Source of the DNA: an uncultured Clostridia bacterium
GTDB taxonomy: Bacteria > Bacillota > Clostridia > Christensenellales > CAG-917
Assembly: GCA_944332815.1 (NCBI GenBank)
Contig: CALVKQ010000004.1
Span: 69,319 to 133,318, forward strand
DNA: 64,000 nucleotides
Reading direction: 5' to 3'
Part shown: positions 1 through 64,000 of the stretch, piece by piece
How positions within the stretch are numbered: the stretch's first letter is position 1
Layout of the letters: each line of letters starts with the position of its first letter
Position numbers and translations under genes: made by a program
Notes under the pieces: generated by a model
Databases searched by the model: none
Told to the model about the DNA's origin: nothing
What the model saw: only the letters and a program-made list of their open reading frames with translations

Positions 1-1125
1 GATGTCGTAGAGGGGGCAGGGTTTGCCGGAGCAGCCGCTGACGGGTTCCATGAAGTGGAAAGTCGCCAGTATGACGCAGGATTCCGTCTGACCGAAGCCC
101 TCGTATATCCTGTGCCCGGTCGCTTCGTAGAATTGCTTGTACACCTCCGAATTGAGCGCCTCGCCTGCCGTTGTGCAATGGGTGAGAGAGCTGAAATCGT
201 AGTGGGACAGGTCCTCTTTCACCAGGAAGCGGTAAATGGTCGGGGGGACGCAGAAGGTGTTTATCTTATATTTGGATATGAGGGGGAGCAGATCCGTCGG
301 GGTGAACCTGCCGTGATAGTCGTAGGCGAACACGGCGCTGCCTGCGATCCATTGTCCGTACAGCTTGCCCCAGCTGCATTTTGCCCAGCCCGTTTCCGCG
401 GAGGTGAAATGCAGACCGTCGTCCACCACTTTCTGCCAGAAACAGGCGTTGAAGACGAACCCTGCCGGGTACTCGAAGTTATGCTGCACCATTTTGGGCA
501 TCCCCGTCGTGCCGGAGGTGAAGTAACAGAGCATGGGATCGTTCCATTCCGGACGGGGGAGAGGGGGCAGTTCCGCGCTCATCTCGCGCACGCAGTCGTC
601 AAAGCATCTGAACCCTTCCACGGGCGTGGTGAACAGGCATTCCTGCAAAGTTTCGCACTTGGGGAGAGCGTGCGAGATGTGCTCGATGACGTCCTCTTCG
701 GAGGTGGCGATAAGCAGTTTCACGCCTGCCGAATTGCAACGGTAGACTATGTCTTTGGGGGTGAGGAGGTGCGTCGCCGGGATGATGACGGCGCCCAGTT
801 TGCAGCAAGCGACGTTCAGCACCCAGTACTCCCACCTGCGGTTGAGCATGGTCATGACGCAGTCGCCCTTTCTGACGCCCTGCGAGAGCAGGAAGTTGAC
901 GGTGCGGTTGCTTGCAAGACTGATGTCGCGGAAGGTCATGATCTTCTCTTCGCCTGCGGCGTTGCACCATACGAGCGCGCGCTTTTCGGGGGCAAGACGC
1001 GCGTATTCGTCCACCACATCGTAGCCGAAATTGAAGTGTTCGGGGACGGAGAACTTCACATTGGCGGCGAAATCGTCGTAATTTGTGAAATCCGTGCGGT
1101 TGAGGAACTTGTGGAGCAGATTCAT
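1..1125 (-). CDS. AMP-forming acyl-CoA synthetase / AMP-binding enzyme; 3' end runs off the window, N-terminal 375 codons present
   Basis: My own minus-strand translation from the ATG at 1125..1123 gives MNLLHKFLNRTDFTNYDDF... It contains the AMP-binding signature YFTSGTTGMPK and YEGFGQTE. It is absent from the ORF track because it is open to the window edge. The listed 55..1251 + ORF is its antisense shadow. Confidence 0.85.
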   Translation of the reverse strand, partial: MNLLHKFLNRTDFTNYDDFAANVKFSVPEHFNFGYDVVDEYARLAPEKRALVWCNAAGEEKIMTFRDISLASNRTVNFLLSQGVRKGDCVMTMLNRRWEYWVLNVACCKLGAVIIPATHLLTPKDIVYRCNSAGVKLLIATSEEDVIEHISHALPKCETLQECLFTTPVEGFRCFDDCVREMSAELPPLPRPEWNDPMLCYFTSGTTGMPKMVQHNFEYPAGFVFNACFWQKVVDDGLHFTSAETGWAKCSWGKLYGQWIAGSAVFAYDYHGRFTPTDLLPLISKYKINTFCVPPTIYRFLVKEDLSHYDFSSLTHCTTAGEALNSEVYKQFYEATGHRIYEGFGQTESCVILATFHFMEPVSGCSGKPCPLYDI

Positions 1126-1312
1126 AATGACCTTCTTTGCGTGTATTCTGTGTGGGCGCGTACCGTTTCCGCCCGGGAGGGCATGACCGCGCCCGTTTAT
1201 AAACATTTAATGTATGATATCATAACTGCGCGCATTTGTGTAGCGTTTTGAAAAAATATTTGCCTACTGCGCGGCGTTATGGTAGAATTACGTAGTTATA
1301 AGGAGATACGTC

Positions 1313-1759
1313 ATGCAGGATAACGAGAAACAAGTGCTTGCCGCACTCGTGCAGCTGACGGGCACAGGGGACACTTTCAAGGTGCTGGAAGCGGACGAGA
1401 TCCTCGGCAGACTGCCCGAAGGGACGGTCATGGACAAACAGGCTCTCGGTGCGGTGATACGCGAACTTCGCGGCACGGGATATCTTGACGTGAAATATCT
1501 GACGCCCGACGAGTACTGCCTCCTGGTGTCGCCCCGTGCGGAAGAGGCGCTCCGTCCTCCGCGCGAGGAAGAACCGAGATCCGCCGATACGCCGCAGACG
1601 CCCGTTCCGCAGCGCAACGAAGAAACAGTGCGCAAAAAGGCTCGGGAATATGATGCCAAGACCGCGCCGAAGCTGTTCGCGATAGCGTTCGCAGGCAGTA
1701 TGCTGGGCGGTATGATAGTGGCGGCGTTGGCGATAATATTGCAAAAATTCGCGCTTTAA
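1313..1759 (+). CDS. Hypothetical protein, winged-helix-like N-terminus plus a single C-terminal transmembrane helix
   Basis: 148-aa ORF with an AGGAG-type RBS (taaggagatacgtcATG). The C-terminus LFAIAFAGSMLGGMIVAALAIILQ is hydrophobic. The architecture matches the next ORF. Confidence 0.6.
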   Translation: MQDNEKQVLAALVQLTGTGDTFKVLEADEILGRLPEGTVMDKQALGAVIRELRGTGYLDVKYLTPDEYCLLVSPRAEEALRPPREEEPRSADTPQTPVPQRNEETVRKKAREYDAKTAPKLFAIAFAGSMLGGMIVAALAIILQKFAL

Positions 1760-1817
1760 CAAGTTGAAACGGAGTGAAAAACTCCGTTTTGTGTCACAAT
1801 AGGAGGGCAGCAAAGTC

Positions 1818-2212
1818 ATGGCGCTGGAAAGGCAACACGTCCTCACCAAAAAGGAGCGCGCGGTCATGCGCGTGGTGTACGGAGCCGCCGACAAGAAGTC
1901 GGGGGTGTGTTTGCTTTCTCCTCTCGATCTGTTCCGGCGCATACCTTTGGACCTCGATTTCGACGAGGAGGAGCTGGACGCCACTCTTTGCAGCCTGGAA
2001 TTGGACGACTATTTCGACATCACCCGTTCGGACAAAAAGGGGGAGCTGGTCTATTGCATCAATATGCACAGGAAAGGGCTGGCTTATGCGCGCGTCGAGA
2101 AGGCGTTCAAGAGCAACCTCAAATTCAAGATACTGCTCGCGCTTGCGGGCGGAGTTTGCTCCGGCGCCGCCGCCTGGGGCATAAAGGTGTTGATCCAGCA
2201 GCTTTCGGGACT

Positions 2213-2216
<4 letters not shown>
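1818..2216 (+). CDS. Hypothetical protein, winged-helix-like N-terminus plus a C-terminal transmembrane helix; architecturally like 1313..1759
   Basis: 132-aa ORF with the C-terminal TM segment [22 protein letters not shown]. Its stop overlaps the uvrB start (ATGA at 2213..2216). Confidence 0.6.
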
Positions 2217-4171
<1,955 letters not shown>

Positions 4172-4213
4172 CATAGCGCGCGCATGACCGCGTGCCACCG
4201 AAAAAAACGTAAA

Positions 4214-7036
4214 ATGAAAGAGATATTCATAAAAGGCGCAAAGGAAAATAACCTTAAAAATATCGACTTGGAGATACCGCGCGACAAGCTGGTGGTGTTC
4301 ACCGGGCTTTCGGGCAGCGGCAAGTCTTCGCTTGCCTTCGATACCATTTTCGCAGAGGGGCAGCGCAGGTATATGGAGAGTCTGTCCAGCTATGCGCGCC
4401 AGTTCCTCGGGCAGATGCAGAAGCCGGACGTGGAGTATATCGAAGGGCTTTCGCCGGCGGTGTCCATAGACCAGAAGACCACTTCGCATAACCCCCGTTC
4501 CACCGTGGGCACGGTGACGGAGATATACGATTATATGCGTCTTTTGTTTGCGCGCGCCGGGCTGCCTCACTGCCCGAAGTGCGGCAAGGAGATAGTCAGG
4601 CAGACGGTGGATCAGATCGCCGACCGCATCCTTGCGCGCACGGGCGCAAAACTGCAAGTGATAGCCCCCGTCGTCAGGGGGAGGAAGGGCGAGTACGTCA
4701 AGCAGCTGGAAACGTACAAGCGCGCAGGGTTCGCGCGTGTGCGCGTTGACGGCATAAATTATACGCTGGACGAGCAGATAGACCTCGACAAAAACGTCAA
4801 GCACGACATCGGCGTGGTGGTGGACAGGCTGGTCGTCAAAGAGGGGATAAACCGCAGGCTAACAGAGGCGTTGGAAACCGCCGTCAAACTTGCCGACGGG
4901 TTGGTGGTCGCCGACTACGACGGCGAGGAGGTGCTGTATTCCACCAAATACGCCTGCCCCGATTGCGAGATAAGCATCGAGGAGCTCACTCCCAGGCTGT
5001 TTTCTTTCAACAATCCATACGGCGCGTGTCCCGTGTGCGCAGGGTTGGGCTTCACCAACGAGATAGACGTCAAGAAGCTCATCGCGGACCCCAACGCCAC
5101 TTTGCGCGAGGGCGGCATCAGGGCGAGCGGCTGGTATATCGACACCGGGAAAATGACGCAGATGCAGTTCCGCGCTCTGTCCAAAGAGTACGGTTTTTCG
5201 CTGGACGTGCCCGTCAAAGACCTGCCCCAAAGCGTGCTGGACCTCATCTTTTACGGCAACGGCGGCGACAAGATACCCATGGAATACGTCACGGGGTCTT
5301 TCAGCGGCAAGTTTCACGGCGCGTACGAAGGCATAGCAAACAATCTCCTCCGCCGCTTCAACGAAACGGATTCCGAAATGGTGAAGATGGAGATATCACG
5401 CTACATGAAGCAGGTGCCGTGCACGGTGTGCGGAGGCAAACGCCTGAAACCCGAGGCGCTCAGCGTCACGATAGGCGGCAAAAACATCTACGAACTGTGC
5501 TGTATGACGGTGACGGAACTTGCTGAGTTCCTTGCCGCGGTGCCGTTTACGGGCACGCAGCAGTTGATCGTCAGGAGGTTGCTCAAAGAGATAAACGCGC
5601 GTCTGCGCTTCCTTTCGGACGTGGGGCTCGGGTATCTCACGCTCGCGCGCTCGTCCTCCTCGCTGTCGGGCGGCGAGAGCCAGCGTATAAGGCTCGCCAC
5701 GCAGATAGGCAGCGGACTCACGGGAGTGCTTTACATTCTGGACGAGCCCAGCATAGGGCTGCATCAAAAGGACAACCGCAAGCTGCTCAATTCCCTCAAA
5801 GGGCTGCGCGACCTGGGCAACACGCTCATCGTCGTCGAACATGACGAGGAAACCATCAAAGAGGCGGACTACATCGTGGACATAGGCCCCGGCGCCGGCG
5901 TGCACGGCGGAGAGGTCGTTGCGGCAGGGAACGTGGAGGACCTCATCGCCGAGCCGCGTTCCGTCACGGGCAAGTATCTGTCCGGTGAATATAAGATAGC
6001 GGTGCCCGAGATGCGCCGCCCCGTCACCGACCGCAGATTGGTGTTGAAAGGCGTGAGGCAAAATAATCTAAAAGGCGAGGACGTGTCTTTCCCCGTCGGT
6101 GTGTTCACGGCGGTGACGGGCGTGTCCGGCAGCGGCAAATCCTCGCTGGTCAACGAGATACTTTATCCTGCCATGTCCAACAGACTTATGCGCAGCAGCC
6201 TGCCCGAAGGGGAATACGACGGCATAGAAGGCGTGGAGTTTTTCGACAAGGTCATAGCCATCGACCAAAGCCCGATAGGCAGGACGCCGCGTTCCAACCC
6301 TGCGACGTACACGGACGTGTTCACGCCCATACGCGAGCTGTTCGCCGCGCTTCCCGACGCCAAGGCAAGGGGTTATAAGTCGGGCAGGTTCTCGTTCAAC
6401 GTGTCGGGCGGCAGGTGCGAGAACTGCCACGGCGACGGCATAATCAAGATAGAGATGCACTTCCTGCCCGATATATACGTGCCCTGCGAAGTGTGCAAAG
6501 GCGCGCGCTATAACAGAGAAACTCTCGAAGTGCGCTATAAGGGCAAGAACATTTCCGAAGTGCTGGATATGACCGTGGAGGAAGCGCTGGACTTTTTCAA
6601 AAACGTGCCGCGCATCCGTTCGAGGATACAGACGCTTTACGACGTCGGGCTCGGCTATATAAAACTGGGACAGTCCTCCACGACACTCTCAGGCGGCGAG
6701 GCGCAGAGGGTCAAACTCGCCACGGAACTCAGCAAACGCAGCACGGGCAAGACGCTCTACATCCTGGACGAGCCCACCACGGGGCTGCATACGCACGACG
6801 TCAGCAAACTGCTCGCCATCCTCGACAGACTTGCGGACGCAGGCAACACCATCATCGTTATAGAGCACAATCTCGACGTCATCAAAAAGGCGGACTACAT
6901 CATCGACCTGGGGCCGGACGGCGGAAACGGCGGCGGCAGAGTGATAGCGGAAGGGACTCCCGAGGAAGTGGCAAAGAGCAGGACGAGCTATACGGCGGAG
7001 TTTTTGAGGCAGATACTCCCGGGAGCAAAAGATTGA
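4214..7036 (+). CDS. uvrA: Excinuclease ABC subunit A
   Basis: [22 protein letters not shown]...; two ABC modules ([23 protein letters not shown] and [15 protein letters not shown]) and zinc-finger Cys pairs. The start at 4214 is preferred over 4184. Confidence 0.97.
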
Positions 7037-7065
7037 AACACGAAAAGTATTATCCCAAAAGAGTA

Positions 7066-7097
7066 AAAAGAAAGCGCGCCGCAGGGCGCGCTTTTTA
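7066..7097. terminator. Bidirectional intrinsic terminator between the convergent uvrA and XRE genes
   Basis: Hairpin aaagcgcgcc-gcag-ggcgcgcttt flanked by an A-run upstream and a T-run downstream. Confidence 0.7.
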
Positions 7098-7132
7098 AGA
7101 TCCGGTCTTTGACGGGCGGCAGAGCGGACGGG

Positions 7133-7345
7133 TCAGTAGTTCCTTCTGCCGATAAGATAGTCCACGCTCACACCGAAAAGTATGCTCATTTCTATGAGTA
7201 TATCGTAGCTGGGCTGGTTCCTTCCCACCTCCCAGCCCGACACGGCGGACTTGGACACTTTGAAGTGAGCGGCAAGATCCGCTTGCAGCATACCGTTGTC
7301 ACGACGCAGTTGTTTGAGCCTTTCGGGGAAACAGGTTTTCAGCAT
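7133..7345 (-). CDS. XRE-family helix-turn-helix transcriptional regulator (70 aa)
   Basis: LKQLRRDNGMLQADLAAHFKVSKSAVSGWEVGRNQPSYDILIEMSILFGVSVDYLIG is a typical Cro/C1 HTH. Confidence 0.85.
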   Translation of the reverse strand: MLKTCFPERLKQLRRDNGMLQADLAAHFKVSKSAVSGWEVGRNQPSYDILIEMSILFGVSVDYLIGRRNY

Positions 7346-7362
7346 ATCACACCTCTTTTGTG

Positions 7363-7419
7363 CACGTTAAGTGTATTATACCCTCGTCGCCGCGATTTGT
7401 CAACACACGATAAGTGTAT
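7363..7419 (-). promoter_or_regulatory. Consensus sigma-70-type promoter of the XRE gene, bracketed by two 14-nt direct repeats (candidate operators)
   Basis: On the minus strand: TTGACA (7403..7398), 17-nt spacer, TATAAT (7380..7375). The repeats are ATACACTTATCGTG (7419..7406) and ATACACTTAACGTG (7376..7363). Confidence 0.6.
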
Positions 7420-7584
7420 ATTTAAGATTCCGGACAGGGCGGCGCAGGGGCGTAGTGCGGACGTGAGGTCATATGAGCATATGCCGCCGCGGCTGGGGTT
7501 TTATACAAGGGTGCGATATGTCCGTGCGGACATATGCACAACCGTGCGGCGTTCGTCGCGTGTGCACACTCCGACATATGTGCC

Positions 7585-7618
7585 TAAGAAAACGGGCTTC
7601 ACCGAAAGGGAAGCCCGT
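7585..7618 (-). terminator. Intrinsic terminator downstream of the P-type ATPase gene
   Basis: On the minus strand: ACGGGCTTC-cctttcggt-GAAGCCCGT followed by TTTCTTAGG. Confidence 0.6.
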
Positions 7619-7698
7619 CAGCGCATATGCGCATTTCGCAAGATGAAGGATGGGGCGTGCCCGTGCCCGTTTTGCCCGATGTCCCGTTCGGGAGCCGT

Positions 7699-9648
7699 TT
7701 ATGCCGCCGTTCGGGCTTTTAACGCTTGACGGGAGGGCTTTTCCGCGTATTTTCCGTTCACGCGCATGGCGTTGAGGATGGCTATGACCGCTACACCCAC
7801 GTCGCCGAACACCGCCAGCCACATATTCGCGAGCCCTATCGCGGTCAGCACGAGTATCGCCGCCTTTACGATGATGGAGAAGAGGATGTTCTCGTACACC
7901 ACGCACATGGTCTTGCGTGCTATGCGTTTGGCGAGGGGGATGCCGCGGAGGTCGTCGCGCATCAAAACGATGTCAGAGGCTTCTATCGCGGCGTCGCTGC
8001 CTACTCCTCCCATGGCGATGCCGACGTCCGAGCGCATGAGCACGGGCGCGTCGTTTATGCCGTCGCCCACGAAACAAAGCACGTCGCGTTTGCGCTTTTC
8101 TGCGAGGGCGCGCTCCACCTCTTCCACCTTGTTTTGGGGCAGTAGGGAGGCTTTGAACGAGCTCACTCCTATCTCTTCCGCCACGCTGCTCGCGATGTGT
8201 TCGTTATCTCCCGTCAGCATCACGGTCTTGCAACCGAGCGAGTTGAGGTGGGAGATGACTTCGCGCGTTTCCTCTTTGATCTCGTCGGCGACCAGCACGG
8301 AGCCCACGAATTTGCCGTTTTCCGCCACATACACCACCGTGCCTGCGCCCGTTTCGGGGAGGAACTCCACTCCGTGGGCGCGCATGAGTTTCTCGTTGCC
8401 GCACAGCACTTGTTTCCCGTCCTTGACCGCGACGACGCCCATGCCTGCCTCGTTCGTCAGCACATAGCCTTCCTCGGGCGTACCGCCGAAGGCAGCCACC
8501 ACCGAACGCGCTATCGGATGAGAGGAGTCCTTTTCCGCCGCGGCGGCTAGGGCGAGTATCCTCTCGCGGTCGCTTTCGGGGGACACTTTCACCACCGCGA
8601 AATTGCCTTTTGTCAGAGTGCCCGTCTTGTCGAACACGAATATGTCCGCTTTGTCGAACTTTTCAAGATAGTTGGAGCCTTTTACCAGCACGCCCAGCTT
8701 TGACGCCGCGCCTATGCCGGCAAAGAAGGAGAGTGGGACGGAGATGACGAGCGCGCAGGGACAGGATACGACCAGGAAACTGAGCGCGCGGTAGACCCAC
8801 TCCTGCCAGTTGCCAGTGACCGCGCCCGGGATGACGGCGAGCAGCAACGCCGCGCCGACGACGACGGGAGTGTACCAACGCGCGAATTTGGTGATGAAAT
8901 TCTCCGCTTTGGACTTCTGTTCCGCCGCATTTTCCACGAGGTCGAGGATCTTTGATACGGTGGAATCGTGAAACTCCTTTTCCACGCACACTTCGATGTG
9001 CGAATTCACGTTCACCGAACCGCTCACCACGCTGTCGCCGACGGTTATCTCGCGCGGCAGCGATTCCCCGGTCAGAGCGCGCGTATCCAGGGAGGAGCTC
9101 CCCAGCGTCACTCTGCCGTCCAACGGGACTTTTTCGCCGGGGTTCACGACGACGATCTCCCCCACTTTGACCTCCGACGGGTCCACCGAAAGGGTCTTCC
9201 CGTCGCGCAGCACGTTCGCGCTGTCCGGGCGGATGTCCATGAGCGCGGAGATGGACTTTCGGGACCTGCCCGTGGCGTAGTCCTGGAAGAATTCCCCGAC
9301 CTGATAGAAGAGCAGAACAGCGCAGCCCTCGTCAAAGCCCTCGGGGGCAAGCCCCGACGCGCCCGTATATATCGCAAGCGCGAATGCGCCCAGCGTGGCG
9401 ATGCACATCAGGAAGTTCTCGTCCAGCATCTGCCCGTGCAGTATGCCGCGCAGGGCGCGCCACAAAACGTCGTAGCCTATCGCGGCGTACACGGCGAGGT
9501 AGAGCGCAAAGGGCAGCAGCCAGCCGTACTTGCCGCCGATAACGCCCACCAGACCGCCGCTAAGCGTTTTGTCGGCGATGAAGACGGCAAAGAATGCCGC
9601 AAGACACATTATGATGCGTATGAGTTGTTTTTTCTGGTCGTGTGTCAT
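7699..9648 (-). CDS. Heavy-metal-translocating P1B-type ATPase (Zn/Cd/Co-type signature), with no fused N-terminal metal-binding domain
   Basis: Motifs present: CPC (VVSCPCALVISVP), DKTGTLT, SSHPIA, GDGINDAP. TM7/8 carry an N..K and DVG pattern like ZntA/CadA rather than the Cu-type MSxST. Confidence 0.93.
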   Translation of the reverse strand: MTHDQKKQLIRIIMCLAAFFAVFIADKTLSGGLVGVIGGKYGWLLPFALYLAVYAAIGYDVLWRALRGILHGQMLDENFLMCIATLGAFALAIYTGASGLAPEGFDEGCAVLLFYQVGEFFQDYATGRSRKSISALMDIRPDSANVLRDGKTLSVDPSEVKVGEIVVVNPGEKVPLDGRVTLGSSSLDTRALTGESLPREITVGDSVVSGSVNVNSHIEVCVEKEFHDSTVSKILDLVENAAEQKSKAENFITKFARWYTPVVVGAALLLAVIPGAVTGNWQEWVYRALSFLVVSCPCALVISVPLSFFAGIGAASKLGVLVKGSNYLEKFDKADIFVFDKTGTLTKGNFAVVKVSPESDRERILALAAAAEKDSSHPIARSVVAAFGGTPEEGYVLTNEAGMGVVAVKDGKQVLCGNEKLMRAHGVEFLPETGAGTVVYVAENGKFVGSVLVADEIKEETREVISHLNSLGCKTVMLTGDNEHIASSVAEEIGVSSFKASLLPQNKVEEVERALAEKRKRDVLCFVGDGINDAPVLMRSDVGIAMGGVGSDAAIEASDIVLMRDDLRGIPLAKRIARKTMCVVYENILFSIIVKAAILVLTAIGLANMWLAVFGDVGVAVIAILNAMRVNGKYAEKPSRQALKARTAA

Positions 9649-9652
9649 GATG

Positions 9653-9871
9653 TCAGATGCGCACCTTGCAGTCGGGCTCCACTCGGCGGCACTTTTTCAC
9701 CGCCTGTTTGAGTATGTCGTCAAATCTCTCGTCGTCGGCGTCCAACACCATCCGCTGCGTGATGAAACTCACGCTTACGTGATGTACACCGTCTATCCCT
9801 GCGACGGCGCGCTCCATTTTTGCCGCACAGTTGGCGCAGTCCAGACCCACCAGTTCAAATGTCTTTTTCAT
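9653..9871 (-). CDS. Stand-alone heavy-metal-associated (HMA) domain protein, 72 aa
   Basis: MKKTFELVGLDCANCAAKMERAVAGIDGVHHVSVSF... has the CxxC metal-binding motif. The internal ATG at 9871 was chosen. The stop at 9653 lies 4 nt before the ATPase start at 9648. Confidence 0.8.
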   Translation of the reverse strand: MKKTFELVGLDCANCAAKMERAVAGIDGVHHVSVSFITQRMVLDADDERFDDILKQAVKKCRRVEPDCKVRI

Positions 9872-9933
9872 GTCCTTTTCCTTTTGTCCGCCGATGCGGA
9901 CGCGAAGTCGTAAATAAGTCCTTGATGACGATA

Positions 9934-10275
9934 TCACTCGTTTACGTGCGTAAGTGTGACGTTAAACACGGTGTTTATGTGATCGTCGCTCAAAGAATAG
10001 TATTTCACTTTGCCTGCCTGACGCACGCTCACGACCGCGTTTTTGCGCAGCACCGCAAGCTGATGCGACACCGCGGAGTGTTCCATGCCGAGCAGAGCAG
10101 CCAGGTCGCATACGCACAGTTCGCCCATGAGCAGAGCGTTGACGATGCGCAGCCGGGTCGGGTCGGCGACCACTTTCAAAAATGCGGACATCCTGTCCAA
10201 AGTCTGCGGAGCCTGCATCCCTCTTGCGACCTCTTCCACCTTTTCGGGATGCACGGTGCACTGATGATAAGCCAT
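9934..10275 (-). CDS. ArsR/SmtB-family metalloregulator (CadC-like)
   Basis: MAYHQCTVHPEKV...LKVVADPTRLRIVNALLMGELCVCDLAALLGMEHSAVSHQLAVLR has the ELCVCDL metal-site motif and a wHTH. RBS ggaaggagag lies upstream of the ATG at 10275. Confidence 0.9.
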   Translation of the reverse strand: MAYHQCTVHPEKVEEVARGMQAPQTLDRMSAFLKVVADPTRLRIVNALLMGELCVCDLAALLGMEHSAVSHQLAVLRKNAVVSVRQAGKVKYYSLSDDHINTVFNVTLTHVNE

Positions 10276-10308
10276 AGTTCTCTCCTTCCGACATATTTCC
10301 GATAACAC

Positions 10309-10343
10309 ATGAACGCACGTTCATATGAACCGTCATTCATATG
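10309..10343 (-). promoter_or_regulatory. Candidate ArsR/CadC operator: two overlapping inverted repeats upstream of the regulator gene
   Basis: ATGAACG-ca-CGTTCAT (10309..10324) and CATATGAA-ccgtca-TTCATATG (10322..10343), 35-70 nt upstream of the start codon. Confidence 0.45.
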
Positions 10344-10380
10344 ATATGCCCGTCGTCGGCATAAGTCAAGTATTATCGCG

Positions 10381-10760
10381 AATTTCCGTAAATAAAATTT
10401 CCCCGCATCGGGGAGGAGGAGCTGCAGTCCCCTGACATGGGAATATTGTTCCCCCACCTTCCCTTCGGGCTTTCCTCCCCCACTCGGTAAGAGTTCAGCC
10501 CCCCTAAAATGCGGGATATACTTTCCGTCCATTTTGATAAAGTTTTAGTATCGCATAGAGATAATCAAGCGGCGAACAGAATAAACTAAACATCGCTCGC
10601 GGGGAGAGGAAGGCGACTCGACGCGCACGGCGCCCGTGTCTACTTAATTATCCGTCTGGCTTGCGAGGTCGCATTTCGCGCCGCGGCGTTCACGCGGCGG
10701 CAACGCCGCCTGTGAACGCTTGGGTGAGCGGCGCGTAATTCCGTCTTCGAAAGAGAAACG
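10381..10760 (-). repeat. Partial inverted copy of the modular hairpin-repeat family also seen at 28336-29305 and 39807-40644 (G-rich module plus the ACGCGCCGC hairpin module; lacks the 250-nt core)
   Basis: The reverse complement contains ttcgaagacggaattACGCGCCGCtcacccaa...GCGGCGCG and ccgagtgggggagga..cccgaagggaaggtgggggaacaatattcccatgtcaggggactgc. Both match modules in the other two loci. Confidence 0.7.
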
Positions 10761-10813
10761 TCGCGTTCGAGGCGAACGACCGTATTTTTGCGAGGCGAAG
10801 AGCAGGCGCAGGT

Positions 10814-11093
10814 ATGCCAGACCGGAATAATACGAACCGGGTCCTGCGCCGCCGATTTCCGCATGAACCGCGTCATTCGCCTTGCTAATACGATGGGGTA
10901 TTAGCGGCACCGACTTCCTTGTTCAATCAAAAATCGGCTGGCGCAGAACTGCTCGCACCTCAGAGCAAGAGATTTTCGGATGATTGTGTACAGGCGGAAC
11001 GCAGGCAATAGTATACATATTGGCAAGGTTCGGCTGTGCAAAAGCGCCGAAAAGAATTGCTCCGAGGCAGGTTCGTATAATTCCGGTCTGGCA
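10814..11093 (+). mobile_element. MITE-like non-autonomous element, copy 1 (280 bp, 25-nt terminal inverted repeats, no ORF)
   Basis: Left end ATGCCAGACCGGAATAATACGAACC; right end GGTTCGTATAATTCCGGTCTGGCAT. It aligns along its whole length with 33480..33760. Confidence 0.7.
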
Positions 11094-11103
11094 TAAAAGC
11101 AAG

Positions 11104-11128
11104 AAACCCACGGGGGTGCCGTGGGTTT
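11104..11128. terminator. Hairpin terminator downstream of the ABC gene at 11156..14485
   Basis: aaacccacgg-gggtg-ccgtgggttt with T-rich flanks on both strands. Confidence 0.55.
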
Positions 11129-11155
11129 TGAGCGAAGAGTGCCTTGCGCCTGCGA

Positions 11156-14100
11156 TCATCCCGTTGCCCGCAGCGCTTTGACAGGGTCTTTGCGTGCGGC
11201 GGCGATCGCCGGCACCAACCCCGAAAGTACGGTCAGCACGATACTCAGCGCCACCAACAGCAGAGCGTGCAGGGGGTTGAGCACCGCGAAACTCGTGGGA
11301 GCCTGCGGCGCGAGCGAGGCTATCCAGGCGTTTATCGGGAAGTCGATTATCCACGCCAGGAACACGCCCAATATGCCTGCCGTGGCGCCTATGATCGCCG
11401 TTTCCGCATTGAAGAGGTTGCTGACGTCCAGTTTTCTTGCGCCGATGGAGCGCAGCACGCCTATCTCCGTCGTGCGTTCGAGCACGGAAACGTAGGTTAT
11501 GATGGCTATCATGACGCTGGACACCACCAGGGATATCGCGGCGAAAGCTATGAGTATGTAGGACACGATGTCCACCACCTGGGAGAGCAGGTCGGAGATC
11601 ATGCCTGCGGAGTCGGTGTACTGGACGGACATCCCGGGGTATTGCTCGTTCCACGCGTCGAGATAGGCGCAGATCTGATCTTTTGCCTCGAAGGAGGTCG
11701 GATAGAGATACGCTCCCGTCGGGGTGTCGGAGCCGCCCAAGCCCTTTATCATGTCCTCATAGGAACTGTCTATCAATGCGAGTATGGACGTGCCGCTGAG
11801 CTGGAAGCCGCCGATGTCTATGTTCAGTTCGGGCAGCATCTCGCGCAGCGCGTCGTCGGAGAGATACTCGGAAAGGTCTATCTCCATCCCACCGAACTGC
11901 AATTTCATGTTCTGCACGGTTTTAAGCAGATTGGAGATGGACCCGGCGTTGCGCATGGCGTCTATCTGTTCTGCGGTGAGGAAACTTTCAAGAGTAGTGC
12001 CTTCGTTGAACATTCCGCCGAGGTCGCCGGGCAGTGTGCTGAGGTCGAGAGTGGTCAGCATATCCACCATTTCGCTCACGACTTCACGTTCGCTCATCCC
12101 GAAGCCCTCTATGAGGGACACGATCTGATCGAAGTTGAAGGAGAAGGGGGTGCCCGTGATGACGTTCACGTTGGTGAAAGTCTGCTGATATTTGACTATT
12201 TCGGACTGCATGGAGTCGTCCAGGAAGAGCTGTACGAGGTCCTCCGTGTAAGCGACGCCGGTTTGGAGCAGGGGGGCGAGGATGCCCTGTTTCACGCGCA
12301 GGACGCCGACTATCGTGACCGTGAAGTTCTCATCTTCGTCGTAGGTCGCGAAGTTCTGATTGTAAGTCGCCTGCATATTGCTCTTCATGGAGCCGTTTTC
12401 GTCAAAGAGCTCGTCTGCGCTCACGAAACCGTTCGCAGGGTCGCCGTCCACGTAAGCGTCGCTCGGCACTTTGTAGTAGTTATTATTGCCGACCACGGTG
12501 ATCTCGGTGCCCAGGATATCGTCGAAGTTTACGGGCAGATAGCCGCCGTTGCCGTCCTCTTCGAGGGGTATGCCCAGCGCTTCCAGAATGGAGTAGTCGA
12601 TCATGTTGTAGCTGTTGATGACCAGCACCGCGGAACGCGCCTTATTGCCGTTGTAATCCTCGCCGTCCTCGTAGGTCTGTCCGAGGATCCCGTTTGCGAC
12701 TTCGTCGCCCGGATAGCCGCCTGCCTCTATGGTGAACTGTTCCAGCATGAAGTCGTCCCAGAGCAGCTTCTGCCAGCCGATGGGGTTTGAAGACATCCCC
12801 ATGGAGGACATCGCGTCCCCGAGGAAGGAGGAGTTGGAGGGTGGGATGAAGGTGTAATCGTCGTTGGAGCTGCCTTCGCCCGTCTTTATGAGCAGAGGGA
12901 TGCCCACGCCGTAGCTGTATCTGATGGCGTTCAGCGTGCCGGGCAGCTCATCGGGTATGGCTTGGACGTATTTCATGTATTCGTCCGTGAGCACGTTCAC
13001 GCCGAAGTCTATCCCTTCCAGCCCCATCAGCCCGGAGGGTTTGTAGGGGGTGACTTCATCGGATTCGGGGAACTGCGGACCGTCGCCCGTCTGTATCTCC
13101 ATGTTCATGAGGGAGTCGATGTCGAGGTCCACGCCCACGGAGTTGACGGTGAGGGGCATGCTGGAAAGTATGCTCCCTTCCAGGTCTTTCATATAGAGGT
13201 CAAAGCCGTTGGAGAGGGAGAGCACCAGCGCGATGCCTATGATGCCTATGCTGCCTGCAAAAGCGGTGAGGAAAGTCCTTGTGCGTTTGGTGATGAGGTT
13301 GCGCGCGGACAGCGAAAGCGCGGTGAAGAAGGACATGGAAGTGCGTTCCTTCTTCTCGCGTTTGGGCTTGCCGCTGTGCTTTTTGACCTTGACGGGAGTT
13401 TCGGGGGAGAGCACCGCGACGAATTTATCTTCGGGAGAGGGCTCCGCGGACTCCGCGTCGGCGTTTCCGCCTTCCTCCGCCGCATATTTAGCCGCAGCTT
13501 CTTCCTCCGTCTGCCCTTCGCTCACGGAAGCGTCGTTCATAGTCAGGGCGGAGGGCGCCGCGTCGTCCGTGGTGGCGGTGGCTTCCTCTATGACCGGGTT
13601 TTCGGACATTTTGCCCTTTTTCTTTTTGCTTTTTTGCTTTTTGTCGGTTTCGATGTTCTCGGGCTTGCTTTCCTCTTTGACGGCGGTTTCCGCCATGACA
13701 GCCCCGTTTTCCTCCTCTTCGGACTCGCTGTGCGCGATGTATTCCTCCAAAGGAGTGACGTTCTCCTCCGCCATGGGAGTGACGGGGGCGAGGATGGTGG
13801 GCATACCGTCGTAAGGATTGCTGTCCGCGATGACTTCGCCGTCCATCAGCTCGATGATACGGGTGGAGTAACGCTTGGCAAGCTCCGGATTATGCGTGAC
13901 CATGATGACGAGCCTGTCGTCCGCGATCTCCTGCAAAAGATCCATGACCTGTTCGGAGGTCTTGGTGTCCAGCGCGCCGGTGGGCTCGTCCGCGAGGATT
14001 ATCTCGGGATTGTTGACGATGGCGCGCGCGATCGCGACGCGCTGCATCTGACCGCCCGACATCTGGTTGGGCTTCTTTTTGAGCTGACCGCCCAGCCCCA

Positions 14101-14485
14101 CGCGTTCCAACGCTTCGGTGGCGAGCTTTCTCTTTTTCTTTTTGGACACGCCCGAAATGGTGAGCGCAAGCTCTACGTTCTGAAGCACGTTGAGATGGGG
14201 GATGAGGTTGTACGACTGGAAAATAAAGCCGACGGAGCGGTTGCGGTAAGCGTCCCAATCCCTGGAACGGAACTCTTTTGTGGACTTGTCGTTGATGATG
14301 AGGTCGCCGTCCGTGTAGCGGTCCAGCCCACCGATGATGTTGAGAAGGGTGGTCTTGCCGCAGCCGGAGGGACCGAGGATGGAAACGAATTCGCTCTTGC
14401 GGAAGTTGAGGCTGACCCCTTTGACCGCATGGACGACGGAATCCGCCATTTTGTAGTCCTTGATGATGTTGACGAGTTTAAGCAT
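11156..14485 (-). CDS. Fused ABC transporter: N-terminal ATPase, acidic/lysine-rich linker, MacB/FtsX-type permease with a large extracytoplasmic domain (1109 aa)
   Basis: Walker A GPSGCGKTT, signature MSGGQMQRVAIARA, Walker B ILADEPTGALD. The C-terminal FtsX motif is RTTEIGVLRSIGARK followed by TM helices. Confidence 0.9.
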   Translation of the reverse strand: MLKLVNIIKDYKMADSVVHAVKGVSLNFRKSEFVSILGPSGCGKTTLLNIIGGLDRYTDGDLIINDKSTKEFRSRDWDAYRNRSVGFIFQSYNLIPHLNVLQNVELALTISGVSKKKKRKLATEALERVGLGGQLKKKPNQMSGGQMQRVAIARAIVNNPEIILADEPTGALDTKTSEQVMDLLQEIADDRLVIMVTHNPELAKRYSTRIIELMDGEVIADSNPYDGMPTILAPVTPMAEENVTPLEEYIAHSESEEEENGAVMAETAVKEESKPENIETDKKQKSKKKKGKMSENPVIEEATATTDDAAPSALTMNDASVSEGQTEEEAAAKYAAEEGGNADAESAEPSPEDKFVAVLSPETPVKVKKHSGKPKREKKERTSMSFFTALSLSARNLITKRTRTFLTAFAGSIGIIGIALVLSLSNGFDLYMKDLEGSILSSMPLTVNSVGVDLDIDSLMNMEIQTGDGPQFPESDEVTPYKPSGLMGLEGIDFGVNVLTDEYMKYVQAIPDELPGTLNAIRYSYGVGIPLLIKTGEGSSNDDYTFIPPSNSSFLGDAMSSMGMSSNPIGWQKLLWDDFMLEQFTIEAGGYPGDEVANGILGQTYEDGEDYNGNKARSAVLVINSYNMIDYSILEALGIPLEEDGNGGYLPVNFDDILGTEITVVGNNNYYKVPSDAYVDGDPANGFVSADELFDENGSMKSNMQATYNQNFATYDEDENFTVTIVGVLRVKQGILAPLLQTGVAYTEDLVQLFLDDSMQSEIVKYQQTFTNVNVITGTPFSFNFDQIVSLIEGFGMSEREVVSEMVDMLTTLDLSTLPGDLGGMFNEGTTLESFLTAEQIDAMRNAGSISNLLKTVQNMKLQFGGMEIDLSEYLSDDALREMLPELNIDIGGFQLSGTSILALIDSSYEDMIKGLGGSDTPTGAYLYPTSFEAKDQICAYLDAWNEQYPGMSVQYTDSAGMISDLLSQVVDIVSYILIAFAAISLVVSSVMIAIITYVSVLERTTEIGVLRSIGARKLDVSNLFNAETAIIGATAGILGVFLAWIIDFPINAWIASLAPQAPTSFAVLNPLHALLLVALSIVLTVLSGLVPAIAAARKDPVKALRATG

Positions 14486-14736
14486 GATTTACCTACAAAG
14501 CGGAAGCGATGTCCGCAAACCCTCCGTCCCTTTTTAAGCGAAAAATCTAATCATAAACATTATACTTACCGCGCGCGCGGATGTCAATCGCGGCGGCATA
14601 TGCTTAAAGAAAAAATCCGATTTTTTCAATCGTTGTCCGCGGTGTGCTTTTTGTGGCGGCAAGACTTGAAAAAACATGCCGAAAATGCTATCATCCCATT
14701 GCGTGACATGCCATTTGAGGCAGGCGCTCGGAGAGA

Positions 14737-15444
14737 ATGATGCAAAAAGAATTTTGTTCGCGGACGCTGGCGTTGGTCGGCGAAGAAGGAGTGAGAGCTC
14801 TCGCCTCCGCCTCCGTGCTGGTGGTGGGGCTGGGCGGAGTTGGCGGCTATGCCGTCGAAGCGCTCGCGCGCGCCGGTGTGGGACGCATCGGGCTGCTGGA
14901 CGGCGACGTCATCGCCCCTTCCAACCTCAATCGTCAGATACTCGCCACCACCTCTTCCGTGGGCATGAAAAAGACGGACGCGGCAAGGGAGAGGGTGCTC
15001 TCCGTCGCCCCCGACTGCGTCACGGAAACTTACGATATGTTCTATCTCCCGGGCACTGCGGACGGGGTGGACCTCTCCCGTTACGACAGGGTGATAGACG
15101 CCGTGGACACCGTTGCCGCTAAGGTGGAGCTCATCTGCCGTGCGAAGGCACAAAATGTCAAAATCGTGAGTTCAATGGGCACAGGAAACAAATTAAGTGC
15201 CGATTTTGAGATATGCGACATTTCCGCAACATCAGTTTGTCCGCTTGCGAGAGCAGTGCGCAAGGGGCTGCGCGAGAGGGGCATCTCCTCCGGTGTGGAC
15301 GTCCTTTTTTCCCACGAAGCGCCGAGGCAGGGGGAGGGGCGCACCCCTGCGAGCATATCCTATGTTCCCGGCATTGCCGGGCTCATGCTGGCAGGGCACG
15401 TCATACGCGACATCCTGAAAGAAAAGGGAGGCCGCGAAGGATGA
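14737..15444 (+). CDS. tcdA: tRNA threonylcarbamoyladenosine dehydratase (ThiF/MoeB-family E1-like)
   Basis: VLVVGLGGVGGYAVEALARAGVGRIGLLDGDVIAPSNLNRQ; the length and C-terminus are typical of TcdA/CsdL. Confidence 0.85.
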   Translation: MMQKEFCSRTLALVGEEGVRALASASVLVVGLGGVGGYAVEALARAGVGRIGLLDGDVIAPSNLNRQILATTSSVGMKKTDAARERVLSVAPDCVTETYDMFYLPGTADGVDLSRYDRVIDAVDTVAAKVELICRAKAQNVKIVSSMGTGNKLSADFEICDISATSVCPLARAVRKGLRERGISSGVDVLFSHEAPRQGEGRTPASISYVPGIAGLMLAGHVIRDILKEKGGREG

Positions 15445-16625
15445 GCATTTACGACGGGCGCATGAAGCTGCGCATCTCTGCGGCGAGCGGCACGGAAGCG
15501 GTGTTGAAAAGGGAGCTGACCGAGCTCGGTTATCTGCCCGGCGGCGCCGAGTACGGCAGGGTGGACATCGAGGGCGATATGCGCGACGTGGCGCGCGCCA
15601 ATATGTTTTTACGCACCGCAGGCAGAGTGCGCATAGTGCTTGCGGAATTTTCGGCAAGCACCTTCGACGAGTTATATGACGGGACGCGCGCGGTCAGGTG
15701 GCAGGACGTTCTGCCCTCCGACGCGGCGGTAACAGTCAACGCGAAGAGCATAAAAAGCAAACTTTTTTCTTTGCGCGACATCCAGCGCGTGGTGAAAAAG
15801 GCGGTCGCGGACTCCTATGCGGCGGCGCACGGCGGCGTACGTATGCCCGAGGTCGGCGAAAAATACGACGTCGAGGCGTGCGTCCTATGCGACAGGGTCT
15901 CCCTCACTTTGGACACCTCCGGCGCCGGGCTGCATAAGCGAGGGTATCGCGTGAAGCTGGGGGAGGCGCCCATACGCGAAACGCTTGCGGCTGCCATGCT
16001 CCTGCTTTCGGTGTGGAAGGGAGAGCGCCCTTTTTTGGACCCCTTCTGCGGCTCGGGCACCATTCCCGTGGAAGCGGCGCTGATAGGCACGAACACTCCT
16101 CCCGGGCTCAAAAGAGCGTTCGCGTTCGAGAGGTTCTCCCTCGCGCCTGCCGTTGCCGACAGCGTGCGCAGAGAGGGGGAGGAACTGGTGGACCGCACCG
16201 TCAAACTGCGCATAAGGGGCGGCGACATCTCCGCCGACGCGCTCAGACTCGCGCGTGAACACGCCGCGCGCGCAGGCATGGCGGAGCACATACATTTTCA
16301 GGTGCAGGACGCAAGGGAGATATCCTCACGCTTCGCGCACGGCGTCATAGTCACCAATCCGCCTTACGGCGAGCGGCTGATGCAGGGGAGGGAACTCGAC
16401 GCCCTCTACGCCGATTTCGGGCGCGCGTTCGCGCGGCTGGACGAGTGGAGCGCGTATGTCATCACTTCCTGCCGCTCCTTCGAAAAGAGTTTCGGCAGGA
16501 GAGCGGACAAAGTGCGCACACTTTACAATTCTGAGCTGGAATGCAGGTTTTACAGGTTCCTGGGCGCGCCGCCCGAGCGCAGGGCGCGGACGGACGCAGG
16601 GGACGCGGAAGGAGATAGGATATGA
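15441..16625 (+). CDS. THUMP-domain class I SAM-dependent RNA methyltransferase (RlmL/YpsC-like)
   Basis: MSIYDGRMKLRISAASGTEAVLKRELTELGY... (THUMP) and the VTNPPYGERL motif. The ATG at 15441 overlaps the tcdA stop (ATGA). Confidence 0.85.
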   Translation: MSIYDGRMKLRISAASGTEAVLKRELTELGYLPGGAEYGRVDIEGDMRDVARANMFLRTAGRVRIVLAEFSASTFDELYDGTRAVRWQDVLPSDAAVTVNAKSIKSKLFSLRDIQRVVKKAVADSYAAAHGGVRMPEVGEKYDVEACVLCDRVSLTLDTSGAGLHKRGYRVKLGEAPIRETLAAAMLLLSVWKGERPFLDPFCGSGTIPVEAALIGTNTPPGLKRAFAFERFSLAPAVADSVRREGEELVDRTVKLRIRGGDISADALRLAREHAARAGMAEHIHFQVQDAREISSRFAHGVIVTNPPYGERLMQGRELDALYADFGRAFARLDEWSAYVITSCRSFEKSFGRRADKVRTLYNSELECRFYRFLGAPPERRARTDAGDAEGDRI

Positions 16626-17065
16626 GAGCAGTGATACAGAGGACTTTCCGTTCCTCACTGTCCGTGGACGGCGACACGGTTGGGGAGATAAAGTCGGGAC
16701 TGACCGTTTTTCTTGCCGTATGCAAAGGGGACACCGAGGAGCAGGCGGACTATTTCGCGCGCAAACTGGTGCGGCTCAGGGTGTTCCGCGACGATGACGG
16801 AAAAATGAACCGCAGCGTGCTGGACGTGGGAGGAGAGATACTTCTGGTGTCCCAGTTCTCGCTCGCCGGCAAGCTGGGCAGAGGGCACGGCAACCGTCCC
16901 GATTTCGGCGGCGCGGAAGAGCCCTCGCGCGCAAAAGCGCTCTACGAGAGAGTGGTGGAGAAAGTGCGCGGCGAAGGTGTGACCGTGGCAACGGGAGTGT
17001 TCGGCGCGCATATGTTCATCGAGCAGGAGCAGGACGGTCCGCTGACCTTCGTGTTCGAGTGCTGA
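16622..17065 (+). CDS. dtd: D-aminoacyl-tRNA deacylase
   Basis: MRAVIQR...GLTVFLAV...LLVSQFSLAG...GVFGAHM; 147 aa. The start overlaps the upstream stop (ATGA). Confidence 0.9.
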   Translation: MRAVIQRTFRSSLSVDGDTVGEIKSGLTVFLAVCKGDTEEQADYFARKLVRLRVFRDDDGKMNRSVLDVGGEILLVSQFSLAGKLGRGHGNRPDFGGAEEPSRAKALYERVVEKVRGEGVTVATGVFGAHMFIEQEQDGPLTFVFEC

Positions 17066-17187
17066 ACGCTTTTTATCAAAAGCAGCATCTGACGTATATA
17101 TTAACGAAACTTTTATATTTGACTTGACGGCGAATATGGGCTAGAATGGCCCTGACGCCCGGGGAACGCCCGAGGGCACGGAGTATT

Positions 17188-17730
17188 ATGGAATTTCTCG
17201 AACTCGTAAAAAGACGCGAAAGCTGTCGCAGTTACACGGGCGAGCCCGTGAGCGACGCCGATCTTAAAGATATAGTCGAAGCAGGCAGGCTCGCCCCTTC
17301 GGCGTGCAATTCCCAGCCCTGGAAGTTTTACGTCGTCGGCAGCGGCGGCGAGAGGATGGAAAAGATGCGCGCCGCGGCGCAGATAGCAGGCAACAATAAG
17401 TTCGCCGCAAAAGCCTCCGCGTTCATAGTGGTGTTCCGCGAAAAACCCAACTACTCCGAGCGAGTGGGACAGGTGCTTTTCGGCAGGGAATTTTCCGCGA
17501 TAGACATCGGGCTCGCGGTGGAAAACATCGTGCTTGCCGCCACCGAAAAGGGGTTGGGCACCTGCATATTGGGGATGTTCACCGAAAGCGCCGTCAAGGA
17601 GTGCATAGGGCTCGGCAAACGCGATAAGCGCAAAGTGGAGCTGGTCATCGCGGTGGGCGTGCCAACTTCCGCGACGCCGCGCCCCAAAAAGCGCAAGGAA
17701 GAGTCCGAAGTCGCAGTCTATCTCAAATGA
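17188..17730 (+). CDS. Nitroreductase-family protein
   Basis: MEFLELVKRRESCRSYTGEPVSDADLKDIVEAGRLAPSACNSQPWKFYVV is a typical nitroreductase N-terminus. The internal ATG at 17188 is preferred. Confidence 0.85.
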   Translation: MEFLELVKRRESCRSYTGEPVSDADLKDIVEAGRLAPSACNSQPWKFYVVGSGGERMEKMRAAAQIAGNNKFAAKASAFIVVFREKPNYSERVGQVLFGREFSAIDIGLAVENIVLAATEKGLGTCILGMFTESAVKECIGLGKRDKRKVELVIAVGVPTSATPRPKKRKEESEVAVYLK

Positions 17731-18227
17731 ACCGTCCGCGCGACGAAAGATATCTTAGTGTCATGTTCGTGTGTTTCGGCAACATCTGCCGTTCACCGAT
17801 GGCGGAGTTCGTGTTCGCGGACATGGCGCAAAAGGCAGGGCTCGGCGACAGGGTGCACGCGGCTTCCGCCGCCACCAACTGCGAGGAGGGCAGACCCGTC
17901 CACCCCGAAACGCTGAAAGTGCTGCGCGCTCACGGGGTGCGCGTGTATCCGAAAAGATCGGTGCTGCTCACGCCGGACGACGCCGAGCGTTACGACCTCT
18001 TCGTGGGCATGGACGAATATAATATCAGGGCGATGCGCCGCATCTTGGGGGAAGGGGTGTGGGACAGGATAGTGAAGATGGGCGATTTCACATCCTCGCC
18101 GCGCGACATCGCCGACCCGTGGTACACGGGGGACTTTGACGCGACGTACGCCGATGTGTCGGAGTGCGCCGCCGTAATGTTGCAAAAACTCTTTGGGGAA
18201 GAGATAAATGAAAGCAAAGACAAATAG
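17727..18227 (+). CDS. Low-molecular-weight protein-tyrosine phosphatase
   Basis: VMFVCFGNICRSPMAE (the CX5R(S) P-loop) and a DPWY motif. Confidence 0.9.
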   Translation: MNRPRDERYLSVMFVCFGNICRSPMAEFVFADMAQKAGLGDRVHAASAATNCEEGRPVHPETLKVLRAHGVRVYPKRSVLLTPDDAERYDLFVGMDEYNIRAMRRILGEGVWDRIVKMGDFTSSPRDIADPWYTGDFDATYADVSECAAVMLQKLFGEEINESKDK

Positions 18228-18594
18228 GATGGGCAACACCGTTATGTCGGTGATCTGCCTGTTGATAGGGCTTGCTTTGCTCGGCGTCGGGATATACCTT
18301 CTGACGACGGGAGGCAGCAAACTTACGGGCGGCGTGCTGGTCGGATTGGGTGCGCTCATCATCGCGCTTTTCGGCTGCACGATGTACCTCATCCTGAACT
18401 TCGACAAGCTGCAACGCAAGGCGGAAGATAAGGCGGCAAGAGAGGCGGAAGCAAGACGCGCCGAGCGCAGAAGAGAAGCCGACAGGCTGCGCGCCGAAAG
18501 AGGTCTGCCCGTCGTCGAACCGTTCGGAGAGGAGAAAAACGAAGGGAGCATATCTGCCGAACGCGAGGATGATAACATCGAAAACGTGCGTTAA
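18208..18594 (+). CDS. Hypothetical membrane protein with two TM helices and an Arg/Glu-rich tail
   Basis: VICLLIGLALLGVGIYLL and VLVGLGALIIALFGCTMYLIL, then KAEDKAAREAEARRAERRREADRLRAER. An alternative start at 18229 sits immediately after the upstream stop. Confidence 0.6.
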   Translation: MKAKTNRMGNTVMSVICLLIGLALLGVGIYLLTTGGSKLTGGVLVGLGALIIALFGCTMYLILNFDKLQRKAEDKAAREAEARRAERRREADRLRAERGLPVVEPFGEEKNEGSISAEREDDNIENVR

Positions 18595-18649
18595 ACTGCG
18601 GATTTTGTGGCTTTTGGCAAAAATAAAATTTTAACAGAGGTGCGGCGAT

Positions 18650-19339
18650 ATGGACGTGGAACGTGAGCTTAAAGAACTTGCGGACGCCCGTTACCGCACC
18701 TTTCATTTATCCCTTATCCCGGGCGTGGAGCAGGAGAGAGTGCTGGGGGTGCGCGTGCCGGATATACGCGCGCTCGCACGGCGTATGAGCGAAGAGGACA
18801 AAGCGGAGTTCCTTCGCGTTTTGCCGCACGGGTATTACGACGAGGATATGCTGCATGCGGCGCTCATCTCCTCCGTCCGCGACGAGGATGGTGCGGTGCA
18901 GGCGGTCGCGCGGTTTTTGCCCTACGTGGACAATTGGGCGGTGTGCGACGCAATAGTCCCCAAATGTTTTTCTCGCGCGTCCTTACGTGTGCGCGACTTC
19001 GCATACGAGTGTATTGCGAGCGAGCGGCTTTACACCGCGCGTTGGGGGATAAACTGCCTGCGCGCCTTTTTCCTGGACAAAAACTTTGACGAAGACGTGC
19101 TCGCGAAGGTGGCGGCGGTCTGCGGCGGCTATTACCTTGATATGGCGGCGGCGTGGTTTTTCTGCGACGCGCTCATAAAACGCCGCGAGGACGCCGTGAA
19201 ATTCTTCGAGCAGGGCAGGCTTGTCCGCGACGTGCACGTCAAAGCTGTGCGCAAGGCATGCGAAAGTTTCCGCCTCCCTCCGGACTTCAAGGCGTATCTG
19301 CGCTCCCTTCCCCTTCCCGTGCAAGCCTGCGAGGAGTGA
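18650..19339 (+). CDS. DNA alkylation repair protein (AlkD-like HEAT-repeat family)
   Basis: LKELADARYRTFHLSLIPGVEQERVLGVRVPDIRALARRM... resembles the DNA alkylation repair enzyme family. Confidence 0.75.
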   Translation: MDVERELKELADARYRTFHLSLIPGVEQERVLGVRVPDIRALARRMSEEDKAEFLRVLPHGYYDEDMLHAALISSVRDEDGAVQAVARFLPYVDNWAVCDAIVPKCFSRASLRVRDFAYECIASERLYTARWGINCLRAFFLDKNFDEDVLAKVAAVCGGYYLDMAAAWFFCDALIKRREDAVKFFEQGRLVRDVHVKAVRKACESFRLPPDFKAYLRSLPLPVQACEE

Positions 19340-19453
19340 GAGAGTACGCCGCACAGATTTCAGTTTTTCCCTCCGTAAAAATTTACTGTTGAACTATTTC
19401 CGTTTGTGGAGTATAATGAAAAAGGCGGAAGCGTCCGCCTGATAAGGAGGAAC

Positions 19454-20335
19454 ATGGAGTACACTATTTTTAACGATTTCATCGAAGTCACCGTTTCCGA
19501 TGTCGGCGCGGAGTTGATGTCGATAAGATCCAAAAAGGACGGCACGGAATTTCTCTGGCAGGGGGACCCCGAGTTTTGGAAGGGCAGAGCGTACAATCTC
19601 TTCCCCATCTGCGGCAGGCTCACGGAGGGCAAATATACTTTCGAGGGCAAGACCTATGAGATGAATTTGCACGGTTTCGTGAGAAAGAGCGTGCTGGACG
19701 CCACCGTGCTGGCGTGCGACAAGATCGACTTCGGTCTGCGTTCCGACGCCAAGACCATGGAGATGTATCCTTTCGAGTTCGAGTATCACATCTGTTATTC
19801 GCTCGTGGGCAGCACCGTGCAGATGGAGATATCCGTCGTGAACCACACCGAGAGCACCATGCCGTTCGCGCTGGGCGGACATCCCGGGTTCAACGTGCCG
19901 CTCGCAGGTGAAGGGAACTTCGAGGACTGGAAGCTGGAGTTCTGCCCCGAATGCGCGCCCGTGCAGGTGGTGATGTCCGACGCCTGTCTGACCACGCCAG
20001 AGAGAGCGGCGTTCCCGTTGGAGGAGGGCAAGTTCCTCCCTCTCAGGCACTCCCTCTTCGACCGCGACGCCGTCATACTGACCGGAGCGTCCAAGCGCAT
20101 AACGCTGAAAAGCGACGTTTCCGCGCACAGCGTGACCGTGGAAGTGCCCGACGCCATGAAGTATCTCGGCATATGGCACGCGCCGCACAAGGAGGCGCCG
20201 TATGTGTGCATAGAACCGTGGACCAGCCTGCCTTCCTATGACGGAGAGGTGGACGACCTTGCGTCCAAGCGCGATATGTTCGAGCTTTCTCCGCTCGCGT
20301 CCTACACCCTGATATGGGCTGTTACCGTGGAATGA
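19454..20335 (+). CDS. Aldose 1-epimerase-family protein
   Basis: MEYTIFNDFIEVTVSDVGAELMSIRSKKDGTEFLWQGDPEFWKGRAYNLFPICGRL...GGHPGFNVPL; RBS aggagg lies upstream of the ATG at 19454. Confidence 0.8.
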   Translation: MEYTIFNDFIEVTVSDVGAELMSIRSKKDGTEFLWQGDPEFWKGRAYNLFPICGRLTEGKYTFEGKTYEMNLHGFVRKSVLDATVLACDKIDFGLRSDAKTMEMYPFEFEYHICYSLVGSTVQMEISVVNHTESTMPFALGGHPGFNVPLAGEGNFEDWKLEFCPECAPVQVVMSDACLTTPERAAFPLEEGKFLPLRHSLFDRDAVILTGASKRITLKSDVSAHSVTVEVPDAMKYLGIWHAPHKEAPYVCIEPWTSLPSYDGEVDDLASKRDMFELSPLASYTLIWAVTVE

Positions 20336-20376
20336 AACTGCCGCCGCGCGATCGCGGCAGAGATGAAAGCAATGAC

Positions 20377-20404
20377 AAAAACGCCGGTTTATCCGGCGTT
20401 TTTC
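20377..20404. terminator. Bidirectional intrinsic terminator between convergent genes
   Basis: aaaaacgccgg-tttat-ccggcgttttt. Confidence 0.75.
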
Positions 20405-20535
20405 GGTGTCCTAAACCGTTAATGCGTTGTTAAGTTGCTTGTCGCCGTTGTCGTCCGGGACGCACGTTGCGCGGCGCGCGCCGCAGGGAAGGGGGCGCAC
20501 GGAAGAGGGGTTTTGACGGGCGGAGCGCGGAGAGG

Positions 20536-21888
20536 TCAGAACTCTATGCGGAAAGAGGTGCCTTCTCCCAGCACGCTGCGGACGGTCAGTTTCCAGCCTG
20601 CGCGGTCGCACAGTTTTTTGACTACGGCGAGCCCCAGCCCGAAGCCGCCGTGCTTTCCGCCGTGGGATCTGTCCACGGTGAAGAAGCGCGCGAACACGCG
20701 TTTGAGGTCCTCCTCCGAGATGCCTATCCCGGTGTCCGACACCTCCGCATACGGCGTCTTGCCGGCTCTCACCACCACGGATATGCTGCCGTTTTCCTTG
20801 TTGTATTTGGTGGCGTTGCGGATGAGGTTGCCGAATATCTCCGCAAGGCGTTCCGTGCGCGTGGGCACGATGACCGCCTCTTCCGCATCCACCGTCAGAG
20901 TGAGTCCGCGCCCTTCTATGTCCGCGCGCAGCGATTCCGCCGTTTCGCGCGCGGCGAGGGCAACGTCGCAGTCGTAGCAGGGCAGTTCGTCGTTGTCGAG
21001 CTCGTTGAAGTTGATGATGCTGGCGATGAGCCCGGACAGCCTGTCCGCCTGCGTTTTTATGATGCGGTACGCTTTTTTCTGCGTTTCCTCGTCCAGGTCG
21101 CCGTGTTCCAGCAGTTCCGCAAACCCCTTTATGCTGGTGAGAGGGGTGTTCATTTCGTGCGAGATGTTGGAGATGAACTCGTTTTTGGATTCGGTGGCGC
21201 GCGCTACGCGCTGCTGTTCCTCGTTTATCACGTTCAGCTGCGCGCGTATCTCCTCGTTTTTCTTGTTCAGGATGTCCGCGATGGGGTAGAGCTCGCGGTA
21301 CTTGGTGGAAAGGGGCGCGGTGCCTTTGGAGCTGCGCGCTAGTTCCTCTACGGGTTTTAAGGCGTAATTGGTGGCAAAGTAAGAGAACACCAGGCAGACC
21401 AGCACGTCCAGCACCAAAAACCACGCCAGCGAAGGCAGCGAGTCCACCACAGTGTCCGACTGCGAGCTCGTGGCGATGCCCAGGCGCACCAGTCCGTTAT
21501 CCGTGCGCTTGCAGACGTAGAGCATATCCTCTCCCGTCGTGTCCGAACGGCGCGTTGACCATCCCTCTCCCGAAAGCATGGCGGCAGCCACTTCCTCCCT
21601 CGTCGCGCGCGATTCGCCCACGGGCACGCCGAAGCTGTCGCCTGTGACATTGCCTTCCGAGTCCATGAACGTGACGCGCATCCCTCCGAGAGATGCCGAG
21701 AGCGCCTGCGCCGCGGAAGCGCCGCCGTCCGCGATATCTTCAGCGGTCAGCGCGTTGAGCTGCGTGGTGACTATTCCGCGTGTGTTGGTGATGAGAGAGC
21801 GGTAAGAAACATTGGCGGTGACGACGGAAAATATCACCAGCCCGACAATCGTGATGATCAAGGAAGCAAGCAGAAGTCGCCTTCTCAT
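20536..21888 (-). CDS. Sensor histidine kinase (PhoR-like)
   Basis: H-box ISHEMNTPLTSIKGF, N-box NLIRNATKY, G-boxes DTGIGI and GGFGLGLAVV, plus N-terminal TM helices. Confidence 0.9.
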   Translation of the reverse strand: MRRRLLLASLIITIVGLVIFSVVTANVSYRSLITNTRGIVTTQLNALTAEDIADGGASAAQALSASLGGMRVTFMDSEGNVTGDSFGVPVGESRATREEVAAAMLSGEGWSTRRSDTTGEDMLYVCKRTDNGLVRLGIATSSQSDTVVDSLPSLAWFLVLDVLVCLVFSYFATNYALKPVEELARSSKGTAPLSTKYRELYPIADILNKKNEEIRAQLNVINEEQQRVARATESKNEFISNISHEMNTPLTSIKGFAELLEHGDLDEETQKKAYRIIKTQADRLSGLIASIINFNELDNDELPCYDCDVALAARETAESLRADIEGRGLTLTVDAEEAVIVPTRTERLAEIFGNLIRNATKYNKENGSISVVVRAGKTPYAEVSDTGIGISEEDLKRVFARFFTVDRSHGGKHGGFGLGLAVVKKLCDRAGWKLTVRSVLGEGTSFRIEF

Positions 21889-22538
21889 TCCGATTTGAAC
21901 TTATAGCCCACCCCGAAGACGGTTTCGTAGTTGAAACCCAGCTTGCGGAGGTGACTGACGTAATTGTCTATGGTACGGGTCTCGCCGCCTTCGTAGCCCC
22001 AGACATTGGAGAGCAGTTCGTCGCGCGTCAGCACCTTATCGGGGTTTTCCAAGGAGTATTGCAACAGTTTGAATTCCTTGCCGGAGAGGGAAACCTCCTT
22101 GCCGTTCAGGGTGACGGACATTTTTTCGCAGTCCATGGTCACGCCGCCCACTTGCAGCAGAACGGGCTTTTTCTTTATCCTGCGGAAGACGGCGGCTATC
22201 TTGGCGGAAAATTCCAGGATGCCGAAAGGTTTTGCGATGTAATCGTCCGCGCCGAGGTTGAGCCCCGTGACCTTGTCCGACTCCTTTCCCAGGGCGGAGA
22301 GCATGATGCAATACACCTCGGGGTGCTTTTTTTTGAGGCGCGTGAGCACGTCCAGCCCGTTGCCGTCGGGAAGCATGATGTCCAGCACCGCGATGGAAGG
22401 GGGATCGAGCGCCGCCGCGTCCTCGAAAGCTCTCACCGTGCCGAAAGTGCGGCAGTCTATGCCGCCGAGCTGCAAGGTGCATTTGACGAGGTCGCATATG
22501 CCGTCGTCGTCTTCGAGCAGAAAAACCGTCTTTTCCAT
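21885..22538 (-). CDS. OmpR/PhoB-family response regulator
   Basis: MEKTVFLLEDDDGICDL...VLDIMLPDGNGLD and a C-terminal winged-helix domain. The stop overlaps the kinase start. The internal ATG at 22538 has RBS ggagg. Confidence 0.9.
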   Translation of the reverse strand: MEKTVFLLEDDDGICDLVKCTLQLGGIDCRTFGTVRAFEDAAALDPPSIAVLDIMLPDGNGLDVLTRLKKKHPEVYCIMLSALGKESDKVTGLNLGADDYIAKPFGILEFSAKIAAVFRRIKKKPVLLQVGGVTMDCEKMSVTLNGKEVSLSGKEFKLLQYSLENPDKVLTRDELLSNVWGYEGGETRTIDNYVSHLRKLGFNYETVFGVGYKFKSE

Positions 22539-22549
22539 GTTCCTCCGTG

Positions 22550-24325
22550 TCAGCCCTGATCCGAAGAGTGCGCGATATAATTGAGATGGTCGCCCACGCG
22601 TTCGAGGTTGCACACCAGATTGACGAACACGCCGCTGCTTTCGGGGCGGCACTCGCCGCTGCCCAACCTTGCAACGTGATCTTTGATGAGGCGTTTACGT
22701 TTGGCGTCGATCTCGTTTTCCATGGCGTCTATCTCTTCCAGTTCGTCCACCGCGCCGGAAGTCATTATGCCGCCTGCCTTGACGGACATCTTTTCCAGCA
22801 GCTCGAACATATCCCTGACCTCATCCTTGACTTTGGGGGAGAAGTAAAGGCTGTCCTTTTCGGTGCGCCTGGTATATTTGGTGACATTCTGCGCCAGCTC
22901 GCCCACGCGGTGTATATCCCCGAGGCAGGAGTGCAGCGCGGCGATGCGCTTTTCCGTTTCCAGGGTGGAGTCGTAAGCCGAGATCTGCACCAGATAGGAG
23001 TCTATCCCTGCGAGCGTCCCGTCCACTTCCTCGTTGAGTTTGGTCACCGTTTCCGTCTTGGAGGTGTCCTGCTCTATAAAACCGTCCACCGCGGTGCGCA
23101 GGGTCTTTATTGCCTTTTCGAGCGCTACGGCAGCTTCCTCCGTCGCGCTGTCCACGGCGAGCGCGGGGGTGGGGAGCAGACGTTTGTCCAACCTGGACGG
23201 AGCGGCTTCGCCATCCTCCTGCGCCTTTCTCGGGCGCACCATCAACTCCGCAAGTTTGACCAGCCCGTTAGTGAAGGGCAGGAAGAGTATGGTGCTGATG
23301 ACGTTGAAGAAGGTGTGGAACATCGCTATCTGCGTGCCGGGGTTGTCGGGGAACCAGGATTCCAGCGTCACTCTGTTCATGTCCGGCCAGCATACCATAA
23401 CGATGAAGAAGATGATGGAGCCTATGACGTTGAACAGCAGATGTATGACCGCGGCGCGCTTGGCGTTGACGGACGTCCCTATGCAGGAGAGCAGCGCGGT
23501 GACGCAGGTGCCGATGTTGGTGCCCAGCACGACGTACATGACCGCGTTGCCGCCTCCGCCTATTATGATGCCGCTCTCCGCCATGGCGATGAGTATGACC
23601 GTGACGGCGGAGGAACTCTGTATTATCGCGGTGATGGCGATGCCGAGGAAGAAGAGCAGGAAGGGGTTGGTTATGCTCGCGAACAGATCCACGATGACCT
23701 GGCTTTCCTGGAAGAAATCCATGCTCGCGTCCATGACGTCCAACCCGACGAACACCAGCCCCAGTCCTGCCACGGCATAGCATATCGTCTGCACTTTTTC
23801 CTTTTTGGTGGCGTAGGCGATGAGCACGCCTATGCCCGTCAGCCCCATGGCGAACGTGGCGACGTCGAAAGCGGAGAGCGCCGCTATCTGCGCCGTGATG
23901 GTGGTGCCGATGTTCGCGCCCATCGTGATAGTGGCGGCTTGCGTCAGGGTCATGACCCCTGCGTTGACCAGACCGACCACCATGACGGTGGTGAGGGAGG
24001 AACTCTGTATCACCGCGGTGACGGCGGTGCCTATGCCCACGCCTGCGAGATTGGCGGACCACTCCTTGGTCTTTGCGCGGAGTTTTGCTTTGCGCCGTTC
24101 CTTTTTGGCGTCGCCTGCCGAGCCGGTGTCGGACGCCGTTTTGGCGTCGTCTGACGAGTCGGCGGCGGATGCCGCTGCCGCAACGGGTTTTGCGGAAGCG
24201 CGGTGGAAGAGGGAGCGCATCTTTCCCGTTGCGAGCTTCTCCATGTTGTCGGAGAGCAGTTTGACGCCTATAAGAAAAGCGCCCAGACCGGCAAGGAGCT
24301 CAAATACTGCGTAAACGTAATCCAT
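22550..24325 (-). CDS. Na/Pi-cotransporter-family protein with a C-terminal PhoU-like domain
   Basis: Duplicated QSSS motifs (VIQSSSLTTVMVVGLV and IIQSSSAVTVILIAM). The C-terminal helical PhoU-like repeats end in ERVGDHLNYIA. Confidence 0.88.
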   Translation of the reverse strand: MDYVYAVFELLAGLGAFLIGVKLLSDNMEKLATGKMRSLFHRASAKPVAAAASAADSSDDAKTASDTGSAGDAKKERRKAKLRAKTKEWSANLAGVGIGTAVTAVIQSSSLTTVMVVGLVNAGVMTLTQAATITMGANIGTTITAQIAALSAFDVATFAMGLTGIGVLIAYATKKEKVQTICYAVAGLGLVFVGLDVMDASMDFFQESQVIVDLFASITNPFLLFFLGIAITAIIQSSSAVTVILIAMAESGIIIGGGGNAVMYVVLGTNIGTCVTALLSCIGTSVNAKRAAVIHLLFNVIGSIIFFIVMVCWPDMNRVTLESWFPDNPGTQIAMFHTFFNVISTILFLPFTNGLVKLAELMVRPRKAQEDGEAAPSRLDKRLLPTPALAVDSATEEAAVALEKAIKTLRTAVDGFIEQDTSKTETVTKLNEEVDGTLAGIDSYLVQISAYDSTLETEKRIAALHSCLGDIHRVGELAQNVTKYTRRTEKDSLYFSPKVKDEVRDMFELLEKMSVKAGGIMTSGAVDELEEIDAMENEIDAKRKRLIKDHVARLGSGECRPESSGVFVNLVCNLERVGDHLNYIAHSSDQG

Positions 24326-24698
24326 GTTTCACCGTTGTCCCTGATTTAGACCGGAACGGAACCGTTCCGTATCGCGCTGTCCCACATCGACGCGCGCACC
24401 GTTCATTCAGCTTGATTCAAGTCTAACACGGAATATGTCATTTAGTTGTCACAAAAATGTAAAAAAGCGTTCCTCCGCGAATTATGTCCTCGGACGCGCA
24501 GTAAACAGTGGCGTAAGCGCTCCGGTCCGCGGCAACCCGTTTCGGGACGGGTATGTTGCGGCGCGCGACATCTGTTAAGATAATACAATGTGCGTTCAAC
24601 GCTTGACTTTTTTTAAGATAATTTAATAATATAGCGTTAGTCATCATAATAAGACGGGCGCGTGTCGGCGCGCAAAACAAGCTAACAAAAGGTGAAAG

Positions 24699-27665
24699 AT
24701 GCTTAAACTGGTCAATATCACAAAGGAATACAAGACGGAGGAGGAGAGCGTTCTCGCGTTGCGAGGCGTTTCCATCGAGTTCCGCAAGAGCGAATTCGTT
24801 TCCATCCTCGGACCCTCCGGCTGCGGCAAGACCACCCTTCTCAACATCGTGGGCGGGCTGGACCGCTACACGGACGGCGACATACAGGTGGACGGCGTGT
24901 CCACCAAAAAATACCGCGATGAGGATTGGGACACTTACCGCAACAGGCGCATAGGTTTCGTCTTCCAGTCCTACAACCTCATCCCTCATATGACAGTGCT
25001 CAAAAACGTGCAACTCAGCCTCACTCTCGCAGGCGTTCCCAAGGAGGAGGGCAGAGAGAGGGCGTTGGAAGCGCTGCGCAAAGTCGGGCTGGAAAAGCAG
25101 GCGAAGAAAAAGCCTAACCAGATGTCGGGCGGTCAGATGCAGCGCGTCGCGATAGCGCGCGCCCTGGTCAACGACCCCGACATCATCCTCGCGGACGAAC
25201 CCACCGGCGCGCTGGACAGCGAGTCGGGCGTGCAGGTCATGGAGCTGCTCAAAGAGGTCGCGCGCGACAGGCTGGTCGTCATGGTCACCCACAACGGACA
25301 GCTCGCGGACGAGTACAGCACGCGTATCATCAACCTGAAAGACGGTGAAGTGGTGGGCGACACGATGCCTTACGACAGCGCCGCCGAGAGCGCCGCGCAA
25401 GCGAGCGAAATGACGGAAAACGGCGTTCAAACTGCCGAAAACGGTGTTTCAGCCGCAGAAACGGGCAATTACGCGGCATATGACGAAAACGGTATGCCTT
25501 ACGGCGACGGCGAATATTACACCGGCGAGGCAGGCGATTACGCGGCATATGACGAGAACGGCGCGCCCTACGGCGACGGAGCTTATTACGGTGAGAACGG
25601 CGCGCCCTACGGCGACGGGGCATATTACGACGAAAACGCCGCCGCGCAGCAGAGCGCAGAACAGGCGTCCCCCGAGCCTCCCAAAAAGAAGAATATATTC
25701 GCGAGGATAGGGGATAAGATCCGCGCTTTCCGCAAACGCGAGAAGTCCTATATGTCCATAGGCACGGCGGTCAATCTGTCCTGGACCAACCTGCTCAGCA
25801 AGAAGGGGCGCACTTTGCTCACCTCCATCGCAGGCAGCATAGGCATCATCGGCATCGTGGTCGTGCTCGCGCTCTCCAACGGCGTGAACGGTTACATCTC
25901 CGCGCTGGAAGAGAACGCGCTTTCGCAATACCCCATCACCATAAACGACCGCGACGTGTCTTTGCAGAACGTCATGAACACAGTTTTAGGCGGTTCCTCC
26001 GGGGTAGGGGAACAGTATCCCGACAGCGGCGAGCTGGTGGTAGGCGACGTGCTGGGCTCTCTGTTTGCGGAGATGGACGAGATATTCGCCGAAAACGACC
26101 TTAAAACTTTCAAAGCCTACATCGAGGATAACTTCGACGATTCGTTGGGCGTGGTAAAGTACGGCTACGGCACCACTCTCAACATCTACACCGAGGACCC
26201 GAAATCTCCCGATGAAAATTACATGAAGGTCAATCCCTTCACGGACGCCATGGGCTCCTTCCTCCCGACCGAGGGTGACTTCGCCGCGATTACGAGCATG
26301 GCGGAGGCGTTCACCGCGTCCTGGGATCAGATCAGCACCAATCAGGAACTTTTGGAGCGTCAGTACGACGTTGTAGCCGGCAGGTGGCCGGACCAGGATT
26401 CCGCAAACGAGATAATCGTGGTCATGGACAGCTACAACACCATCCCCGACTTCGGTATGTTCATGCTGGGGCTGCGTTCGCAGGACGACCTTGTGAATCT
26501 TATCAACTCCGCGCTCGATAAGGACGATGAGGAAACTCAAAAGCTGTTGGAAGAGTTTTACAAGCCCATCAAGCTGGAAGGGGACGGCGGATTGGTCGGC
26601 AAGAAGTATTACGTCATCACCGACGCGGACTATTTCATCGAAGACGAAAGTTCCTCCTTCGGCTATACCGAAACGGACAGGGGAGCTACGGACAAGGAAA
26701 CCGTGGACGCCGTGTTCGAAGCCAACGGGGTGCAGGAGCTGGAGATAGTCGGCGTCGTGCGTCCCAAACCCGGTGTGACCGTCACCTCCATCAACGGATA
26801 TGTCGGCTACACGGAGGCGCTCACCCTCGCCATGCTGGAAAAGGCGGAGTCCCACCCCATCGTCGAAATGATGAAGGAAGCCGCGCTCTCCATGGCGGCG
26901 GACGATGAGGATAAGGCAAACGGCATCGTCACCGCGGACAATTTCAGAGGCTGGGTATCTCCCGTCGCTCTGAAACAGGCAGTCAGCGTTCCCGGCGCGT
27001 TGTTCGGCGACGAGAAGAAGGTCGTCACGGTGGGCACGCGCTTGGGCAGGGATGATTACGCCGCTTATGTCGCGATAATGCGCGCGGTAGGTGTGGCGGA
27101 TCCTGCCTCGCCGCAGTCCATATCCTTCTACGCTAACTCATTCGACCATAAAGCGGAGATAGAGCAGTTCATACAGACCTACATCGACACCACGGGCAAC
27201 GACTTGAAGTACACCGATCAGCTGGCGATCATGATGGCGTTCGTGGAGCAGCTCAGTTCCACTGTCACGCAGGTGCTGGTGGGCTTCGCGGCGATATCCT
27301 TAATAGTGTCCACCATCATGATAGCCATCATCATCTACACCTCCGTGCTCGAACGCAGGAAGGAGATAGGCGTGCTGCGAAGTTTGGGTGCGCGAAAGAA
27401 GGATATTGCGCGCGTGTTCATTTCTGAGTCCGCCATCCTTGGGGCGTACTCGGGCGCGATAGGCATCGTGGTCGCGGTGGCGTTCTCCTTCGCAGGCAGC
27501 GCGATACTGGCGGCGGTGCTGGGAATAAGCGGACTGATGAGCGTGTCGTGGTGGCAATGTCTTGTGATGTTCGCAGTCAGTGTGGCGCTCAGTATATTGG
27601 CAGGTTTCATCCCGTCGCGCATCGCGTCCAAGAAAGACCCGACAGTCGCGCTCAGGAGCGAATAA
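24699..27665 (+). CDS. Fused ABC transporter: ATPase, Tyr/Gly/Asp-repeat linker, MacB/FtsX-type permease (988 aa); paralog of 11156..14485
   Basis: The N-terminus MLKLVNITKEYK...GPSGCGKTTLLNIVGGLDRYTDGD is nearly identical to the other copy. Also present: MSGGQMQRVAIARA, ILADEPTGALD, RRKEIGVLRSLGARK. Confidence 0.9.
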   Translation: MLKLVNITKEYKTEEESVLALRGVSIEFRKSEFVSILGPSGCGKTTLLNIVGGLDRYTDGDIQVDGVSTKKYRDEDWDTYRNRRIGFVFQSYNLIPHMTVLKNVQLSLTLAGVPKEEGRERALEALRKVGLEKQAKKKPNQMSGGQMQRVAIARALVNDPDIILADEPTGALDSESGVQVMELLKEVARDRLVVMVTHNGQLADEYSTRIINLKDGEVVGDTMPYDSAAESAAQASEMTENGVQTAENGVSAAETGNYAAYDENGMPYGDGEYYTGEAGDYAAYDENGAPYGDGAYYGENGAPYGDGAYYDENAAAQQSAEQASPEPPKKKNIFARIGDKIRAFRKREKSYMSIGTAVNLSWTNLLSKKGRTLLTSIAGSIGIIGIVVVLALSNGVNGYISALEENALSQYPITINDRDVSLQNVMNTVLGGSSGVGEQYPDSGELVVGDVLGSLFAEMDEIFAENDLKTFKAYIEDNFDDSLGVVKYGYGTTLNIYTEDPKSPDENYMKVNPFTDAMGSFLPTEGDFAAITSMAEAFTASWDQISTNQELLERQYDVVAGRWPDQDSANEIIVVMDSYNTIPDFGMFMLGLRSQDDLVNLINSALDKDDEETQKLLEEFYKPIKLEGDGGLVGKKYYVITDADYFIEDESSSFGYTETDRGATDKETVDAVFEANGVQELEIVGVVRPKPGVTVTSINGYVGYTEALTLAMLEKAESHPIVEMMKEAALSMAADDEDKANGIVTADNFRGWVSPVALKQAVSVPGALFGDEKKVVTVGTRLGRDDYAAYVAIMRAVGVADPASPQSISFYANSFDHKAEIEQFIQTYIDTTGNDLKYTDQLAIMMAFVEQLSSTVTQVLVGFAAISLIVSTIMIAIIIYTSVLERRKEIGVLRSLGARKKDIARVFISESAILGAYSGAIGIVVAVAFSFAGSAILAAVLGISGLMSVSWWQCLVMFAVSVALSILAGFIPSRIASKKDPTVALRSE
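25468..25628 (+). repeat. In-frame tandem DNA repeat inside the ABC linker, encoding (D)YAAYDENG(M/A)PYGDG(E/A)YY units
   Basis: attacgcggcatatgacgaRaacgg...ccNtacggcgacgg...tattac occurs at 25468..25520 and at 25537..25589. A shorter third unit lies at 25590..25628. Confidence 0.8.
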
Positions 27666-27817
27666 AGCGTATATCCCCCGTCGGAAGGCGGGGGTATTCA
27701 TTAAAATTGCGAATATTTTCACCGCATGGGTTGAAAATAAAACGAGCGCATTATATAATGCGTGCGAAAAATCGGGTGTCGGGCGCGCCCCGTCACTACT
27801 TTATATGAGGTGATATC

Positions 27818-28339
27818 ATGGCTGAAAAAATCAAAAAAACCGTCAAGCCTACCGACAGCAACGTCATGCTGTGTCTGCTGTTCCTCGTCCTCGGCGTGCT
27901 GTTCGTGTGGCAGGGGGCAGGCATCATCGGCACCGCAATGATGATAATCGGCGTCATCCTGACCGTGCTTGGGCTCTTTGAACTCTTCAATCAGAATTGG
28001 ATCATGGGCATCATAGAGGTGATCCTGGGCGTCGCGTTGATAGTCATCGCAGCGACCGTCGGGGCACAGATCATGCTCCTTCTGCTCGGCATCGCCATCC
28101 TGCTCTTTGCCGTGATAGTGTGCGTCCTGGGGTTCAAGAACTTCAAAGGCATGGCGACCGTCGCCAAAGTCCTCTTCATCCTCACCATTCTGCTCGCCGT
28201 CACCGTAGGCGTCCTCTTCATCGTCGCCTACGTCGAGGTCCCCCAAGGTCTGTTCATCGCCATCGGCGCCATAAGCCTTGCCGTCGGAGTGGTGATGTTG
28301 GTGAAGGCTGCGTTGACCAGCGGTCGCAAAACCGTCTAA
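27818..28339 (+). CDS. Multi-pass small membrane protein (DUF308/HdeD-like appearance)
   Basis: 173 aa, almost entirely hydrophobic helices; RBS-like gaggtga lies upstream. Confidence 0.7.
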   Translation: MAEKIKKTVKPTDSNVMLCLLFLVLGVLFVWQGAGIIGTAMMIIGVILTVLGLFELFNQNWIMGIIEVILGVALIVIAATVGAQIMLLLLGIAILLFAVIVCVLGFKNFKGMATVAKVLFILTILLAVTVGVLFIVAYVEVPQGLFIAIGAISLAVGVVMLVKAALTSGRKTV

Positions 28340-29305
28340 ACGGCGCTATTTGGCGCAGAACTTTGTCAACGCCCTTGTCGTGGATGCTCACGTACGTCAA
28401 TGTACGCTCCGCCTCCCGACAAGGGCGTTTTCGCGTTCTGCATCCAAATATCGCCGTTTAGTACAGGGGGAGTTGAAATTATTTTTCCAAACCCTATTCG
28501 AAGACGGGTAAATATCCCATACCCCACGCACACTTATTCGGAGCGTGCTTGATAAATTACTCTCTCATTCAAAGACGTAATTACGCGCCGCTCAGCCAAA
28601 CTTGCACCGTGGGCGAATTTTCGCTCACGCTTGCAAGTCGCGGCGCGTTCAACCCCGTACACGATGCGCACTTATTCGGAGCGGAGCCGCAACAGGCGGC
28701 GACCGTGTGAGTGCCGAGCGCTAGACGAATAGTGCGCCGGCAATGCGCCACTCTCTTCGCGCAGCGGGCGCATTGCAAGCGGCATAACATGGCGGCTCCG
28801 TAAAGGTGCCGTCCTCGGAAGCAATCGTGCGCGAGCGCCGAAGGTTTCCCCCAAAATGGTGGGTTCCCTTTTAAGGGGGAACGATTTTGGGGGAAACCCG
28901 AAGGAAGGGGGCAAACAATACTTAAAGGTATGAGGAATGTCCCCTTTCCCCGAAGGGAAGGAGGGGGGCTGTACTCCCATGTCAGGGGACGCCCCCAATT
29001 AAACTTTACTCCACACATGTACTGGAGTAGAGCGCTCTTTCTTAATTCGGGACAAACGGGGACGGGGCAAAAATGTTCAAATGTGGGCATGCAACCCCAC
29101 ATCTGAACATTTGCGCACCCAAACCCCACAAGTGGGTACCCCTGCTTTACCCCGTCCCCGTTGTGTCCCAACGCGTTCCTGTGCCGGTATAACGTGAAGC
29201 ATGAGTGTGCGTACCTGAACCCGACACTCATTATTCGAAGACGTAATCGCTCACTTACTCGGAGTGCGCTTGATCAATAATTCTCTTTTCAAAGGCGGAA
29301 TAAAG
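28336..29305 (+). repeat. Modular hairpin-repeat locus B: stop-codon-proximal 126-nt palindrome, ~75-nt unit, ACGCGCCGC hairpin, 250-nt core, G-rich module, a large branched hairpin and a terminal unit
   Basis: About 970 nt between convergent genes with no credible ORF. It is co-linear with 39807..40644 and partly with 10381..10760 (inverted). Confidence 0.8.
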
Positions 29306-29329
29306 CCCCATCCCTCAACGACGACGGGG

Positions 29330-30193
29330 TCAGTGTCTGGCTTCGTCGGGGTGAGGGCCGAGGCGGCCTATTCGGGATACGGCGTCGAGAGCGGCGAGGT
29401 CGTCAGCGTCGAGGGAGAAGGAAAAGACGTCGGCGTTTTCGCGTATGCGCGACGGTGTTGCGGATTTGGGGAGGGGGAGCACCCCGTGTTCCAGGCAAAA
29501 ACGCACCAGCACCTGCGCTTCCGTCCTGCCGTGTTTTTGAGCCACTGCGGCGAGGACGGGATGCCCGAAAGCCTTGCCGCGGCAGAGGGGCGCCCAGCCT
29601 TCGACGACGATGCCGTTAGCCTGCGAGAAGGCGACGGCTTCCGTTTGATCGGCGTCGGTGAAACCGAAGTGGAACTCCACCTGATTTACCATAGGAGGCA
29701 CTTTACATTCACCTAAAAGTACGTTCAAGTGTGTTTTCAGGCAATTGCACACGCCGATGGCACGCACGCGTCCGTCGGCATAAAGACGTTCGAGCGCGCG
29801 CCACGTGTCAAGGAAACGTGAGGGGTATTCCGCCTTATAGTCCTTGGTGATAGGCCAATGCACAAGGTAGAGGTCAAGGGTGTCTAGCCCGAGTTTTTTT
29901 GCGGAGGCGTCGAAGGCGGCGAGAGTGGAGTCGTAGCCTTGGTGGGTGTTCCACACTTTGGTGGTGACGAATATCTCTTCGCGCGGCAAGCCGCTTTCGG
30001 ACACGGCTTTTCCGACGCTTTCCTCGTTGAAGTAAAACTCCGCGGTGTCGATGTGGCGATAGCCTGCGGCAAGGGCGGCGAGCACGCTCTCGGTGCAGAC
30101 GTCGCCGTCGGGGGTCTTATAGGTGCCGAAGCCCACGCAGGGGATGCGCACTCCGTTAGAGAGGGTGAAGCAGTCGGTGAGAGAGTTGTGCAT
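29330..30193 (-). CDS. Aldo/keto reductase (2,5-diketo-D-gluconate reductase-like)
   Basis: FTLSNGVRIPCVGFGTYK...AGYRHIDTAEFYFNEESVG...LDLYLVHWP. Confidence 0.9.
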   Translation of the reverse strand: MHNSLTDCFTLSNGVRIPCVGFGTYKTPDGDVCTESVLAALAAGYRHIDTAEFYFNEESVGKAVSESGLPREEIFVTTKVWNTHQGYDSTLAAFDASAKKLGLDTLDLYLVHWPITKDYKAEYPSRFLDTWRALERLYADGRVRAIGVCNCLKTHLNVLLGECKVPPMVNQVEFHFGFTDADQTEAVAFSQANGIVVEGWAPLCRGKAFGHPVLAAVAQKHGRTEAQVLVRFCLEHGVLPLPKSATPSRIRENADVFSFSLDADDLAALDAVSRIGRLGPHPDEARH

Positions 30194-30201
30194 GAGTCAC
30201 C

Positions 30202-31110
30202 TCATTTTGCGGTCTTCAACCCCGGGATGGGGACGTTGATGAAGCGAGGTCTTTCCGCGCCGACGAAGAAGACTGCCAGCGCTCCGGGACCGGCGTGCGC
30301 TCCGACGAGGTAGCCCACGTTGCAAAATTCTATTTTAATATCGGGGATGGCTGCGGTTATTTTTTCCGCCAGCTGTTTTGCGCCGGCGAGGTCGTCGCCG
30401 TGCTCCACCAATATTAAGTCATTGAGTTCGGGCTTATAAAATTTGACCACCTGTTCGGTGATGGCGGAGAGGGCTTTCTTTTTGCCCATCACTTTGAGGA
30501 GGGGCATTATTTTGCCGTAGTGGTTGAGTTCGAGCAGGGGTTTTATGCCAAGCATGGTCCCCACCGCCGCTTCCAGTCGGCTCAACCTGCCGCCGCGGTA
30601 AAGGGTGTTCAGGTCCTCTACGATGAAGAAGTGGTGATAGTTCATCCTGTCCGCTTCCAGTTTATCGGCGATGGCGTCCAGGGTCATGCCGGCGTCGCGC
30701 ATTTTCAGGGCGTCGTGCACCATGAGCCCCTGACCGCCGCATCCGGAGAGGCTGTCCACCACGCGGATGCTGCCGTCGCGGTATTTCATGGTGAGTTCCT
30801 TTGCCGCGGCGGAAACGCCTGCGGCGCTGCCGCTCATGCCCGAAGAGAAGGAGATGTGCAGTATGTCGCAGCCTTCTTTGAGCAGCCGTTCGAAGGTGTG
30901 TATGGCGGCGTAGGAGGAGGTCTGCGAAGTGGACGCGACGGCTCCCGCGCGCAGTTTGTCGTAAAACTCGTGATAGGTGGGCAGTTCGCCGTCGAAATGA
31001 TCCTTTCCGTCCAGCGTGAAGGGCATGGGCAGCACTTCCACGCCGTGTGCGGCGAAGAAACCTTCCGGCATATCCGCCGCCATATCCGTGGTGATAGCTA
31101 TATTTCTCAT
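30202..31110 (-). CDS. DegV-family fatty-acid-binding protein
   Basis: MRNIAITTDMAADMP...TSQTSSY...HISFSSGMSGS matches the DegV pattern. Confidence 0.85.
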   Translation of the reverse strand: MRNIAITTDMAADMPEGFFAAHGVEVLPMPFTLDGKDHFDGELPTYHEFYDKLRAGAVASTSQTSSYAAIHTFERLLKEGCDILHISFSSGMSGSAAGVSAAAKELTMKYRDGSIRVVDSLSGCGGQGLMVHDALKMRDAGMTLDAIADKLEADRMNYHHFFIVEDLNTLYRGGRLSRLEAAVGTMLGIKPLLELNHYGKIMPLLKVMGKKKALSAITEQVVKFYKPELNDLILVEHGDDLAGAKQLAEKITAAIPDIKIEFCNVGYLVGAHAGPGALAVFFVGAERPRFINVPIPGLKTAK

Positions 31111-31241
31111 AAGCGCTCCTTTTGGGTAATGATAGCACCGCGATGCGGAATTTTCAACATCTGTCTTGCATTTGACAAAATTAGTCCTCTTCTTTCACAT
31201 TCCGTCGCGCGCCGCGTCGCGCGCAAGGTTAAACTGCGGTC

Positions 31242-31997
31242 ATGAGAAAGATAGTCGTGACTTCGGGTAAGGGGGGCGTGGGCAAGACCACCGTCACCGC
31301 TTCGCTGGGCAGATGCCTTGCGGACATGGGATATGCCGTCGTTATGGTGGACGCCGACGTCGGGCTCAACAACCTGGACGTGGTGACGGGCGTGGACAGC
31401 AGGGTGGTGTACGACATAGGCGACGTGCTGTCCGGCAAATGTCACGTTTTCCAGGCGTTGGTGCGCGACAGCGAGAGCAGTGCGCGCATACTGCCGTCCG
31501 CAGGCGGAGGAGGTGAGATGTCCGCGCAGGCGTTCAGAGGGGTGATAGACTCCGTCACCGACTGTGATTTTCTTCTCATCGACTGTCCTGCCGGCATAGA
31601 GAACGGGTTTCACAGGGCGGTTTCGGCGGCGACGGAAGCCATCGTCGTCACCACGCCGTCGGCGTCCGCCATCCGTGACGCGGACAAAGTCATCACTTTG
31701 CTTTCCGCCTATCGGTTGGAGGATGTGTCGCTTGCGGTGAACCGTCTGCGCCCGGATATGGCGGCGCGCGGAGAAATGATGGACGCGGAGGATATCGCGA
31801 GGCTGCTGCATACGCCGGCGATAGGCGTCATCCCCGAGGACGATTGCATCACCATATACCAGCAACTGGGGCGCGTGCCTTCGTTCGCGCTCTCGGAAAA
31901 GGCTTTCCTGCTGTTTGCGGATAACGTGGCGAACCGCACGAAAAAATGCGCCGAACTGCGCATGACGGGCAGAAGGAGGAGAAGGAGATGGCTGTAA
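31242..31997 (+). CDS. minD: Septum site-determining ATPase MinD
   Basis: MRKIVVTSGKGGVGKTTVTASLGRCLADMGYAVVMVDADVGLNNLD has the deviant Walker A. Confidence 0.85.
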   Translation: MRKIVVTSGKGGVGKTTVTASLGRCLADMGYAVVMVDADVGLNNLDVVTGVDSRVVYDIGDVLSGKCHVFQALVRDSESSARILPSAGGGGEMSAQAFRGVIDSVTDCDFLLIDCPAGIENGFHRAVSAATEAIVVTTPSASAIRDADKVITLLSAYRLEDVSLAVNRLRPDMAARGEMMDAEDIARLLHTPAIGVIPEDDCITIYQQLGRVPSFALSEKAFLLFADNVANRTKKCAELRMTGRRRRRRWL

Positions 31998-32254
31998 GAC
32001 CTGCAAGGCTCATGGAAGAGAGGATGAAAGAGATGTTGCTGCGCGACAAGGCGTCCGTGAACGCAGGGTTCGTGTCCGCGCTCACGAGCGACCTCGCGCG
32101 CGTTGCGGAGGACTACTTCGTCTGCCCGGGCAGGGCGGAGGTCACGTTGGAGCGGACGGAGGACGGCTCCGTTCTGGTGGGGATATCCTTTTCGGCGCGC
32201 GGCGTCAAAGCCTTTGCCACCACGGAGGAACTGCCCGTGCCCGAAACGGAATAA
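31988..32254 (+). CDS. minE: Probable cell-division topological specificity factor MinE
   Basis: MAVRPARLMEERMKEMLLRDKASV...AEVTLERTEDGSVLVGISF resembles clostridial MinE (ERLK..L..D.., then a beta-hairpin domain). It overlaps the minD stop and has RBS ggaggagaaggag. Confidence 0.6.
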   Translation: MAVRPARLMEERMKEMLLRDKASVNAGFVSALTSDLARVAEDYFVCPGRAEVTLERTEDGSVLVGISFSARGVKAFATTEELPVPETE

Positions 32255-32294
32255 TTTTCTCGCCGCCCGAATAGGTTTTAAGGCGAGGTGAATC

Positions 32295-32555
32295 ATGGAG
32301 TTTGACCAAACCAAAAAAATCGAAGTCGAAGTCAGCGAAAACGTCATAGCCGAAAACGAGGTCGGAGTGCGCAGGGAGAAAAAGTCCGGGGTGCGTTCCT
32401 TCCTGAAAAAGGTGGATCCTCTCGATCTCGCACTGGTGCCCGTGGTGATAGGGGTGTTCATCTCACTGGGCTTCCTGTTCGCCGGGCTGCTCGGGCAGAG
32501 CTCCGTCAGCGCGGCGGTATCCGAGGTGGGACAGGCGGCGGCTGCCGTGCTGTGA
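32295..32555 (+). CDS. Small single-pass membrane protein, translationally coupled to the M50 protease gene
   Basis: 86 aa with TM segment LALVPVVIGVFISLGFLFAGLL. Its stop overlaps the next start (ATG at 32552, TGA at 32553..32555). Confidence 0.55.
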   Translation: MEFDQTKKIEVEVSENVIAENEVGVRREKKSGVRSFLKKVDPLDLALVPVVIGVFISLGFLFAGLLGQSSVSAAVSEVGQAAAAVL

Positions 32556-33496
32556 TGCGCATCTCCGTCCATCCGCTCTTTTACGCGCTTGCCGTGCTGC
32601 TCGTGTTGTTCGGGCAGGCGGCGGCGTTCGTCTGGACTTTTGTCGCCGTATGCCTGCACGAACTGGGGCACGCGGCGGCGGCGCGTCTTCGCGGTTACGT
32701 CCCAAAGACGCTCACTCTCATGCCGTACGGCGCGATGATGAGTGCGGAGGAAGAGATGGACGGGCGCTCCTGCGTGCTGGTGGGGCTCGCCGGTCCTGCC
32801 GCCAATCTGCTTTGCGCCGCCCTGATACTCGCGTTGTGGTGGGTCTTTCCTGCCGCATATCCTTTCACGCGCGTGTTTTTGGCAGCCAATCTCGCGATCG
32901 CGCTTTTCAATCTGCTCCCCGTCTATCCGCTGGACGGTTCCAGAGTGCTGACGGGGCTTGCGTCCAACCGCATGAAAGCCGTTAAACGTATGCAGGCGGC
33001 AGGCATCGCGGTGAGCGTGGCGCTCTTTGTCCTGTTCATCATTTCCTTCATCATGAAAGCCGCCGCGTTTACCCTCGGGATAACGGCGGTATTCCTGTTT
33101 TCGGGGGCGGCGTTCGGGGCGAAGCGCGACACCTATGCGAGCGTGCTCGCGGCAGGTTGCAAAAACTACCGCGCAGGCGTGTGCGAACGGAGCGTGATAG
33201 TGAGTGCGGACACCCCTCTCGTCAGATTGTTCGGGTACGTGGACGGGCGCAACGTCACGCGTTTCAGAGTGGTGGAGGAACACGCCGACGGCGCCCCTCC
33301 CGACGAGGTATGCGTGCTCACGGAAGGAGAATTGCGCGGCATCGCGAAAGAGGGCAGACTTTCGCGCACCTTGCGCGAATGCGTCGCGGCAGGGAAGGGC
33401 TCCTCGCCCGAACTCCCTCCGTCCGCCATCTCCCTTTCCGAAAACGATGGCGGAGCGAACGATGCCGACCATGTCCGGCATGCCAGACCGAAATAA
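32552..33496 (+). CDS. M50 site-2 metalloprotease, SpoIVFB-like
   Basis: HExxH (LHELGHAAAA) and the NLLPVYPLDGSRV motif. Its position downstream of min genes matches Bacillus/Clostridium spoIVF. The last 5 codons and the stop lie inside the MITE-like element. Confidence 0.8.
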   Translation: MMRISVHPLFYALAVLLVLFGQAAAFVWTFVAVCLHELGHAAAARLRGYVPKTLTLMPYGAMMSAEEEMDGRSCVLVGLAGPAANLLCAALILALWWVFPAAYPFTRVFLAANLAIALFNLLPVYPLDGSRVLTGLASNRMKAVKRMQAAGIAVSVALFVLFIISFIMKAAAFTLGITAVFLFSGAAFGAKRDTYASVLAAGCKNYRAGVCERSVIVSADTPLVRLFGYVDGRNVTRFRVVEEHADGAPPDEVCVLTEGELRGIAKEGRLSRTLRECVAAGKGSSPELPPSAISLSENDGGANDADHVRHARPK

Positions 33497-33760
33497 TACG
33501 AACCAGGTTCAGCGCCGCCGATTTCCGCCTGAACCGCGTCATTCGCCTTGCTAATACAGTCAAGTATTAGCTGCAGCGACTTCCTTGCTCAGCCAAAAAT
33601 CGGCGGGCGCGGAACTGCTCGCACCTCAGAGCAAAAGATTTTCGGATGATGTTGCACGGGCGGAACGCAGGCAATAGTATATATATTGGCAAGGTTCGGC
33701 TGTGCAAAAGCGCCGAAAAGAATTGCTCCGAGGCTGGTTCGTATTATTCCGGTCTGGCAT
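33480..33760 (+). mobile_element. MITE-like non-autonomous element, copy 2 (281 bp)
   Basis: ATGCCAGACCGAAATAATACGAACC ... GGTTCGTATTATTCCGGTCTGGCAT; co-linear with 10814..11093. Confidence 0.7.
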
Positions 33761-33810
33761 TGGGGAAAAGCAGTAAAACCGAGGGGAAAAACACGCCGTT
33801 TTCGACACGG

Positions 33811-33839
33811 TTGACAGAGTTATATATTTGTTTTAGAAT
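33811..33839 (+). promoter_or_regulatory. Sigma-70-type promoter for the glucokinase gene
   Basis: TTGACA (33811..33816), 17-nt spacer, TAGAAT (33834..33839). Confidence 0.55.
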
Positions 33840-33889
33840 ATCCCGTGCAAGAGTGTGCGCGGCGCGCGCACGCGGCAGGGAGGACGTGT

Positions 33890-34840
33890 ATGCTTTACAT
33901 AGGCGTTGACATAGGCGGCATGAGCGTCAAAGCCGGTCTGGTGGACGAAAAAGGGAAGATCCTCTTGAAAGACACCGTCGTCACCAGGGCATCCGCACCG
34001 GCGGAGGAGATAGTCGCGGACATCGCGGCGCTCGTGCGTTCGGTGGCGGAACGCGGCGGAGCGGAACTTTCCTCGCTCGGCGGCATAGGCGTGGGCTCTC
34101 CCGGGTCGGTGGACGACGCGGAAGGCGTGATACGTTACAGCTGCAACATCAATTTTGTCAAGACTCCGTTCGTCAGGCTGCTGAGCGATATGCTGGGCGT
34201 GAAAAACGTCAGGATAAGCAATGACGCCAACTGCGCGGCGCTGGGCGAAACCATGTTCGGAGCCGGGCGCGGCGCGCGCAACAGCGTCACGGTCACGCTG
34301 GGCACGGGCGTGGGCACGGGCATAGTCGCAGACGGCAGACTGCTCACGGGCAACAGGTCGGCAGGCGCGGAGGGCGGACACGTCATCATCAAAGCCGGCG
34401 GCGAAGTGTGCGGCTGCGGCAAGAGAGGCTGCTTTGAGGCGTATGCCTCCGCAACGGCGCTCATGCGTCAGACGGCAAGAGCCGCGGAACGTCACCCCGA
34501 CAGCCTGCTCGCTCGCCTTGCCAAGGAGCAGGGTATAGACGGAAAAACCGCGTTTATCGCTGCAAAACAAGGGGATAAAGTCGCAAAACGTGTGGTTTCG
34601 ACTTATATCCGTTATGTCGGGACGGGGCTCGTCGGATTTGCGAACGTGTTCTATCCCGAGGTGTTCATAATAGGCGGAGGCATCTCCAAAGAGGGGGACG
34701 CGCTCATCCTGCCATTGCGTCGTTTCGTGCGCAGGAATGCCTATGGTGCGGAGTTCAATCCGCCCATCGACGTGGTGGCTGCTACTCTAGGCAACGATGC
34801 CGGCGTCATAGGCGCCGCCGCGCTCGTTATGGAGCGTTGA
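33890..34840 (+). CDS. glk: ROK-family glucokinase
   Basis: MLYIGVDIGGMSVKAGLVDEKG... and the Zn motif GGHVIIKAGGEVCGCGKRGCFEAYAS. Confidence 0.88.
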   Translation: MLYIGVDIGGMSVKAGLVDEKGKILLKDTVVTRASAPAEEIVADIAALVRSVAERGGAELSSLGGIGVGSPGSVDDAEGVIRYSCNINFVKTPFVRLLSDMLGVKNVRISNDANCAALGETMFGAGRGARNSVTVTLGTGVGTGIVADGRLLTGNRSAGAEGGHVIIKAGGEVCGCGKRGCFEAYASATALMRQTARAAERHPDSLLARLAKEQGIDGKTAFIAAKQGDKVAKRVVSTYIRYVGTGLVGFANVFYPEVFIIGGGISKEGDALILPLRRFVRRNAYGAEFNPPIDVVAATLGNDAGVIGAAALVMER

Positions 34841-34857
34841 ACGCCGAATAACTTTTG

Positions 34858-36624
34858 ATGGAAAATTTAAGGAATAGATTGCTCCCCCTGCTTTCGCGGG
34901 CGGAGAAGCCCTCCCGTTATACGGGCGGAGAGTGGAACGCCGTCGTCAAAGAGCATCCGCGCGCGCGTTTCTGCCTCTGTTTTCCCGACCTTTACGAGAT
35001 AGGCATGAGCAACCTCGGGATGCAGATCTTGTACTCCGAGATAAACTCGCATGAGGATCTTGCGTGCGAGCGCTGTTACGCCCCTGCGGAGGATATGGCT
35101 GCGCTGTTGCGCGAAGCCGCTCTGCCGCTCACTTCCCTTGAAAGCGCGATCCCTCTCAAAGATTTTGACGTACTGGGATTTTCCGTACAGTTCGAGCTGC
35201 TTTACACGGGCATATTGTATATGCTGGACCTTGCAGGCATCCCCTTCCGCGCCGCGGACAGAGGGGAGGAGTGGCCCATACTGCTCGCAGGCGGACCCTG
35301 CGCCGTCAATCCCGAACCCTATGCCGACTTTTTCGATTGCGTGGTCATAGGCGAAGGTGAGGGCGTGGACGTCGCCGTACTGGAACTCGCGGCGGAGGGC
35401 AGAGAGAAGGGGTGGAGCAAGCGCGAGATATTGGCGCGCGCCTCGCGGCTCACGGGCGTTTACGTGCCTTCCGTTCACAAAGAGGGCGAGAAGGTGGTCA
35501 AGGCGGTGTTCCGCGATTTCGAACACGCTCCCTATCCCGTCCGTCCCGTCGTCGCCAACACGGAAGCCGTGCACGACCGCGCGGTCATAGAGCTGTACCG
35601 CGGCTGTGCCAGCGGATGCCGCTTCTGTCAGGCAGGTTACTATTACCGCCCCATACGCGAGCGTTCCCCCGAGAAGTGCGCCGAGCAGGCGAAGGAGATA
35701 GTGCGGAACACCGGGCACGGCGAGATAGCCATGTGCTCGCTGTCCACGGGGGATTATACCGGGCTGCACGCGCTCATGGACGGACTGCGCGGTTTCGTGC
35801 ACGAAAACAAAGTGAACCTTTCGCTGCCCAGCCTCAGGCTCTCCTCATTCAGCGGCGACATCGCCCAGGAGTCGCGCAGGAGCTCGTTGACTTTCGCGCC
35901 GGAAGCAGGCACGCAGCGGCTGCGCAACGTGATCAACAAAAACGTGACGGACGAGGAGATAGACAACATCGCCCGAGCTTTCGAAGTGGGCTATGACAGC
36001 GTGAAATTATATTTCATGCTCGGGCTCCCCACCGAAACGGACGAGGACATAGCAGGTATAGCCGCCATCTGCGCGCGGCTGCGCGAACTTTACTACAAGA
36101 CGCGCGGCAAACGCGGTCCCAACATCTCCGTGTCCTGCGCGGTGTTCATCCCCAAACCCTGCACTCCCTTCCAGTGGGAGGCGCAGATAAGTTTTTCCGA
36201 GATGCTCCGCAAGCAGAATTATCTGCGCGGACTGCTCCGCCGCATAAAGGGAGTGACCTTCTCCTGGCACGGTGCGGAGTCGTCCGTGTTGGAGGCGGCT
36301 CTCGCGCGCGGCGACAGGCGGCTGTCCTATGTCATAGAGCGCGCTTACGCTTTGGGCGCCAAGTTCGACAGCTGGTCGGAGAAGTTCGATTGGGAGGCGT
36401 GGCAGCGCGCTTTCGCGGACGAGGGCATTGATATGGAGGAGTACACCGGCGAGTGGGACACTGCTGCGGAACTGCCGTGGGATTTCATCGACACCGGCGT
36501 GACCAAGCGTTATCTGCTCGCGCAGCGCAAGCTGGCTTACGAGGGCGTGACCACCCGTTCGTGCAGAGAAGGGTGCAACGGCTGCGGCGCAAACAAACTG
36601 GGGAGGTGCACGATAGAATGGTGA
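34858..36624 (+). CDS. B12-binding-like radical SAM protein (TIGR03960-type)
   Basis: CxxxCxxC cluster CASGCRFCQAG. The size and its pairing with the following DUF2344-type gene are characteristic. Confidence 0.8.
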   Translation: MENLRNRLLPLLSRAEKPSRYTGGEWNAVVKEHPRARFCLCFPDLYEIGMSNLGMQILYSEINSHEDLACERCYAPAEDMAALLREAALPLTSLESAIPLKDFDVLGFSVQFELLYTGILYMLDLAGIPFRAADRGEEWPILLAGGPCAVNPEPYADFFDCVVIGEGEGVDVAVLELAAEGREKGWSKREILARASRLTGVYVPSVHKEGEKVVKAVFRDFEHAPYPVRPVVANTEAVHDRAVIELYRGCASGCRFCQAGYYYRPIRERSPEKCAEQAKEIVRNTGHGEIAMCSLSTGDYTGLHALMDGLRGFVHENKVNLSLPSLRLSSFSGDIAQESRRSSLTFAPEAGTQRLRNVINKNVTDEEIDNIARAFEVGYDSVKLYFMLGLPTETDEDIAGIAAICARLRELYYKTRGKRGPNISVSCAVFIPKPCTPFQWEAQISFSEMLRKQNYLRGLLRRIKGVTFSWHGAESSVLEAALARGDRRLSYVIERAYALGAKFDSWSEKFDWEAWQRAFADEGIDMEEYTGEWDTAAELPWDFIDTGVTKRYLLAQRKLAYEGVTTRSCREGCNGCGANKLGRCTIEW

Positions 36625-37271
36625 TCCTGCGTTATTCAAGGCTCGGGACCAGACGTTTCGTGTCCCATATAGACGTGCTGCGCGACTTTGCCAGGATAGT
36701 CAGGCGCGCGGACATCCCCGTGGCGTATTCGGGGGGCTTCAACCCTCACGCATTATTGTTTTTCGCGCCGCCCACTCCCGTCGGGATAGGCTCTGTGGCG
36801 GAGTATGTGGCGATCGACACCCCTCTTTCTCCCGAGGAAGTCATGGCGGCTTTCAACTCCGCGGTGACGGAGGAGATGCGCGCGACGGAGGCGTTTTCGA
36901 CAGCGCGCAACCCCAATCTCGCAGGCAGGATATGCGCCGCGGAGTACGTCTTTCCCTTTGCCGCCGATGCCTACGACTTTTCGCGTGGGCTCACGCTCGA
37001 CTACATGAAAAAGGGTGAGCGCGTCACGGAGAGCGCCGGGGACAGGATATTGTCCGTCGGAGAGAGGGAGGGCAGACTGCTGCTCACTCTCGCGTGCGGC
37101 AACGTGACTTTGCGCGCAGACAGGGTGTTCGACGCGCTCAAAAGGGAGCTCGTGGCGGCGGCGGACGTCAGCGACGTGATGAAGACGGAGCAGTTCATCC
37201 GAGCGGATGTCGGGCTGCTCGCGGTCAAAGCGGCGCTCGCGGCGGAAAACGCCGCACAAGTCGGAAAATAA
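36618..37271 (+). CDS. Radical-SAM-associated protein (TIGR03936/DUF2344-type)
   Basis: MVILRYSRLGTRRFVSHIDVLRDFARIVRRADIPVAYSGGFNPH; it overlaps the upstream stop. Confidence 0.8.
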   Translation: MVILRYSRLGTRRFVSHIDVLRDFARIVRRADIPVAYSGGFNPHALLFFAPPTPVGIGSVAEYVAIDTPLSPEEVMAAFNSAVTEEMRATEAFSTARNPNLAGRICAAEYVFPFAADAYDFSRGLTLDYMKKGERVTESAGDRILSVGEREGRLLLTLACGNVTLRADRVFDALKRELVAAADVSDVMKTEQFIRADVGLLAVKAALAAENAAQVGK

Positions 37272-37289
37272 TTTTTTTACGGTATAGAT

Positions 37290-38729
37290 ATGAAACGTCT
37301 TTTCATCGATTACAATCCGTACTTCGTCAGAGCGGCGCTCGCGGAGGACGGAGAGCTCGTCGAATTCGGCGTGGAACACGTCACCGAACGCAGCCACGTC
37401 GGCAACATCTACAAGGGCAAAGTGGAGAATGTGCTGGACGGCATGAAGGCGGCGTTCGTCAACATCGGCTTGGAGCGCAACGGGTTCCTGTATGTCGGCG
37501 ACATGCCTCGTGAGGCAGGAAAAGTTTCCCCCGGCGACATAGTGATGTGTCAGGTCGTAAAAGAGCAGATGGGCGCAAAAGGAGCGCGGCTCACCACCGA
37601 CGTCACCCTGCCCGGCTATACGGTCGTGTTGTTGCCGACGGGAGGGTTCAGAGGGGTTTCGCGCAAGATCGAAGACGAGAACGCGCGTGCACATCTCGAA
37701 GAACTGCTTTCCTCCGTCTGTCCGCAGAACATGGGGTTTATCGTGCGTTCTGCGGCGATAAAAGTCCCCGATGAGAAAATAATCGCCGAATTCGAGTCGC
37801 TTGTGGCGATGTGGGAACGCGTGCGCGAACGCTACGAGCGTTCCGCCCCCGGGGCTGTCATTTTCAGGGAGGCGCAGCTGCTCGAACGCATCATCCGCGA
37901 CAACTTTTCCGAGCAGGTGGACAAGATAGTCGTCAACGAACCTTTCCTCGCGGAGAGGCTTGCGGAGAGGATGCGCGACGTTGAGGTGGAGTACTATTCA
38001 GGGCAGCGCAACATCTTCCGCCATTACGGGCTTTCCGCGCAGATAGACAAACTTGCGGACAGGAAGGTGACCATAGAAGGGGGCGCGTACCTTGTCATCG
38101 ACCGCACGGAAGCGCTCACCGTCATCGACGTCAACACGGGCAGGTTCGTGGGCAGCAACGACCTCGAAGACACCGTTTACAAGACCAATCTCGCCGCGGC
38201 GTCCGAAGTGGCAAGGCAGCTGCGCGTCAGAAACATCAGCGGTATAGTCATCGTGGACTTTATCGATATGCAGTCGGATGCGCATAAGCGCGCCGTCGTG
38301 GATAAACTCAAAGAGGAACTGCGTAAGGACCGCCTCAAAACTTCCGCCGTTTGCATGACGGGGTTGGGGCTCGTGGAACTGACGCGCAAGCGCACGCGGT
38401 TGTCCGCGGACACTTTCATGCTGGACGAGTGCGAGCATTGCGCAGGCGGATACGTCATGTCGGCTACGCATCTGGCGCTAAAACTCCGCGACGATATGAT
38501 CGATCATTCCATGGCGCACGAGTGCCCGTCGATGATAGTCAGGGTGAACCCAGTCATCATGGAACATATGTTCCGTTTCAGGATACTTGCGCGCGAGGTC
38601 GCAGGGATATGGAAGGGAAAGAGGGTGTACCTCATCCCCGACCTCACTCTCCCTCGCGACGGCGCGGTCATCGAGGGCAGTTCGGAGAAGGTGCTCACGC
38701 TGCCTCCCGAGGCGAGGCTGGCATATTGA
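37290..38729 (+). CDS. rng: Rne/Rng-family ribonuclease (RNase G-like)
   Basis: S1 domain VGNIYKGKVENVLDGMKAAFVNIG and catalytic region GIVIVDFIDM. Confidence 0.88.
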   Translation: MKRLFIDYNPYFVRAALAEDGELVEFGVEHVTERSHVGNIYKGKVENVLDGMKAAFVNIGLERNGFLYVGDMPREAGKVSPGDIVMCQVVKEQMGAKGARLTTDVTLPGYTVVLLPTGGFRGVSRKIEDENARAHLEELLSSVCPQNMGFIVRSAAIKVPDEKIIAEFESLVAMWERVRERYERSAPGAVIFREAQLLERIIRDNFSEQVDKIVVNEPFLAERLAERMRDVEVEYYSGQRNIFRHYGLSAQIDKLADRKVTIEGGAYLVIDRTEALTVIDVNTGRFVGSNDLEDTVYKTNLAAASEVARQLRVRNISGIVIVDFIDMQSDAHKRAVVDKLKEELRKDRLKTSAVCMTGLGLVELTRKRTRLSADTFMLDECEHCAGGYVMSATHLALKLRDDMIDHSMAHECPSMIVRVNPVIMEHMFRFRILAREVAGIWKGKRVYLIPDLTLPRDGAVIEGSSEKVLTLPPEARLAY

Positions 38730-38819
38730 CAATGTGGGAAGACGCAACAGGGCTTGCGGTTTGCGGCGCGATGTGCTATCATCATTGCGTCGGCATTGCC
38801 GCATAATAAGGGGTGGAGC

Positions 38820-39806
38820 ATGAAAGCCTGGCATATAGAGAATCTGGAACGTATCAAGCTCGTCGAGAGCGTCCTTCCCAAAAAGGAAGGGGAGGTCAAG
38901 CTCAGGATATCCAAAGTGGCGATATCTTCGACGGACTTTTCCTATTTCGCTTCGGATTCCCCCAACAAGAACGCCGCGCTCACCGTTCCCGGGCATTCCG
39001 CGGTGGCGTATATGTCCGAAGACGACGCCGATCTGGTGTTGAAAATGGGCACGCGCGTCGTGGTGAGCCCTTTCGTGATGAGAGAGGAACACGGTGTGAA
39101 AAAAGTCAGCGTGCTGGGAGTGGACAGCGACGGGTTGCTCTCCGACTTCGCTTCCGTGCCTGCCGAGAACGTTTACGCGCTCCCCGACGGCATCCCCGAC
39201 GACGAAGCCATATTCGCGGAGTATATCGCGCTCGGCAACAACGTCCTCAACAGCCTGGAAGCAGGCAAAGGCGATTTTGTCGTGATAGTGGGCGCAAGCA
39301 CGCTCGGGCTCATACTGGCGCAGCTCGCGCTGTACTATCAGATGATCCCCGTCCTCGTGGACCTTGACGCCGAAAAGCTCGCGCTCGCGGCAAGCTGGGG
39401 GGTATATTACACCCTCAATCCCACTTACGATAATCTGGAACGCCGCGTGGAAGAGATAACGGGCGGCAGGATGGCGGAGTCCTCCGTCTACGTCGGCGAC
39501 GGCGTGCCATTCAACATGGCGCTGCGCCTCGTCAAAGATAAAGGCGAAGTCGTGGTGGCAGGCTACTCCGTACGCTCCGGGCACACCATCGACGTCAGTG
39601 TGGTGCTGCAAAAACAGCTCAAACTCATCGGCGTCGCGGACGGCTACGGCGAAATGTCCTCCGCAATAAACCTGCTCGCCAACCGCATCATCAAAACCGA
39701 CGGGCTCATCAACTCTCGCATCGACTTCTCCGAAGTGCCCGAAATGGTCGTGCAATGTGCGGAGTATCCTTATCAGTATAATAAGATAGTCGTCAACATC
39801 GATTAA
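38820..39806 (+). CDS. Medium-chain dehydrogenase/reductase (alcohol dehydrogenase-like) protein lacking the usual catalytic-zinc Cys
   Basis: MKAWHIENLERIKLVE...GHSAVAY...VVIVGASTLGLILAQLA (Rossmann fold). It has SSTD where CGTD is typical. RBS aggggtggag lies upstream. Confidence 0.75.
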   Translation: MKAWHIENLERIKLVESVLPKKEGEVKLRISKVAISSTDFSYFASDSPNKNAALTVPGHSAVAYMSEDDADLVLKMGTRVVVSPFVMREEHGVKKVSVLGVDSDGLLSDFASVPAENVYALPDGIPDDEAIFAEYIALGNNVLNSLEAGKGDFVVIVGASTLGLILAQLALYYQMIPVLVDLDAEKLALAASWGVYYTLNPTYDNLERRVEEITGGRMAESSVYVGDGVPFNMALRLVKDKGEVVVAGYSVRSGHTIDVSVVLQKQLKLIGVADGYGEMSSAINLLANRIIKTDGLINSRIDFSEVPEMVVQCAEYPYQYNKIVVNID

Positions 39807-40644
39807 CTAAACGCCGCTATTTGGCGAATAGCTTTGTCAGCCTCGCATCTCCGACCGCTTATGTACGAAAGTACACCGCGCGTCCGGATATGCGAGGCTT
39901 TCGCGCTCTTCATCCAAATATCGGCGTTTAGACCGTTGGGGGGTATTTTTCTAAACCCTATTCGAAGACGGAACAATGCCCCAATTCCTCACGCGCGCTT
40001 ATCGGGAGCGTGCTCAAATACACTCTACACTCATTCGAAGAAAGAACTATATATATCCCCATACTCCACGCGCACTCTTTCGGAGCGTGCTTAATTAAAT
40101 TTATCCTTCATTCGAAGACGGAATAACGCGCCGCTCAGCCAAACTTGCACCGTGGGCGAGCATCGCCCATGCTTGCAAGTCGCGGCGCGTCCCAACCCCG
40201 TACACGACGCGCACTTATTCGGAGCGGAGCCGCAACAGGCGGCGACCGTGTGAGTGCCGAGCGCTAGACGAATAGTGCGCCGGCAATGCGCCACTCTCTT
40301 CGCGCAGCGGGCGCATTGCAAGCGGCATAACATGGCGGCTCCGTAAAGGTGCCGTCCTCGGAAGCAGTCGTGCGCGAGCGCCGAAGGTTTCCCCAAAAAT
40401 GGTGGGTTCCCTTTTAAGGGGGAACGATTTTGGGGGAAACCCGAAGGAAGGGGGCAAACAACACTTAAATGTTAGGAGGATTGTCCTCTATTCCGAGTGG
40501 GGGAGGAGTCCCGAATGGGGCTCCCCACAAAATGCATGCATTTTGTGGGGTCCCCGGGAAGGAGGGGGCACAATACTCCCATGTCAGGGAACGCGAAACC
40601 CCCATTAAACTTTATTTTACACGCCCCCATGTCAGGGGACTGCC
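39807..40644 (+). repeat. Modular hairpin-repeat locus C: 125-nt palindrome, two ~75-nt units, ACGCGCCGC hairpin, 250-nt core, G-rich module with a perfect 28-nt palindrome
   Basis: About 840 nt between convergent genes with no credible ORF; co-linear with 28336..29305. Confidence 0.8.
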
Positions 40645-40676
40645 CTAAAACAAAAGCCGCTCTGGGGAGCGGCTTT
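40645..40676 (-). terminator. Intrinsic terminator of galT
   Basis: On the minus strand: AAAGCCGCTC-ccca-GAGCGGCTTT followed by TGTTTTAG. Confidence 0.7.
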
Positions 40677-40704
40677 CGGGAGTCGTTGTTTCGGTGGCGG
40701 AGCC

Positions 40705-42255
40705 TCATTCCGTCACGCTGCGGATGAACATGTCGAAGCGGTCCTGTCCGTCCTCGGTGTTCTTGAAGACGGCGGTGGTGTCCAGGATCTTCACGCATGC
40801 GGCGTTGATGTAATCGGTGATGGCTTCGCCTGCCTTTTCGTCCGACATTTCGGTGCCGCCGTCCGCGACCAGCTGGGCTATCATGCCGAGGTGTTTGTTG
40901 AGGGGATGGCTTTCTTCGGCGATGGCTTTGAAGTCCAGGGGAGTTTTGCCGGTGAGGATGTCTTTTATCTCTTCGGATTCCCTTTGCAGTCTGCCGGGCA
41001 GGATGAACAGCCCTTGCACCTCGATGATGCCTATGGCTTCCTGCTTGATGTTGTGCAGTTCCTGCGCAGGGTGGAATATGCCGAAAGGATGCTTCTCGTC
41101 CGTACGGTTATTGCGGAGGATGAGATTGATCTGATACTCGCCGTCGTTATTGAAACAGGCGGTGGGGGTGATGGCGTTGTGGGGGGTGGAAGAGCCGTCC
41201 GCATTCTCGGTGCGGCAGAGGATGTCGGCGCCTTCGTCGGAGTAATCGCACCATGCGCTGCGGAATTTTTCCGCGGCTTCTATGAGTTGCGCGCGGTTTT
41301 TGCTTTCCAGCCGCACCACGGAGTTATACCATTCCGCGACGGACACGTTCACGTCGGGGAAATCCTTCATCAGGTAACGCCTGCGTGCCCCCGACGCGAA
41401 GATGGGCAGCACTTTTTTGCCGCCTTGATAGTGGTCGTGCGCGAGGATGGAACCGCCCACTATGGGCAGAGCCGCGTTGGAGCCGATGAAGTAATCGGGG
41501 AAGAGATCCACAAAGTCCAGCATACGGCGGAAGGTCGCCTCGTTTACGTTCATGGGGCGGTGTTCGCGCGACACGGCGATGACGTGCTGTTCGAAGTAGA
41601 CGTAAGGGGAGAACTGCATGAACCAGTTTTCACCGTCGAGTTCGAAGGGGATGGTGCGGAGAGTCTGCCTCGCAGGATGCGCGGCATTGCCTGCAAACCC
41701 CACGTTTTCGGCGCAGAGCATACATTTGGGATAACCCGTCTTGGCTTCTTTTGCGCGCCTGACCTCCTCGGGGGTCTTTTCGGGTTTTGCGAGGTTTATG
41801 GTGATGACGATCTTTCCGCGCGGATCGTCGTATTCCCACTGCACGTTGCGGTCTATGTCGGGGCGGCGGATGTAGGCGGACTTTTCGGAAAGATCCGCAA
41901 GCCATTCGGCGGCTTTCATGCTGCCGTCGTGCGCTGCGATGTTGTCAAAAGTTTCGATGACCTTGGAGGGGGTGGGCGTGAGCGCGCCCATTATGCGCGT
42001 TTCGAACAGCAGTCTGTCCTCTTCGCGGCAGATACCTTTCATTACGGCGTATTCGGAGAGTGCGGAGAGAGAGGAATAGAAGTCGTATTTGCCCACCGGT
42101 GCGTCGGACGGCTCCGTGAGGCGGAGCATATCCAGCAGCGTGTTTGTGGCGTAAACGGTGTCCGCATCGTCCATATGAAGCTGTCGGACGGCATAGTCCA
42201 CGAGGTTGGCGACGTTGATCTTTGCAAGTTCCTCAAACGATTTGCGTGGCGACAT
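40705..42255 (-). CDS. galT: UDP-glucose--hexose-1-phosphate uridylyltransferase, type 2
   Basis: About 516 aa. VDYAVRQLHMDDADTVYATNTLLDMLRL and the GGSILAHDHYQGG motif are typical of Firmicutes GalT. Confidence 0.88.
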   Translation of the reverse strand: MSPRKSFEELAKINVANLVDYAVRQLHMDDADTVYATNTLLDMLRLTEPSDAPVGKYDFYSSLSALSEYAVMKGICREEDRLLFETRIMGALTPTPSKVIETFDNIAAHDGSMKAAEWLADLSEKSAYIRRPDIDRNVQWEYDDPRGKIVITINLAKPEKTPEEVRRAKEAKTGYPKCMLCAENVGFAGNAAHPARQTLRTIPFELDGENWFMQFSPYVYFEQHVIAVSREHRPMNVNEATFRRMLDFVDLFPDYFIGSNAALPIVGGSILAHDHYQGGKKVLPIFASGARRRYLMKDFPDVNVSVAEWYNSVVRLESKNRAQLIEAAEKFRSAWCDYSDEGADILCRTENADGSSTPHNAITPTACFNNDGEYQINLILRNNRTDEKHPFGIFHPAQELHNIKQEAIGIIEVQGLFILPGRLQRESEEIKDILTGKTPLDFKAIAEESHPLNKHLGMIAQLVADGGTEMSDEKAGEAITDYINAACVKILDTTAVFKNTEDGQDRFDMFIRSVTE

Positions 42256-42347
42256 AAAACCTCTAACGCACGCATTTCCCTTGCAAACGGGGAAAGGCTG
42301 TGCTATCATAAAAAATACTGTTTACATTATATATGGAGAAACCGACT

Positions 42348-43607
42348 ATGGCAACGATTTCGACGGAGAATTTTGAAAAGAATGCGTCCTTCAGAGGCGT
42401 TCTCACCTCCCTTTACGGGGACTCCGCGGCGGCTAACGCCTGCCGTTTCGGGAAGCTCGCCGCACGGCATCAGGAAACTTTCGGCGCGCCTTACCGCGAC
42501 TTCTTTTCCTCTCCCGGACGCATCGAGATAGTCGGCAATCACACCGACCATAACGCCGGCAAAGTGCTTGCCGCGGCGATCACGGTGGACACCCTCGCCG
42601 CCGTCAGTCCGCGCGAGGACAGAGTGGTGGAAGTCAAGTCCGAGAACTATCCCATGATGCGCATCTCGCTCGACGACCTCGCTTTCAAACAGTCCGAACT
42701 GGGCACTTCCGTCGCCCTCATCAAGGGTGTGGCGGAGTACTTCGCAAGGGCGGGCAAAGCCACCGGCGGTTTTACGGCGTGCATGGACTCCTGCGTGCCG
42801 AAAGGGAGCGGCGTGTCTTCGTCCAGTTCCTTCGAACTCATCATCGCCGAGATCTTCAACGTCTATTACAATGACGGGGAACTCTCTCCGATATTCATGG
42901 CAAAGGCGTCGCAATATGCCGAAAACGTGTACTTCGGCAAGCCCAGCGGACTTATGGATCAGAGCGCGATCGCCCTGGGCGGCGTGAATATGATAGATTT
43001 CCGCAGCTTCGATGCTCCCGACGTGCTGGGCGCGAAGTGGGACTTCGACGATCTGGAGATATACGTCGTGGCGACGGGAGGGGATCACAGCGACCTCACC
43101 GACGATTACGCCGCCATACCTGCTGAGATGAAGGCGGTCGCAGCCGCTCTCGGCGGCAAAGTGCTGCGCGACGTGCCTGCGGAAAATTTCTATGCCGCGG
43201 AGGACAGCCTCAGGGGCAAGCTCCCCGAAAGAGCGTTGCTGCGAGCCGAGCACTTCTATGAGGAAAACGTCAGAGTGGAGCGCGCGCTGGACGCCGTTGC
43301 GCGCGGCGACGAGAGCGCTTTCCTTGCCGCGGTGAACGAGTCGGGTGAGAGTTCCGCACGCAAGTTGCAGAACCTTTATTCTTCGCGCGGCGACCATTCC
43401 ATCGAGCTCGCTCTCGAAAAAGCAGGCAAGATAGACGGCGTGCTCGCAAAGCGTGTTCACGGCGGCGGATTTGCAGGCACGATATTGCTGTTTGTCGCAA
43501 AAGACCGTTCAGATGCCGTAAACGATGTCTTAAAAGCCGAGTTTGGTGAAAATAACGTGTTCAGACTCTTTATCCGCGAATCCGGCGCCTGCCGCGTCGC
43601 ATTGTAG
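42348..43607 (+). CDS. galK: Galactokinase
   Basis: GRIEIVGNHTDHNAGKVLAAAI, VPKGSGVSSSSSFE, and the GHMP C-terminus HGGGFAGT. It is divergent from galT. Confidence 0.88.
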   Translation: MATISTENFEKNASFRGVLTSLYGDSAAANACRFGKLAARHQETFGAPYRDFFSSPGRIEIVGNHTDHNAGKVLAAAITVDTLAAVSPREDRVVEVKSENYPMMRISLDDLAFKQSELGTSVALIKGVAEYFARAGKATGGFTACMDSCVPKGSGVSSSSSFELIIAEIFNVYYNDGELSPIFMAKASQYAENVYFGKPSGLMDQSAIALGGVNMIDFRSFDAPDVLGAKWDFDDLEIYVVATGGDHSDLTDDYAAIPAEMKAVAAALGGKVLRDVPAENFYAAEDSLRGKLPERALLRAEHFYEENVRVERALDAVARGDESAFLAAVNESGESSARKLQNLYSSRGDHSIELALEKAGKIDGVLAKRVHGGGFAGTILLFVAKDRSDAVNDVLKAEFGENNVFRLFIRESGACRVAL

Positions 43608-43615
43608 GAGGAAGC

Positions 43616-44701
43616 ATGGAGCAGCTGTGCGCCCTTAACAAGATAGCCTTCACCGTAGGCGGCGTGGAGGTGGCGTGGTACGGCATCATCATCGTCATAG
43701 GGATGATCGCCGGGCTCACCATCGTCTGTTTGGAATGCAAGCGCATCAACCTCAACGCCGACGATGCGGTGGAGTTGTTTTTGTGGGTCATCCCGCTTGC
43801 GGTGATATTCTGCCGCGTGTTTTACGTCGCGGCGCGCCCCGAGGTGTATTTCCCCATCGAAAGCTGGGAGGACTTCGTTGACGTCATCGCCATCTGGGAC
43901 GGCGGCATCACCATCATAGGCGGTCTTGTGGGCGGACTCATAGGCGCAGGCATCTTCGCTTTCAGGATGCGCAAAAAGTGCAATTTCGGCAATATAGTGG
44001 ACCTTATCGTGGTCCCCGTGCTGACGGGGCAGATAATAGGCAGGCTGGGGAACTTCGTCAATCAGGAGGCGTTCGGCATCCCCATCCGCGACCCGAAACT
44101 GCAACATTTCCCCTTTGCGGTGTGGATAGACGATCCGCAGGGTGTGGAGCCGGAGTTCCAACCCATGGTGGACGCCAACAAACCGGGGTGGTTCGCCGCC
44201 ACATTCTTTTACGAGATGGTGTGGAACCTCATCGGTGCGGTCATATTCTTTGTCATCTGGCGCAAGAACAAGCGTTTTCCCGGCATACTCGGTTTCTGCT
44301 ACTTTTTCTGGTACTTCCTGGGCAGGGCGTGGCTGGAAGAGCTGCGCATCGACGCCGTCCCCGTCACGCAGGTGGCGTGCATCATAGTGGTGCCCATCGC
44401 GTTGGTGTTGGGGGTGGCGTACATCCTTGTCTGCCTCTCCCGTCAGAGTTTCCGCAAGGTCAATGACGCGGCGATCGCAGGGGAGCTGCCCCACACCGAA
44501 CTTGACCGTTTCGAAGTCGCGAATTACCGCTTTGCGTTAAAGCTGCTCTCCAAGGGAGGCAGCGCGGTGTGGAAGTTCTACGGCGTGGACGACGTGCCCG
44601 TTGCCGCGCTCGCGGACGGCGACTACATAAAGAAAGTAAAAAAGCCGCGTAACTCCGCAAAAGTAAAGACTGCGGAGGGCGACGAGGAGCATAAGTCATG
44701 A
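43616..44701 (+). CDS. lgt: Prolipoprotein diacylglyceryl transferase with a ~90-aa C-terminal extension
   Basis: WDGGITIIGGLVGGLIG and GRLGNFVNQEAFG motifs. Confidence 0.88.
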   Translation: MEQLCALNKIAFTVGGVEVAWYGIIIVIGMIAGLTIVCLECKRINLNADDAVELFLWVIPLAVIFCRVFYVAARPEVYFPIESWEDFVDVIAIWDGGITIIGGLVGGLIGAGIFAFRMRKKCNFGNIVDLIVVPVLTGQIIGRLGNFVNQEAFGIPIRDPKLQHFPFAVWIDDPQGVEPEFQPMVDANKPGWFAATFFYEMVWNLIGAVIFFVIWRKNKRFPGILGFCYFFWYFLGRAWLEELRIDAVPVTQVACIIVVPIALVLGVAYILVCLSRQSFRKVNDAAIAGELPHTELDRFEVANYRFALKLLSKGGSAVWKFYGVDDVPVAALADGDYIKKVKKPRNSAKVKTAEGDEEHKS

Positions 44702-46140
44702 TCTCTCCGCTTTCGGCAGAACGCAATCTCACCATGCTCACCGACCTCTATCAGCTCACCATGGCAAACGGATATCTCCAAAAGGGAGTGAGCGAAAAGA
44801 GAGCGGTGTTCGACCTCTTTTACCGTGGCAGCGGCGGCTATTCCTATGCGGTCGCGGCAGGGTTGGAACAGGCGGTGCAATATCTTCGCGACCTGCGTTT
44901 CGAGGAGAAGGACATAGTCTATCTGCGTTCTCTCGGCATCTTTCCCGAAAGTTTTCTCGAAAGGCTGCGCACGTTCAGGTTCACGGGTGACCTGCGCGCG
45001 GTGCCGGAAGGGACGGTGATCTTTCCCTCCGAGCCCATCCTCACCGTGTCCGCCCCCGTTTTTGAGGCGCAGCTGGTGGAAACCGCGCTGCTCACCATCG
45101 TCAATCACCAGACACTCATCGCCACCACGGCGGCGAGGCTCACCGCATGCACGGACGCGAAGATATTGGAGTTCGGTCTGCGCCGCGCGCAGGGTCCCGA
45201 CGCAGGCACTTACGGCGCGCGTGCGGCTTATATCGGCGGATGCCGGTCCACTTCCAACGTGCTCGCCGGCGAGATGTTCGGCATAGCGGTGGCAGGCACC
45301 CACTCCCACAGCTGGGTGATGACTTTCCCCTCCGAACTCGAAGCGTTCGAGGCTTACGCCGAGATATATCCCGACAACTGCCTGTTGCTGGTGGACACTT
45401 ATGACACTTTGAAGAGCGGCGTTCCCAACGCGATAAAGGTGTTCGACAAACTCAAAGCCGCAGGACACAAGCCCGTCGGCATAAGGTTGGACAGCGGCGA
45501 CCTCGCGTACATCAGCCGCGAAGCGCGTAAGATGCTGGACGCGGCAGGGCATTCCGATTGCAAGATATTCGCCTCCAACGACATTGACGAAGAAGTGTTG
45601 CTTGCGCTCAATTCGCAGGACGCGAAGATAGACGTTTACGGCATAGGCACCAAACTTATCACCAGCTTCTCCAACGCTTCCCTCGGCGGAGTGTACAAAC
45701 TCTGCGCCATAGAGGAGGACGGCGTGCTTGTGCCCAAGATCAAGGTGTCGGACAGCCATGACAAGACCACCGACCCCGGCGTGAAAAAGACTGTGCGCAT
45801 ATACCGCGGCGGAATGGCGGCGGCGGACCTCATCTGCCTTGCGGACGAGAGCATAGACACCTCGCGACCTCTCACCATTTTCCATCCGGAGCAGACATGG
45901 AAGCGCACCACGTTCAAAGAGTTTACGGTCAAGGAACTCATGACGGAGGTCATAAAAGACGGCGAACTCGTGTGCGAGATGCCCACGCTCGAAGAGATAG
46001 GGCGGCACCACGACGAGTCCTGGGCGGAGTTCTTCCCGGAATATAAACGAGTGGTGAACACGCAGTACTACAAGGTGGACCTCAGCGAGAAACTGTGGGC
46101 GTTGAAAAACGAATTGCTCTCGCGCACCTCGCGCGACTGA
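44698..46140 (+). CDS. pncB: Nicotinate phosphoribosyltransferase
   Basis: LTMLTDLYQLTMANGYL...GTHSHSWVM...GIRLDSGD. Confidence 0.9.
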   Translation: MISPLSAERNLTMLTDLYQLTMANGYLQKGVSEKRAVFDLFYRGSGGYSYAVAAGLEQAVQYLRDLRFEEKDIVYLRSLGIFPESFLERLRTFRFTGDLRAVPEGTVIFPSEPILTVSAPVFEAQLVETALLTIVNHQTLIATTAARLTACTDAKILEFGLRRAQGPDAGTYGARAAYIGGCRSTSNVLAGEMFGIAVAGTHSHSWVMTFPSELEAFEAYAEIYPDNCLLLVDTYDTLKSGVPNAIKVFDKLKAAGHKPVGIRLDSGDLAYISREARKMLDAAGHSDCKIFASNDIDEEVLLALNSQDAKIDVYGIGTKLITSFSNASLGGVYKLCAIEEDGVLVPKIKVSDSHDKTTDPGVKKTVRIYRGGMAAADLICLADESIDTSRPLTIFHPEQTWKRTTFKEFTVKELMTEVIKDGELVCEMPTLEEIGRHHDESWAEFFPEYKRVVNTQYYKVDLSEKLWALKNELLSRTSRD

Positions 46141-46209
46141 CGCGTCTTTCCGCTCGCGCGGCGCTTGTAAGCGGCGCGATAAAAAACATAATAAGCATGA
46201 TAAGATGAC

Positions 46210-46236
46210 AAAACGCGGAGATAAACTCCGCGTTTT
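46210..46236 (+). terminator. Intrinsic terminator after pncB
   Basis: aaaacgcggag-ataaa-ctccgcgtttt. Confidence 0.8.
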
Positions 46237-46511
46237 GCGTTAGGTTGTGGTAAAAACCGTGCGTGACCGGCACCGTTATGCCGCTAGGGTGAAGGTGCGG
46301 CAGCCGCGGCGCGGGCGAGGACGGGCAGCGCGTGCCCCTGCGGCAACGGCGCTGTCGGGGGCGGAAGGACCCGGAGGGAAAGCGCGGAGCGAGCCCGGGA
46401 GCTTTATTACGATTTCGGACATTTTTCGTGCGGATATGCTCTTTTTCCTTTCTTCCCGGAGGGTAGTATCTTTATGCGGCGCGCATGAGTGCGTGCGTTC
46501 AGGGAGAATGT

Positions 46512-47234
46512 ATGAAAAAAAGAAAATTGACGGAGCCGCGTTTCGCGTTGGTCAGACGGGGCTATGACATCCCCTCCGTGGAGGCGTACATCGACATGGA
46601 GAGGGAAAAGGCGGACAAAGCAGGTTTGGAACAGAAGGAGCGCATCCGCGTACTCAGGGCGCAGTGCGACAGGTTGGAGGAAGAACTTGCGGTCTATAAG
46701 GGCAGGGAGGAGCAGATCAAAGCCGCCTTGCTCTCCGCGGAGGATAAGGCGGAAAAGACGGCGCTGGATATAAAATTGCGTTACGCCATGGAGTTGGAAA
46801 GGCTGAAACTCTTCCGCGCGAAATGGACGAGCGCGTACGAGGAGATAAAGCAAAGATATAACTTCTCAAAGGACGCGCTCAATATGGAGAGCGTCGCCGT
46901 GTCCGTCAAACTGGAATTGGAGCGTTTCCTCGCGCAGGATCTCTCCTTGGATCGCGGCGTGCCCACGGAGGATACGGAAGAGGCGTTCAGAGAGGAGGCG
47001 GACAGACTGTCCGCAGAGGACAGCAAGGTGAAGGAACTGCGCGAACAGCTGGCGCGCGCGGCGGAAAGAAAGGACAGAGAAGAGAAGTTGGCAAAAAGCG
47101 TGACCGCGCCGCGAGAGAACGACCGCGCGGAGAGAAGGCAGCAGCCTGCGGCGGCGTTTTCGCTGGAAGAGGCAAGGCACCCCACGGAAAGTCTTGCGGA
47201 GATATGCCGCTGGCTGGGACTCGGAAAACAGTGA
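46512..47234 (+). CDS. DivIVA-domain protein
   Basis: FALVRRGYDIPSVEAYIDMEREK followed by long coiled-coil segments. Confidence 0.75.
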   Translation: MKKRKLTEPRFALVRRGYDIPSVEAYIDMEREKADKAGLEQKERIRVLRAQCDRLEEELAVYKGREEQIKAALLSAEDKAEKTALDIKLRYAMELERLKLFRAKWTSAYEEIKQRYNFSKDALNMESVAVSVKLELERFLAQDLSLDRGVPTEDTEEAFREEADRLSAEDSKVKELREQLARAAERKDREEKLAKSVTAPRENDRAERRQQPAAAFSLEEARHPTESLAEICRWLGLGKQ

Positions 47235-47399
47235 AACCGGAAGGAGGGGATAAGTTTTACATCTCTGACAGGGGAGTGTTGTGAAATAAAATTTAATGGG
47301 GGCGTTCCTCACATTTCTTGTTCGAAGCATACGTGAGCATTCATAAAACGCACGGCGTGTTGCCGTGCGTTTTGTGAGTTGTTGCGTTTAAGGCGTCCG

Positions 47400-48410
47400 T
47401 CAGGGGATGAGGGATATCTCTTTCAGAGTGTAAGTCACTTTTTGGGGATTGCGGTCCGCGTCGTTGTACGGCTCGACTATGCGCACGAGCACATGGGGGA
47501 GCTGCCATTTGCTGTCGTCGTAAGAGGTGCTGATGAGGGTGTCGGTGCCTTCCTCGTTTCTTGCGGCATAGACGGGATCCACCGTGTAGTAGAGGGTCTG
47601 CGCCGCGCCCGTGACCGTGGTCGAACGGGAGAGGGTGGTGTGGTAGCAGTTGAGCGCGGTGGTCTGATTTTGCACCTCGTTGCCGTCGCTGTCCTTACTC
47701 ACGGAGGGGAAAGGAAGATCGGACACCGTTTCGGTGCCGTTCACGGAGAGGGTGAGGGATATAGAGGTCTGTTCGCTCGCACTCACCACGGCGGTGTTGA
47801 AAGAGAAGGAAAAGGAAGTGCCGAAGGTGGAGATGCCGCGCAGGCTCTGATGGAATTCGTTGTTGTCGTAGTAGGGGGAGTTCAGCCCTATGTTTCCGCT
47901 CTTGCTCTCGCCGTTCGCGGTGAGGGTGTAGGCGAGAGAGGAGCCGTTATAGGTGCCGTCCATACTGAAAAATTCCTTGCCGTTCACTTTCTCGCTCCTG
48001 TGCGTGGCATAGGGGAGGAGATAGTTGGAGCCGTCGGTCAGGATGAAGTAACACTCCGTGACATATTGATACGCGACGCCGCCGAGTTTGATGTCCAGGG
48101 TGTTGCTGATGAGATAGCCCTCGCGCTGTTCTATGGTTCTGCCGCCGATGATGACGCGGTCGGGGTTGTAAGCCGGGCTGTTCTCGTCCGCATTATACGC
48201 CTTGTGGTAAGTGATCACGCTGACGTACTCGCCTTCCGAGCCTTCGAACGCGCTGTCCGTCACGGAATAGGTGTAGCGTTGGTAAGGGCGCGCATTCTTC
48301 CAGGCGTCCACAAGCTGCCCCTGCGTGGTGGCGTTATTGCACGCGGCGAGGGCGACTGCGAGCACTGCCGCAACGATCACGACCGTAAGTAAAGATACAA
48401 ATTTCTTCAT
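47400..48410 (-). CDS. Hypothetical lipoprotein
   Basis: MKKFVSLLTVVIVAAVLAVALAAC has a signal peptide and a lipobox LAAC. The internal ATG at 48410 is preferred over 48506. Confidence 0.7.
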   Translation of the reverse strand: MKKFVSLLTVVIVAAVLAVALAACNNATTQGQLVDAWKNARPYQRYTYSVTDSAFEGSEGEYVSVITYHKAYNADENSPAYNPDRVIIGGRTIEQREGYLISNTLDIKLGGVAYQYVTECYFILTDGSNYLLPYATHRSEKVNGKEFFSMDGTYNGSSLAYTLTANGESKSGNIGLNSPYYDNNEFHQSLRGISTFGTSFSFSFNTAVVSASEQTSISLTLSVNGTETVSDLPFPSVSKDSDGNEVQNQTTALNCYHTTLSRSTTVTGAAQTLYYTVDPVYAARNEEGTDTLISTSYDDSKWQLPHVLVRIVEPYNDADRNPQKVTYTLKEISLIP

Positions 48411-48553
48411 AGTGACAAGATTATAACCTAAATGCGCGCGCGGAGCAACGGATTTCGGGCAAATACGCAAATTAAGCGTCCAAAAAAGCGGAAAGAGTTT
48501 CCGCATAAGGTCGCGTCCTTGAAAACGGACGCGGCGCGTGTTATACTGTTTGC

Positions 48554-51500
48554 ATGAAGATCATCCTGTCAAATACCGCGCATGACGCGTATCACCGCGT
48601 GTTGGAGGAGCTCAAACGAAAGCTCCCGGACGGCGGAGAGCACGTGATCATCGTGCCCGACAAATTCACCGCTTCCTCCGAACGCGGCGTCATCGCCACG
48701 CTGGGGCTGGACGCGGTGTTCAACGTGAGCGTGACTTCTTTCACGCGGCTCGCGGAAAAGATGGTGGGCTCGCGCATAAAAAAATGCCTCACTCCGCAGG
48801 GCGCGGTCATGATGCTCGCCAAGGTCATAGAGGAAAACCGCGACAAATTGCGTCATTACTCCCGAGCCGCCCGTTCCTCCGGGTTCGCGGAGGCGTTCTA
48901 CGCCGCGCTCACCGCCGTGCGCAACAGCGGCGTTTCCCCCGAAACGCTGCGCGCCGCAGCGGCACGCGCCCCCGAAAACGTAAAAGGTAAGTTCGAGGAC
49001 ATGGCGCTCATATATTCGGAATATCTCGCAGGGCTGGGGGACAGACACAGCGATTCCACCACCAGATTGGAAGCGTTTGCGGCATACCTTTCGGGGTGCG
49101 GCGCGTTGCCCACACATTTTTACGTCGTGGACTTTTACGATTTCAAAGCCCCCGAACTCGACGTGCTATGCGCGCTCGCGCGTTCCGCCCTCTCCCTTAC
49201 GGTGGGCATGGTGAGCGGCGAGGGCAACCCCAATTCCAGGATATACAACGACTCCGCGGCGCGTCGGTTGCTCGCAGCCTGTGGCGGAGGAGAGGTGGAG
49301 CGGAGCAGGGAGGAATTGCACCCTGCCTGCCAAGTCATCTCCGAAAGGCTGTTTTCCTACGACCCTCCCGAGAAGAGGACGGAGTGCGGAGGAAAAGTCA
49401 GGTTGGTGGCGGCAAAGTCCAAGGCGGAAGAGGTCGCGTTCCTCATGCGCGAGATATGTTCCAAAGTGGCGGACGGGGCGCGTTACCGTGATTTCGAGGT
49501 GGTGCTGTCCGACGTGGAGGGTTATAAGGCGGAACTGAAAAGCGCCTTCCTGCGCAACGGCATCCCATTCTTTATAGACACCAGGGAAGCGCTGGCGGAA
49601 CAGACCAAGACCAGGCTGCTGCTCTCTGCGCTCGCCGCGGTAAGGAGCGGACTGCGCCTTTCGGAAGTGTGCGAGTTCGTCAAAAATCCGCTGTTTGCCG
49701 GCGGAGCGCCGGGAGGGGAGGACGCGGTGTTCCGTTTTGAAAACTACTGCCTGCGCTACAACACCGACCGTTCCCGTTTTCTTGCTCCCTTCACATTGGG
49801 GGACGAGGAGGAACTGCGCGTGTGCGAACCCGTGAGAGCGCGGCTCGTCGAGGCGCTTTCCCCCATTTTCTTCGAGGGCAAAACTGACGTCGGGAGCTTT
49901 GTCGCAGGGGTGAAAAACTTCTTGAACGGGTTCGAGGACGCTTGGCGCGTACATACTGCAAAGTTGACCGAAACCAGCCTTTATTACGCAAAATGCGCCG
50001 ATCAAGTGGACGAAAAGATAAATTCGTTGTTGGATGAGATGAAGGACACTTTGAGTGCGGAAGGGGATACGGCATACTTTGAGCGTATGCTGCGCTCCAC
50101 TGTGCAGACAGTAAAGATAGCCCTCGTCCCCACCTGGCTGGACTGCGTTTACGTCGGCGGCACGGACAACCGTTATCTGGGCGGCGGCGATATATATCTG
50201 CTGGGCGCGAACGTGGGCAGGCTCCCCCTCGGCGCGGAGGGCGGCAGCGTCATTTCGGAGCGCGACGAAACTTTGCTTTCCGCTCTCGACGTGCGCATCT
50301 CGCCCACGGTGACGGAGAGGACGTACGCCGAACTCATGTCCGTGACCGAGGTCATGAAACGCCCCAAAGGCACCCTCGTCGTATGTTATCCCGAGAGCGA
50401 CGCGTCGGGGGATCTCCGTCCCTCTTCCGTGGTGTCGGAGCTCAGAGGGATGTTGTCCGAAAACGGCGTGCCGCTGCCCGTGGAAAGGGCGGAACTCCCC
50501 CCTCTCGACGAGCTCGGAGAGGAGGAAAGAGCGCGCGCTCTCGGCGCCGGATGTCCCACCGAACAGGCGTGTCTTTTCGAAACGTTGCGCTGTTTGTCCG
50601 CCCCCGACGACAAGACGGCGGCGGCGGTCGCGCTGCTCGGCAAGGAAGACCGCGCGCGCGTCGAACGCATGACAGAGAGGGTGCATCCCGTGTCGTCTAT
50701 CGGCGGAGAGGCTGCGCATGTCGCGGTAAAACGAATGAGAGGACGGACGGACGCGTCAAGGCTGGAAACCTATTTCGCCTGCCCGTACAAATATTATTTC
50801 GCTTACACGCTCGGGCTCAACGAGCGCGAGGAAGCCGTCGTGGACGGCAGGATATTCGGCATCCTGATGCACGCCGTGCTGGAAAAGTTTTTCAAGCTGG
50901 TCAAACGCGGGGCGATGACCGCAGACAAGGTGCGCGCGGAGGTGGAGCGCATTTTCGACGCCGCGCTCGAAGAGGATAAGGTGGCGACCGCCGCGATGGA
51001 CGATCCCGGCGCAGTGCGCGCGTTCGAGAGGCTGCGCCGCGAAGCCGTGACCGCTTGCCGGAAACTGTTCGACGCGGTGCAGAGGTCGGAGTATAAACCG
51101 CTGTACATCGAAGCGTACATAGGCGGAAAGGAATTGCCTTCTCTCAAACTCCGCGTGGGGGAGGAAGTGACGGAACTGCGCGGCAGAGTGGACAGGGTGG
51201 ATGCGCGCGGCGACAAGTTCTTTGTGGTGGACTACAAGACGGGAAAAAGGGCGGAACCTGCTTTTGCGGACGTCTATTCCGGCAAAAAGATACAGCTGTA
51301 TCTCTATATGCAGACCATCGCGGAGGACACGGGCATGACCCCGGTGGGGGTTTTCTATCTTCCGCTCTCCTTCGATTTCGAAACTTCTGCCGCGGAACTG
51401 CGCTACACGGGCAGTCTGGTGAACGACGAAGAGGAGGCGCGCGCTATGGATCCGCTGTTCGGAGAGGATGACGAAAGGTGCATCATCCCCTCTAAACGCG

Positions 51501-51787
51501 CACGCGACGGCAGTTTGGCTCCGCCCGTGCATGTCACCCCCGAACAGCTTAGAAGGATAGGCAAATACGTCGAGGCGCTCGCGCGCGACGGGGCGGAGGA
51601 GATAGAGTACGGCAACATCGCACCCGACGCTCTGAAAGGCGAGTGCGTCTACTGCGCTTATTCGGGCATATGCGCCTGGCAGCACGGGGCAAACGGCATT
51701 TCGACGGGCTCCGTCGGCGTGGACGATTTCGACCCCGAAACGACCCGTGCGCTGCTCATGCCGCACGCAGAAGAGGAGGAGCTGTAA
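48554..51787 (+). CDS. addB: Helicase-nuclease AddAB, subunit B
   Basis: C-terminal PD-(D/E)XK nuclease (RVDRVD...VVDYKTG) with Fe-S cysteines (CPYKYYF ... CVYCAYSGIC). It lies immediately upstream of addA. Confidence 0.88.
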   Translation: MKIILSNTAHDAYHRVLEELKRKLPDGGEHVIIVPDKFTASSERGVIATLGLDAVFNVSVTSFTRLAEKMVGSRIKKCLTPQGAVMMLAKVIEENRDKLRHYSRAARSSGFAEAFYAALTAVRNSGVSPETLRAAAARAPENVKGKFEDMALIYSEYLAGLGDRHSDSTTRLEAFAAYLSGCGALPTHFYVVDFYDFKAPELDVLCALARSALSLTVGMVSGEGNPNSRIYNDSAARRLLAACGGGEVERSREELHPACQVISERLFSYDPPEKRTECGGKVRLVAAKSKAEEVAFLMREICSKVADGARYRDFEVVLSDVEGYKAELKSAFLRNGIPFFIDTREALAEQTKTRLLLSALAAVRSGLRLSEVCEFVKNPLFAGGAPGGEDAVFRFENYCLRYNTDRSRFLAPFTLGDEEELRVCEPVRARLVEALSPIFFEGKTDVGSFVAGVKNFLNGFEDAWRVHTAKLTETSLYYAKCADQVDEKINSLLDEMKDTLSAEGDTAYFERMLRSTVQTVKIALVPTWLDCVYVGGTDNRYLGGGDIYLLGANVGRLPLGAEGGSVISERDETLLSALDVRISPTVTERTYAELMSVTEVMKRPKGTLVVCYPESDASGDLRPSSVVSELRGMLSENGVPLPVERAELPPLDELGEEERARALGAGCPTEQACLFETLRCLSAPDDKTAAAVALLGKEDRARVERMTERVHPVSSIGGEAAHVAVKRMRGRTDASRLETYFACPYKYYFAYTLGLNEREEAVVDGRIFGILMHAVLEKFFKLVKRGAMTADKVRAEVERIFDAALEEDKVATAAMDDPGAVRAFERLRREAVTACRKLFDAVQRSEYKPLYIEAYIGGKELPSLKLRVGEEVTELRGRVDRVDARGDKFFVVDYKTGKRAEPAFADVYSGKKIQLYLYMQTIAEDTGMTPVGVFYLPLSFDFETSAAELRYTGSLVNDEEEARAMDPLFGEDDERCIIPSKRARDGSLAPPVHVTPEQLRRIGKYVEALARDGAEEIEYGNIAPDALKGECVYCAYSGICAWQHGANGISTGSVGVDDFDPETTRALLMPHAEEEEL

Positions 51788-54700
51788 ATGGAGAGAAAGA
51801 CTGCGTTCGGCGATTTCCCTTCAAAAAGGCTGTTGGACGGTTTGACGGATCAGCAGAAAGCCGCGCTCGGCGAGAGAGGCAGAGTGCTGGTTTCCGCTTC
51901 GGCAGGCAGCGGTAAGACCACCACCATGGTGCGCAAGATAATCGCGGAGGCGGAGAGAGGCGTCCCCGTGTCCGAGATGCTCATCCTGGTGTATAACGAA
52001 GCGGCGGCGAACGAGCTCAAAGAGAGGCTGCATACGGCGTTTTTCGAAGCGGCGTGCGCTGCGGACGGGAGCATGCGCGAGTTCCTGCGCAGGAACATAG
52101 ACCAGCTTTCCTCCGCGTCCATAGGCACGATACACTCCTTCTGCCGTTCCCTCATAAAGTCCAATTTTGAAAGGCTCGGGGTTTCGCCCGCGTTCGACAT
52201 CATCGCCGAAGACATGGAAGCGAAGTATAAGAGCGAAGCCATGGACGAGGTGTTTTCGCGCTGTTACAAAGAGGGTGACGTCACCTTCATGCGGCTCGCG
52301 GACGCGCTGACTTCGAGCAGGAAAGAGGACTATCTGCGCGACGTGGTGAACACCGTTTACGAACTGGTGGAGATACAGCCGGACAGGCAGGGGTTCATGC
52401 GGCGGCTGAAAGAGAATTACCTCGCACCCGATTTCGGCGCGTACGGCGAGGCGCTCGCGGCAGGCGCGCGGCGAAGAGCGGAGAGGTGGCGCTCCGTGCT
52501 GGAAGACATCCTGCCCGTGCTCGTTTCCGAGGGGCAGAAGTCGTATGCCGCAAAGAGCGAAGCGGTGATAGAAGCTCTCCGAGGCATCCGTGCAGCGGAC
52601 TTCCCCGGGGTGTGCCGCGCGGTGGGGGATATCGTGGAAACGCTCTCGATGAGCGCGTCCAAAAAGCGCGACTCGGTGAGCGACGAAGCGGAAACGGCAA
52701 GGGTGACTCTCGCCGCCGCACGCACCTACTTCAAAAACTGGGCGGCGACATTTGCCGATCGGGAGTTTTTGACGAAAGCGCATCTTCAAAACGCGGAATT
52801 CGTCGGTAAACTCGTCGATCTGGTGGAAATGCTGGACGAGGAATTTTCCGCCGCGAAGAGGGCGGACGACGTGATGACTTATTCCGACCTCGAATATTTT
52901 GCCGCGGAACTGGTCCGAAACGGGGACTTTCGCGGCAGGTATTCCGTCGTTTTCGTGGACGAGTATCAGGACGTCAACCCCGTGCAGGAGTTCATCATCG
53001 ATTCGCTGCTCCCCGACGAAGCGTTCATGGTCGGGGACGTCAAGCAGAGCATTTACGCGTTCAGGCTCGCCGACCCCGAGATATTCCTGGGGCGCAAGCG
53101 TCGTTATGAGTCGGGGAAGGAGGGCAAGGCGTTGGAATTCAACGCCAACTTCCGCAGCGTACGCCCCGTGTTGCAACTGGTCAATTCCGTGTTCGACGTC
53201 GCCATGACGGCGGAAACTTCGGGGATGGATTATCTGTCGGAGGGGCATTTCGCGATAGGCGACGAGAAGAAGGACGTCAACGGTGACCTCCTTTCGGGCG
53301 CGGCGGAAGTGCATCTGTTCTCCGCGCCCGACGAGCAGGCGCGCGCGTATGCCAAAGCGGTCTTTATCGCGGAGAAGCTGAAACAGATAGTCGGCAAAGT
53401 CACAAAGGAGAACGGCGCGCCGATAAGCTACGAGGACTGCGTGATCCTGATGAGGTCGCGCTCCGCGCCCGTGAAGCGCATGGCAAGATATCTCGCGGCG
53501 GAGGGCGTCCCTCTGGATACGAGCATATTCGCGGACGACGACGACCGTGCGGAGAGGGAACTCGTCCGTTTTCTCACGGTGTTGGATAATCCGCGCGAGG
53601 ACATACCTCTCGCCGGGTTCATGCTCTCGTGGTTCGGTGGGTTCGGCGAGGAGGAGCTGGTGCTCATCGCAGACAAGCGCCCGAAGGGCGGCGATTTCTA
53701 CGACGCGGTGCTCGCTGCGGCGCAGGAGGATTCCGCCCTCGGCAAAAAGACGGCGCGGATGTTGGATATGCTGGAGTCCTACCGCCTCAAAGCCAGTTTC
53801 AAGAGCGTCCCCGACCTGTTGCAGGGCATAGTTTCCGACTTCTCTTACGACGCCTACGTGCAGGCGATGGGCTGGGGCGGCGCGGAAAGAGTGTCCGCGT
53901 TCGTCGCGGAGAAGACGGGCAAGGACCCGTATATGGGTATAGGGCGCTTCCTTGCCGCGTACAAAGCCGCGGCAGGGGCGAAGAAAAAGAGAAAGACGGG
54001 CATGGGCGGCAACAAAGTGCGTTTTGCTACTTACCATGCCTACAAAGGATTGGAGGCGCCTGTGGTGTTCATCGCGGATGCGGACCATAAGCCGAGCAGC
54101 CGCCCGGGGCGCCGCGACGTCATGACGGACAACCGTGGTTTCGTGGGTATGACGTACTTCGATTTTGACTGCCGCACCAAGAAAAAAGCTCTTTCCCTGT
54201 ACGCCTTGGAGGAGATGAAGAGCGAGAGCGAACGCCGCGACGAACTTAGGATGTATTATGTCGCGCTCACGCGCGCGAAACAATATTTATACATAATGGG
54301 AGATCACGACGGAGAAGCCTCTTTCGGCAGGCGGAAAGCCGCGGACGCGCCCGTCACCATCCTCGACCATATCAAGGAGGCGTGCTACGCAGGCAAGACC
54401 TTCGCCATACACCGCCATGAGTTCGATGACGTTGCGCCCGACGTAACTGCGGCAAAGGAACTCGTTTTGCCCGAAAACGGCAGAGCGGAGGATATCGCCG
54501 CGATAAGAAGGGCGGTGGGACGCCGTTACCCGTATCGCGCGGCTACGGAGCTCGCCATGAAGTACAGCGTGTCCGCGCTGGACGGCGGCGGCGACGAGGT
54601 GACGCTGGGGGCGTTTGCCGACCGCGCCGACGAAGGCATAGTGTACCACAAGGTGATGGAGCGCATCGACTTCGCCGCCTCGGGCGTGGAGGGCGTGAGA

Positions 54701-55108
54701 GCGGAACTGGACGGCATGGTGCGCGGCGGCGTGCTGACGGAGGAGGAGAGAGCGCAGGTGGACGAGCAGGCGATAAGAAGATGTCTGGACAGCCCCGTCA
54801 TGCGGCTCGCGCGCGAAAGCGTATGTTATCGCGAACGCTCCTTCCTCATGTATCTCCCGGCAAGCGAGGTCGGGTGCGAAGGTTCCGCCGACAAAGTGCT
54901 CGTGCAAGGCGTCATCGACCTGCTCATAGACGGCAAAGAACGCGTGATCGTGGACTTCAAGAACTCCTATCTCCGCAGCGCGGAAGCCCTGGAAAAATAC
55001 AAAAAGCAACTTGAACTGTACAAAAAGGCGGTTGAAAGCTCGTTTTTGGGCAAAGTCGACAAAATCGTGCTGTATTCTTTCAAAACGGGAGAAACTTTGG
55101 AGATGTGA
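51788..55108 (+). CDS. addA: Helicase-nuclease AddAB, subunit A (UvrD-like helicase plus C-terminal nuclease)
   Basis: SAGSGKTTTMV, VDEYQDVNPVQ, YYVALTRAK, and C-terminal GVIDLL...VDFK. Confidence 0.92.
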   Translation: MERKTAFGDFPSKRLLDGLTDQQKAALGERGRVLVSASAGSGKTTTMVRKIIAEAERGVPVSEMLILVYNEAAANELKERLHTAFFEAACAADGSMREFLRRNIDQLSSASIGTIHSFCRSLIKSNFERLGVSPAFDIIAEDMEAKYKSEAMDEVFSRCYKEGDVTFMRLADALTSSRKEDYLRDVVNTVYELVEIQPDRQGFMRRLKENYLAPDFGAYGEALAAGARRRAERWRSVLEDILPVLVSEGQKSYAAKSEAVIEALRGIRAADFPGVCRAVGDIVETLSMSASKKRDSVSDEAETARVTLAAARTYFKNWAATFADREFLTKAHLQNAEFVGKLVDLVEMLDEEFSAAKRADDVMTYSDLEYFAAELVRNGDFRGRYSVVFVDEYQDVNPVQEFIIDSLLPDEAFMVGDVKQSIYAFRLADPEIFLGRKRRYESGKEGKALEFNANFRSVRPVLQLVNSVFDVAMTAETSGMDYLSEGHFAIGDEKKDVNGDLLSGAAEVHLFSAPDEQARAYAKAVFIAEKLKQIVGKVTKENGAPISYEDCVILMRSRSAPVKRMARYLAAEGVPLDTSIFADDDDRAERELVRFLTVLDNPREDIPLAGFMLSWFGGFGEEELVLIADKRPKGGDFYDAVLAAAQEDSALGKKTARMLDMLESYRLKASFKSVPDLLQGIVSDFSYDAYVQAMGWGGAERVSAFVAEKTGKDPYMGIGRFLAAYKAAAGAKKKRKTGMGGNKVRFATYHAYKGLEAPVVFIADADHKPSSRPGRRDVMTDNRGFVGMTYFDFDCRTKKKALSLYALEEMKSESERRDELRMYYVALTRAKQYLYIMGDHDGEASFGRRKAADAPVTILDHIKEACYAGKTFAIHRHEFDDVAPDVTAAKELVLPENGRAEDIAAIRRAVGRRYPYRAATELAMKYSVSALDGGGDEVTLGAFADRADEGIVYHKVMERIDFAASGVEGVRAELDGMVRGGVLTEEERAQVDEQAIRRCLDSPVMRLARESVCYRERSFLMYLPASEVGCEGSADKVLVQGVIDLLIDGKERVIVDFKNSYLRSAEALEKYKKQLELYKKAVESSFLGKVDKIVLYSFKTGETLEM

Positions 55109-55280
55109 CGTCTGCGGTTTTATGTCGCGGCGTTTTGCGAGCGTTTAGGAAGCGTTTGCGGCGTCCGGGCGTACGGGTGCACGGCGGTGTGTGCGCCCCT
55201 GCGCGCCCTGTCCGCGCGCCTTTTTCTGCGTATCAAAAATGAAAAATATGCTTATATCAGTGTTTTATGGCGGAAAAGTC

Positions 55281-55308
55281 TTGATTTTTAGCGCGCGTGT
55301 GGTATAAT
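55281..55308 (+). promoter_or_regulatory. Sigma-70-type promoter with an extended -10
   Basis: TTGATT (55281..55286), 16-nt spacer ending in TGg, TATAAT (55303..55308). Confidence 0.55.
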
Positions 55309-55355
55309 TACCATAACATTTGTAGTGCTATTTACGGAGGCATCGGGTAGCTGGT

Positions 55356-57110
55356 ATGGACTTCTTCAACACGATTTTCGATGGTTTGGTTTCTTTGTCG
55401 GAGAAGCTGCCGGCAATAGAGATACAGACTTTTTACATCGTGGTCGTGGCGGCGATCGCTCTTGCCGCAGTTGTCATCGGGCTCACGTTCTTTGCTTCCT
55501 CGGCGTACAAAATGAAACGTGCCGCAGGCAGAGTGCTTGCTTATCTCGAAAACGAGGACGTCATCAACGACGATAATGTTGCGGATTTCACCGCCTCCTG
55601 TTTCGGGACGAAAGCGCCCACCGCCTTGCGCGACACCTGGGTGAGCTATCTCGGCGTGCGTTTCGGTTATCCCGGAGAAGTGCTGTCCGAGTCCGCCGTG
55701 TTCGACAAGGAGGTCAAGCGTCCCGATTTCGTGCGCGCGAGCATCTTCATCGCGGTCGCGCTCATCCTCACTGCGCTGTTCTCTTTCTGGGGGCTCGGCG
55801 CGATGGCGACCGCGGAAGTGGGCGTCGTGCTGTGTCTGGGGCTGCTCGTCGGCGCGATAGGTTACATCGTTCTCATGCTTGTGGGGAAGAATGAGTATGT
55901 GCGTGCGCGCAAAAAGTTCGTCGCCATGCAGGACGAGTTGGACGCCAAAGTGAATCTGCAGGTGGAGCGTGATTATGCCACCGACGCGTCGCCGCTGTTG
56001 CAGGTGGCTGCCATCATGGACGGCATCATCGCACGCAATATCGCCCGTCCGGCTCCCACCGACGAAGAGGTCGAAGCGGTCGTCCGCGCAAAAGAGAATT
56101 CCGAAGAGAATTCCGATGCTCGGGAGGGCGACAGTAAGACCGCAGACGCCGTTTCGGAAGAGGGCGTGCTGACCACCGCTCCCGTCGGGGAGCCTTCCGA
56201 TGAGGAAGAGGCGGACGCGAAAGAGGAGGAGCTCACCCCCATAGAAGAGGCGGTCGCTGCCGCGGAGGAGAGCAAGGCTGCCGCAGAGGAACAGCAGACA
56301 GAGCAGGCGAACGCGGAGAAAGAGGAAGTCATCCCTGCGGACGAAGCAGGCTCCCACGAGGACGAAGTACAACAGGAAGAAACGGAAGAAGGGCATAGGG
56401 AAGAGGCTCGCGGCGATGTCGCGGAAGATATAGAAAATAACGATGAGGATGAGGAAAATATGTTTGGAAGAAAGAAAAAGAAACTCCAACAGGCAGAGCT
56501 GGCAGCACGCGGCTACGAGAACGAAGACCTCGAACTCGAAAGCGAAGTGATGGAGGGCGATGACGGGGAAGGTGCGGAACGCGGTCAACTGCGTGCTCCG
56601 GCGCCCGTGTTGCCTTACGCACAACAGCAGACGGCGCCCGTTCAAACCGCTCCTGCGGGGCAGCAGGCGATGGCGTGCGGTTCCGCTCCCGAGTCACTCG
56701 AGGGGTTGAACGTCGCAAGATGCCGTCCTCAGGCGGACCAGTCCGTGACGGTTTCCCTGGAGCCCGAGGTCATCTATGTGGAGGAGGATCTGGACGAGGG
56801 CGATGAGGACGTCAAACCTCCCAAACTCGTCAAACTGCCTCAGCTGCTGGACTACGTGCTCTCCATGAAGCAGCTCACGCGCTCGCTGAAATTGCGCGTC
56901 GCTCTGCTCATGATCCAGGCGTACAACGTGTTCAAGAACAGCCCGGAGAACAAAGCCATAGTGTTGCAGTGCCTGAAAAAAGTCATGAAGTCCCTCATGG
57001 CGGAGCAGGCGGCGATGCAGGCGGCAAGAGCGAAGGCGGAGCAGGAAGCCGCGGCGGCACAAGCCCCGGCGGAGCCCGTCCCTGCCGACGGCGCCACCGA
57101 GCAACAATAA
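55356..57110 (+). CDS. Hypothetical membrane protein with a long acidic low-complexity region (584 aa)
   Basis: N-terminal TM helices (FYIVVVAAIALAAVVIGLTFF; IFIAVALILTALFSFWGL; VVLCLGLLVGAIGYIVLMLV). A Glu/Asp/Ala-rich middle section is followed by a conserved-looking C-terminal helical domain. Confidence 0.65.
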   Translation: MDFFNTIFDGLVSLSEKLPAIEIQTFYIVVVAAIALAAVVIGLTFFASSAYKMKRAAGRVLAYLENEDVINDDNVADFTASCFGTKAPTALRDTWVSYLGVRFGYPGEVLSESAVFDKEVKRPDFVRASIFIAVALILTALFSFWGLGAMATAEVGVVLCLGLLVGAIGYIVLMLVGKNEYVRARKKFVAMQDELDAKVNLQVERDYATDASPLLQVAAIMDGIIARNIARPAPTDEEVEAVVRAKENSEENSDAREGDSKTADAVSEEGVLTTAPVGEPSDEEEADAKEEELTPIEEAVAAAEESKAAAEEQQTEQANAEKEEVIPADEAGSHEDEVQQEETEEGHREEARGDVAEDIENNDEDEENMFGRKKKKLQQAELAARGYENEDLELESEVMEGDDGEGAERGQLRAPAPVLPYAQQQTAPVQTAPAGQQAMACGSAPESLEGLNVARCRPQADQSVTVSLEPEVIYVEEDLDEGDEDVKPPKLVKLPQLLDYVLSMKQLTRSLKLRVALLMIQAYNVFKNSPENKAIVLQCLKKVMKSLMAEQAAMQAARAKAEQEAAAAQAPAEPVPADGATEQQ

Positions 57111-57269
57111 GCTCCTTTTGAAGAAAACAACGCTCGTGTCCGCTTGCGCGCGGACACGGGCGCGTTCGCATAAGATGCGGCGGTCCCGATCGGATCGCGC
57201 TCGGGTTTCCCGTTAAGCGCCCCTCCGCCCTCCGCAAAACCAAAAAAGCCCGACGCCCGGGCCCTTTCA

Positions 57270-57303
57270 ACGGATGCATCTTCTCATCCGTTTTTCTTTT
57301 TTT
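57270..57303 (+). terminator. Intrinsic terminator
   Basis: acggatg-catcttct-catccgt followed by a TTTTTCTTTTTTT run. Confidence 0.75.
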
Positions 57304-57388
57304 ATATCGGCTGGATGCAGGTGACGATGCCGCCGGTGTCCGGACGGAAGCAGTCCGTTCGGACATTCTCCGGTTCAAGGGGAGGGGA

Positions 57389-57862
57389 TCATTCCGGGTA
57401 GGTGAGGCGGCGGTGGATGAGGAGGTCTTGCTTGTATCTTCGGACGAAGTGTTTGGCGAGGGGGAGGTCGTGTTCCTGCCAATTGCCGCATTCGGCGGCT
57501 TTTGCGCCCGGGATATCGCCCTCGAACGCGAGGGTGAAGTCGCACGCGGCGATGATGAGGGGGAGGACTTCTTCGGGCGTCTTCTCGCCGAACATCAGCA
57601 GGTAACAGCCGGTGCGGCAGCCCATGGGACCGAAGTACACAACGTCATCCGCGGCGGCGGAGTTGCGAAGGTAAGTCGCAAAAAGGTGTTCCACCGTATG
57701 CAGCGCGGCGATGTCCATGGCAGGCTCGCGGTTGGGCGCGGTGAAGCGCAGGTCGAACGTGGTGACGGCGACCCCGTCTTTTTCGTCGCGGCGGCTGAGG
57801 TACAGCCCGGGCAGCAGGTCAAGATGGTTTATAGTAAAACTGGCAATGGTTTTCATGTTCAC
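57389..57862 (-). CDS. luxS: S-ribosylhomocysteine lyase
   Basis: HTVEHLFATYLRN and GPMGCRTGCY motifs; 157 aa. Confidence 0.92.
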   Translation of the reverse strand: MNMKTIASFTINHLDLLPGLYLSRRDEKDGVAVTTFDLRFTAPNREPAMDIAALHTVEHLFATYLRNSAAADDVVYFGPMGCRTGCYLLMFGEKTPEEVLPLIIAACDFTLAFEGDIPGAKAAECGNWQEHDLPLAKHFVRRYKQDLLIHRRLTYPE

Positions 57863-58001
57863 CTCACAGTGATTTTAGCATCTTTGCGGCGGCGGCGCAA
57901 GGCGTTCGCGCCCCCAAAATCGGGTATTGAAAAACGGAAAATATAATAGTATAATATCTTATATACCGCATTAAAGCGGAATGAATGATAAAGGAGAAAT
58001 T

Positions 58002-59246
58002 ATGAAGGGATTGAAAGGTGCTTGTATGTTCTGCCAGAGCGGCGGACCCACCACGGTCATCAACAGCAGCGCGGCAGGCGTGTTTTTGGAAGCCCTGAAG
58101 CAGGACGCCATCACGGAGGTCTACGGTGCGGAGCACGGCGTCCTCGGTATTTTGCAAGAGAAGTTTTACGACATAGCCAAAGAGGACGTGAACGAGCTCA
58201 AACTGCTGCGGCACACTCCTTCTTCCGCGCTCGGTTCATCCAGATATAAACTCAAAGATTATCTCGAAGACGACACCGACTATCGCAGGCTGCTGGAAGT
58301 TTTCAAAAAGTATAACATCCGCTTCTTCTTCTACAACGGCGGCAACGACAGCATGGACACTTGCAATAAGATAAGCAAGTACATGGAGGATCAAGGCTAC
58401 GAATGCAATGTCATCGGCGTTCCGAAGACCATAGACAACGACCTCTTCGGCACGGATCATTGCCCGGGCTACGCCAGCGCGGCGAAGTATATCGCCACTA
58501 CGGTCATGGAGTGCAACCTGGACGCGAAGGTGTACAACTTCGGTCTGGTGTGCATCATAGAGGTCATGGGCAGAAACGCAGGGTGGCTTGCCGCTTCCGC
58601 CGCGCTTGCGGACGCGAGCGGACTCGGCGCGGACCTTATCTATCTTCCCGAGATACCTTTCAGCATCGAGAAGTTCGTGCAGGACGTGTTCAATGTGTGC
58701 GAACGTAACGAAGGCAAGTGCATCGCCGTCGTCGCCGAAGGGCTCAAAGACGAGAACGGCAAGTATGTCGGCGATTTCAAGGCAGGAGCACACGACCATT
58801 TCGGGCACGCCGCGCTCGGTGGGCTTGCAGGCATCCTCGGAGGGATAATCAAGGAACGTCTGGGCATCAAAGTGCGTCCCATAGAGCTCAGCCTCATGCA
58901 GAGATGCGCCGCGCACCTTGCGTCCGCGATAGACGTGGACGAAGCGTATCAGGCAGGTTCGTTCGCGGTGCGCGCGGCGGTCGCCGGCGAAACGGATAAG
59001 ATGGTCGTGTTCGAACGCGATTATAATGCGGAAACGTATGTCAGCAATCCGGCGCTCGTTTCTCTCGAACATGCCGCGAATGCGGAACGCACCGTGCCCA
59101 AGGAATGGATAGTGGACAACGGCACCGGTATCAGTGAGGAATTCATCAAGTACGCGCTGCCCCTCATCCAGGGCGACGTGAAAGTACCGGAGGAGAACGG
59201 GCTGCCGCGGTTCGCGAAACTCAGAAAGATATACGCAAAGAAGTAA
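58002..59246 (+). CDS. 6-phosphofructokinase-family enzyme (ATP- or PPi-dependent; not distinguishable here)
   Basis: SGGPTTVINSS, GGNDSM, PKTIDNDL, MGRNAGWLA. RBS aaggag lies 8 nt upstream of the ATG at 58002. Confidence 0.85.
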   Translation: MKGLKGACMFCQSGGPTTVINSSAAGVFLEALKQDAITEVYGAEHGVLGILQEKFYDIAKEDVNELKLLRHTPSSALGSSRYKLKDYLEDDTDYRRLLEVFKKYNIRFFFYNGGNDSMDTCNKISKYMEDQGYECNVIGVPKTIDNDLFGTDHCPGYASAAKYIATTVMECNLDAKVYNFGLVCIIEVMGRNAGWLAASAALADASGLGADLIYLPEIPFSIEKFVQDVFNVCERNEGKCIAVVAEGLKDENGKYVGDFKAGAHDHFGHAALGGLAGILGGIIKERLGIKVRPIELSLMQRCAAHLASAIDVDEAYQAGSFAVRAAVAGETDKMVVFERDYNAETYVSNPALVSLEHAANAERTVPKEWIVDNGTGISEEFIKYALPLIQGDVKVPEENGLPRFAKLRKIYAKK

Positions 59247-59250
59247 AGTT

Positions 59251-60594
59251 ATGGACAGACTTCGCACGGGGGATATATTCGAAGGCGCGGTGAGCGACTT
59301 CGGCATGAGCGGAGAGGGCATCGTCAAAGACGGTGCCTATCCCGTTTTTGTGCCCTATGCTCTTTTAGGAGAGCGCGTGCGGCTGCGCATTGTCCACGCC
59401 AAGAAGGATTATGCCTTCGGCGAAGTTATCGAGGTTTTAACTCCGTCAAATGATAGGATAAAACCCAAATGCCGTCATTTCGGCAAGTGCGGCGGCTGCG
59501 ATCTGCAACACATCTCCGCCCCTTTGCAGGAGGAGATAAAGCGGACTTCGCTGGCAAGAACGCTGTCTAAAACGGCGAACGTTTCTCCGGAAATACCTCC
59601 CGTCGTTTGCGGCAGAGAGTGGGAGTACCGCAACAAGCTCGCGCTCCCGTTCGGCAAGGACAGACAGGGCAGGACGGTGCTCGGGTTTTACGCGAAAAGA
59701 TCGCACCGGGTCATACCTCTCAAAGAGTGCCCGTTGCACGGAGAATGGGTGCAGGACGTCATCGCCGCCGTCATGGCATGGGCGGACGCCCACCGTCTTT
59801 CCGTCTATGACGAGGGGACGGGCAGGGGACTGTTGCGCCACGTCGTCGCGCGCTTTTTGACCACACTTTCCGTGGTCGTGGTCGTGAATGCCGACGAGCT
59901 GCCTTATGCGGACGACCTTATGCGAAGGCTTACGGAGAGGCTCGGAGATGTCGCGCTGTACGTTTCCTCCAACAAAGAGGCTACCAACGTCATCTTCGGC
60001 GAGTCCGTCCGCCTTGTCGGAGGGGAGGAGCGCAAACAGCGGCTGGGCTCTTTTTCGGCGTACATTTCGCCCCTCAGTTTTTTGCAGGTCAACGACGAGA
60101 TACGCGACAGGATATACGCGGACGTCTGCGATGAGATCGCAGGCGCAGAGGGCGACATCACGGAGTTGTACTCCGGCGTGGGGTTGCTCACGGCTGAACT
60201 TGCGCTCCGATTGCCCGACGCGCACATCACCGCGGTGGAGATAGTCCCCGATGCGGTGAGAGATGCTAAGAAACTGATGGCGGAACTGGGACTGTCGGAC
60301 AGGGTGAAAGAAGTGTGTGCCGACGCGGCGGAGTATATGGCGTCGGCGGCTCGTGAGCCCGGGCGGCTCCTGGTGCTGGATCCGCCTCGCAAGGGCTGTG
60401 ACGAGAGGGTGCTCTCTGCCGCGGCAGAAGCCGCCTACTCGCGGATAGTCTACATTTCCTGCAACCCTGCAACCCTTGCTCGCGACATAAAGTTCCTCAT
60501 CGCGCACGGTTACAAACTCTCCTCCGTCCGCCCCTATGATATGTTCCCACAGACCATGCACGTGGAAACTTTGGCGGTGCTGGAAAGAGGCTGA
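59251..60594 (+). CDS. 23S rRNA (uracil-C5)-methyltransferase, RlmD/RumA family
   Basis: N-terminal TRAM domain, Fe-S cysteines CRHFGKCGGCDLQH, SAM-MTase motif VLDPPRKG. Confidence 0.88.
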   Translation: MDRLRTGDIFEGAVSDFGMSGEGIVKDGAYPVFVPYALLGERVRLRIVHAKKDYAFGEVIEVLTPSNDRIKPKCRHFGKCGGCDLQHISAPLQEEIKRTSLARTLSKTANVSPEIPPVVCGREWEYRNKLALPFGKDRQGRTVLGFYAKRSHRVIPLKECPLHGEWVQDVIAAVMAWADAHRLSVYDEGTGRGLLRHVVARFLTTLSVVVVVNADELPYADDLMRRLTERLGDVALYVSSNKEATNVIFGESVRLVGGEERKQRLGSFSAYISPLSFLQVNDEIRDRIYADVCDEIAGAEGDITELYSGVGLLTAELALRLPDAHITAVEIVPDAVRDAKKLMAELGLSDRVKEVCADAAEYMASAAREPGRLLVLDPPRKGCDERVLSAAAEAAYSRIVYISCNPATLARDIKFLIAHGYKLSSVRPYDMFPQTMHVETLAVLERG

Positions 60595-60788
60595 CGAAAG
60601 CGCAGACTTGTCGGGGAGGGCGGTTTTGCGGTTTGCCGTAGTCCTGTCCCTGCGGAATGCCCGGAATGGGGGAAAGAAGACGCAGTGATCGAGGTCGTCA
60701 TGGCGACGGGGTTGATTTTGGCGCAGGAAGTGGTAAAATAATATTGTAACGAGCGTGCGCCGCGGACGCGCGGAAATTCGGAGGCGGT

Positions 60789-61208
60789 ATGAAGTATAAA
60801 AGATTCGGTGAAGACATCGTCGCAAGGCTGGAAGTGGGAGAGGAAGTGGTGTCTTCCGTGGCGGAGATCGCCGAGAGGGAAGGAGTCACTTTCGCAAGCA
60901 TGCAGGGCATAGGCGCCGCGGATGAGTTCGTCGTGTCCGTCTATGACGTAAAGGAAAAGAGGTACTACGACAACGAGTTCAAAGAGCCGCTCGAAATGAC
61001 GGGGCTCTCGGGGACGGTGACCGAGCGCGACGGCGCGCCGTATATACACATCCACGCCACGGCAGGCAGAAGGGACGGCAGCGTGGTGGGCGGACACCTC
61101 CGCCGTGCGGTGGTCAGCGCCACATGCGAACTCGTCCTCCACACCGTCTACGGCACCGTGCCGCGCTTCTCCGACGCCGAAACGGGACTTTATCTCATGG
61201 AACTGTGA
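60789..61208 (+). CDS. PPC (DUF296) domain protein
   Basis: LEVGEEVVSSVAEIAEREGV...GTVTERDGAPYIHIHATAGRRDGSVVGGHL is typical of the PPC/DUF296 fold. Confidence 0.75.
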   Translation: MKYKRFGEDIVARLEVGEEVVSSVAEIAEREGVTFASMQGIGAADEFVVSVYDVKEKRYYDNEFKEPLEMTGLSGTVTERDGAPYIHIHATAGRRDGSVVGGHLRRAVVSATCELVLHTVYGTVPRFSDAETGLYLMEL

Positions 61209-61251
61209 CATTCAGTGGCGGAATAGTGCGGAGATCTTGACAATACGGGAG

Positions 61252-61280
61252 GGAGCGGACGTTAAATGTCCGCTCCTTTT
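61252..61280 (+). terminator. Intrinsic terminator after the PPC gene
   Basis: ggagcggac-gttaaat-gtccgctcc-tttt. Confidence 0.75.
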
Positions 61281-61520
61281 GTGTGCGGCGGCGGAGTGGG
61301 ATGAGAATGGTGGGAGAGGGGAGTTGTTTGTGCGGCGACTCGGCGGAAGGAAGGGGCGGAGGACGAGAGGGAAGTGTGTCGGAGAAAAGCGGTGAGTGCG
61401 GCGGAATAGCGCGCGCGGTGGTGGGAGGAGGGTGCCTCGGCGAGGAGAGGGGAGTGAATACGGAGGGGCGGCGGCGAGGAGCGAGGGCGGCGCCGTGCGC
61501 GAGGGGAGAAAAACGACAGA
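61281..61520 (+). other. About 240-bp strongly purine-rich (G>>A, few C/T) intergenic tract
   Basis: By hand I count roughly 35 C in 240 nt, with runs such as ggtgggagaggggag, ggaaggaaggggcggaggacgagaggg and gtgggaggaggg. It lies between a terminator and the next promoter. Confidence 0.7.
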
Positions 61521-61611
61521 TGTTAAAATATCATGAAAGATGGTTGAATAGTATTGAAAGGCGGGCACAAGTATGTTACAATTTAACCATTCTAAAAAAG
61601 GAGAACGTACT

Positions 61612-62880
61612 ATGGCTGATTTCAAGAAGCTCATAGACAACAAAGCGGATAGCGCGCAGTACATGATGGACGAGATCGCGCACATCTGCAAGAACCTGCC
61701 CAAACGCGCTCCCGGCGAAGAGGGCGAGAAACTCGCGTGCGAGTATATGGCGGACGTCCTGAAAAAGGACTGCGGCTGCGAACGCGCGGATGTCGAATCC
61801 TTCAAGGAACATCCTTATTCCTTCCTTGGCTGGATCTATTTCACGGTCACGTTCGCACTGCTCGGCATGTTGCTGTTCTTCTTCATCCCGGCGCTGGGCG
61901 CGGTGCTTATCGGCATCGGGTTCGCGATCATGATCGTGCAGTTCGGTCTTTATAAGAAAGCCATCGACTTCGTGTTCCCCGAAAAGACGGGTCACAACGT
62001 CACTGCCATCAAAAAGTGCAAGGGCGAAGTCAAGGCGCGCATATTCTTCAACGGACACCCCGACGCGGCATGGAACTGGCCCGTCAACAACCGTTTCGGC
62101 GGCAAGGTGTATGAAGCGCACATCGGCACGGGCGTGCTGGGCGCACTCATCTCTCTCATCCTGTGCATAATCGCGGCGGTCGTCACCGAAGGTCAGGTCA
62201 TGGACGTGTTCGAAGTGGAAGCGTACGAACTCATCTACGGCGAAGGGCTCTTCTGGGCAGGCATCGCGCAGCTCATATTCGTCCCCGGGCTCATCGGGAT
62301 GTACTTCATGTGGGATCCCAAGACGACGGTGGACGGCGCCAACGACAACCTCACCGGCTGCTATATGGGCATCGCCATCCTCAAAGCCATGAAAGACGCC
62401 GGCATCGAGCTCGAACACACCGAAGTGGGCGTCATCCTCTCCGGTTCGGAGGAAGCAGGTCTTCGCGGCGCGAAGGCGTGGGTGGAAGCGCATAAGGGCG
62501 AATTCGACGACGTTCCCACCTGGATCTATTCTTACGATACCATCCATGACAGCAAGTTCCTGGGCGTCAATTACCGCGACCTCAACGCCACCGTCAAGGC
62601 GGACAAGGAAGTGAGCGACACCTTCATGGAGAGCGCGAAAGAGCTGGGCATCAAGTGCAACAAGACTCTCGTTCCTCCCCTCGGCGGCGCGACGGATTCC
62701 GCGGCGTTTGCGCAGGGCGGCTATAAGGTGACGGGCATCACCGCGCTTAACCACGTGTTGGAGGATTACTATCACACCCTCAAAGACACCTACACCAACC
62801 TGGACAAGAACTGTCTTGCGGACTGCTACGCGATCAGCGTGAAGTGCCTCGAAAAGTTCGACGCGAAGTTCGGGAAGTAA
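61612..62880 (+). CDS. M28-family metallopeptidase with internal TM helices
   Basis: FFNGHPDAAWNWP and LSGSEEAGLRGAKAWVEAH metal-ligand motifs. RBS aaaggag lies upstream of the ATG at 61612. Confidence 0.75.
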   Translation: MADFKKLIDNKADSAQYMMDEIAHICKNLPKRAPGEEGEKLACEYMADVLKKDCGCERADVESFKEHPYSFLGWIYFTVTFALLGMLLFFFIPALGAVLIGIGFAIMIVQFGLYKKAIDFVFPEKTGHNVTAIKKCKGEVKARIFFNGHPDAAWNWPVNNRFGGKVYEAHIGTGVLGALISLILCIIAAVVTEGQVMDVFEVEAYELIYGEGLFWAGIAQLIFVPGLIGMYFMWDPKTTVDGANDNLTGCYMGIAILKAMKDAGIELEHTEVGVILSGSEEAGLRGAKAWVEAHKGEFDDVPTWIYSYDTIHDSKFLGVNYRDLNATVKADKEVSDTFMESAKELGIKCNKTLVPPLGGATDSAAFAQGGYKVTGITALNHVLEDYYHTLKDTYTNLDKNCLADCYAISVKCLEKFDAKFGK

Positions 62881-62900
62881 GAAAAGTTACATTAATATAT

Positions 62901-62936
62901 CAAACAGCCGACCTCGGTCGGCTGTTTGTGTTTTTC
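62901..62936 (+). terminator. Intrinsic terminator
   Basis: caaacagccgacc-tc-ggtcggctgtttg followed by tgttttt. Confidence 0.8.
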
Positions 62937-63090
62937 CGCGCCCGAGATGGGCGGAAAATATCCTACAAAAAATTCAAATTTTTTTCAAATCAGGTATTGC
63001 CAAACCGCCGAAGTTGTGGTATGTATAAAGTCCGCGGTTTTTTCCGAGGAGAAAAAAACAAGAAAATACAAGCGAAGGAGGTGAGAAGAA

Positions 63091-63960
63091 TTGGCAGATC
63101 GGGATCGCAATGGCGGCTATGAAAACACGGTGCTCCTTGTCAAGGATGCGAAAGCCTATTTCGGAGCCGTCAAACGTTTCATCGAGAGGACGGACAGGCT
63201 GAACGCCGAGGCGGATGACAGCCGCTTTATCAAGCGCGCCCGTTTCGAGTTCGACAAGTTTTACCGTGCCTCCGCAACGGAGCGGACGAGCCGGCAGGAA
63301 AAGCCGGAAGAGGTCTTTTCCGTCTACAAGTGCAAATGCAGCAAAGATGTCTTCGGGAAAAGAGCAGGTGCCGCCGAAGGGGCACCGGAAGGCTCCGCTT
63401 TCGTCTGGGCGAACGAACTCACAGGCGACGGCATTTTCGGCGCTTTTGACGACGCGCCGTTGCCGTCCGAAGATACGTCTGACAAAGCGCAGGCGAACAA
63501 GACCCGTAAAAAAGGGAAGGAGGGGAAAAGAACTTTCGAATCGGCGGAAGACTTTGCAAACAGGTTAGGCGCGTATTTGCGTGAGGAACGCGGCGGCAGG
63601 AACGCGTTTTGCGATAAGGTGTCCTACTTCATCGAAAAGAAGGGCTACGAAGACCACGTCATGGTGTATCTCAACGCAGGGCTCAGCCGTCAGGACTTTT
63701 CGCGCATCATGTCGCCCGGCGCAAAAGTGAGCAAAAAGTTCGTTTGGAGCATGGCGATAGGGCTGCATCTGGACCTGGACGAGGCGGACGAACTGCTCCA
63801 CAGCGCAGGTTATTACAGGACGAAGCGCGGATTGGACGGCGTTATGACGTTTTCTCTCGCGAACGGTGTGTACGACATTTACCTCATCAACTATTCGCTG
63901 GAGAAACTGGATCTGCCTCTTCTCTCGCACAAGACTATCCCTCCTCAACGCGTGAGGTGA
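63091..63960 (+). CDS. Hypothetical protein with a C-terminal XRE-like HTH module (289 aa, TTG start)
   Basis: A strong RBS aaggaggtg lies 7 nt upstream of the TTG at 63091. The C-terminal LSRQDFSRIMSPGAKVSKKFVWSMAIGLHLDLDEADELLHSAGYY resembles the clostridial HTH ...LL..AGY family. Confidence 0.6.
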   Translation: MADRDRNGGYENTVLLVKDAKAYFGAVKRFIERTDRLNAEADDSRFIKRARFEFDKFYRASATERTSRQEKPEEVFSVYKCKCSKDVFGKRAGAAEGAPEGSAFVWANELTGDGIFGAFDDAPLPSEDTSDKAQANKTRKKGKEGKRTFESAEDFANRLGAYLREERGGRNAFCDKVSYFIEKKGYEDHVMVYLNAGLSRQDFSRIMSPGAKVSKKFVWSMAIGLHLDLDEADELLHSAGYYRTKRGLDGVMTFSLANGVYDIYLINYSLEKLDLPLLSHKTIPPQRVR

Positions 63961-64000
63961 GCCCGACGGAACGGGCGGTAAGGTACGGCGAAAAAATGCC

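Follow-up and report, generated by a model that had tools for sequence, protein, structure and literature searches.

Short, non-coding, multi-copy elements bounded by terminal inverted repeats of ~25 nt are known from several bacterial groups, e.g. the Correia elements of Neisseria (NEMIS/CREE), the ERIC elements of enterobacteria and the RUP elements of Streptococcus pneumoniae. Such elements occupy intergenic or gene-end sites in either orientation, fold into long hairpins, are accompanied by a 2-bp duplication within an AT-rich target, and can supply the ends of genes. Transposons of the IS630/Tc1-mariner type duplicate TA; for the Correia elements, we know of no mobilising enzyme that has been identified. 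An element that shares each of these general properties occurs twice in the window (i.e. the whole 64,000-nt stretch of DNA analysed here), which lies on contig C4 of a 1.63-Mb genome (57% G+C, 17 contigs, 97% complete). A sequence-only reading of the window had allowed two interpretations, a non-autonomous transposon or a structured RNA gene. We conclude with high confidence in favour of the former, i.e. a non-autonomous mobile DNA element of MITE type with 25-nt terminal inverted repeats, as the element is multi-copy, dispersed, present or absent at three orthologous sites and represented by near-identical young copies. It displays the characters by which bacterial MITEs are recognised: it is short with terminal repeats, has many dispersed copies, is non-coding, and shows insertion polymorphism together with a target-site duplication.

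Structure, insertion sites and distribution of the element

The two window copies, A and B (Table 1), align over their full length without gaps at 91% identity (E = 2e-110), in agreement with the co-linearity first reported for them. The start ATGCCAGACCG(G/A)AATAATACGAACC and an end formed by its reverse complement, as originally described, are seen in both copies, with one mismatch between the arms in copy A and one in copy B. Of the span initially given for copy A (10814-11093, 280 bp) the start is correct and the end is not, the final T lying at 11094, so that the element measures 281 bp. It is thus under ~600 bp, most copies have 0-1 mismatch between their 25-nt repeats, and its body comprises 277 bp starting GCCAGAC. 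The count of two copies is right for the window and does not extend to the genome, in which 18 full-length copies (14 of 281 bp, three of 324 bp and one of 517 bp) and ~25 fragments are distributed across nine contigs; the 324- and 517-bp forms contain nested REP-like inserts of ~45 nt, and three contig ends break within copies of the element.

Table 1. Features of the window copies and their neighbours, alleles at the polymorphic sites, and the RAYT-like gene; positions are those of the window unless a contig is named.
Feature	Position	Strand	Remarks
MITE copy A, 281 bp	10814..11094	+	old; 87-91% identical to the genome's other copies
Left terminal inverted repeat, copy A	10814..10838	+	ATGCCAGACCGGAATAATACGAACC; first AT is the duplicated target dinucleotide
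Internal hairpin domain 1	10847..10943 (element positions 34-130)	+	outer stem kept, with different sequence in diverged subfamilies
Internal hairpin domain 2	10959..11066 (element positions 146-253)	+	covarying stems; conserved unpaired blocks GATTTTCGGATGAT, GAACGCAG, AAAAGCGCCGAAAAG
Right terminal inverted repeat, copy A	11070..11094	+	GGTTCGTATAATTCCGGTCTGGCAT; one mismatch to left arm
Intrinsic-terminator-like hairpin of neighbouring minus-strand gene	11104..11128	-	10 bp from right end of copy A; outside element
M50-peptidase-like ORF upstream of copy B	32552..33496	+	3' end enters copy B by 17 nt
MITE copy B, 281 bp	33480..33760	+	polymorphic insertion; empty site GTCCGGC-AT-GGGGG in other strains of the species
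Left terminal inverted repeat, copy B	33480..33504	+	gives upstream gene its last four codons (ARPK) and TAA stop
Right terminal inverted repeat, copy B	33736..33760	+	
Site upstream of SpoU methylase			filled GTGTGCT-ATGCC...GGCAT-AATATGC; empty GTGTGCTATAATATGC
Site between UDG and DUF896			filled CTTGTT-ATGCC...GGCAT-AGGTGG; empty CTTGTTATAGGTGG
Site of window copy B			filled GTCCGGC-ATGCC...GGCAT-(T/G)GGGG; empty GTCCGGCATGGGGG
RAYT-like Y1_Tnp gene	C1:120235-121071 (locus L172 1402-2238)		single copy; C-terminal HTH

Comparison with related strains, a check proposed when the element was first noticed, yielded exact empty and filled alleles at three loci, the empty allele at the copy B site being present on five contigs. 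The junctions were read from contigs that encode an exactly identical flanking protein, i.e. from other strains of the same species; cross-species comparisons located empty sites, but divergence of the intergenic DNA prevented the junctions from being resolved to the base. At all three loci a single AT is found in the empty allele and an AT at each end of the insert in the filled allele, and the claim that there is no obvious target-site duplication accordingly falls, this AT being the duplication. Insertion doubles AT, not TA: the empty sites read TATA, TATA and CATG, with only the AT doubled, whereas under an IS630-like TA duplication the empty sites should be 2 nt shorter than they are, and that model fails at the third site, which has no TA. 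The alleles fit a 2-bp staggered cut of the target, although placement of a 279-bp piece with no duplication is formally an equally compatible description. The empty alleles are unlikely to be excision scars; more distant strains carry GC or GT in place of AT at the UDG locus with equal spacing, and the AT allele at this locus therefore represents the pre-insertion state.

A target consensus drawn from 53 distinct copies is roughly palindromic, with the doubled AT usually lying within Y-AT-R and often within TATA: 48 copies have T or C at -1 and 47 have A or G at +1, there is a preference for S at -2 and +2, and T is over-represented at -6, as is A at +6. The one asymmetry is a G at -3, in 35 of the 53. 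At the SpoU site, contigs L164 and L162 are alike in the copy and its right flank and wholly different in the left flank, which suggests that copies have recombined or rearranged, or that the repeat gave rise to a chimeric assembly.

The element has been active recently, as identical copies are present in the genome and the set of filled sites varies among strains of the same species. Identity is 99-100% among several copies, those at C1:280558 and C2:301930 being the same, and the window copies represent older lineages with 87-92% identity to the remaining copies. With respect to predicted genes, all copies in the genome are intergenic or overlap just the last codons of a gene, in either orientation. 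The element is carried by seven of the 14 other species of the genus and by one other genus of the family, in which the form is diverged and ends ATACCAGAC; searches of 16 further families of the order recovered no copy. The public genome collection names as hosts gut MAGs of Clostridia, listed as 'uncultured Clostridia', 'uncultured Christensenella sp.', Ca. Limadaptatus, Ca. Ornithoclostridium and 'Acidiphilium sp. CAG:727'.

Internal deletions erode old copies, in the extreme to stumps of 36 nt. Decay products observed at occupied sites include an internally deleted copy of 187 bp (L154) and a 15-nt remnant (L189), and the 36-nt stump ATGCCGGACCGGAATAATACGAACCGGGTCCGGCAT recurs at many loci. 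In stumps of 29-41 nt the left repeat runs directly into the final ~11 nt of the right one, usually as ATGCC..ACGAACCGGGTCCGGCAT; such stumps lie at C1:223860, C8:64784 and C9:51431 in this genome and at loci L052, L085, L100, L104 and L139. The stump looks like a product of deletion at a microhomology (CCGG), but could instead be a minimal mobile form.

Insertion of copy B has altered its neighbour, in that the M50-peptidase-like protein ends ...DADHVRHARPK when the copy is present and ...DADHVRHGGKAVKPRGKTRRFRHG when it is not, the tail GGKAVKPRGKTRRFRHG replacing ARPK in empty-site strains. The window contains no transposase, as initially noted, and the only recombinase-like matches of the genome are on other contigs. 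Abutting copy A on its left, positions 10420-10775 belong to another repeat family of ~330 bp, with at least 25 copies of 85-91% identity in a related species (G013), further members in G009, G005 and G012, and a partial copy at C12:23818-24037 of this genome.

Origin of the terminal repeats and candidate mobilisers

Bases 4-25 of the terminal repeat, CCAGACCGGAATAATACGAACC, match the 3' CCA of tRNA-Leu, its trailer and the 5' arm of the following terminator hairpin at 22 of 22 positions. The identity is seen in several element-carrying species and is located in this genome at C6:24831-24880, downstream of tRNA-Leu(CAG). Related hairpins follow tRNA-Ser genes. In an element-free species this same hairpin, identical in its loop, follows tRNA-Leu, with a different outer trailer (CCATACAAG...), and another family of the order has a similar one downstream of tRNA-Leu; the hairpin therefore predates the element. 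From this sequence identity, the terminal repeat was most likely derived by copying the tRNA-Leu 3' end and terminator region. Elsewhere in the genome, at C2:48824-49800 (locus L010), tRNA-Ser(TGA) is followed by two tandem units of ~290 nt, each ending in the tRNA-3'-end-like ...CCCTCCGCCA and separated from one another by a MITE copy, with a GAATAATACGAAC hairpin terminator at the end of the array; one further unit of this kind is present at C3:89528-89780, and the units have no match in Rfam.

In the MITE reading, an enzyme recognising the terminal repeats would move the element in trans. Pairs of these repeats never lie more than 520 bp apart in this genome, in the 14 relatives searched or in ~260 loci taken from genome and metagenome collections; the sole longer forms are of 324, ~430 (L050), 467 and 517 bp. 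The search for an IS with matching terminal inverted repeats, suggested at the outset, likewise returned none from these 15 genomes and ~260 loci. Viral contigs, plasmids and phages gave no match to a partner, and literature searches for a described family found nothing. Matches to DDE_3 (IS630), DDE_Tnp_1 (IS4/IS5), rve (IS3/IS21/IS30/IS481) and IS110 were absent from all 15 genomes searched in the genus, IS1595 was limited to an element-free species amongst them, and this genome gave no match to IS256, ISL3 or TnpB. A MITE linked to TA-duplicating IS630/Tc1-mariner transposons can be dismissed, as only AT is doubled and PF13358 scores in none of the 15 genomes, whilst control genomes do score.

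The lack of an autonomous partner, and an AT duplication that is not the signature of classic MITE mobilisers, both count against the MITE reading. However, all of these genomes are metagenome assemblies, from which multi-copy IS often drop out, so that absence is weak evidence either way and an unassembled IS remains the simplest explanation for the missing mobiliser. Several short repeat families are abundant across the 15 genomes of the genus despite the lack of matches to IS630, IS4/IS5, rve and IS110, a pattern that may be biologically real or may stem from IS having been lost from metagenome bins. This small genome is itself unusually rich in short non-coding repeats: most of its contig ends (e.g. 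C7:26661-27036, the C12 3' end and the C4 3' end) lie in tandem arrays with periods of ~47 and ~69 bp or in further dispersed repeats of ~290 bp, and the last 300 bp of C12 are present in at least six copies at 92-96% identity.

We also entertain, as an unlikely proposal, that the mover is not a classical DDE enzyme, and that a host-encoded or unrecognised enzyme (HUH/RAYT-like, a serine recombinase, or new) acts on folded ends derived from the tRNA and terminator. Two specific versions can be formulated, and a third route, derivation from IS200/IS605, is rejected. Palindrome-associated elements (PATE) of that origin have no terminal inverted repeats, carry separate subterminal hairpins and insert with strand bias 3' of a fixed tetranucleotide; the present element has long terminal repeats and no strand bias (11 vs 7), in a genome where TnpB was not found.

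In the first version, which we consider improbable, the element is a REPIN-like hairpin moved as single-stranded DNA by the single-copy HUH tyrosine transposase of the genome (RAYT-like Y1_Tnp, 278 aa). The closing stem would join the ends, one strand would be cut after AT at each end and pasted after another AT, and there would be no true duplication; such peel-and-paste would account for the lone AT of the empty allele and for the AT flanking the insert on either side in the filled one. Y1_Tnp is the only transposase family matched in the genome apart from serine and tyrosine recombinases, eight other families having been searched without a match. Across the taxonomic family, 8 of 9 element-carrying and 3 of 16 element-free genomes encode it, although related genomes are non-independent samples, and it is absent from three more distant carriers and from G011. 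The left flank of the target (G at -3, G/C at -2, T/C at -1) resembles the 3' end of the element, GGCAT, and conservation of the fold on a single strand is also as expected. The right flank is, however, constrained as well (A at +1 in 39 of 53 copies), making the target largely symmetric, and there is no bias with respect to the replication strand, a test that symmetric ends would blunt. In none of 10 genomes does a terminal repeat of the element lie near the RAYT-like gene, which is instead flanked by unrelated 105-nt palindromes of its own, and each terminal repeat is not itself a hairpin, unlike a REP unit. With a loose co-occurrence and no physical link, we do not accept this gene as the mobiliser, nor the element as a member of the REP/REPIN-RAYT systems. 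The palindromes bracketing the gene (L172 1296-1400 and 2253-2357) correspond to a REPtron layout.

The second version, to which we attach only a very slight probability, invokes a site-specific recombinase, most likely of the serine type, for which AT is a 2-bp crossover dinucleotide common to a circular junction (...TCTGGC-AT-GCCAGA...) and to loosely matching targets, with the tRNA-Leu 3' end as ancestral attachment site. A 2-bp 'duplication' in a roughly palindromic target is the form that such a crossover takes in Tn4451/Tn5397; joined ends would create a perfect 50-bp palindromic site, and a tRNA 3' end region is a usual target of integrases. The genome contains eight large-serine-recombinase domain matches in 1.6 Mb and three tyrosine recombinases. 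The serine recombinases nevertheless do not track the element, three carrier genomes having none and one MITE-free genome having seven. The flanks, moreover, share little besides Y-AT-R, and a palindromic crossover dinucleotide would give no directionality.

The only multi-copy proteins of at least 150 aa in this genome belong to modules that each comprise a rolling-circle Rep (REP_ORF2-G2P) and a large serine recombinase, located at C2:222436-225067, C9:51570-54192 and C3:155339-158196 and 70-80% identical to one another. The C2 module ends at a terminator hairpin adjoining a tRNA 3' end. As mobilisers of the element, and hence as support for the recombinase route, the modules are rejected: they have other ends, the adjacent tRNA is a different one, and their recombinases do not track the element. 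A repeat-like sequence 115 bp from one module proved to be a 36-nt stump of a copy.

A conserved fold in a non-coding interior

The interior of the element is non-coding. The sequence-only reading was mistaken that no ORF survives in both copies, as a 46-codon TTG-started frame is open in both on the minus strand (10901-11041 in copy A and 33567-33707 in copy B); this frame is interrupted by stops in every diverged subfamily and shows non-conservative changes, and we reject it as coding. The subfamilies are just ~55% identical yet collinear, with short conserved islands.

A consensus fold was derived from 13 diverse copies and consists of a 27-bp closing stem, made by both terminal repeats, and two hairpin domains of ~100 nt each, with 94.6% of cells paired. 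Both partners have changed in 32 of 70 pairs, compared with 3-9 after sliding the partners by 1-3 columns, and the observed covariation was reached by none of 500 shuffles, values to be read with the caveat that the fold was derived from the same sequences and that most double changes trace to one deep subfamily split. Terminal repeats covary between subfamilies (CAGACAGG/CCTGTCTG, CGGACCGG/CCGGTCCG, CGGAGCGG/CCGCTCCG and ATA.../...TAT), and folding of the DNA gives a z-score of -9, alike for both strands. The structured interior proposed from the window is thereby borne out, the fold being kept through compensatory changes. This extends to the small hairpin within domain 1 with stem GCTAATAC (10884-10891) / GTATTAGC (10898-10905) and a loop that differs between the window copies: across the 14 full copies of the genome the stem of this hairpin (10884-10905) is invariant, and nowhere does the family vary more than in the loop. 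The pairing of CCTTGCTAAT with ATTGGCAAGG across the element is found in the main subfamily and does not carry over to the others (69% of cells paired amongst the 13 diverse copies).

We read the fold as mattering to the element itself, where it may serve the transposition reaction, i.e. as substrate, or host tolerance of the element, and not as an RNA gene. That the locus is primarily a structured non-coding RNA gene or cis-acting RNA module, its spread being secondary, is the least probable of the readings considered here: covarying stems and unpaired blocks conserved across subfamilies of ~55% identity speak for it, as do G-U pairs (~28 cells) in excess of A-C mismatches (~10) on the strand as oriented, but the search against Rfam, another of the checks first proposed, matched no family (none at the gathering score for the window and none even at E <= 10 for the element), copy A and its immediate surroundings gave no sigma-70-type promoter-like site, copies show no preferred orientation with respect to the downstream gene (10 same, 8 opposite) or to GC skew or replication strand (11 vs 7), copies are dispensable, being present or absent among strains, and both strands fold equally.

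Tandem arrays with a period of 157-158 bp are found at contig ends in two related species (G013:C51:1-453, L284; G012:C6:105937-106388, L283), and their unit holds the core of domain 2 (GCAAGAGATTTTCG...GACGCAGGCAATAGTATACATATTG..AAAAAGCGC). As this core exists in separate tandem arrays, the element is a mosaic of modules that also occur alone.

Significance and relation to known elements

For annotation of this group of gut Clostridia, copies of the element explain odd intergenic conservation, contig breaks, altered gene 3' ends and strain differences. For the biology of mobile elements the family offers a clear-cut example of recent MITE activity and combines four unusual features, i.e. a doubled AT, a fold kept by compensatory changes, ends that correspond to a tRNA-Leu trailer, and no recognisable transposase in the host genus as searched. 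Should the partner be genuinely missing and not simply unassembled, the family would indicate that MITEs can be moved by an unknown mechanism. If the non-DDE proposal were true, the fold would be part of the transposition substrate and the family would constitute a new mechanistic class of AT-targeting bacterial MITE, in a genus whose sequenced genomes are otherwise without transposases.

Two groups of known systems share particular traits with the element. Like the repeats of the REP/REPIN-RAYT systems it is non-coding, palindromic and dispersed, its host genome has a single-copy Y1 HUH gene, it has two 25-nt inverted units that close a hairpin, and it shows a loose co-occurrence with Y1 within the taxonomic family. 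It differs from REPINs in that its 25-nt unit is not a hairpin and has no internal palindrome, and in a spacer of 230 nt instead of tens of nt, and from the REP/RAYT arrangement in that the Y1 gene is flanked by a different repeat and is lacking in three carriers of the element. With Tn4451/Tn5397 and IS607 it has in common a dinucleotide seen twice, at the two junctions, when the site is filled and once when it is empty, and Clostridia as hosts; those elements, however, are kilobases long, use a non-palindromic dinucleotide (GA) and carry their own recombinase, and no recombinase tracks the present element.

A MITE is an ordinary kind of element, and it is the AT target that is unusual. In its behaviour the element is closest to the Correia, ERIC and RUP elements, to which it has no sequence similarity. 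RUP is linked to IS630-Spn1, whereas no IS630-type transposase was found in any genome of the genus that was searched. The element further departs from all three in doubling AT and not TA, the copy B site having no TA, in being about twice as long, in possessing two internal hairpin domains that are kept by covariation, and in a terminal repeat that equals a tRNA-Leu trailer.

What the first reader, a model, noticed from the sequence alone, without database searches (positions are those of the whole stretch)
28336..28461. Stop-codon-proximal ~125-nt imperfect palindromes with conserved tips and compensatory stem changes (28336-28461 and 39807-39931)
Both elements start at or immediately after a stop codon with CTAAACG(G/C)CGCTATTTGGCG and end with CATCCAAATATCG(C/G)CGTTTAG. 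The terminal stem carries a double compensatory change: GGCG/CGCC in copy B vs GCCG/CGGC in copy C. The interiors differ in sequence but still pair: AACGCCCTTGTCG/CGACAAGGGCGTT in B vs AGCCTCGCAT/ATGCGAGGCT in C. Apical stems are CGTAC/GTACG in B and GTAC-gaaa-GTAC in C. Conserved structure over diverged sequence implies selection on a hairpin in RNA or single-stranded DNA. The layout (conserved CTAAAC...GTTTAG tips, variable palindromic centre, position right after a gene) recalls integron attC or REP/BIME elements. No integrase or RAYT gene is present in this window.
Basis: partly seen in the sequence, partly recalled or inferred. Interest (0 to 1): 0.62.

Follow-up and report, generated by a model that had tools for sequence, protein, structure and literature searches.

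The report
Stop-codon-anchored hairpin repeats of gut Clostridia
The two 125-base palindromes are real copies of an uncatalogued family of folded DNA repeats in uncultured gut Clostridia; each starts on a gene's stop codon, always faces the same way, is swapped between close strains, and probably acts as a portable gene-end (terminator-like) module.

Summary
Both palindromes exist as described, at 28336-28461 and 39807-39931. They fold far better than shuffles (z -9.5 to -13).

They belong to a family. I collected 23 copies from about ten different gene ends in chicken and human gut Clostridia.
- 93.9% of the cells in 40 modelled pairs are paired. 30 pairs show compensatory double changes (0/500 shuffles).
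- Unpaired features are conserved: a C.T mismatch, an asymmetric internal loop, a bulged C and an apical GTAC hairpin.
- Every first copy lies in one orientation relative to the upstream gene. The stop codon usually sits inside the first 4-5 nt of the basal helix.
- The stop codon type (TAA or TGA) changes together with the hairpin tip.
- Orthologous sites are empty, with ordinary terminators, in relatives at 81-89% protein identity. Strains whose upstream gene is 99.4-100% identical carry different alleles.

The middle helix is followed on the sense strand by a U-rich tract. Truncated copies are plain terminators. The likeliest role is therefore a mobile gene-end or terminator-like cassette that may also affect translation termination.

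It fails the tested defining features of attC and REP/REPIN and the orientation and duplication expectations of a TA-targeting MITE, and it has no Rfam match. How it spreads is unknown.

The parts
28336..28461 (+). Copy B, full-length stop-anchored hairpin (126 nt)
   Evidence: 129.5 bits, E 2e-27. The + strand scores 77 bits above the - strand.
28337..28339 (+). TAA stop codon of the 173-aa membrane-protein gene (27818-28339), lying inside the basal helix of B
   Evidence: In orthologues the stop is TAA or TGA according to the tip type of the element.
28336..28353 (+). B basal helix, 5' arm (CTAAACGGCGCTATTTGG). It pairs with 28444-28461. There is a conserved C.T mismatch between 28346 and 28451.
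28368..28380 (+). B variable middle helix, 5' arm (AACGCCCTTGTCG). It pairs with 28417-28429.
   Evidence: helix 2: 10 of 12 pairs show double changes.
28391..28406 (+). B apical hairpin CGTAC-GTCAAT-GTACG
   Evidence: helix 3: 99% paired.
28430..28443 (+). B pyrimidine/U-rich tract after the middle helix (TTCGCGTTCTGCAT)
   Evidence: mean T is 0.46 after the helix on the sense strand and 0.21 on the antisense strand.
28444..28461 (+). B basal helix, 3' arm (CCAAATATCGCCGTTTAG)
39807..39931 (+). Copy C, full-length stop-anchored hairpin (125 nt), starting directly after the ADH-like gene's TAA (39804-39806)
   Evidence: (136.6 bits, E 5e-29).
39807..39824 (+). C basal helix, 5' arm. It pairs with 39914-39931.
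39839..39848 (+). C variable middle helix, 5' arm (AGCCTCGCAT). It pairs with 39890-39899. Near-identical C-type copies (at other gene ends) in L029 and L042 read AGCCCCGCAT/ATGCGGGGCT and AGCCCCACAT/ATGTGGGGCT.
39863..39874 (+). C apical hairpin GTAC-GAAA-GTAC
39900..39913 (+). C U-rich tract after the middle helix (TTCGCGCTCTTCAT)
28462..29290 (+). Context only: a composite of other repeat families that follows B (TTCGAAGACGG units, CGCGCCGC-hairpin, 280-nt module, GGGAAGGAGGGGG module)
39932..40660 (+). Context only: the same composite following C

Best explanation
B and C are two members of a large, uncatalogued family of ~125-nt 'stop-codon-anchored' hairpin repeats. The family occurs in uncultured gut Clostridia: relatives of Candidatus Limadaptatus and Christensenellales-type MAGs from chicken and human gut.

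Anatomy, read in the sense of the upstream gene:
1. A stop codon (TAA or TGA) sits at nt 2-5 of the element.
2. A 17-18-bp basal helix contains that stop codon and a conserved C.T mismatch.
3. A conserved asymmetric internal loop follows (..GGCGAAYARC.G.GTCA on the left, CTTYC..GTTCTTCATCC on the right).
4. A GC-rich middle helix of free sequence comes next.
5. An apical domain carries a bulged C and a GTAC-loop-GTAC tip.
6. After the 3' side of the middle helix lies a U-rich tract.

Shown:
- The fold is kept by compensatory change.
- The orientation relative to the upstream gene is fixed.
- The helix starts at the stop codon, and the stop type changes with the tip.
- The element is present, absent or replaced at the same gene end among close relatives and strains.

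Inferred:
- In the mRNA the element serves as the gene's 3'-end module, a terminator-like or protective hairpin in the place where relatives have an ordinary intrinsic terminator.
- Because the helix begins at the stop codon, the terminating ribosome must melt it. This probably modulates termination and yield, as reported for E. coli REPs within 15 nt of a stop.
- At the DNA level, copies are installed and exchanged by an unidentified copying process. This could be ectopic conversion through the conserved arms, or a hairpin-specific enzyme encoded elsewhere.
For: Family and fold:
- Covariance model R1 finds 23 forward copies at E<1e-12 in ~154 kb of clostridial loci. It finds none in ~930 kb of unrelated viral contigs.
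- 93.9% of cells are paired and 30/40 pairs have double changes.
- Unpaired features are conserved.

Anchoring and orientation:
- All first copies lie on the same strand as the upstream ORF, with its stop from -15 to +5 of the element start, mostly embedded. Together they cover about ten gene families: GAPDH, Fe-ADH, M29 peptidase, DUF711, flavin oxidoreductase, DUF4364, MDR-ADH, the 173-aa protein and others.
- This holds on both genes of a convergent pair (L064).

Stop codon belongs to the helix:
- The 173-aa gene ends GTC TAA-AACCGCG... or GTC TGA-GGGCAC....
- The ADH gene ends TGA in empty sites, and TGA or TAA according to the tip where an element is present.

Gain and loss:
- The ADH site is empty, with canonical terminators, in L219 (89% aa), L065-67 (86%) and L068-70 (81%).
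- The DUF4364 site is empty in L065, L066, L069 and L219.

Strain-level replacement:
- The upstream gene is 99.4-100% identical in DNA, yet there are three or more different alleles downstream.

Terminator-like core:
- T fraction after the middle helix is 0.46 on the sense strand against 0.21 on the antisense strand.
- Truncated copies are the left arm plus a canonical terminator (L071/L075, L074, L064 5238-5322).
- No canonical terminator is predicted on the + strand after either window gene.

Transcription:
- Contigs from RNA libraries run from the ADH gene into the element, and one spans it.

Precedent:
- REPs within 15 nt of a stop stall ribosomes (Liang et al. 2015, as summarised in PMC12306157).
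- SPRITE is a terminator-like repeat lying close to CDS 3' ends (PMC3049150).
Against: - The U-tract is modest (UUUCGCG.. or CUUCCUUGUUCUU), and the 'loop' of the putative terminator is a ~40-nt structured domain. Termination has not been shown.
- If termination occurred at that tract, the conserved 3' basal arm would not be transcribed. Its conservation then needs another reason: read-through RNA, a DNA-level role or mobility.
- The antisense strand folds better in 22/23 copies, by a mean of 7.6 kcal/mol, and has more G.U pairs (51 against 32). The folding strand is therefore not settled.
- A terminator or stabiliser role alone does not explain why the helix must begin exactly at the stop codon.
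- The RNA evidence comes from assembled contigs that may include DNA and that break at repeats.
- No mechanism of spread was identified, and no genome-wide census was possible.
Confidence: 0.55

Rival explanations
1. A selfish single-stranded-DNA hairpin element. It would be moved in trans by a hairpin-reading HUH/Y1 transposase (REP/REPIN-RAYT or IS200/IS605 style). The T-R-A at the left foot would be the cleavage or target site, and each subfamily would specify its own target. Any effect on the mRNA would be a side effect.
For: - Conserved mismatch and bulges in a covarying stem are typical of protein-read DNA hairpins.
- The bottom strand folds better in 22/23 copies.
- Breakpoints recur at CGCTAT|TTGG beside the mismatch: the small-hairpin insertion in L073, truncated second copies in L072 and L074, and the remnant tip before L029 5497.
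- Identical interiors occur at unrelated loci (L076, L064 5110-5237 and L218).
- Precise presence or absence at gene ends.
- Stop type covaries with subfamily.
- Earlier notes report a RAYT-like gene in this genome (e1-2218534). I did not check this.
Against: - A 3-4-nt target would occur several times in every intergenic region, yet nearly all first copies sit on true stop codons.
- Orientation follows the gene even on convergent pairs, not a replication strand.
- There is no GTAG or CGTC tag, and the element is not a REP doublet.
- No transposase was seen in the window or in the loci I annotated.
- The partner could not be searched for.
Confidence: 0.25
2. Primarily a regulator of translation termination. 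A very stable helix that starts at the stop codon would slow or stall the terminating ribosome and so tune protein yield or trigger rescue or decay, as described for E. coli REPs lying less than 16 nt from a stop. The terminator-like features would be secondary.
For: - The exact anchoring of the helix on the stop codon across about ten gene families.
- The 3' tip is kept complementary to whichever stop codon is present.
- Literature precedent.
Against: - It is hard to see why GAPDH, peptidases and dehydrogenases would all be down-tuned.
- Strains with and without the element coexist.
- In copy C and three other copies the helix starts 0-15 nt after the stop rather than on it.
- Nothing was measured.
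Confidence: 0.12
3. A TA-targeting MITE of the IS630/Tc1-mariner type. It would have inserted into CTAG or TTAA with TA duplication, and its closeness to stop codons would simply reflect where TA-containing palindromic tetranucleotides occur.
For: Type-1 copies are flanked C-TA...TA-G or T-TA...TA-A. Removing the element plus one TA usually restores an in-frame TAG or TAA.
Against: - Type-2 copies (CTGAGGGCA...TGCCCTCAG) have no TA duplication.
- L072 would lose its stop codon on such an excision.
- Orientation is never reversed, which a MITE with symmetric ends would not achieve.
- The arms differ in conserved ways, and the interior covaries like a folded molecule.
Confidence: 0.04
4. An integron-type attC site, or CALIN-like orphan attC, recombined as a folded bottom strand by an IntI integrase.
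For: - It lies right after an ORF and is co-oriented with it.
- Its size is within the attC range.
- It has conserved extrahelical bases on a stem of variable sequence.
- The bottom strand folds better.
Against: - The R boxes are not conserved. CTAAAC/GTTTAG deviates from RYYYAAC/GTTRRRY, and other tips are CTGAGGGCA, TTTAAGCG and GTAAAGCG.
- The upstream genes are syntenic core genes whose orthologues carry ordinary terminators.
- There are no cassette arrays and no integrase in the window.
Confidence: 0.02

Closest known systems
[quoted passage not shown]
   Same: Both are interspersed non-coding repeats of Firmicutes with a long duplex followed by a U-rich tract (~48% U there, ~46% here). 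Both are enriched close to CDS 3' ends and between convergent genes. Neither has an identified transposase.
   Different: SPRITE is AT-rich and has an 18-bp duplex with AAAA/TTTT ends. It is not reported to start on the stop codon, to carry the stop codon in its helix, or to have a strictly fixed orientation. There is no sequence relation. Here there is also a conserved apical domain and a second, outer helix.
REP / BIME / REPIN elements with RAYT transposases (E. coli, Pseudomonas)
   Same: Both are extragenic palindromic repeats at gene ends, kept as hairpins by compensatory change, sometimes in tandem or mosaic clusters. REPs less than 16 nt from a stop codon affect translation.
   Different: REP units are 20-40 nt with a GTAG or CGTC tag and occur in both orientations. 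Only a minority lie at stop codons (11% within 15 nt in PMC12306157). Here a single 125-nt hairpin with distinct arms is anchored on the stop in one orientation, and no RAYT link has been shown.
ERIC/IRU and Correia (NEMIS) elements
   Same: These are ~100-155-bp imperfect palindromes in transcribed intergenic regions that fold as long RNA hairpins (my own knowledge, plus the reviews listed).
   Different: They are MITE-like, with TA target duplication, and occur in either orientation. Their sequence is conserved rather than their structure. They do not embed the stop codon.
Integron attC sites
   Same: Both are structure-defined hairpins of variable sequence with conserved extrahelical bases, lying directly after an ORF and co-oriented with it.
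   Different: There are no R/L boxes, no cassette arrays and no integrase context, and the upstream genes are fixed housekeeping genes.

Membership tests
Integron attC | Conserved R'' (RYYYAAC) and R' (GTTRRRY) boxes at the foot of the hairpin | tested here: not met
   The tips are CTAAAC/GTTTAG in B and C. In other members they are CTGAGGGCA/TGCCCTCAG, TTTAAGCG/GCTTAAA and GTAAAGCG/CGCTTTAC.
Integron attC | Cassette array next to an intI integrase and attI, with mobile ORFs upstream | tested here: not met
   The upstream genes are syntenic core genes whose orthologues lack the element. No integrase domain was found in the window ORFs I scanned. The rest of the genome could not be searched.
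Integron attC | Extrahelical bases and a functional folded bottom strand | tested here: inconclusive
   There is a conserved C.T mismatch and a bulged C. The bottom strand is more stable in 22/23 copies. No recombination data exist.
REP / REPIN - RAYT | A 20-40-nt palindromic unit with a 5' GTAG or CGTC tag, and REPIN as an inverted doublet of such units | tested here: not met
   The element is a single 125-nt hairpin. It has no such tag, and the arms are not themselves REP palindromes.
REP / REPIN - RAYT | A RAYT gene flanked by the same repeats in the genome | not testable with these tools
Earlier notes mention a RAYT-like gene tied to a different hairpin family (GGGGAC).
MITE (IS630/Tc1-mariner type) | TA target-site duplication and insertion in either orientation | tested here: not met
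   Type-2 copies lack TA flanks. All first copies are co-oriented with the upstream gene.
MITE (IS630/Tc1-mariner type) | A parent IS with matching terminal inverted repeats | not tested
   No full-length IS with these ends was seen in any locus, but no dedicated search was possible.
Intrinsic (Rho-independent) terminator | A GC-rich stem with a short loop, followed directly by a U-tract on the transcribed strand | tested here: inconclusive
   The middle helix is GC-rich and is followed by a 46% T tract on the sense strand only. However, its loop is a ~40-nt domain, and the simple scanner finds nothing. Truncated family members are canonical terminators.
SPRITE-like terminator-like repeat | A dispersed repeat with a long duplex plus U-rich tract, close to CDS 3' ends | tested here: met
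   This is a resemblance in kind only, with no sequence homology tested.
Any Rfam family | A match at the gathering score | tested here: not met
   There were 0 hits over the window. Only chance-level hits appeared in 28250-29400, and none on the element.

The most novel reading that the evidence does not exclude
The element may be a new kind of mobile 'gene-end cassette'. It would be a non-coding module that brings its own stop codon and terminator-like hairpin. An active, orientation-aware mechanism would install it exactly at the sense/stop boundary of housekeeping genes, replacing the previous stop codon and 3' end. That mechanism might be coupled to transcription or translation, or guided by the hairpin foot pairing with the stop codon. 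It could later be swapped for another family member at the same position.
Probability: 0.3. Interest if true: 0.85.

Novelty: new variant of a known kind. Interest (0 to 1): 0.62.

Why it matters
Interspersed hairpin repeats at gene ends are familiar (REP, SPRITE, ERIC). This family is different in three ways:
- It begins on the stop codon.
- It keeps the stop codon base-paired.
- It always faces the same way, and it is exchanged between strains whose neighbouring gene is identical.

I found no such element described in Rfam or in the papers I searched.

Why it would matter:
- It gives a concrete, testable case of how repeats shape bacterial mRNA 3' ends and translation termination.
- It explains the hypervariable, kilobase-long 'empty' gaps between genes in these gut Clostridia.
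- It provides strain-level markers.
- It could yield compact, portable terminator or insulator parts.
- If the anchoring proves to be mechanistic, it would reveal a targeting principle that recognises the ends of reading frames.

Tried and rejected
I could therefore make no genome-wide census and no search for intI, RAYT or IS200/IS605 genes.
- The exact-tip scan of genome contigs gave 59 loci. Only L029, L042 and L033 were true members; the rest were single chance matches.
- Rfam at gathering and at E-value threshold gave nothing.
- Two viral-contig scans followed by the covariance model gave no member. This serves as a negative control.
- tRNA/tmRNA search found none.
- The simple terminator scanner was uninformative for a hairpin with a long structured loop. 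It also missed a terminator visible by eye at 40646-40680 on the minus strand.
- Strand assignment from G.U versus A.C gave contradictory answers. The sense-based consensus gave 21 against 8. The free folds gave 32 against 51, with the antisense strand more stable. I left the strand open.
- RNA-library contigs all break about 31 nt into the element, where the conserved arm ends. This is an assembly effect, so they give no 3'-end information.
- Liang et al. 2015 and 2016 are not held in the library. I cite them only through PMC12306157.
- I considered and rejected a TA-duplicating MITE and attC. See the rival explanations.
Full report
**Observation**

- B runs 28336-28461 and C runs 39807-39931.
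- The 18-nt tip occurs four times in the window, once on each arm of each element, against 0.1 expected.
- Each element folds into one long hairpin on either strand (-65 to -79 kcal/mol; z -9.5 to -13.3).
- The stop codon of the 173-aa gene (27818-28339) is the TAA inside the CTAAAC of B.
- The stop of the ADH-like gene (38754-39806) directly abuts C.

**Context in the window**

Both elements lie at the left edge of ~0.9-kb ORF-free gaps between convergent genes.
- The gaps are filled with other repeat families. Examples are a 280-nt module that is 98% identical between the two loci, 41-nt units, and a hairpin closed by CGCGCCGC.
- In other genomes the palindrome also occurs without those modules. 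It is therefore an independent unit.
- Rfam has no match and there are no tRNAs.
- Pfam scans of the window's ORFs found repair, transport and metabolic genes but no integrase or transposase.
- The window comes from a chicken-gut organism.
No genome-wide census was possible.

**The family**

- An exact-tip scan of representative genomes gave three true members: Candidatus Limadaptatus stercoripullorum L029, an uncultured Clostridia MAG L042, and L033.
- A gapped two-arm pattern in metagenomes gave one orthologous site in four assemblies of a lower-GC organism (L060-L063). The tips are the same there, but L060 carries a completely different, still self-complementary interior.
- Orthologues of the two upstream window genes, found by protein search and fetched with their flanks, yielded many more copies.
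- A covariance model built from 11 copies finds 23 forward-strand copies at E<1e-12 in ~154 kb of these loci. It finds none in ~930 kb of unrelated viral contigs.
- On the 23-sequence alignment, 93.9% of cells in 40 pairs are paired and 30 pairs show changes on both sides. None of 500 shuffles reaches this, and sliding the partners drops pairing to 34-48%.
- Even the 'conserved tips' covary. CTAAACGSCG/CGSCGTTTAG becomes CTGAGGGCA/TGCCCTCAG, and TATTTGG/CCAAATA becomes TATTCGG/CCGAATA or TATTTCG/CGAAATA. In one copy the whole basal helix is flipped.
- What stays constant is unpaired or asymmetric:
  - a C.T mismatch at position 11;
  - the left-hand GGCGAAYARC..GTCA opposite the right-hand CTTYC..GTTCTTCATCC;
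  - a bulged C in the apical domain;
  - the GTAC-loop-GTAC tip.
- This is the signature of a folded single strand that is read by something, not of a transposase-bound inverted repeat.

**Position and polarity**

- For every first copy, the same-strand upstream ORF ends between -15 and +5 of the element's first base. In most, the stop codon is nt 2-4 or 3-5 of the element: C[TAA]AC, C[TGA]GG, TT[TAA]GC.
- The upstream genes are unrelated housekeeping genes: GAPDH, Fe-ADH, M29 aminopeptidase, DUF711, a flavin oxidoreductase, DUF4364, an MDR dehydrogenase and a small membrane protein.
- The arm carrying CTATTYGGCG is always the one next to the gene. This holds on both genes of a convergent pair in L064.
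- Further copies follow the first in tandem.
- No solitary copy far from a gene end was seen in the sequence I held.

**The stop codon is part of the helix**

- The orthologous 173-aa gene ends ...GCC GTC TAA-AACCGCG... in one species and ...GCC GTC TGA-GGGCAC... in another. The 3' tip is TTA or TCA to match.
- The ADH gene ends GAC TGA in all empty sites. Where an element is present it ends TGA or TAA according to the tip type.

**Gain, loss and replacement**

- After the ADH gene, relatives at 89%, 86% and 81% protein identity have no element. They have an ordinary intrinsic terminator instead.
- Relatives at 92-94% identity, together with the window, carry four different alleles. One of these is a chimaera of two tip types.
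- The DUF4364 gene shows the same presence/absence pattern.
- Within one species, five assemblies whose 173-aa gene is 99.4-100% identical in DNA differ downstream. They carry:
  - a left arm plus a plain terminator;
  - two different full elements that share tips but not interiors;
  - a copy with a 37-nt small hairpin inserted at CGCTAT|TTGG.
- Identical interiors recur at unrelated loci: L076, L064 5110-5237 and L218.
- Copies are therefore made and exchanged quickly while the anchor on the stop codon is preserved.

**Likely function**

- On the sense strand, the GC-rich middle helix is followed by a pyrimidine-rich tract with 46% T. The corresponding antisense position has 21%.
- Truncated family members consist of the left arm followed by a canonical hairpin-plus-T-run terminator.
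- An arms-only 75-nt version also exists.
- Relatives without the element have a normal terminator at the same place.
- No canonical terminator is predicted on the + strand after either window gene.
- Contigs from RNA libraries run from the ADH gene into the element, and one spans it. They are assemblies, however, and break at the repeat.
- This fits a terminator-like or 3'-protective gene-end module, much as proposed for pneumococcal SPRITE.
- Because the helix starts at the stop codon, a terminating ribosome must open it. In E. coli, REPs within 15 nt of a stop stall ribosomes and lower expression (citing Liang et al. 2015). An effect on translation termination is therefore plausible.

**Open points**

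- The folding strand is not settled. The antisense strand is more stable in 22/23 copies and has more G.U pairs in free folds. The sense-based consensus shows the opposite bias.
- Part of this asymmetry follows from the unpaired U-rich right arm.
- If transcripts ended at the U-tract, the conserved 3' basal arm would not be in the RNA. A DNA-level role of the full palindrome, in mobility or recognition, therefore remains likely.
- Breakpoints recur beside the conserved mismatch at CGCTAT|TTGG. This hints at a specific cleavage or template-switch site, which is an inference.
- A short target such as TRA cannot by itself explain the near-exclusive use of true stop codons, because such triplets are frequent in the same intergenic regions (read directly). 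The anchoring is unexplained and is the most interesting feature.

**Comparison with known systems**

- The element fails the tests for attC: no R boxes, no cassettes and no integrase context.
- It fails for REP/REPIN on size, tag and doublet architecture.
- It fails for a TA-duplicating MITE: type-2 tips lack TA, and orientation is never reversed.
- It resembles SPRITE and REP in kind.
- Earlier notes from this scan (e1-2218537, e1-2276635, e1-2083345) describe the same or sister families as stop-anchored hairpins. My independent data agree.
- My data add four things: the covariation of stop type with tip, the series of empty sites, the within-species allele replacement, and the terminator-like truncated forms.

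**Verdict**

This is a real family, new to Rfam and to the papers I searched, of a familiar general kind but with an unusual and unexplained anchoring on stop codons.

Noticed in passing
L073:3534-3571, L072:3655-3745 and 3835-3875, L074:3665-3710: Small hairpins (ATCCGGGGYCCCCGC...GYGGGGTAWA) carry a GGGGAC motif on the other strand. They are nested inside the arms of the big hairpin, repeatedly at CGCTAT|TTGG. This looks like a second, REP-like mobile family that targets the first.
   Followed up: partly
window 10811-11094 and 33477-33760: A 284-nt element is present in two copies (91% identical). It has 26-nt terminal inverted repeats (TATGCCAGACCGGAATAATACGAACC) and looks like a MITE. The covariance model gives a marginal hit at 33508-33614 (E 0.05).
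   Followed up: no
window 28516-28556, 28654-28694, 29237-29277, 39981-40021, 40058-40098, 40197-40237: There are six copies of a ~41-nt unit (..CACGCGCACTTATTCGGAGCGTGCT..), each preceded by ATTCGAAGACGG. They form ~77-nt and ~138-nt periodic arrays just after both palindromes.
   Followed up: no
window 28583-28648, 40126-40190, 10677-10736 (inverted): A hairpin is closed by CGCGCCGC/GCGGCGCG, and its inner helix is swapped between copies (ACTTGCA.. against GCGTTCAC..). This is another covarying module of the composite.
   Followed up: no
L062:4530-4603 (minus strand): An arms-only mini version (~75 nt) of the stop-anchored hairpin lacks the middle and apical domains. It lies directly after another family member whose basal helix is flipped (CCAAATAG...CTATTTGG).
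   Followed up: partly
L218:3485-3612: A chimeric allele after the ADH gene has a left tip of the TAAAAC type and a right tip of the GCCCTCAG type, so the outermost helix is broken. It looks like a recombinant between two subfamilies.
   Followed up: partly
L065:5070-5200 and L066 same region: In relatives that lack the hairpin, tandem ~45-nt repeats (GCCTTCCGCGGCTTTTCGGGCTTTGCGCGCATTGTCGTGTCCGT) follow the ordinary ADH terminator.
   Followed up: no
window 40646-40680 (minus strand): A textbook intrinsic terminator of the GalT gene (GCCGCTC-CCCA-GAGCGGC followed by TTTTGTTTT) is visible by eye, but scan_promoters_terminators did not list it.
   Followed up: no
L029:6534-6658 and L063:8082-8209 / L062:4616-4743: The M29 aminopeptidase gene carries a stop-anchored hairpin both in a high-GC organism (Candidatus Limadaptatus) and in a low-GC organism. 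This is either an old insertion or repeated targeting of the same gene end.
   Followed up: no

Follow-up and report, generated by a model that had tools for sequence, protein, structure and literature searches.

A multi-copy family of structured, non-coding repeat modules at gene 3′ ends in a narrow clade of uncultured Clostridia

The window, as we call the whole stretch of 64,000 nucleotides of DNA from an uncultured Clostridia bacterium that was analyzed here, contains two intergenic gaps of ~0.9–1.0 kb that lie between convergent gene 3′ ends and share an almost identical sequence. The first gap separates the gene of a 173-aa protein, which an earlier note on this DNA had called a membrane protein and which has no Pfam match, from an aldo-keto reductase (AKR) gene; the second lies between the gene of a Zn-ADH-type dehydrogenase and galT. 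The two copies, A and B, are direct repeats with a spacing of 11,543 nt. Direct comparison of the 250 nt delimited in the earlier note (28669–28918 and 40212–40461) bore out its count of two substitutions, A/G at 28824 and C/A at 28852, both of which fall in predicted unpaired columns. These limits, however, are only the bounds of A/B near-identity and not the ends of an element. The near-identical block comprises 280 nt (28650–28929 and 40193–40472) with 5 mismatches (98%), and modular homology spans 28336–29016 in A and 39807–40650 in B. As had been noted, the flanks are more diverged than the core: identity is 72% in the leading long hairpin, 72% over the first 240 nt of the homology and 92% over 28509–28963, and whole modules are inserted or deleted, i.e. 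some blocks are found in one copy only.

The core is never alone but always one module of a mosaic array. Array A starts with a near-perfect hairpin of ~125 nt (module A, 28336–28461; ΔG −74.4 kcal/mol, z −9.0), in the base of which the upstream gene ends with its TAA stop codon. In the counterpart in array B (39807–39931; ΔG −69 kcal/mol, z −6.5), the dehydrogenase gene likewise ends with TAA within the hairpin base, and the inner stem shows compensatory differences to that of array A; in 26 of 34 copies of module A the stop codon lies −2 to +4 nt from the hairpin start. Module A of array A is followed on the plus strand by a short unit (28494–28570) with the hairpin CACGC-ACACTTATTCGGA-GCGTG, by a P2-type arm ("module C", 28584–28647) composed of GCCGC, the bulge TCAGCCAA, a stem-loop and GCGGC, by the core itself (28675–28923, from TTCGGAGCGGAGCCGC to GGGGGCAAACAATACTT) and by a 3′ tail module (28924–29016) ending in GGAGGGGGGCTGTACTCCCATGTCAGGGGAC, a terminal motif common to the core, or type 1, and to a second kind of element, type 2. 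Next comes a MITE-like insert of ~134 nt (29047–29180) with 22-nt terminal inverted repeats (GGGACAAACGGGGACGGGG...), which is missing or truncated at the same locus in other strains. The last short unit and, directly after the AKR stop codon, a weak hairpin and CUUUAUU (29215–29332, minus strand) form the sole part of the array that is conserved in all strains.

Array B carries on the plus strand two short units (~39950–40041 and 40024–40118) and a P2-type arm (40127–40190), which together occupy 39950–40193, then the core (40218–40466) and two 3′ tail modules (40467–40650) with the nested mini-hairpin GGGGCTCCCCACAAAATGCATGCATTTTGTGGGGTCCCC at 40518–40556. Between this array and the galT stop codon lies a canonical intrinsic terminator of galT (40647–40680, minus strand), GCCGCUC-CCCA-GAGCGGC followed by UUUUGUUUU. 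Elsewhere in the window, a solitary type-2 element (10400–10760, minus strand) combines the 5′ arm and the 3′ terminal motif of the core with a different interior, and 284-nt MITE-like elements are found at 10811–11094, with 26-nt inverted repeats, and at 33477–33760.

The core is not confined to these two copies. A 23-mer specific to the window subfamily gave no match in the genome collection, because the pattern was too specific. Relatives were found by using as a protein query the translation of a spurious antisense ORF that had been called as a gene in another assembly; this query led to 18 "protein" clusters, whose contigs gave diverged copies of the core in unrelated contexts. The 20-mer TTGCAAGCGGCATAACATGG, which is invariant in all core homologues recovered through spurious ORF products, was then used for a scan of 185,579 species-representative genomes and occurred in 69 stretches, 68 of them in four uncultured Clostridia MAGs (~21 in CASDRL01, ~23 in CALWAF01, ~21 in CALVTS01 and 4 in the fragmented CAAEDU01), the remaining one being a chance match in a Planctomycetota genome. 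Many matches are located at contig ends, and since MAGs collapse repeats and an exact 20-mer was required, the copy numbers of ~20 or more per genome are lower bounds. A collection of metagenome contigs contained only 2 real matches to the 20-mer, one of them from human gut, while core patterns including this 20-mer had none in viral contigs, and array A had none in plasmid and phage collections. The 13 matches of a short-unit 15-mer in viral contigs were all due to chance. An invariant 18-mer of the core did not occur in the literature searched, including the supplement of one paper. The window-type subfamily itself is present in a third context (L024), and two spurious ORF products (P0011 and P0014) suggest two further ones. 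With more than 60 homologous copies in other contexts, the pair in the window thus represents two copies of a discrete, non-coding multi-copy family that is restricted to a narrow clade. The repeat family is new but of a kind that is familiar from bacteria, and it is not a one-off RNA gene.

The other modules recur with the core in these genomes. Type-2 elements, ~360 nt long and with an interior unrelated to the core, occur in 54 of 68 core-bearing loci, and the P2-type arm, which lies inside the core in most other genomes, also forms their 5′ end. Short units of the form CACGC-ACTTATTCGGA-GCGTG measure ~77 nt each in the window, whereas CALVTS has 2–6 tandem units of 33–38 nt; these are direct tandem repeats with variable stems (CACGC/GCGTG, GACG/CGTC, CACG/UGUG). 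We rejected the tandem units both as a type III toxin-antitoxin (ToxI-like) system, as there is no adjacent toxin gene, and as a CRISPR-like array, as there is neither an adjacent cas gene nor a spacer. The 3′ tail modules are found singly or in several copies, and two kinds of mini-hairpin are nested in other modules, cores included. The usual order in CALVTS is gene, module A, short units and core in forward orientation, then type 2 and module A in reverse orientation, and the next gene; a frequent order in CALWAF is reverse type 2, forward core and reverse module A.

All 77 distinct copies of the core are intergenic. For 43 of them both neighbors were called, and 25 of these lie between convergent genes, 9 in tandem sense, 6 in tandem antisense and 3 in divergent contexts, counts that are approximate since gene calls in the related loci came from a simple GC3-based ORF filter. 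The gaps that harbor arrays at gene 3′ ends measure 0.8–1.6 kb. We found no bias in core orientation relative to the local gene majority (42:34) or to GC skew (40:37), which are rough proxies for replication direction, taken from loci of 8–20 kb. When the ORFs in ~700 kb of flanking DNA were clustered all against all, only orthologues and spurious ORFs grouped, and no recurrent protein neighbor emerged. Likewise, Pfam scans of 18 window proteins found neither transposase nor recombinase domains, two unusually long gaps contained ORFs that, as read by eye, did not resemble transposases, and no Y1, TnpB or IscB gene was seen beside the core copies examined.

On one strand, the plus strand, the core has retained a fold of several helices. 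We aligned 63 distinct copies, 42 of which, copy A and 41 homologues, are clean and form alignment A3. The unit measures ~250–300 nt (about 290), starts with TTCGGAG(T/C)GGAGCCGC and ends with GGGGG-N-AACAATACTY, usually followed by CCATGTCAGRGGAC; the 3′ motif shared by the elements is GGGGG-N-ACAATACTCCCATGTCAGGGGAC. Most copies include a P2 arm made of GCCGC, a 7-nt bulge YCA(G/C)CCAA, a 7-bp stem, a small internal loop, an apical stem-loop and GCGGC. In the window subfamily (A, B and L024) this arm is shrunk to GCCGC-AACAG-GCGGC, and a free-standing P2-type arm, that at 28584–28647 in array A, lies ~30 nt upstream of the core. In the RNAalifold consensus, 67 pairs make up 10 helices, and a 5-bp helix that joins both ends (helix 1) closes the structure. 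Standard pairs are found in 99.4% of cells, compared with 42–51% when partners are slid by 1–3 columns, and changes on both sides affect 7 pairs and 35 cells, compared with 0–2 in the slid controls. Covariation is seen in helix 8 (UA to CG seven times, AU to GC 14 times and UA to CG eight times), in helix 4 (GC to CG, exactly in the window subfamily) and also in helices 7 and 1. The P2 arm, which MAFFT did not align consistently, occurs in 25 sequence variants among 56 copies that all retain the identical fold; the 7-bp stem comes in four versions, each of them fully complementary, and the apical stem shows complete swaps.

Strand specificity is evident from the consensus energy of −93.5 kcal/mol on the plus strand versus −72.8 kcal/mol on the minus strand, from 301 G-U versus 8 A-C cells, with seven pairs that toggle between G-C or A-U and G-U, and from a lower single-sequence minimum free energy on the plus strand in 39 of 42 copies. 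Variation is clustered in loops, with a column entropy of 0.12 for paired and 0.45 for unpaired columns (p = 1e-9), and the variants of the helix-7 loop (GUAAA, GCAGA, GUGGA, GUGAA, GUAGA) all follow the pattern G-N-R-R-A. Helices 5 and 6 and a 33-nt center, GCGGGCGCATTGCAAGCGGCATAACATGGCGGC, show no variation at all across species; they are therefore uninformative for structure, yet imply a sequence constraint. Given the low divergence of the alignment, covariation is uninformative in all three invariant helices (3, 5 and 6). The rich self-complementarity described earlier thus proved to reflect a strand-specific fold backed by covariation, and two of the helices proposed at the time hold throughout the family: GCAATGCGCC/GGCGCATTGC, which is invariant, and GGTTTCCCCCAAAAT/ATTTTGGGGGAAACC, which has three covarying pairs. 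GGAGCCGC/GCGGCTCC and CACTtATTCG/CGAATAGTG are confined to the window subfamily, and elsewhere their partners are mismatched or vary without compensation. We thus discarded the long-range helices GGAGCCGC/GCGGCTCC and CACTTATTCG/CGAATAGTG as a feature of the family, as their conservation ends at the window subfamily.

As the earlier note had suggested, we searched for known RNA families. Rfam 15, whose library includes HEARO/IscB RNA, gave no match at the gathering threshold in the 64-kb window, nor in 146 kb of 15 related loci, and at E ≤ 10 array A had only chance matches to miRNA-type hairpins, so that the core is not accounted for by an Rfam family. Its non-coding status, claimed earlier from the lack of a credible ORF at either copy, was confirmed on the 42 homologues. 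Variable columns are distributed over the codon phases as 31/31/25, i.e. without periodicity, and indels comprise 63 of 1 nt, 9 of 2 nt and 1 of 3 nt. This rules out the antisense ORFs as proteins; they are artefacts, yet are predicted by gene callers in other assemblies. Matches to promoter or terminator signals proper to the core were at chance level in the five loci inspected.

Comparison of close strains revealed that the arrays are far from static. Ten contigs from different samples encode an AKR identical to that of the window, and their downstream arrays differ. While the array of two contigs (L001 and L008) matches the window, L004 has the core and a B-like tail without the 134-nt MITE block, L003 has only half of this block, and L006, L002 and L007 are devoid of the core and have two type-2 elements instead (L006 covers the gap from AKR to module A). 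At the orthologous GalT gap the core is flipped between the window and L081 on the one hand and L029 on the other, and at the orthologous AKR gap between the window and L046; in L029 the core is also inverted relative to its flanking modules. Furthermore, the gap at locus C holds a type-2 element in the window and a truncated core in L031. Cores are present at orthologous gaps in up to four species (GalT, ADH and Band_7 loci). In L029 the gene of the 173-aa protein, a single array and galT are adjacent, and the 11.5 kb that intervene in the window are found elsewhere in the genome; synteny therefore breaks at arrays. Contigs of other assemblies terminate at arrays.

Within a genome, the cores are very much alike, with 97.8% identity in CALVTS and 96.3% in CALWAF, compared with 81–88% between genomes, even at orthologous gaps. 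The three window-type copies share 90–99% identity with one another. Since likeness within genomes by far exceeds that between genomes, an identity of 98–99%, as between A and B, is what this family normally shows. There are also copies that are truncated or have mini-hairpins nested in them. Apparent 5′-truncation could be taken as a sign of retroposition, which we rejected since most such BLAST hits are full copies split by nested mini-hairpins. Altogether, even very close strains differ by turnover of their arrays, and within a genome the copies are homogenized.

How does the core relate to known repeat systems? The REP sequences and BIMEs of Proteobacteria, which are mobilized by RAYT transposases (PMC2817692, PMC3116915), are like the core extragenic, multi-copy and hairpin-forming, occur in mosaic arrays of several motifs and in either orientation, favor gene 3′ ends, have species-specific variants and encode nothing. 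However, REPs are 20–40 nt long and usually number more than 100 per genome, while the core is a multi-helix module of 250–300 nt with ~20 copies per genome; BIMEs alternate REP orientation regularly, while the arrays described here are stereotyped but irregular; and REPs bear a conserved GTAG or CGTC tag, while our short units have no constant tag. No RAYT or recurrent small protein was found beside the repeats in the retrieved loci, which cover ~25% of each MAG. In Firmicutes, pneumococcal BOX elements are described as boxA-boxB(n)-boxC, and BOX, RUP and SPRITE resemble the core in being built of modules, with internal subunits that vary in number, in their extensive predicted folding, in being confined to one species group and read as parasitic, and in that large elements give spurious ORFs (PMC3049150). 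BOX is set apart by its description: it is shorter, and we recognized in it no sequence or module order in common with the core. The pneumococcal repeats are moreover described there as transposing slowly (PMC3049150), whereas the arrays studied here differ between strains with identical flanking proteins.

MITEs such as Correia/NEMIS, ERIC and bcr1 (PMC3184786) are, as the core is, small, non-autonomous, intergenic, multi-copy and foldable, and many dispersed copies, presence/absence polymorphism and non-coding sequence are indeed what we observe. Whereas true MITE-like elements with terminal inverted repeats (284 nt and 134 nt) are nested in the same arrays, the core has no such repeats: its ends pair over the 5 bp of helix 1 only, and an inverted-repeat scan of the window returned only internal hairpins at the core. 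The flanks of 34 copies consist of other repeat modules, and neither a constant direct repeat, as expected for a target-site duplication, nor a clean empty site was found among them. Besides, the structure of the core is strand-specific rather than a symmetric palindrome. Palindrome-associated elements of IS200/IS605 and the omega-RNA/HEARO share with the core the lack of inverted repeats and of an evident duplication, a dependence on hairpins near the ends and a strand-specific structure of 150–300 nt; the core, on the other hand, shows no adjacent tnpA, tnpB or iscB, no Rfam match and no orientation bias by the replication proxies. The core hence works like REP/BIME, BOX/RUP/SPRITE and MITEs but is a member of none of them.

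With this in mind, we propose that the core is probably a lineage-specific, non-autonomous, selfish or near-neutral repeat that is propagated or homogenized in trans, comparable to BIME/REP or BOX. That it was gained, lost or replaced between strains with an identical flanking protein is a direct observation. The non-autonomous nature of the element is inferred from copy number, polymorphism, orientation flips, nesting, decayed copies and the existence of two types sharing their ends; its selfish or near-neutral status and the way in which it spreads are likewise deduced. Of the two options left by the earlier note, a structured ncRNA and the core of a non-autonomous mobile element, the latter fits best, with at least 20 copies per genome, occurrence in four related genomes, presence/absence between strains, flips and no coding partner nearby. 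We envisage that a trans-acting function would copy or homogenize the module among arrays already in place, by transposition via a single-stranded intermediate that requires the hairpins or by gene conversion between arrays. The module would persist at gene 3′ ends since no gene is harmed by insertion at such sites, and the dispersed, near-identical copies might double as substrates for rearrangement. What speaks against this proposal is that no mobilizing enzyme was found in the ~700 kb of flanks or among the 18 window proteins, and that for a core devoid of terminal inverted repeats neither a target-site duplication nor a clean empty site could be defined. Moreover, the cores at orthologous gaps could alternatively be ancient, vertically inherited and possibly functional, and kept uniform by gene conversion.

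Alternatively, the core may be a functional structured RNA of a new class, serving as a read-through 3′-UTR or insulator or as an sRNA that acts on neighboring genes or binds a common protein, which we regard as possible but unlikely. One would expect of such an RNA the strand-specific fold, the retained G-N-R-R-A loop and the 33-nt center that is identical across species, and the many G-U pairs and half-compensatory changes, the covariation in helices 1, 4, 7 and 8 and in the P2 arm, the loops that hold most of the variation, the retention of cores at orthologous gaps in several species and their location at gene 3′ ends point in the same direction. Covariation-backed secondary structure is thus in hand, whereas a promoter or terminator of its own and a fixed orientation, the marks of an ncRNA gene, are not: signals in five loci are at chance level, and orientation relative to flanking genes varies (in tandem contexts, 9 copies are sense and 6 antisense) and is flipped at orthologous loci. 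The earlier suggestion of a discrete ncRNA gene or 3′-UTR-derived RNA hence found no support, and the core of copy B sits past the intrinsic terminator of galT itself. Presence or absence between strains despite identical flanking proteins, truncated and insertion-bearing copies and the very narrow distribution also argue against a function of this kind.

A more specific mechanism, nested within the selfish-repeat explanation, is that the modules are non-autonomous derivatives of HUH/Y1 single-strand transposons, either an IS200/IS605 "PATE" or REP/RAYT-like; the core might then be the relic of an omega-RNA (guide-RNA) scaffold. The absence of terminal inverted repeats and of an evident duplication, the conserved bulged hairpins near both ends that are common to two element types, the strand-specific structure and the BIME-like mosaic arrays (PMC2817692) would fit. 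Still, this mechanism seems quite improbable to us, given the unbiased orientation by both replication proxies (42:34 and 40:37), the lack of Y1, TnpB or IscB genes next to any copy, the absence of an Rfam match with HEARO/IscB RNA in the library, and units that are far larger than REPs. Less likely still, the core would contribute structured RNA or single-stranded DNA to a mobile or RNA-guided system that is as yet undescribed. It might be copied in trans as a bacterial SINE-like RNA, or it might be an orphan that provides the scaffold or guide RNA to a nuclease or recombinase whose gene lies at another site in these genomes; were this true, the strand-specific fold and the 33-nt center would form a recognition surface. 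Finally, a simple recent segmental duplication or gene conversion private to the two loci, as the direct repeats 11,543 nt apart with 98–99% identity and the adjacent outer genes with a single array in L029 may suggest, is refuted as a sufficient explanation and extremely improbable, considering the more than 60 homologous copies in unrelated contexts, the window-type variant in L024 and perhaps in the two contexts of P0011 and P0014, the 72–92% identity and whole-module indels of the modules flanking A and B, and the near-identity of paralogues that is the rule in every genome examined.

In summary, our study adds a well-defined and formerly unannotated repeat system from uncultured gut Clostridia, which consists of a module of ~290 nt with strand-specific structure, a type-2 element with the same ends, a long hairpin overlapping stop codons and nested mini-hairpins. 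Its arrays change faster than the neighboring proteins, break metagenomic assemblies and mark synteny breakpoints, and 18 "protein" clusters in public databases stem from spurious ORF calls on the core element. For practical purposes, annotation should mask the family, which can also serve to type strains. For the biology of these bacteria, the arrays may well represent a Firmicutes counterpart to the BIME/REP systems, with a putative mobilizing or homogenizing mechanism that acts in trans.

The core, the non-coding type 1 repeat unit of the two mosaic intergenic arrays A and B, shares its ends with a second element. This type-2 element, of ~360 nt, lies on the minus strand of the window at 10400-10760 (locus C), and is also found in a related locus from another assembly (L006, 1140-2300). 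Both have the same 5' arm, GCCGC-TCAsCCAA-hairpin-GCGGCG, and the same 3' end, GGGGG.ACAATACTCCCATGTCAGGGGAC, while their interiors differ. Of the 68 loci with a core, 54 also have the type-2 element, usually oriented so as to face the core. Core copies themselves carry two kinds of nested mini-hairpin (related loci L035 240-335, L067, L081, L092 and L098; L036, L039, L044, L077 and L087). The first is a ~45-nt unit, CCGAAGGT-yAGCGATTG...CAATCGCG, that occurs in 1-3 tandem copies and is bounded on both sides by CCGAAGGT, which looks like a duplication. The second is GGGGTCCCCGCCGAAAGTATTTTCGGTGGGG, a relative of which is located at 40518-40556 of the window.

Two further elements with inverted repeats resemble MITEs. 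A MITE of 284 nt, bounded by 26-nt terminal inverted repeats (ATGCCAGACCGGAATAATACGAACC), is present at 10811-11094, adjoining the type-2 element of locus C, and at 33477-33760; the two copies are 88-91% identical, and no obvious target-site duplication was seen. Array A hosts a nested MITE-like element of ~134 nt (29047-29180), which has 22-nt inverted repeats (GGGACAAACGGGGACGGGG) as well as an inner hairpin. Other strains lack this element or have only half of it at the array A locus, and it also occurs in other genomes (L025, L072, L079, L092 and L097). Separately, the window encodes two fused ABC-ATPase/FtsX-permease paralogues in opposite orientation (11159-14488, minus strand, and 24696-27662, plus strand), whose genes are 74% complementary across 687 nt; the second contains a short in-frame tandem repeat (~69 and 39 nt) at 25453-25628.

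A near-perfect hairpin of ~125 nt constitutes module A, which is found at 28336-28461 and 39807-39931 and in 32 more copies in the related loci L036-L104. Its inner stem shows compensatory changes between the two window copies. The terminal inverted repeat of the module (cTAAACGG... or cTGAAAGG...) includes the stop codon of the neighbouring gene, and in 26 of 34 distinct copies a gene's stop codon ends between -2 and +4 nt from the first base of the hairpin. It follows that module A has stop codons as its target, brings them with it, or persists nowhere else.

The core has also entered public protein collections, in which 18 clusters of "hypothetical proteins" (P0001-P0018; 138-203 aa, without a Pfam domain) are antisense translations of the repeat, related members being separated by frameshifts.

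Comparison of window positions 28340-40700 with a related long-read assembly (L029, 9300-12600) reveals that the arrays coincide with synteny breakpoints. In L029, the 173-aa-protein gene, one array and galT stand side by side, and the 11.5-kb block that separates the two arrays of the window (AKR, DegV, MinD-like, ROK, radical SAM, RNase G and dehydrogenase) has a different location in that genome. In other samples, short-read contigs (L002-L010, L109 and L110) stop 141 nt past galT or 0.1-1.3 kb past AKR, that is, at or inside the arrays. Array repeats fragment metagenomic assemblies.

Follow-up and report, generated by a model that had tools for sequence, protein, structure and literature searches.

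BOX elements of Streptococcus pneumoniae are built of modules in the order boxA-(boxB)n-boxC. For the REPs and REPINs, compensated hairpin changes have been documented (PMC3116915), and in E. coli a mismatch in the stem is required for both binding and cleavage by TnpA-REP (PMC3333891). Elements of the IS200/IS605 family have their active strand on the lagging-strand template (PMC5027513), and TIRtrons carry the motif GGGGWSAS (Di Nocera et al. 2013, PMC3733652).

Here we examine a hairpin family that recurs in a 64-kb stretch of DNA (the window, G000:C4:69319-133318) from a 1.63-Mb assembly of 17 contigs. The family is most like REP/BIME and BOX repeats, and it is not a stand-alone RNA gene. 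It behaves as REP/BIME, REPIN and BOX repeats do, being abundant, extragenic, located after genes, modular, strain-variable, restricted to one lineage and without a gene of its own.

Hairpin Architecture

Three copies of the hairpin are present in the window, two on the forward strand and one inverted (Table 1). All three had been claimed by the first-pass annotation, and both direct sequence and a covariance model (R1) place them where it had put them, the model scoring copy 1 at 80.3 bits (40127-40189, +), copy 2 at 84.4 bits (28584-28647, +) and copy 3 at 73.9 bits (10677-10735, -). Counted from the foot, the order of parts is P1, a bulge on the 5' side, P2, a C/CT internal loop, P3 and a free loop. 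The foot P1 is GC-only in all three copies, (A)CGCGCCGC/GCGGCGCG(T), and the 8-nt bulge, confined to the 5' side, reads TCAGCCAA in the direct copies and TCACCCAA in the inverted copy. P2 is a 7-bp helix, ACTTGCA/TGCAAGT in the direct copies versus GCGTTCA(C)/(G)TGAACGC in the inverted one; the inner helix had been called completely swapped, which overstates the case, as the inverted copy differs at three of the seven pairs, all of them compensated. A conserved 1x2 internal loop (C versus CT), overlooked in the first reading, separates P2 from the apical P3. The predicted RNA fold of each window copy agrees with this drawn structure (-39.5 to -41.3 kcal/mol, with z-scores of -5.3 to -6.0 against shuffles). 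The opposite strands fold with about equal energy, so fold energy cannot pick the strand.

Table 1. Positions of the hairpin copies and associated features in the window
Feature	Position	Strand	Description
Hairpin copy 1 (type A)	40126..40190	+	P1 ACGCGCCGC/GCGGCGCGT, bulge TCAGCCAA, P2 ACTTGCA/TGCAAGT, loop C/CT, P3 CGTGGGCG/CGCCCATG with one G.T
Hairpin copy 2 (type A)	28583..28648	+	loop AATTTT; private G.T in P3 (CGCTCAC)
Hairpin copy 3 (type B)	10676..10736	-	P2 GCGTTCA/TGAACGC, P3 GGCGGC/GCCGCC, bulge TCACCCAA
Box, copy 1	40111..40121	+	TTCGAAGACGG
Box variant, copy 2	28568..28578	+	TTCAAAGACGT
Box, copy 3	10741..10751	-	TTCGAAGACGG
Whole element 1	40110..40594	+	box, hairpin, T4-type tail with ~250-nt core and nested palindromes; end CCCATGTCAGGGAACG
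Whole element 2	28567..28992	+	box, hairpin, T4-type tail; end CCCATGTCAGGGGACG
Whole element 3	10427..10751	-	box, hairpin, T3-type tail (..GCGACCTCGCAAG..); end CCCATGTCAGGGGAC
Two small-hairpin units 5' of element 1	39956..40108	+	loop ..TTCGG/TTCGA.. is the box motif
Foot-only hairpin GCCGC-AACAG-GCGGC, core of element 1	40229..40243	+	full bulge, P2 and P3 hairpin here in other species
Foot-only hairpin GCCGC-AACAG-GCGGC, element 2	28686..28700	+	

Covariation and Constraint on the Fold

A pattern search collected 133 copies of the hairpin, 66 of them distinct, and the distinct copies were aligned (A1) and tested against the stated structure with 500 shuffles as the null. Standard pairs fill 97.6% of the cells, versus 87.3% in the shuffles. 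The covariation first noticed by eye in three copies holds up in this enlarged alignment: seven pairs show double-sided changes (144 cells versus 52 in shuffles), and the covariation score of 0.267 (0.097 shuffled) is reached by none of the 500 shuffles. In slid controls, with partners shifted by one to three columns, the score is at most 0.037. P2 occurs in three forms in the collected copies (ACTTGCA, ACTTTCA and GCGTTCA), each with its complement, and P3 in at least five, among which a step-wise path can be followed from GCGGGCG/CGCCCGC through GCGGGCG/CGCCTGC, with a G.T, to GCAGGCG/CGCCTGC.

P1 was held fixed by the search pattern, so its constancy in this set is no evidence; an unbiased look comes from the weaker R1 matches in the same loci. 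These reveal a second context for the hairpin, inside the "250-nt core" of other species, in which the bulge and the C/CT loop are identical, P2 and P3 are paired, a fourth P2 form appears (GCGCTCA/TGAGCGC), and the foot is GCCGCC/GGCGGC or GCCGC/GCGGC. At the core position this genome has the foot only, GCCGC-AACAG-GCGGC, and in one other genome this foot-only hairpin has covaried (GGCGC..GCGCC). Across species, the bulge and the 1x2 loop are retained in ~130 of the 133 copies. Three copies (G000:C1:282990-283053, L050:4694-4756 and the second hairpin of L143) have the internal loop turned into full pairing, as CC/GG or AGC/GCT.

The covarying P2 and P3, together with the second-context data, show that the distal part of the hairpin is constrained as a fold, and the inner foot, bulge and internal loop as sequence. 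The original proposal that the fold and not the sequence is under constraint thus survives for the two distal helices, with their seven double-changed pairs and G.U intermediates; it fails for the foot, bulge and internal loop, which are kept as sequence. Covariation in the hairpin does not by itself demonstrate an RNA function.

The pairing might also have arisen with no selection on the fold, from the youth of the copies, homogenisation by gene conversion and hairpin-templated repair (quasipalindrome correction) in which one arm is the template for the other. As this would lead one to expect, the copies of any one genome are almost the same and the dominant types are species-specific, and the "perfected" internal loops of the three fully paired copies are the outcome that hairpin-templated repair would produce. 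Arm-copying would, however, remove the 8-nt bulge and the 1x2 loop, yet nearly all copies keep both, and the G.T intermediates and step-wise replacement of pairs fit selection for pairing; we regard this explanation as distinctly improbable. Among the stem mismatches of the distinct sequences, G.T outnumbers A.C by 24 to 5 (10 versus 5 positions), an excess that points to the top strand as the folding strand and of which strand-biased C-to-T mutation could be a partial cause.

Composition of the Elements

The box and hairpin are the fixed opening block of genus-specific, non-coding mosaic elements of ~330-450 nt, and the hairpin never stands alone. Almost all 133 copies have the box, TTCGRAGACGG, upstream of the foot at a distance of 4-6 nt; the exceptions are L102, the one case with full flanks that lacks it, and L047, where it is cut off by a contig end. 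The same box had been reported before each window copy, which is correct for copies 1 and 3 (TTCGAAGACGG) and not for copy 2, whose box is TTCAAAGACGTAATT. The box is the loop and 3' arm of small hairpin units that stand in tandem before the elements and blur their 5' boundary.

On the 3' side, every copy is followed by a tail of ~250-400 nt belonging to one of several types, some with optional small palindromes nested within them. Most tails end in ..GGGGGAGGA..CCCGAAGGG..GGAGGGGG..CCCATGTCAGGGGACG. The right end of the element is a G-rich block plus CCCATGTCAGGGGACG, and a GGGGAC(G) motif closes each hairpin element; no hairpin resembling that of the left end is found at the right end. Hairpin types A and B each combine freely with all four tail types. 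Conversely, the hairpin stands in front of 54 of 55 tails of one type and ~95 of ~97 true matches of another, and no "empty" tail without a hairpin was found. In an all-against-all comparison of extended copies, homology starts mostly ~-20 to -30 from the hairpin start, or one unit further 5', and in 504 pairs it stops at +60 to +69, where the stem has its last base. The hairpin is the point where homology among element subtypes begins and stops.

When a full-length T3-type element was folded by consensus, covariation was found within the hairpin only, with no double changes elsewhere; a predicted closing helix from the box to the 3' end likewise has no support.

Two smaller insertions were seen in passing. 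Some T3 tails (for example L004, L030, L045 and L073) have an optional 37-nt hairpin, GTGTTTTCATAAAGGCGC..GCGCCTTTATGAAAA, which is absent from 10427-10751 in the window. A 43-nt mini-hairpin, ACCGAAGGTCCAGCGATTGTTACGCGAAGCGTCAATCGCGTC, follows GTGCCGA in some elements of this genome (for example C1:40780, C5:35313, C8:57779 and C2:250949) and at locus L134 of G009, where two stand in tandem; it resembles a very small nested insertion at a fixed target.

Copy Number, Range and Turnover

Genome-wide there are 41 copies by pattern and 42 by model R1, all intergenic and spread over 12 of the 17 contigs, a number far above chance. Many copies lie at contig ends; assembly breaks at repeats are common. 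The same model finds 9-82 copies each in seven of 11 further genomes searched in this genus (Candidatus Limadaptatus and related MAGs of uncultured Clostridia), none in the other four, and none in 49 genomes from 15 sister genera of the same family. A pattern scan of species-representative genomes returned the hairpin in MAGs labelled Candidatus Limadaptatus or "uncultured Clostridia bacterium"; a further 19 matches in unrelated GC-rich phyla have no box and were treated as chance. Plasmid and phage collections gave no match to the family. The window has no Rfam 15 match at gathering score, and at a permissive threshold 28300-29300 gave chance-level matches only (E up to 10); a tRNA/tmRNA scan was also negative. 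Its occurrence is confined to a single genus of uncultured gut Clostridia. The first-pass annotation had allowed that the module might be the terminal hairpin of a known MITE or IS family, which comes near to what is found: the hairpin forms an end of a dispersed repeat that varies between strains and belongs to no catalogued family.

Elements turn over faster than the genes adjacent to them. At a locus 3' of the same dehydrogenase gene, five species have five different mosaics, one of them without a hairpin. Among assemblies with an identical aldo-keto reductase (AKR) gene, the gap matching window positions 28340-29330 takes three mosaic forms. One of these strains retains at this locus the private variant of copy 2 (loop AATTTT, G.T in CGCTCAC), with another unit upstream, a T3 tail replacing T4 and then a second whole element. 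The hairpin has therefore stayed in place while the sequences to its left and right were exchanged. Among the loci compared, no excision footprint, empty site or target sequence was defined.

Gene Context and Orientation

Gene context was taken from a crude gene call trained on the long ORFs of the genome, with two doubtful calls near the window checked against Pfam. For the 39 copies with both neighbours called, the gaps are convergent in 17 cases, tandem in 21 and divergent in one; the genome-wide shares are 20%, 60% and 21%. The hairpin is thus enriched in convergent gaps (17/39 versus 20%, p=0.001) and depleted in divergent ones (1/39 versus 21%, p=0.003). BIMEs, which bind gyrase and IHF, resemble the elements in gene-end location, convergent-gap enrichment and mosaic make-up (PMC3333891), and the hairpin might by analogy be a double-stranded site for a nucleoid or topology protein, with the palindromic arms as half-sites. 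Against this, at least two arm sequences coexist within one genome, and both the one-arm bulge and the imbalance between G.T and A.C suggest that a single strand folds. We consider a double-stranded site very unlikely.

The hairpin is co-directional with its upstream gene in 32 of 40 copies, a figure inflated by the convergent gaps, where the relation holds by definition; among tandem-gap copies 14 are sense and 7 antisense, which is not significant. With the leading strand assigned by GC skew, 33 of 41 copies have their top strand in the leading-strand sequence (p=1e-4), as do 13 of the 17 in convergent gaps, which give no transcription cue (p=0.025), and five of the seven antisense tandem copies. 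The bias is weaker in the 8-kb loci of other species (25 versus 13 where skew is clear), and where replication and gene direction conflict the counts are 6 versus 6 in this genome and 8 versus 4 elsewhere. Hairpin orientation follows the replication strand and not transcription.

These results bear on the possibility that the hairpin works at the RNA level, the elements being transcribed by read-through from the gene upstream or from a promoter of their own and the hairpin serving as a protein-binding or nuclease-blocking domain, for example by stabilising a 3'-UTR or within a multi-copy structured noncoding RNA. The predominance of G.U-type mismatches on the top strand, the position of elements after gene ends and the constant bulge and internal loop among variable paired helices, a pattern also of protein-binding sites in RNA, would all suit such a role, and REPs have been reported as plausibly transcribed RNA elements (PMC3733652). 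Several results weigh against it. Seven of the 21 tandem-gap copies are antisense to both neighbours, and the orientation bias is still there in convergent gaps. A scan of the mosaic found no sigma-70-like promoter, and a terminator scan marked nothing at the hairpin, where the sequence after the stem (TCCC, AAAAG, AACCTG, CTAAG and similar) has no U-tract; an intrinsic terminator was rejected on the same grounds, the GC-rich stem having no U-tract after it. The family has no Rfam match, it is strain-variable and was not found in four of the 11 genus members searched, and the full-length alignment has no double changes outside the hairpin. On balance an RNA-level module seems unlikely. More specifically, the ~330-nt elements might be transcribed as a new class of multi-copy structured noncoding RNA of gut Clostridia, spreading as DNA and acting as RNA, in which the hairpin is the protein-binding domain and its foot, bulge and C/CT loop form the binding site; this we think quite unlikely. 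An RNA role could coexist with a DNA role.

The window also holds two paralogous genes for fused ABC-ATPase/FtsX-permeases (24699-27665 on the + strand and 11156-14485 on the - strand; 74% alike over 687 nt), each followed by a hairpin element on its own strand. A 284-nt repeat at 10811-11094 and 33477-33760, its two copies 91% alike, resembles a MITE and has terminal inverted repeats of 36 nt (ATGCCAGACCGAAATAATACGAACC..); one of the copies lies between the ABC-FtsX gene and hairpin element 3.

Candidate Enzymes

The assembly encodes no multicopy protein, and so no multicopy transposase, and an autonomous IS was rejected on this ground. A TnpB/IscB-type guide-RNA scheme and a retroelement were also set aside, the genome having no Cas12f/TnpB domain and no reverse transcriptase. 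Three ordinary tyrosine recombinase genes are present, and the hairpin might be a single-strand recombination site, similar to attC, for a tyrosine recombinase of the integron type: the palindrome is imperfect and has extrahelical bases, its distal structure varies and the fold is better conserved than the sequence. The stem CGCGCCGC/GCGGCGCG is, however, without RYYYAAC/GTTRRRY core sites, and the copies are scattered among ordinary genes on 12 of the 17 contigs and not in cassette arrays; sequence and distribution largely refute the attC reading, which is barely credible.

There is a single Y1 (HUH) gene in the genome, outside the window (G000:C1:120235-121068; loci L001 and L122). Its 278-aa product, with a C-terminal helix-turn-helix, matches Pfam Y1_Tnp at 50.6-53 bits and the NCBIfam model NF047646, "REP-associated tyrosine transposase", at 79.2 bits (cut-off 80), versus 21 bits for IS200. 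On both sides the gene is bracketed by nested palindromes of another family (..TTGGGGACG..) in a TIRtron-like arrangement, and the repeats flanking it have the GGGGAC(G) motif, which is near the GGGGWSAS of TIRtrons (PMC3733652), in common with the ends of hairpin elements. Orthologues (45-80% identity, with one or two in each genome) are present in seven of eight hairpin-bearing genomes and one of four hairpin-free ones (p=0.07, not significant, for genomes that are kin). R1 hairpins are near the RAYT gene in only one of 10 RAYT loci; this is in G009, the only such species, where the gene stands between two inverted hairpin elements at distances of 300-500 nt. Another GGGGAC-bearing family consists of tandem 46-47-nt units with GATTTTCGCCCGGGGACCCCG, often at contig ends (G000:C1:1-600, C1:259541-259700, C2:316425-316500 and others).

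A Model for the Hairpin

The REP-, REPIN- and BOX-like behaviour of the family, the hairpin changes documented for REPs and the strand placement of Y1 elements together lead us to see the hairpin as a strand-specific DNA hairpin that marks the end of a composite element. In full, our preferred explanation is that this strand-specific DNA hairpin forms one end of a REP/BIME-like mosaic element and is read at the replication fork in single-stranded form, with a RAYT/TIRYT protein as its candidate reader; we put its chances at about even. The fold would matter in single-stranded DNA: the top strand, mostly the lagging-strand template, would fold during replication, and a strand-specific enzyme would recognise the foot, bulge and loop, cutting and joining at the foot, or these parts would seed recombination there. 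Either process may spread and reshuffle the elements. The enzyme might be the RAYT/TIRYT-type Y1 (HUH) transposase, which as a single-copy gene is the sole candidate in the genome and whose link to the hairpin is putative. Once in place, the elements may also work in transcripts, as REPs do.

Several observations sit awkwardly with the DNA-hairpin model. The palindromes that flank the RAYT gene belong to another family, and hairpins are near it at one of 10 loci. No RAYT was found in one of the hairpin-bearing genomes, and one of those free of hairpins has it. The element lacks a matching hairpin at its right end, the strand bias is weaker in other species (25 versus 13), and the conflict cases (6 versus 6 and 8 versus 4) are not one-sided. 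Homologous recombination inside the conserved 64 nt could also set breakpoints at the borders.

These small gut Clostridia genomes, of ~1.6 Mb and without insertion sequences, give ~1% of their DNA to hairpin elements, for which model R1 is a clean and searchable marker. To our knowledge, RAYT/TIRYT-type enzymes have been studied almost only in Proteobacteria, and the hairpin offers a concrete substrate for asking whether they move or reshuffle composite elements in Firmicutes. It also sounds a caution, in that textbook covariation in a hairpin is alone no sign of a functional RNA.

Comparison with Known Systems

BOX elements are likewise non-coding repeats of modular build, in which the number of short internal units varies; they fold strongly, are intergenic and have no transposase of their own. 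The modules, the size and the host differ, and likeness in sequence is not to be expected. IS200/IS605 elements and their non-autonomous derivatives (PMC5027513) have in common with our elements an imperfect, strand-specific hairpin near one end, and the orientation bias seen here (33/41 copies, 13/17 in convergent gaps and, more weakly, 25/38 in other species) is consistent with placement on the lagging-strand template. Elements of this type have subterminal hairpins at both ends, and they insert 3' of a set tetra- or pentanucleotide and do not duplicate their target. In our family no copy carries tnpA or tnpB, the genome has no TnpB, the right end is without a matching hairpin, and a search for an empty site to compare with gave none.

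TIRtrons and their TIRYTs (PMC3733652) consist of a RAYT-like gene between long inverted repeats unrelated to GTAG REPs, with a GGGG-A-C.. motif and moderately abundant dispersed repeat families that have the same motif. The Y1 gene with its GGGGACG palindromes has this arrangement. The TIR-like repeats are, however, a neighbouring family, the hairpin elements share only their 3' GGGGAC(G) end with them, and mobilisation is putative.

The REP/BIME/REPIN repeats and RAYTs of Proteobacteria (PMC3333891, PMC3116915) come close in several respects. They too are high-copy, extragenic, imperfect palindromes after genes and in convergent gaps, form strain-variable mosaics with other motifs, and differ in sequence between types while keeping complementarity. 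A single-copy, RAYT-like Y1 gene is present in this genome too. REPs also have a conserved stem irregularity, and the need of TnpA-REP for a stem mismatch (PMC3333891) parallels the conserved bulge of the Clostridia hairpin. The differences are in size and setting. The hairpin has 58-64 nt and three helices, versus 20-40 nt and one helix in a REP; it has no GTAG tag, and in its stead a TTCGRAGACGG box 4-6 nt 5' of the foot; it does not occur in inverted doublets and does not flank the RAYT gene; and in its Clostridia host it makes up one end of a ~330-nt element rather than a complete unit. Because membership in the REPs fails on size, tag and RAYT flanking, we file the family as a variant of this kind of repeat and not as a REP.
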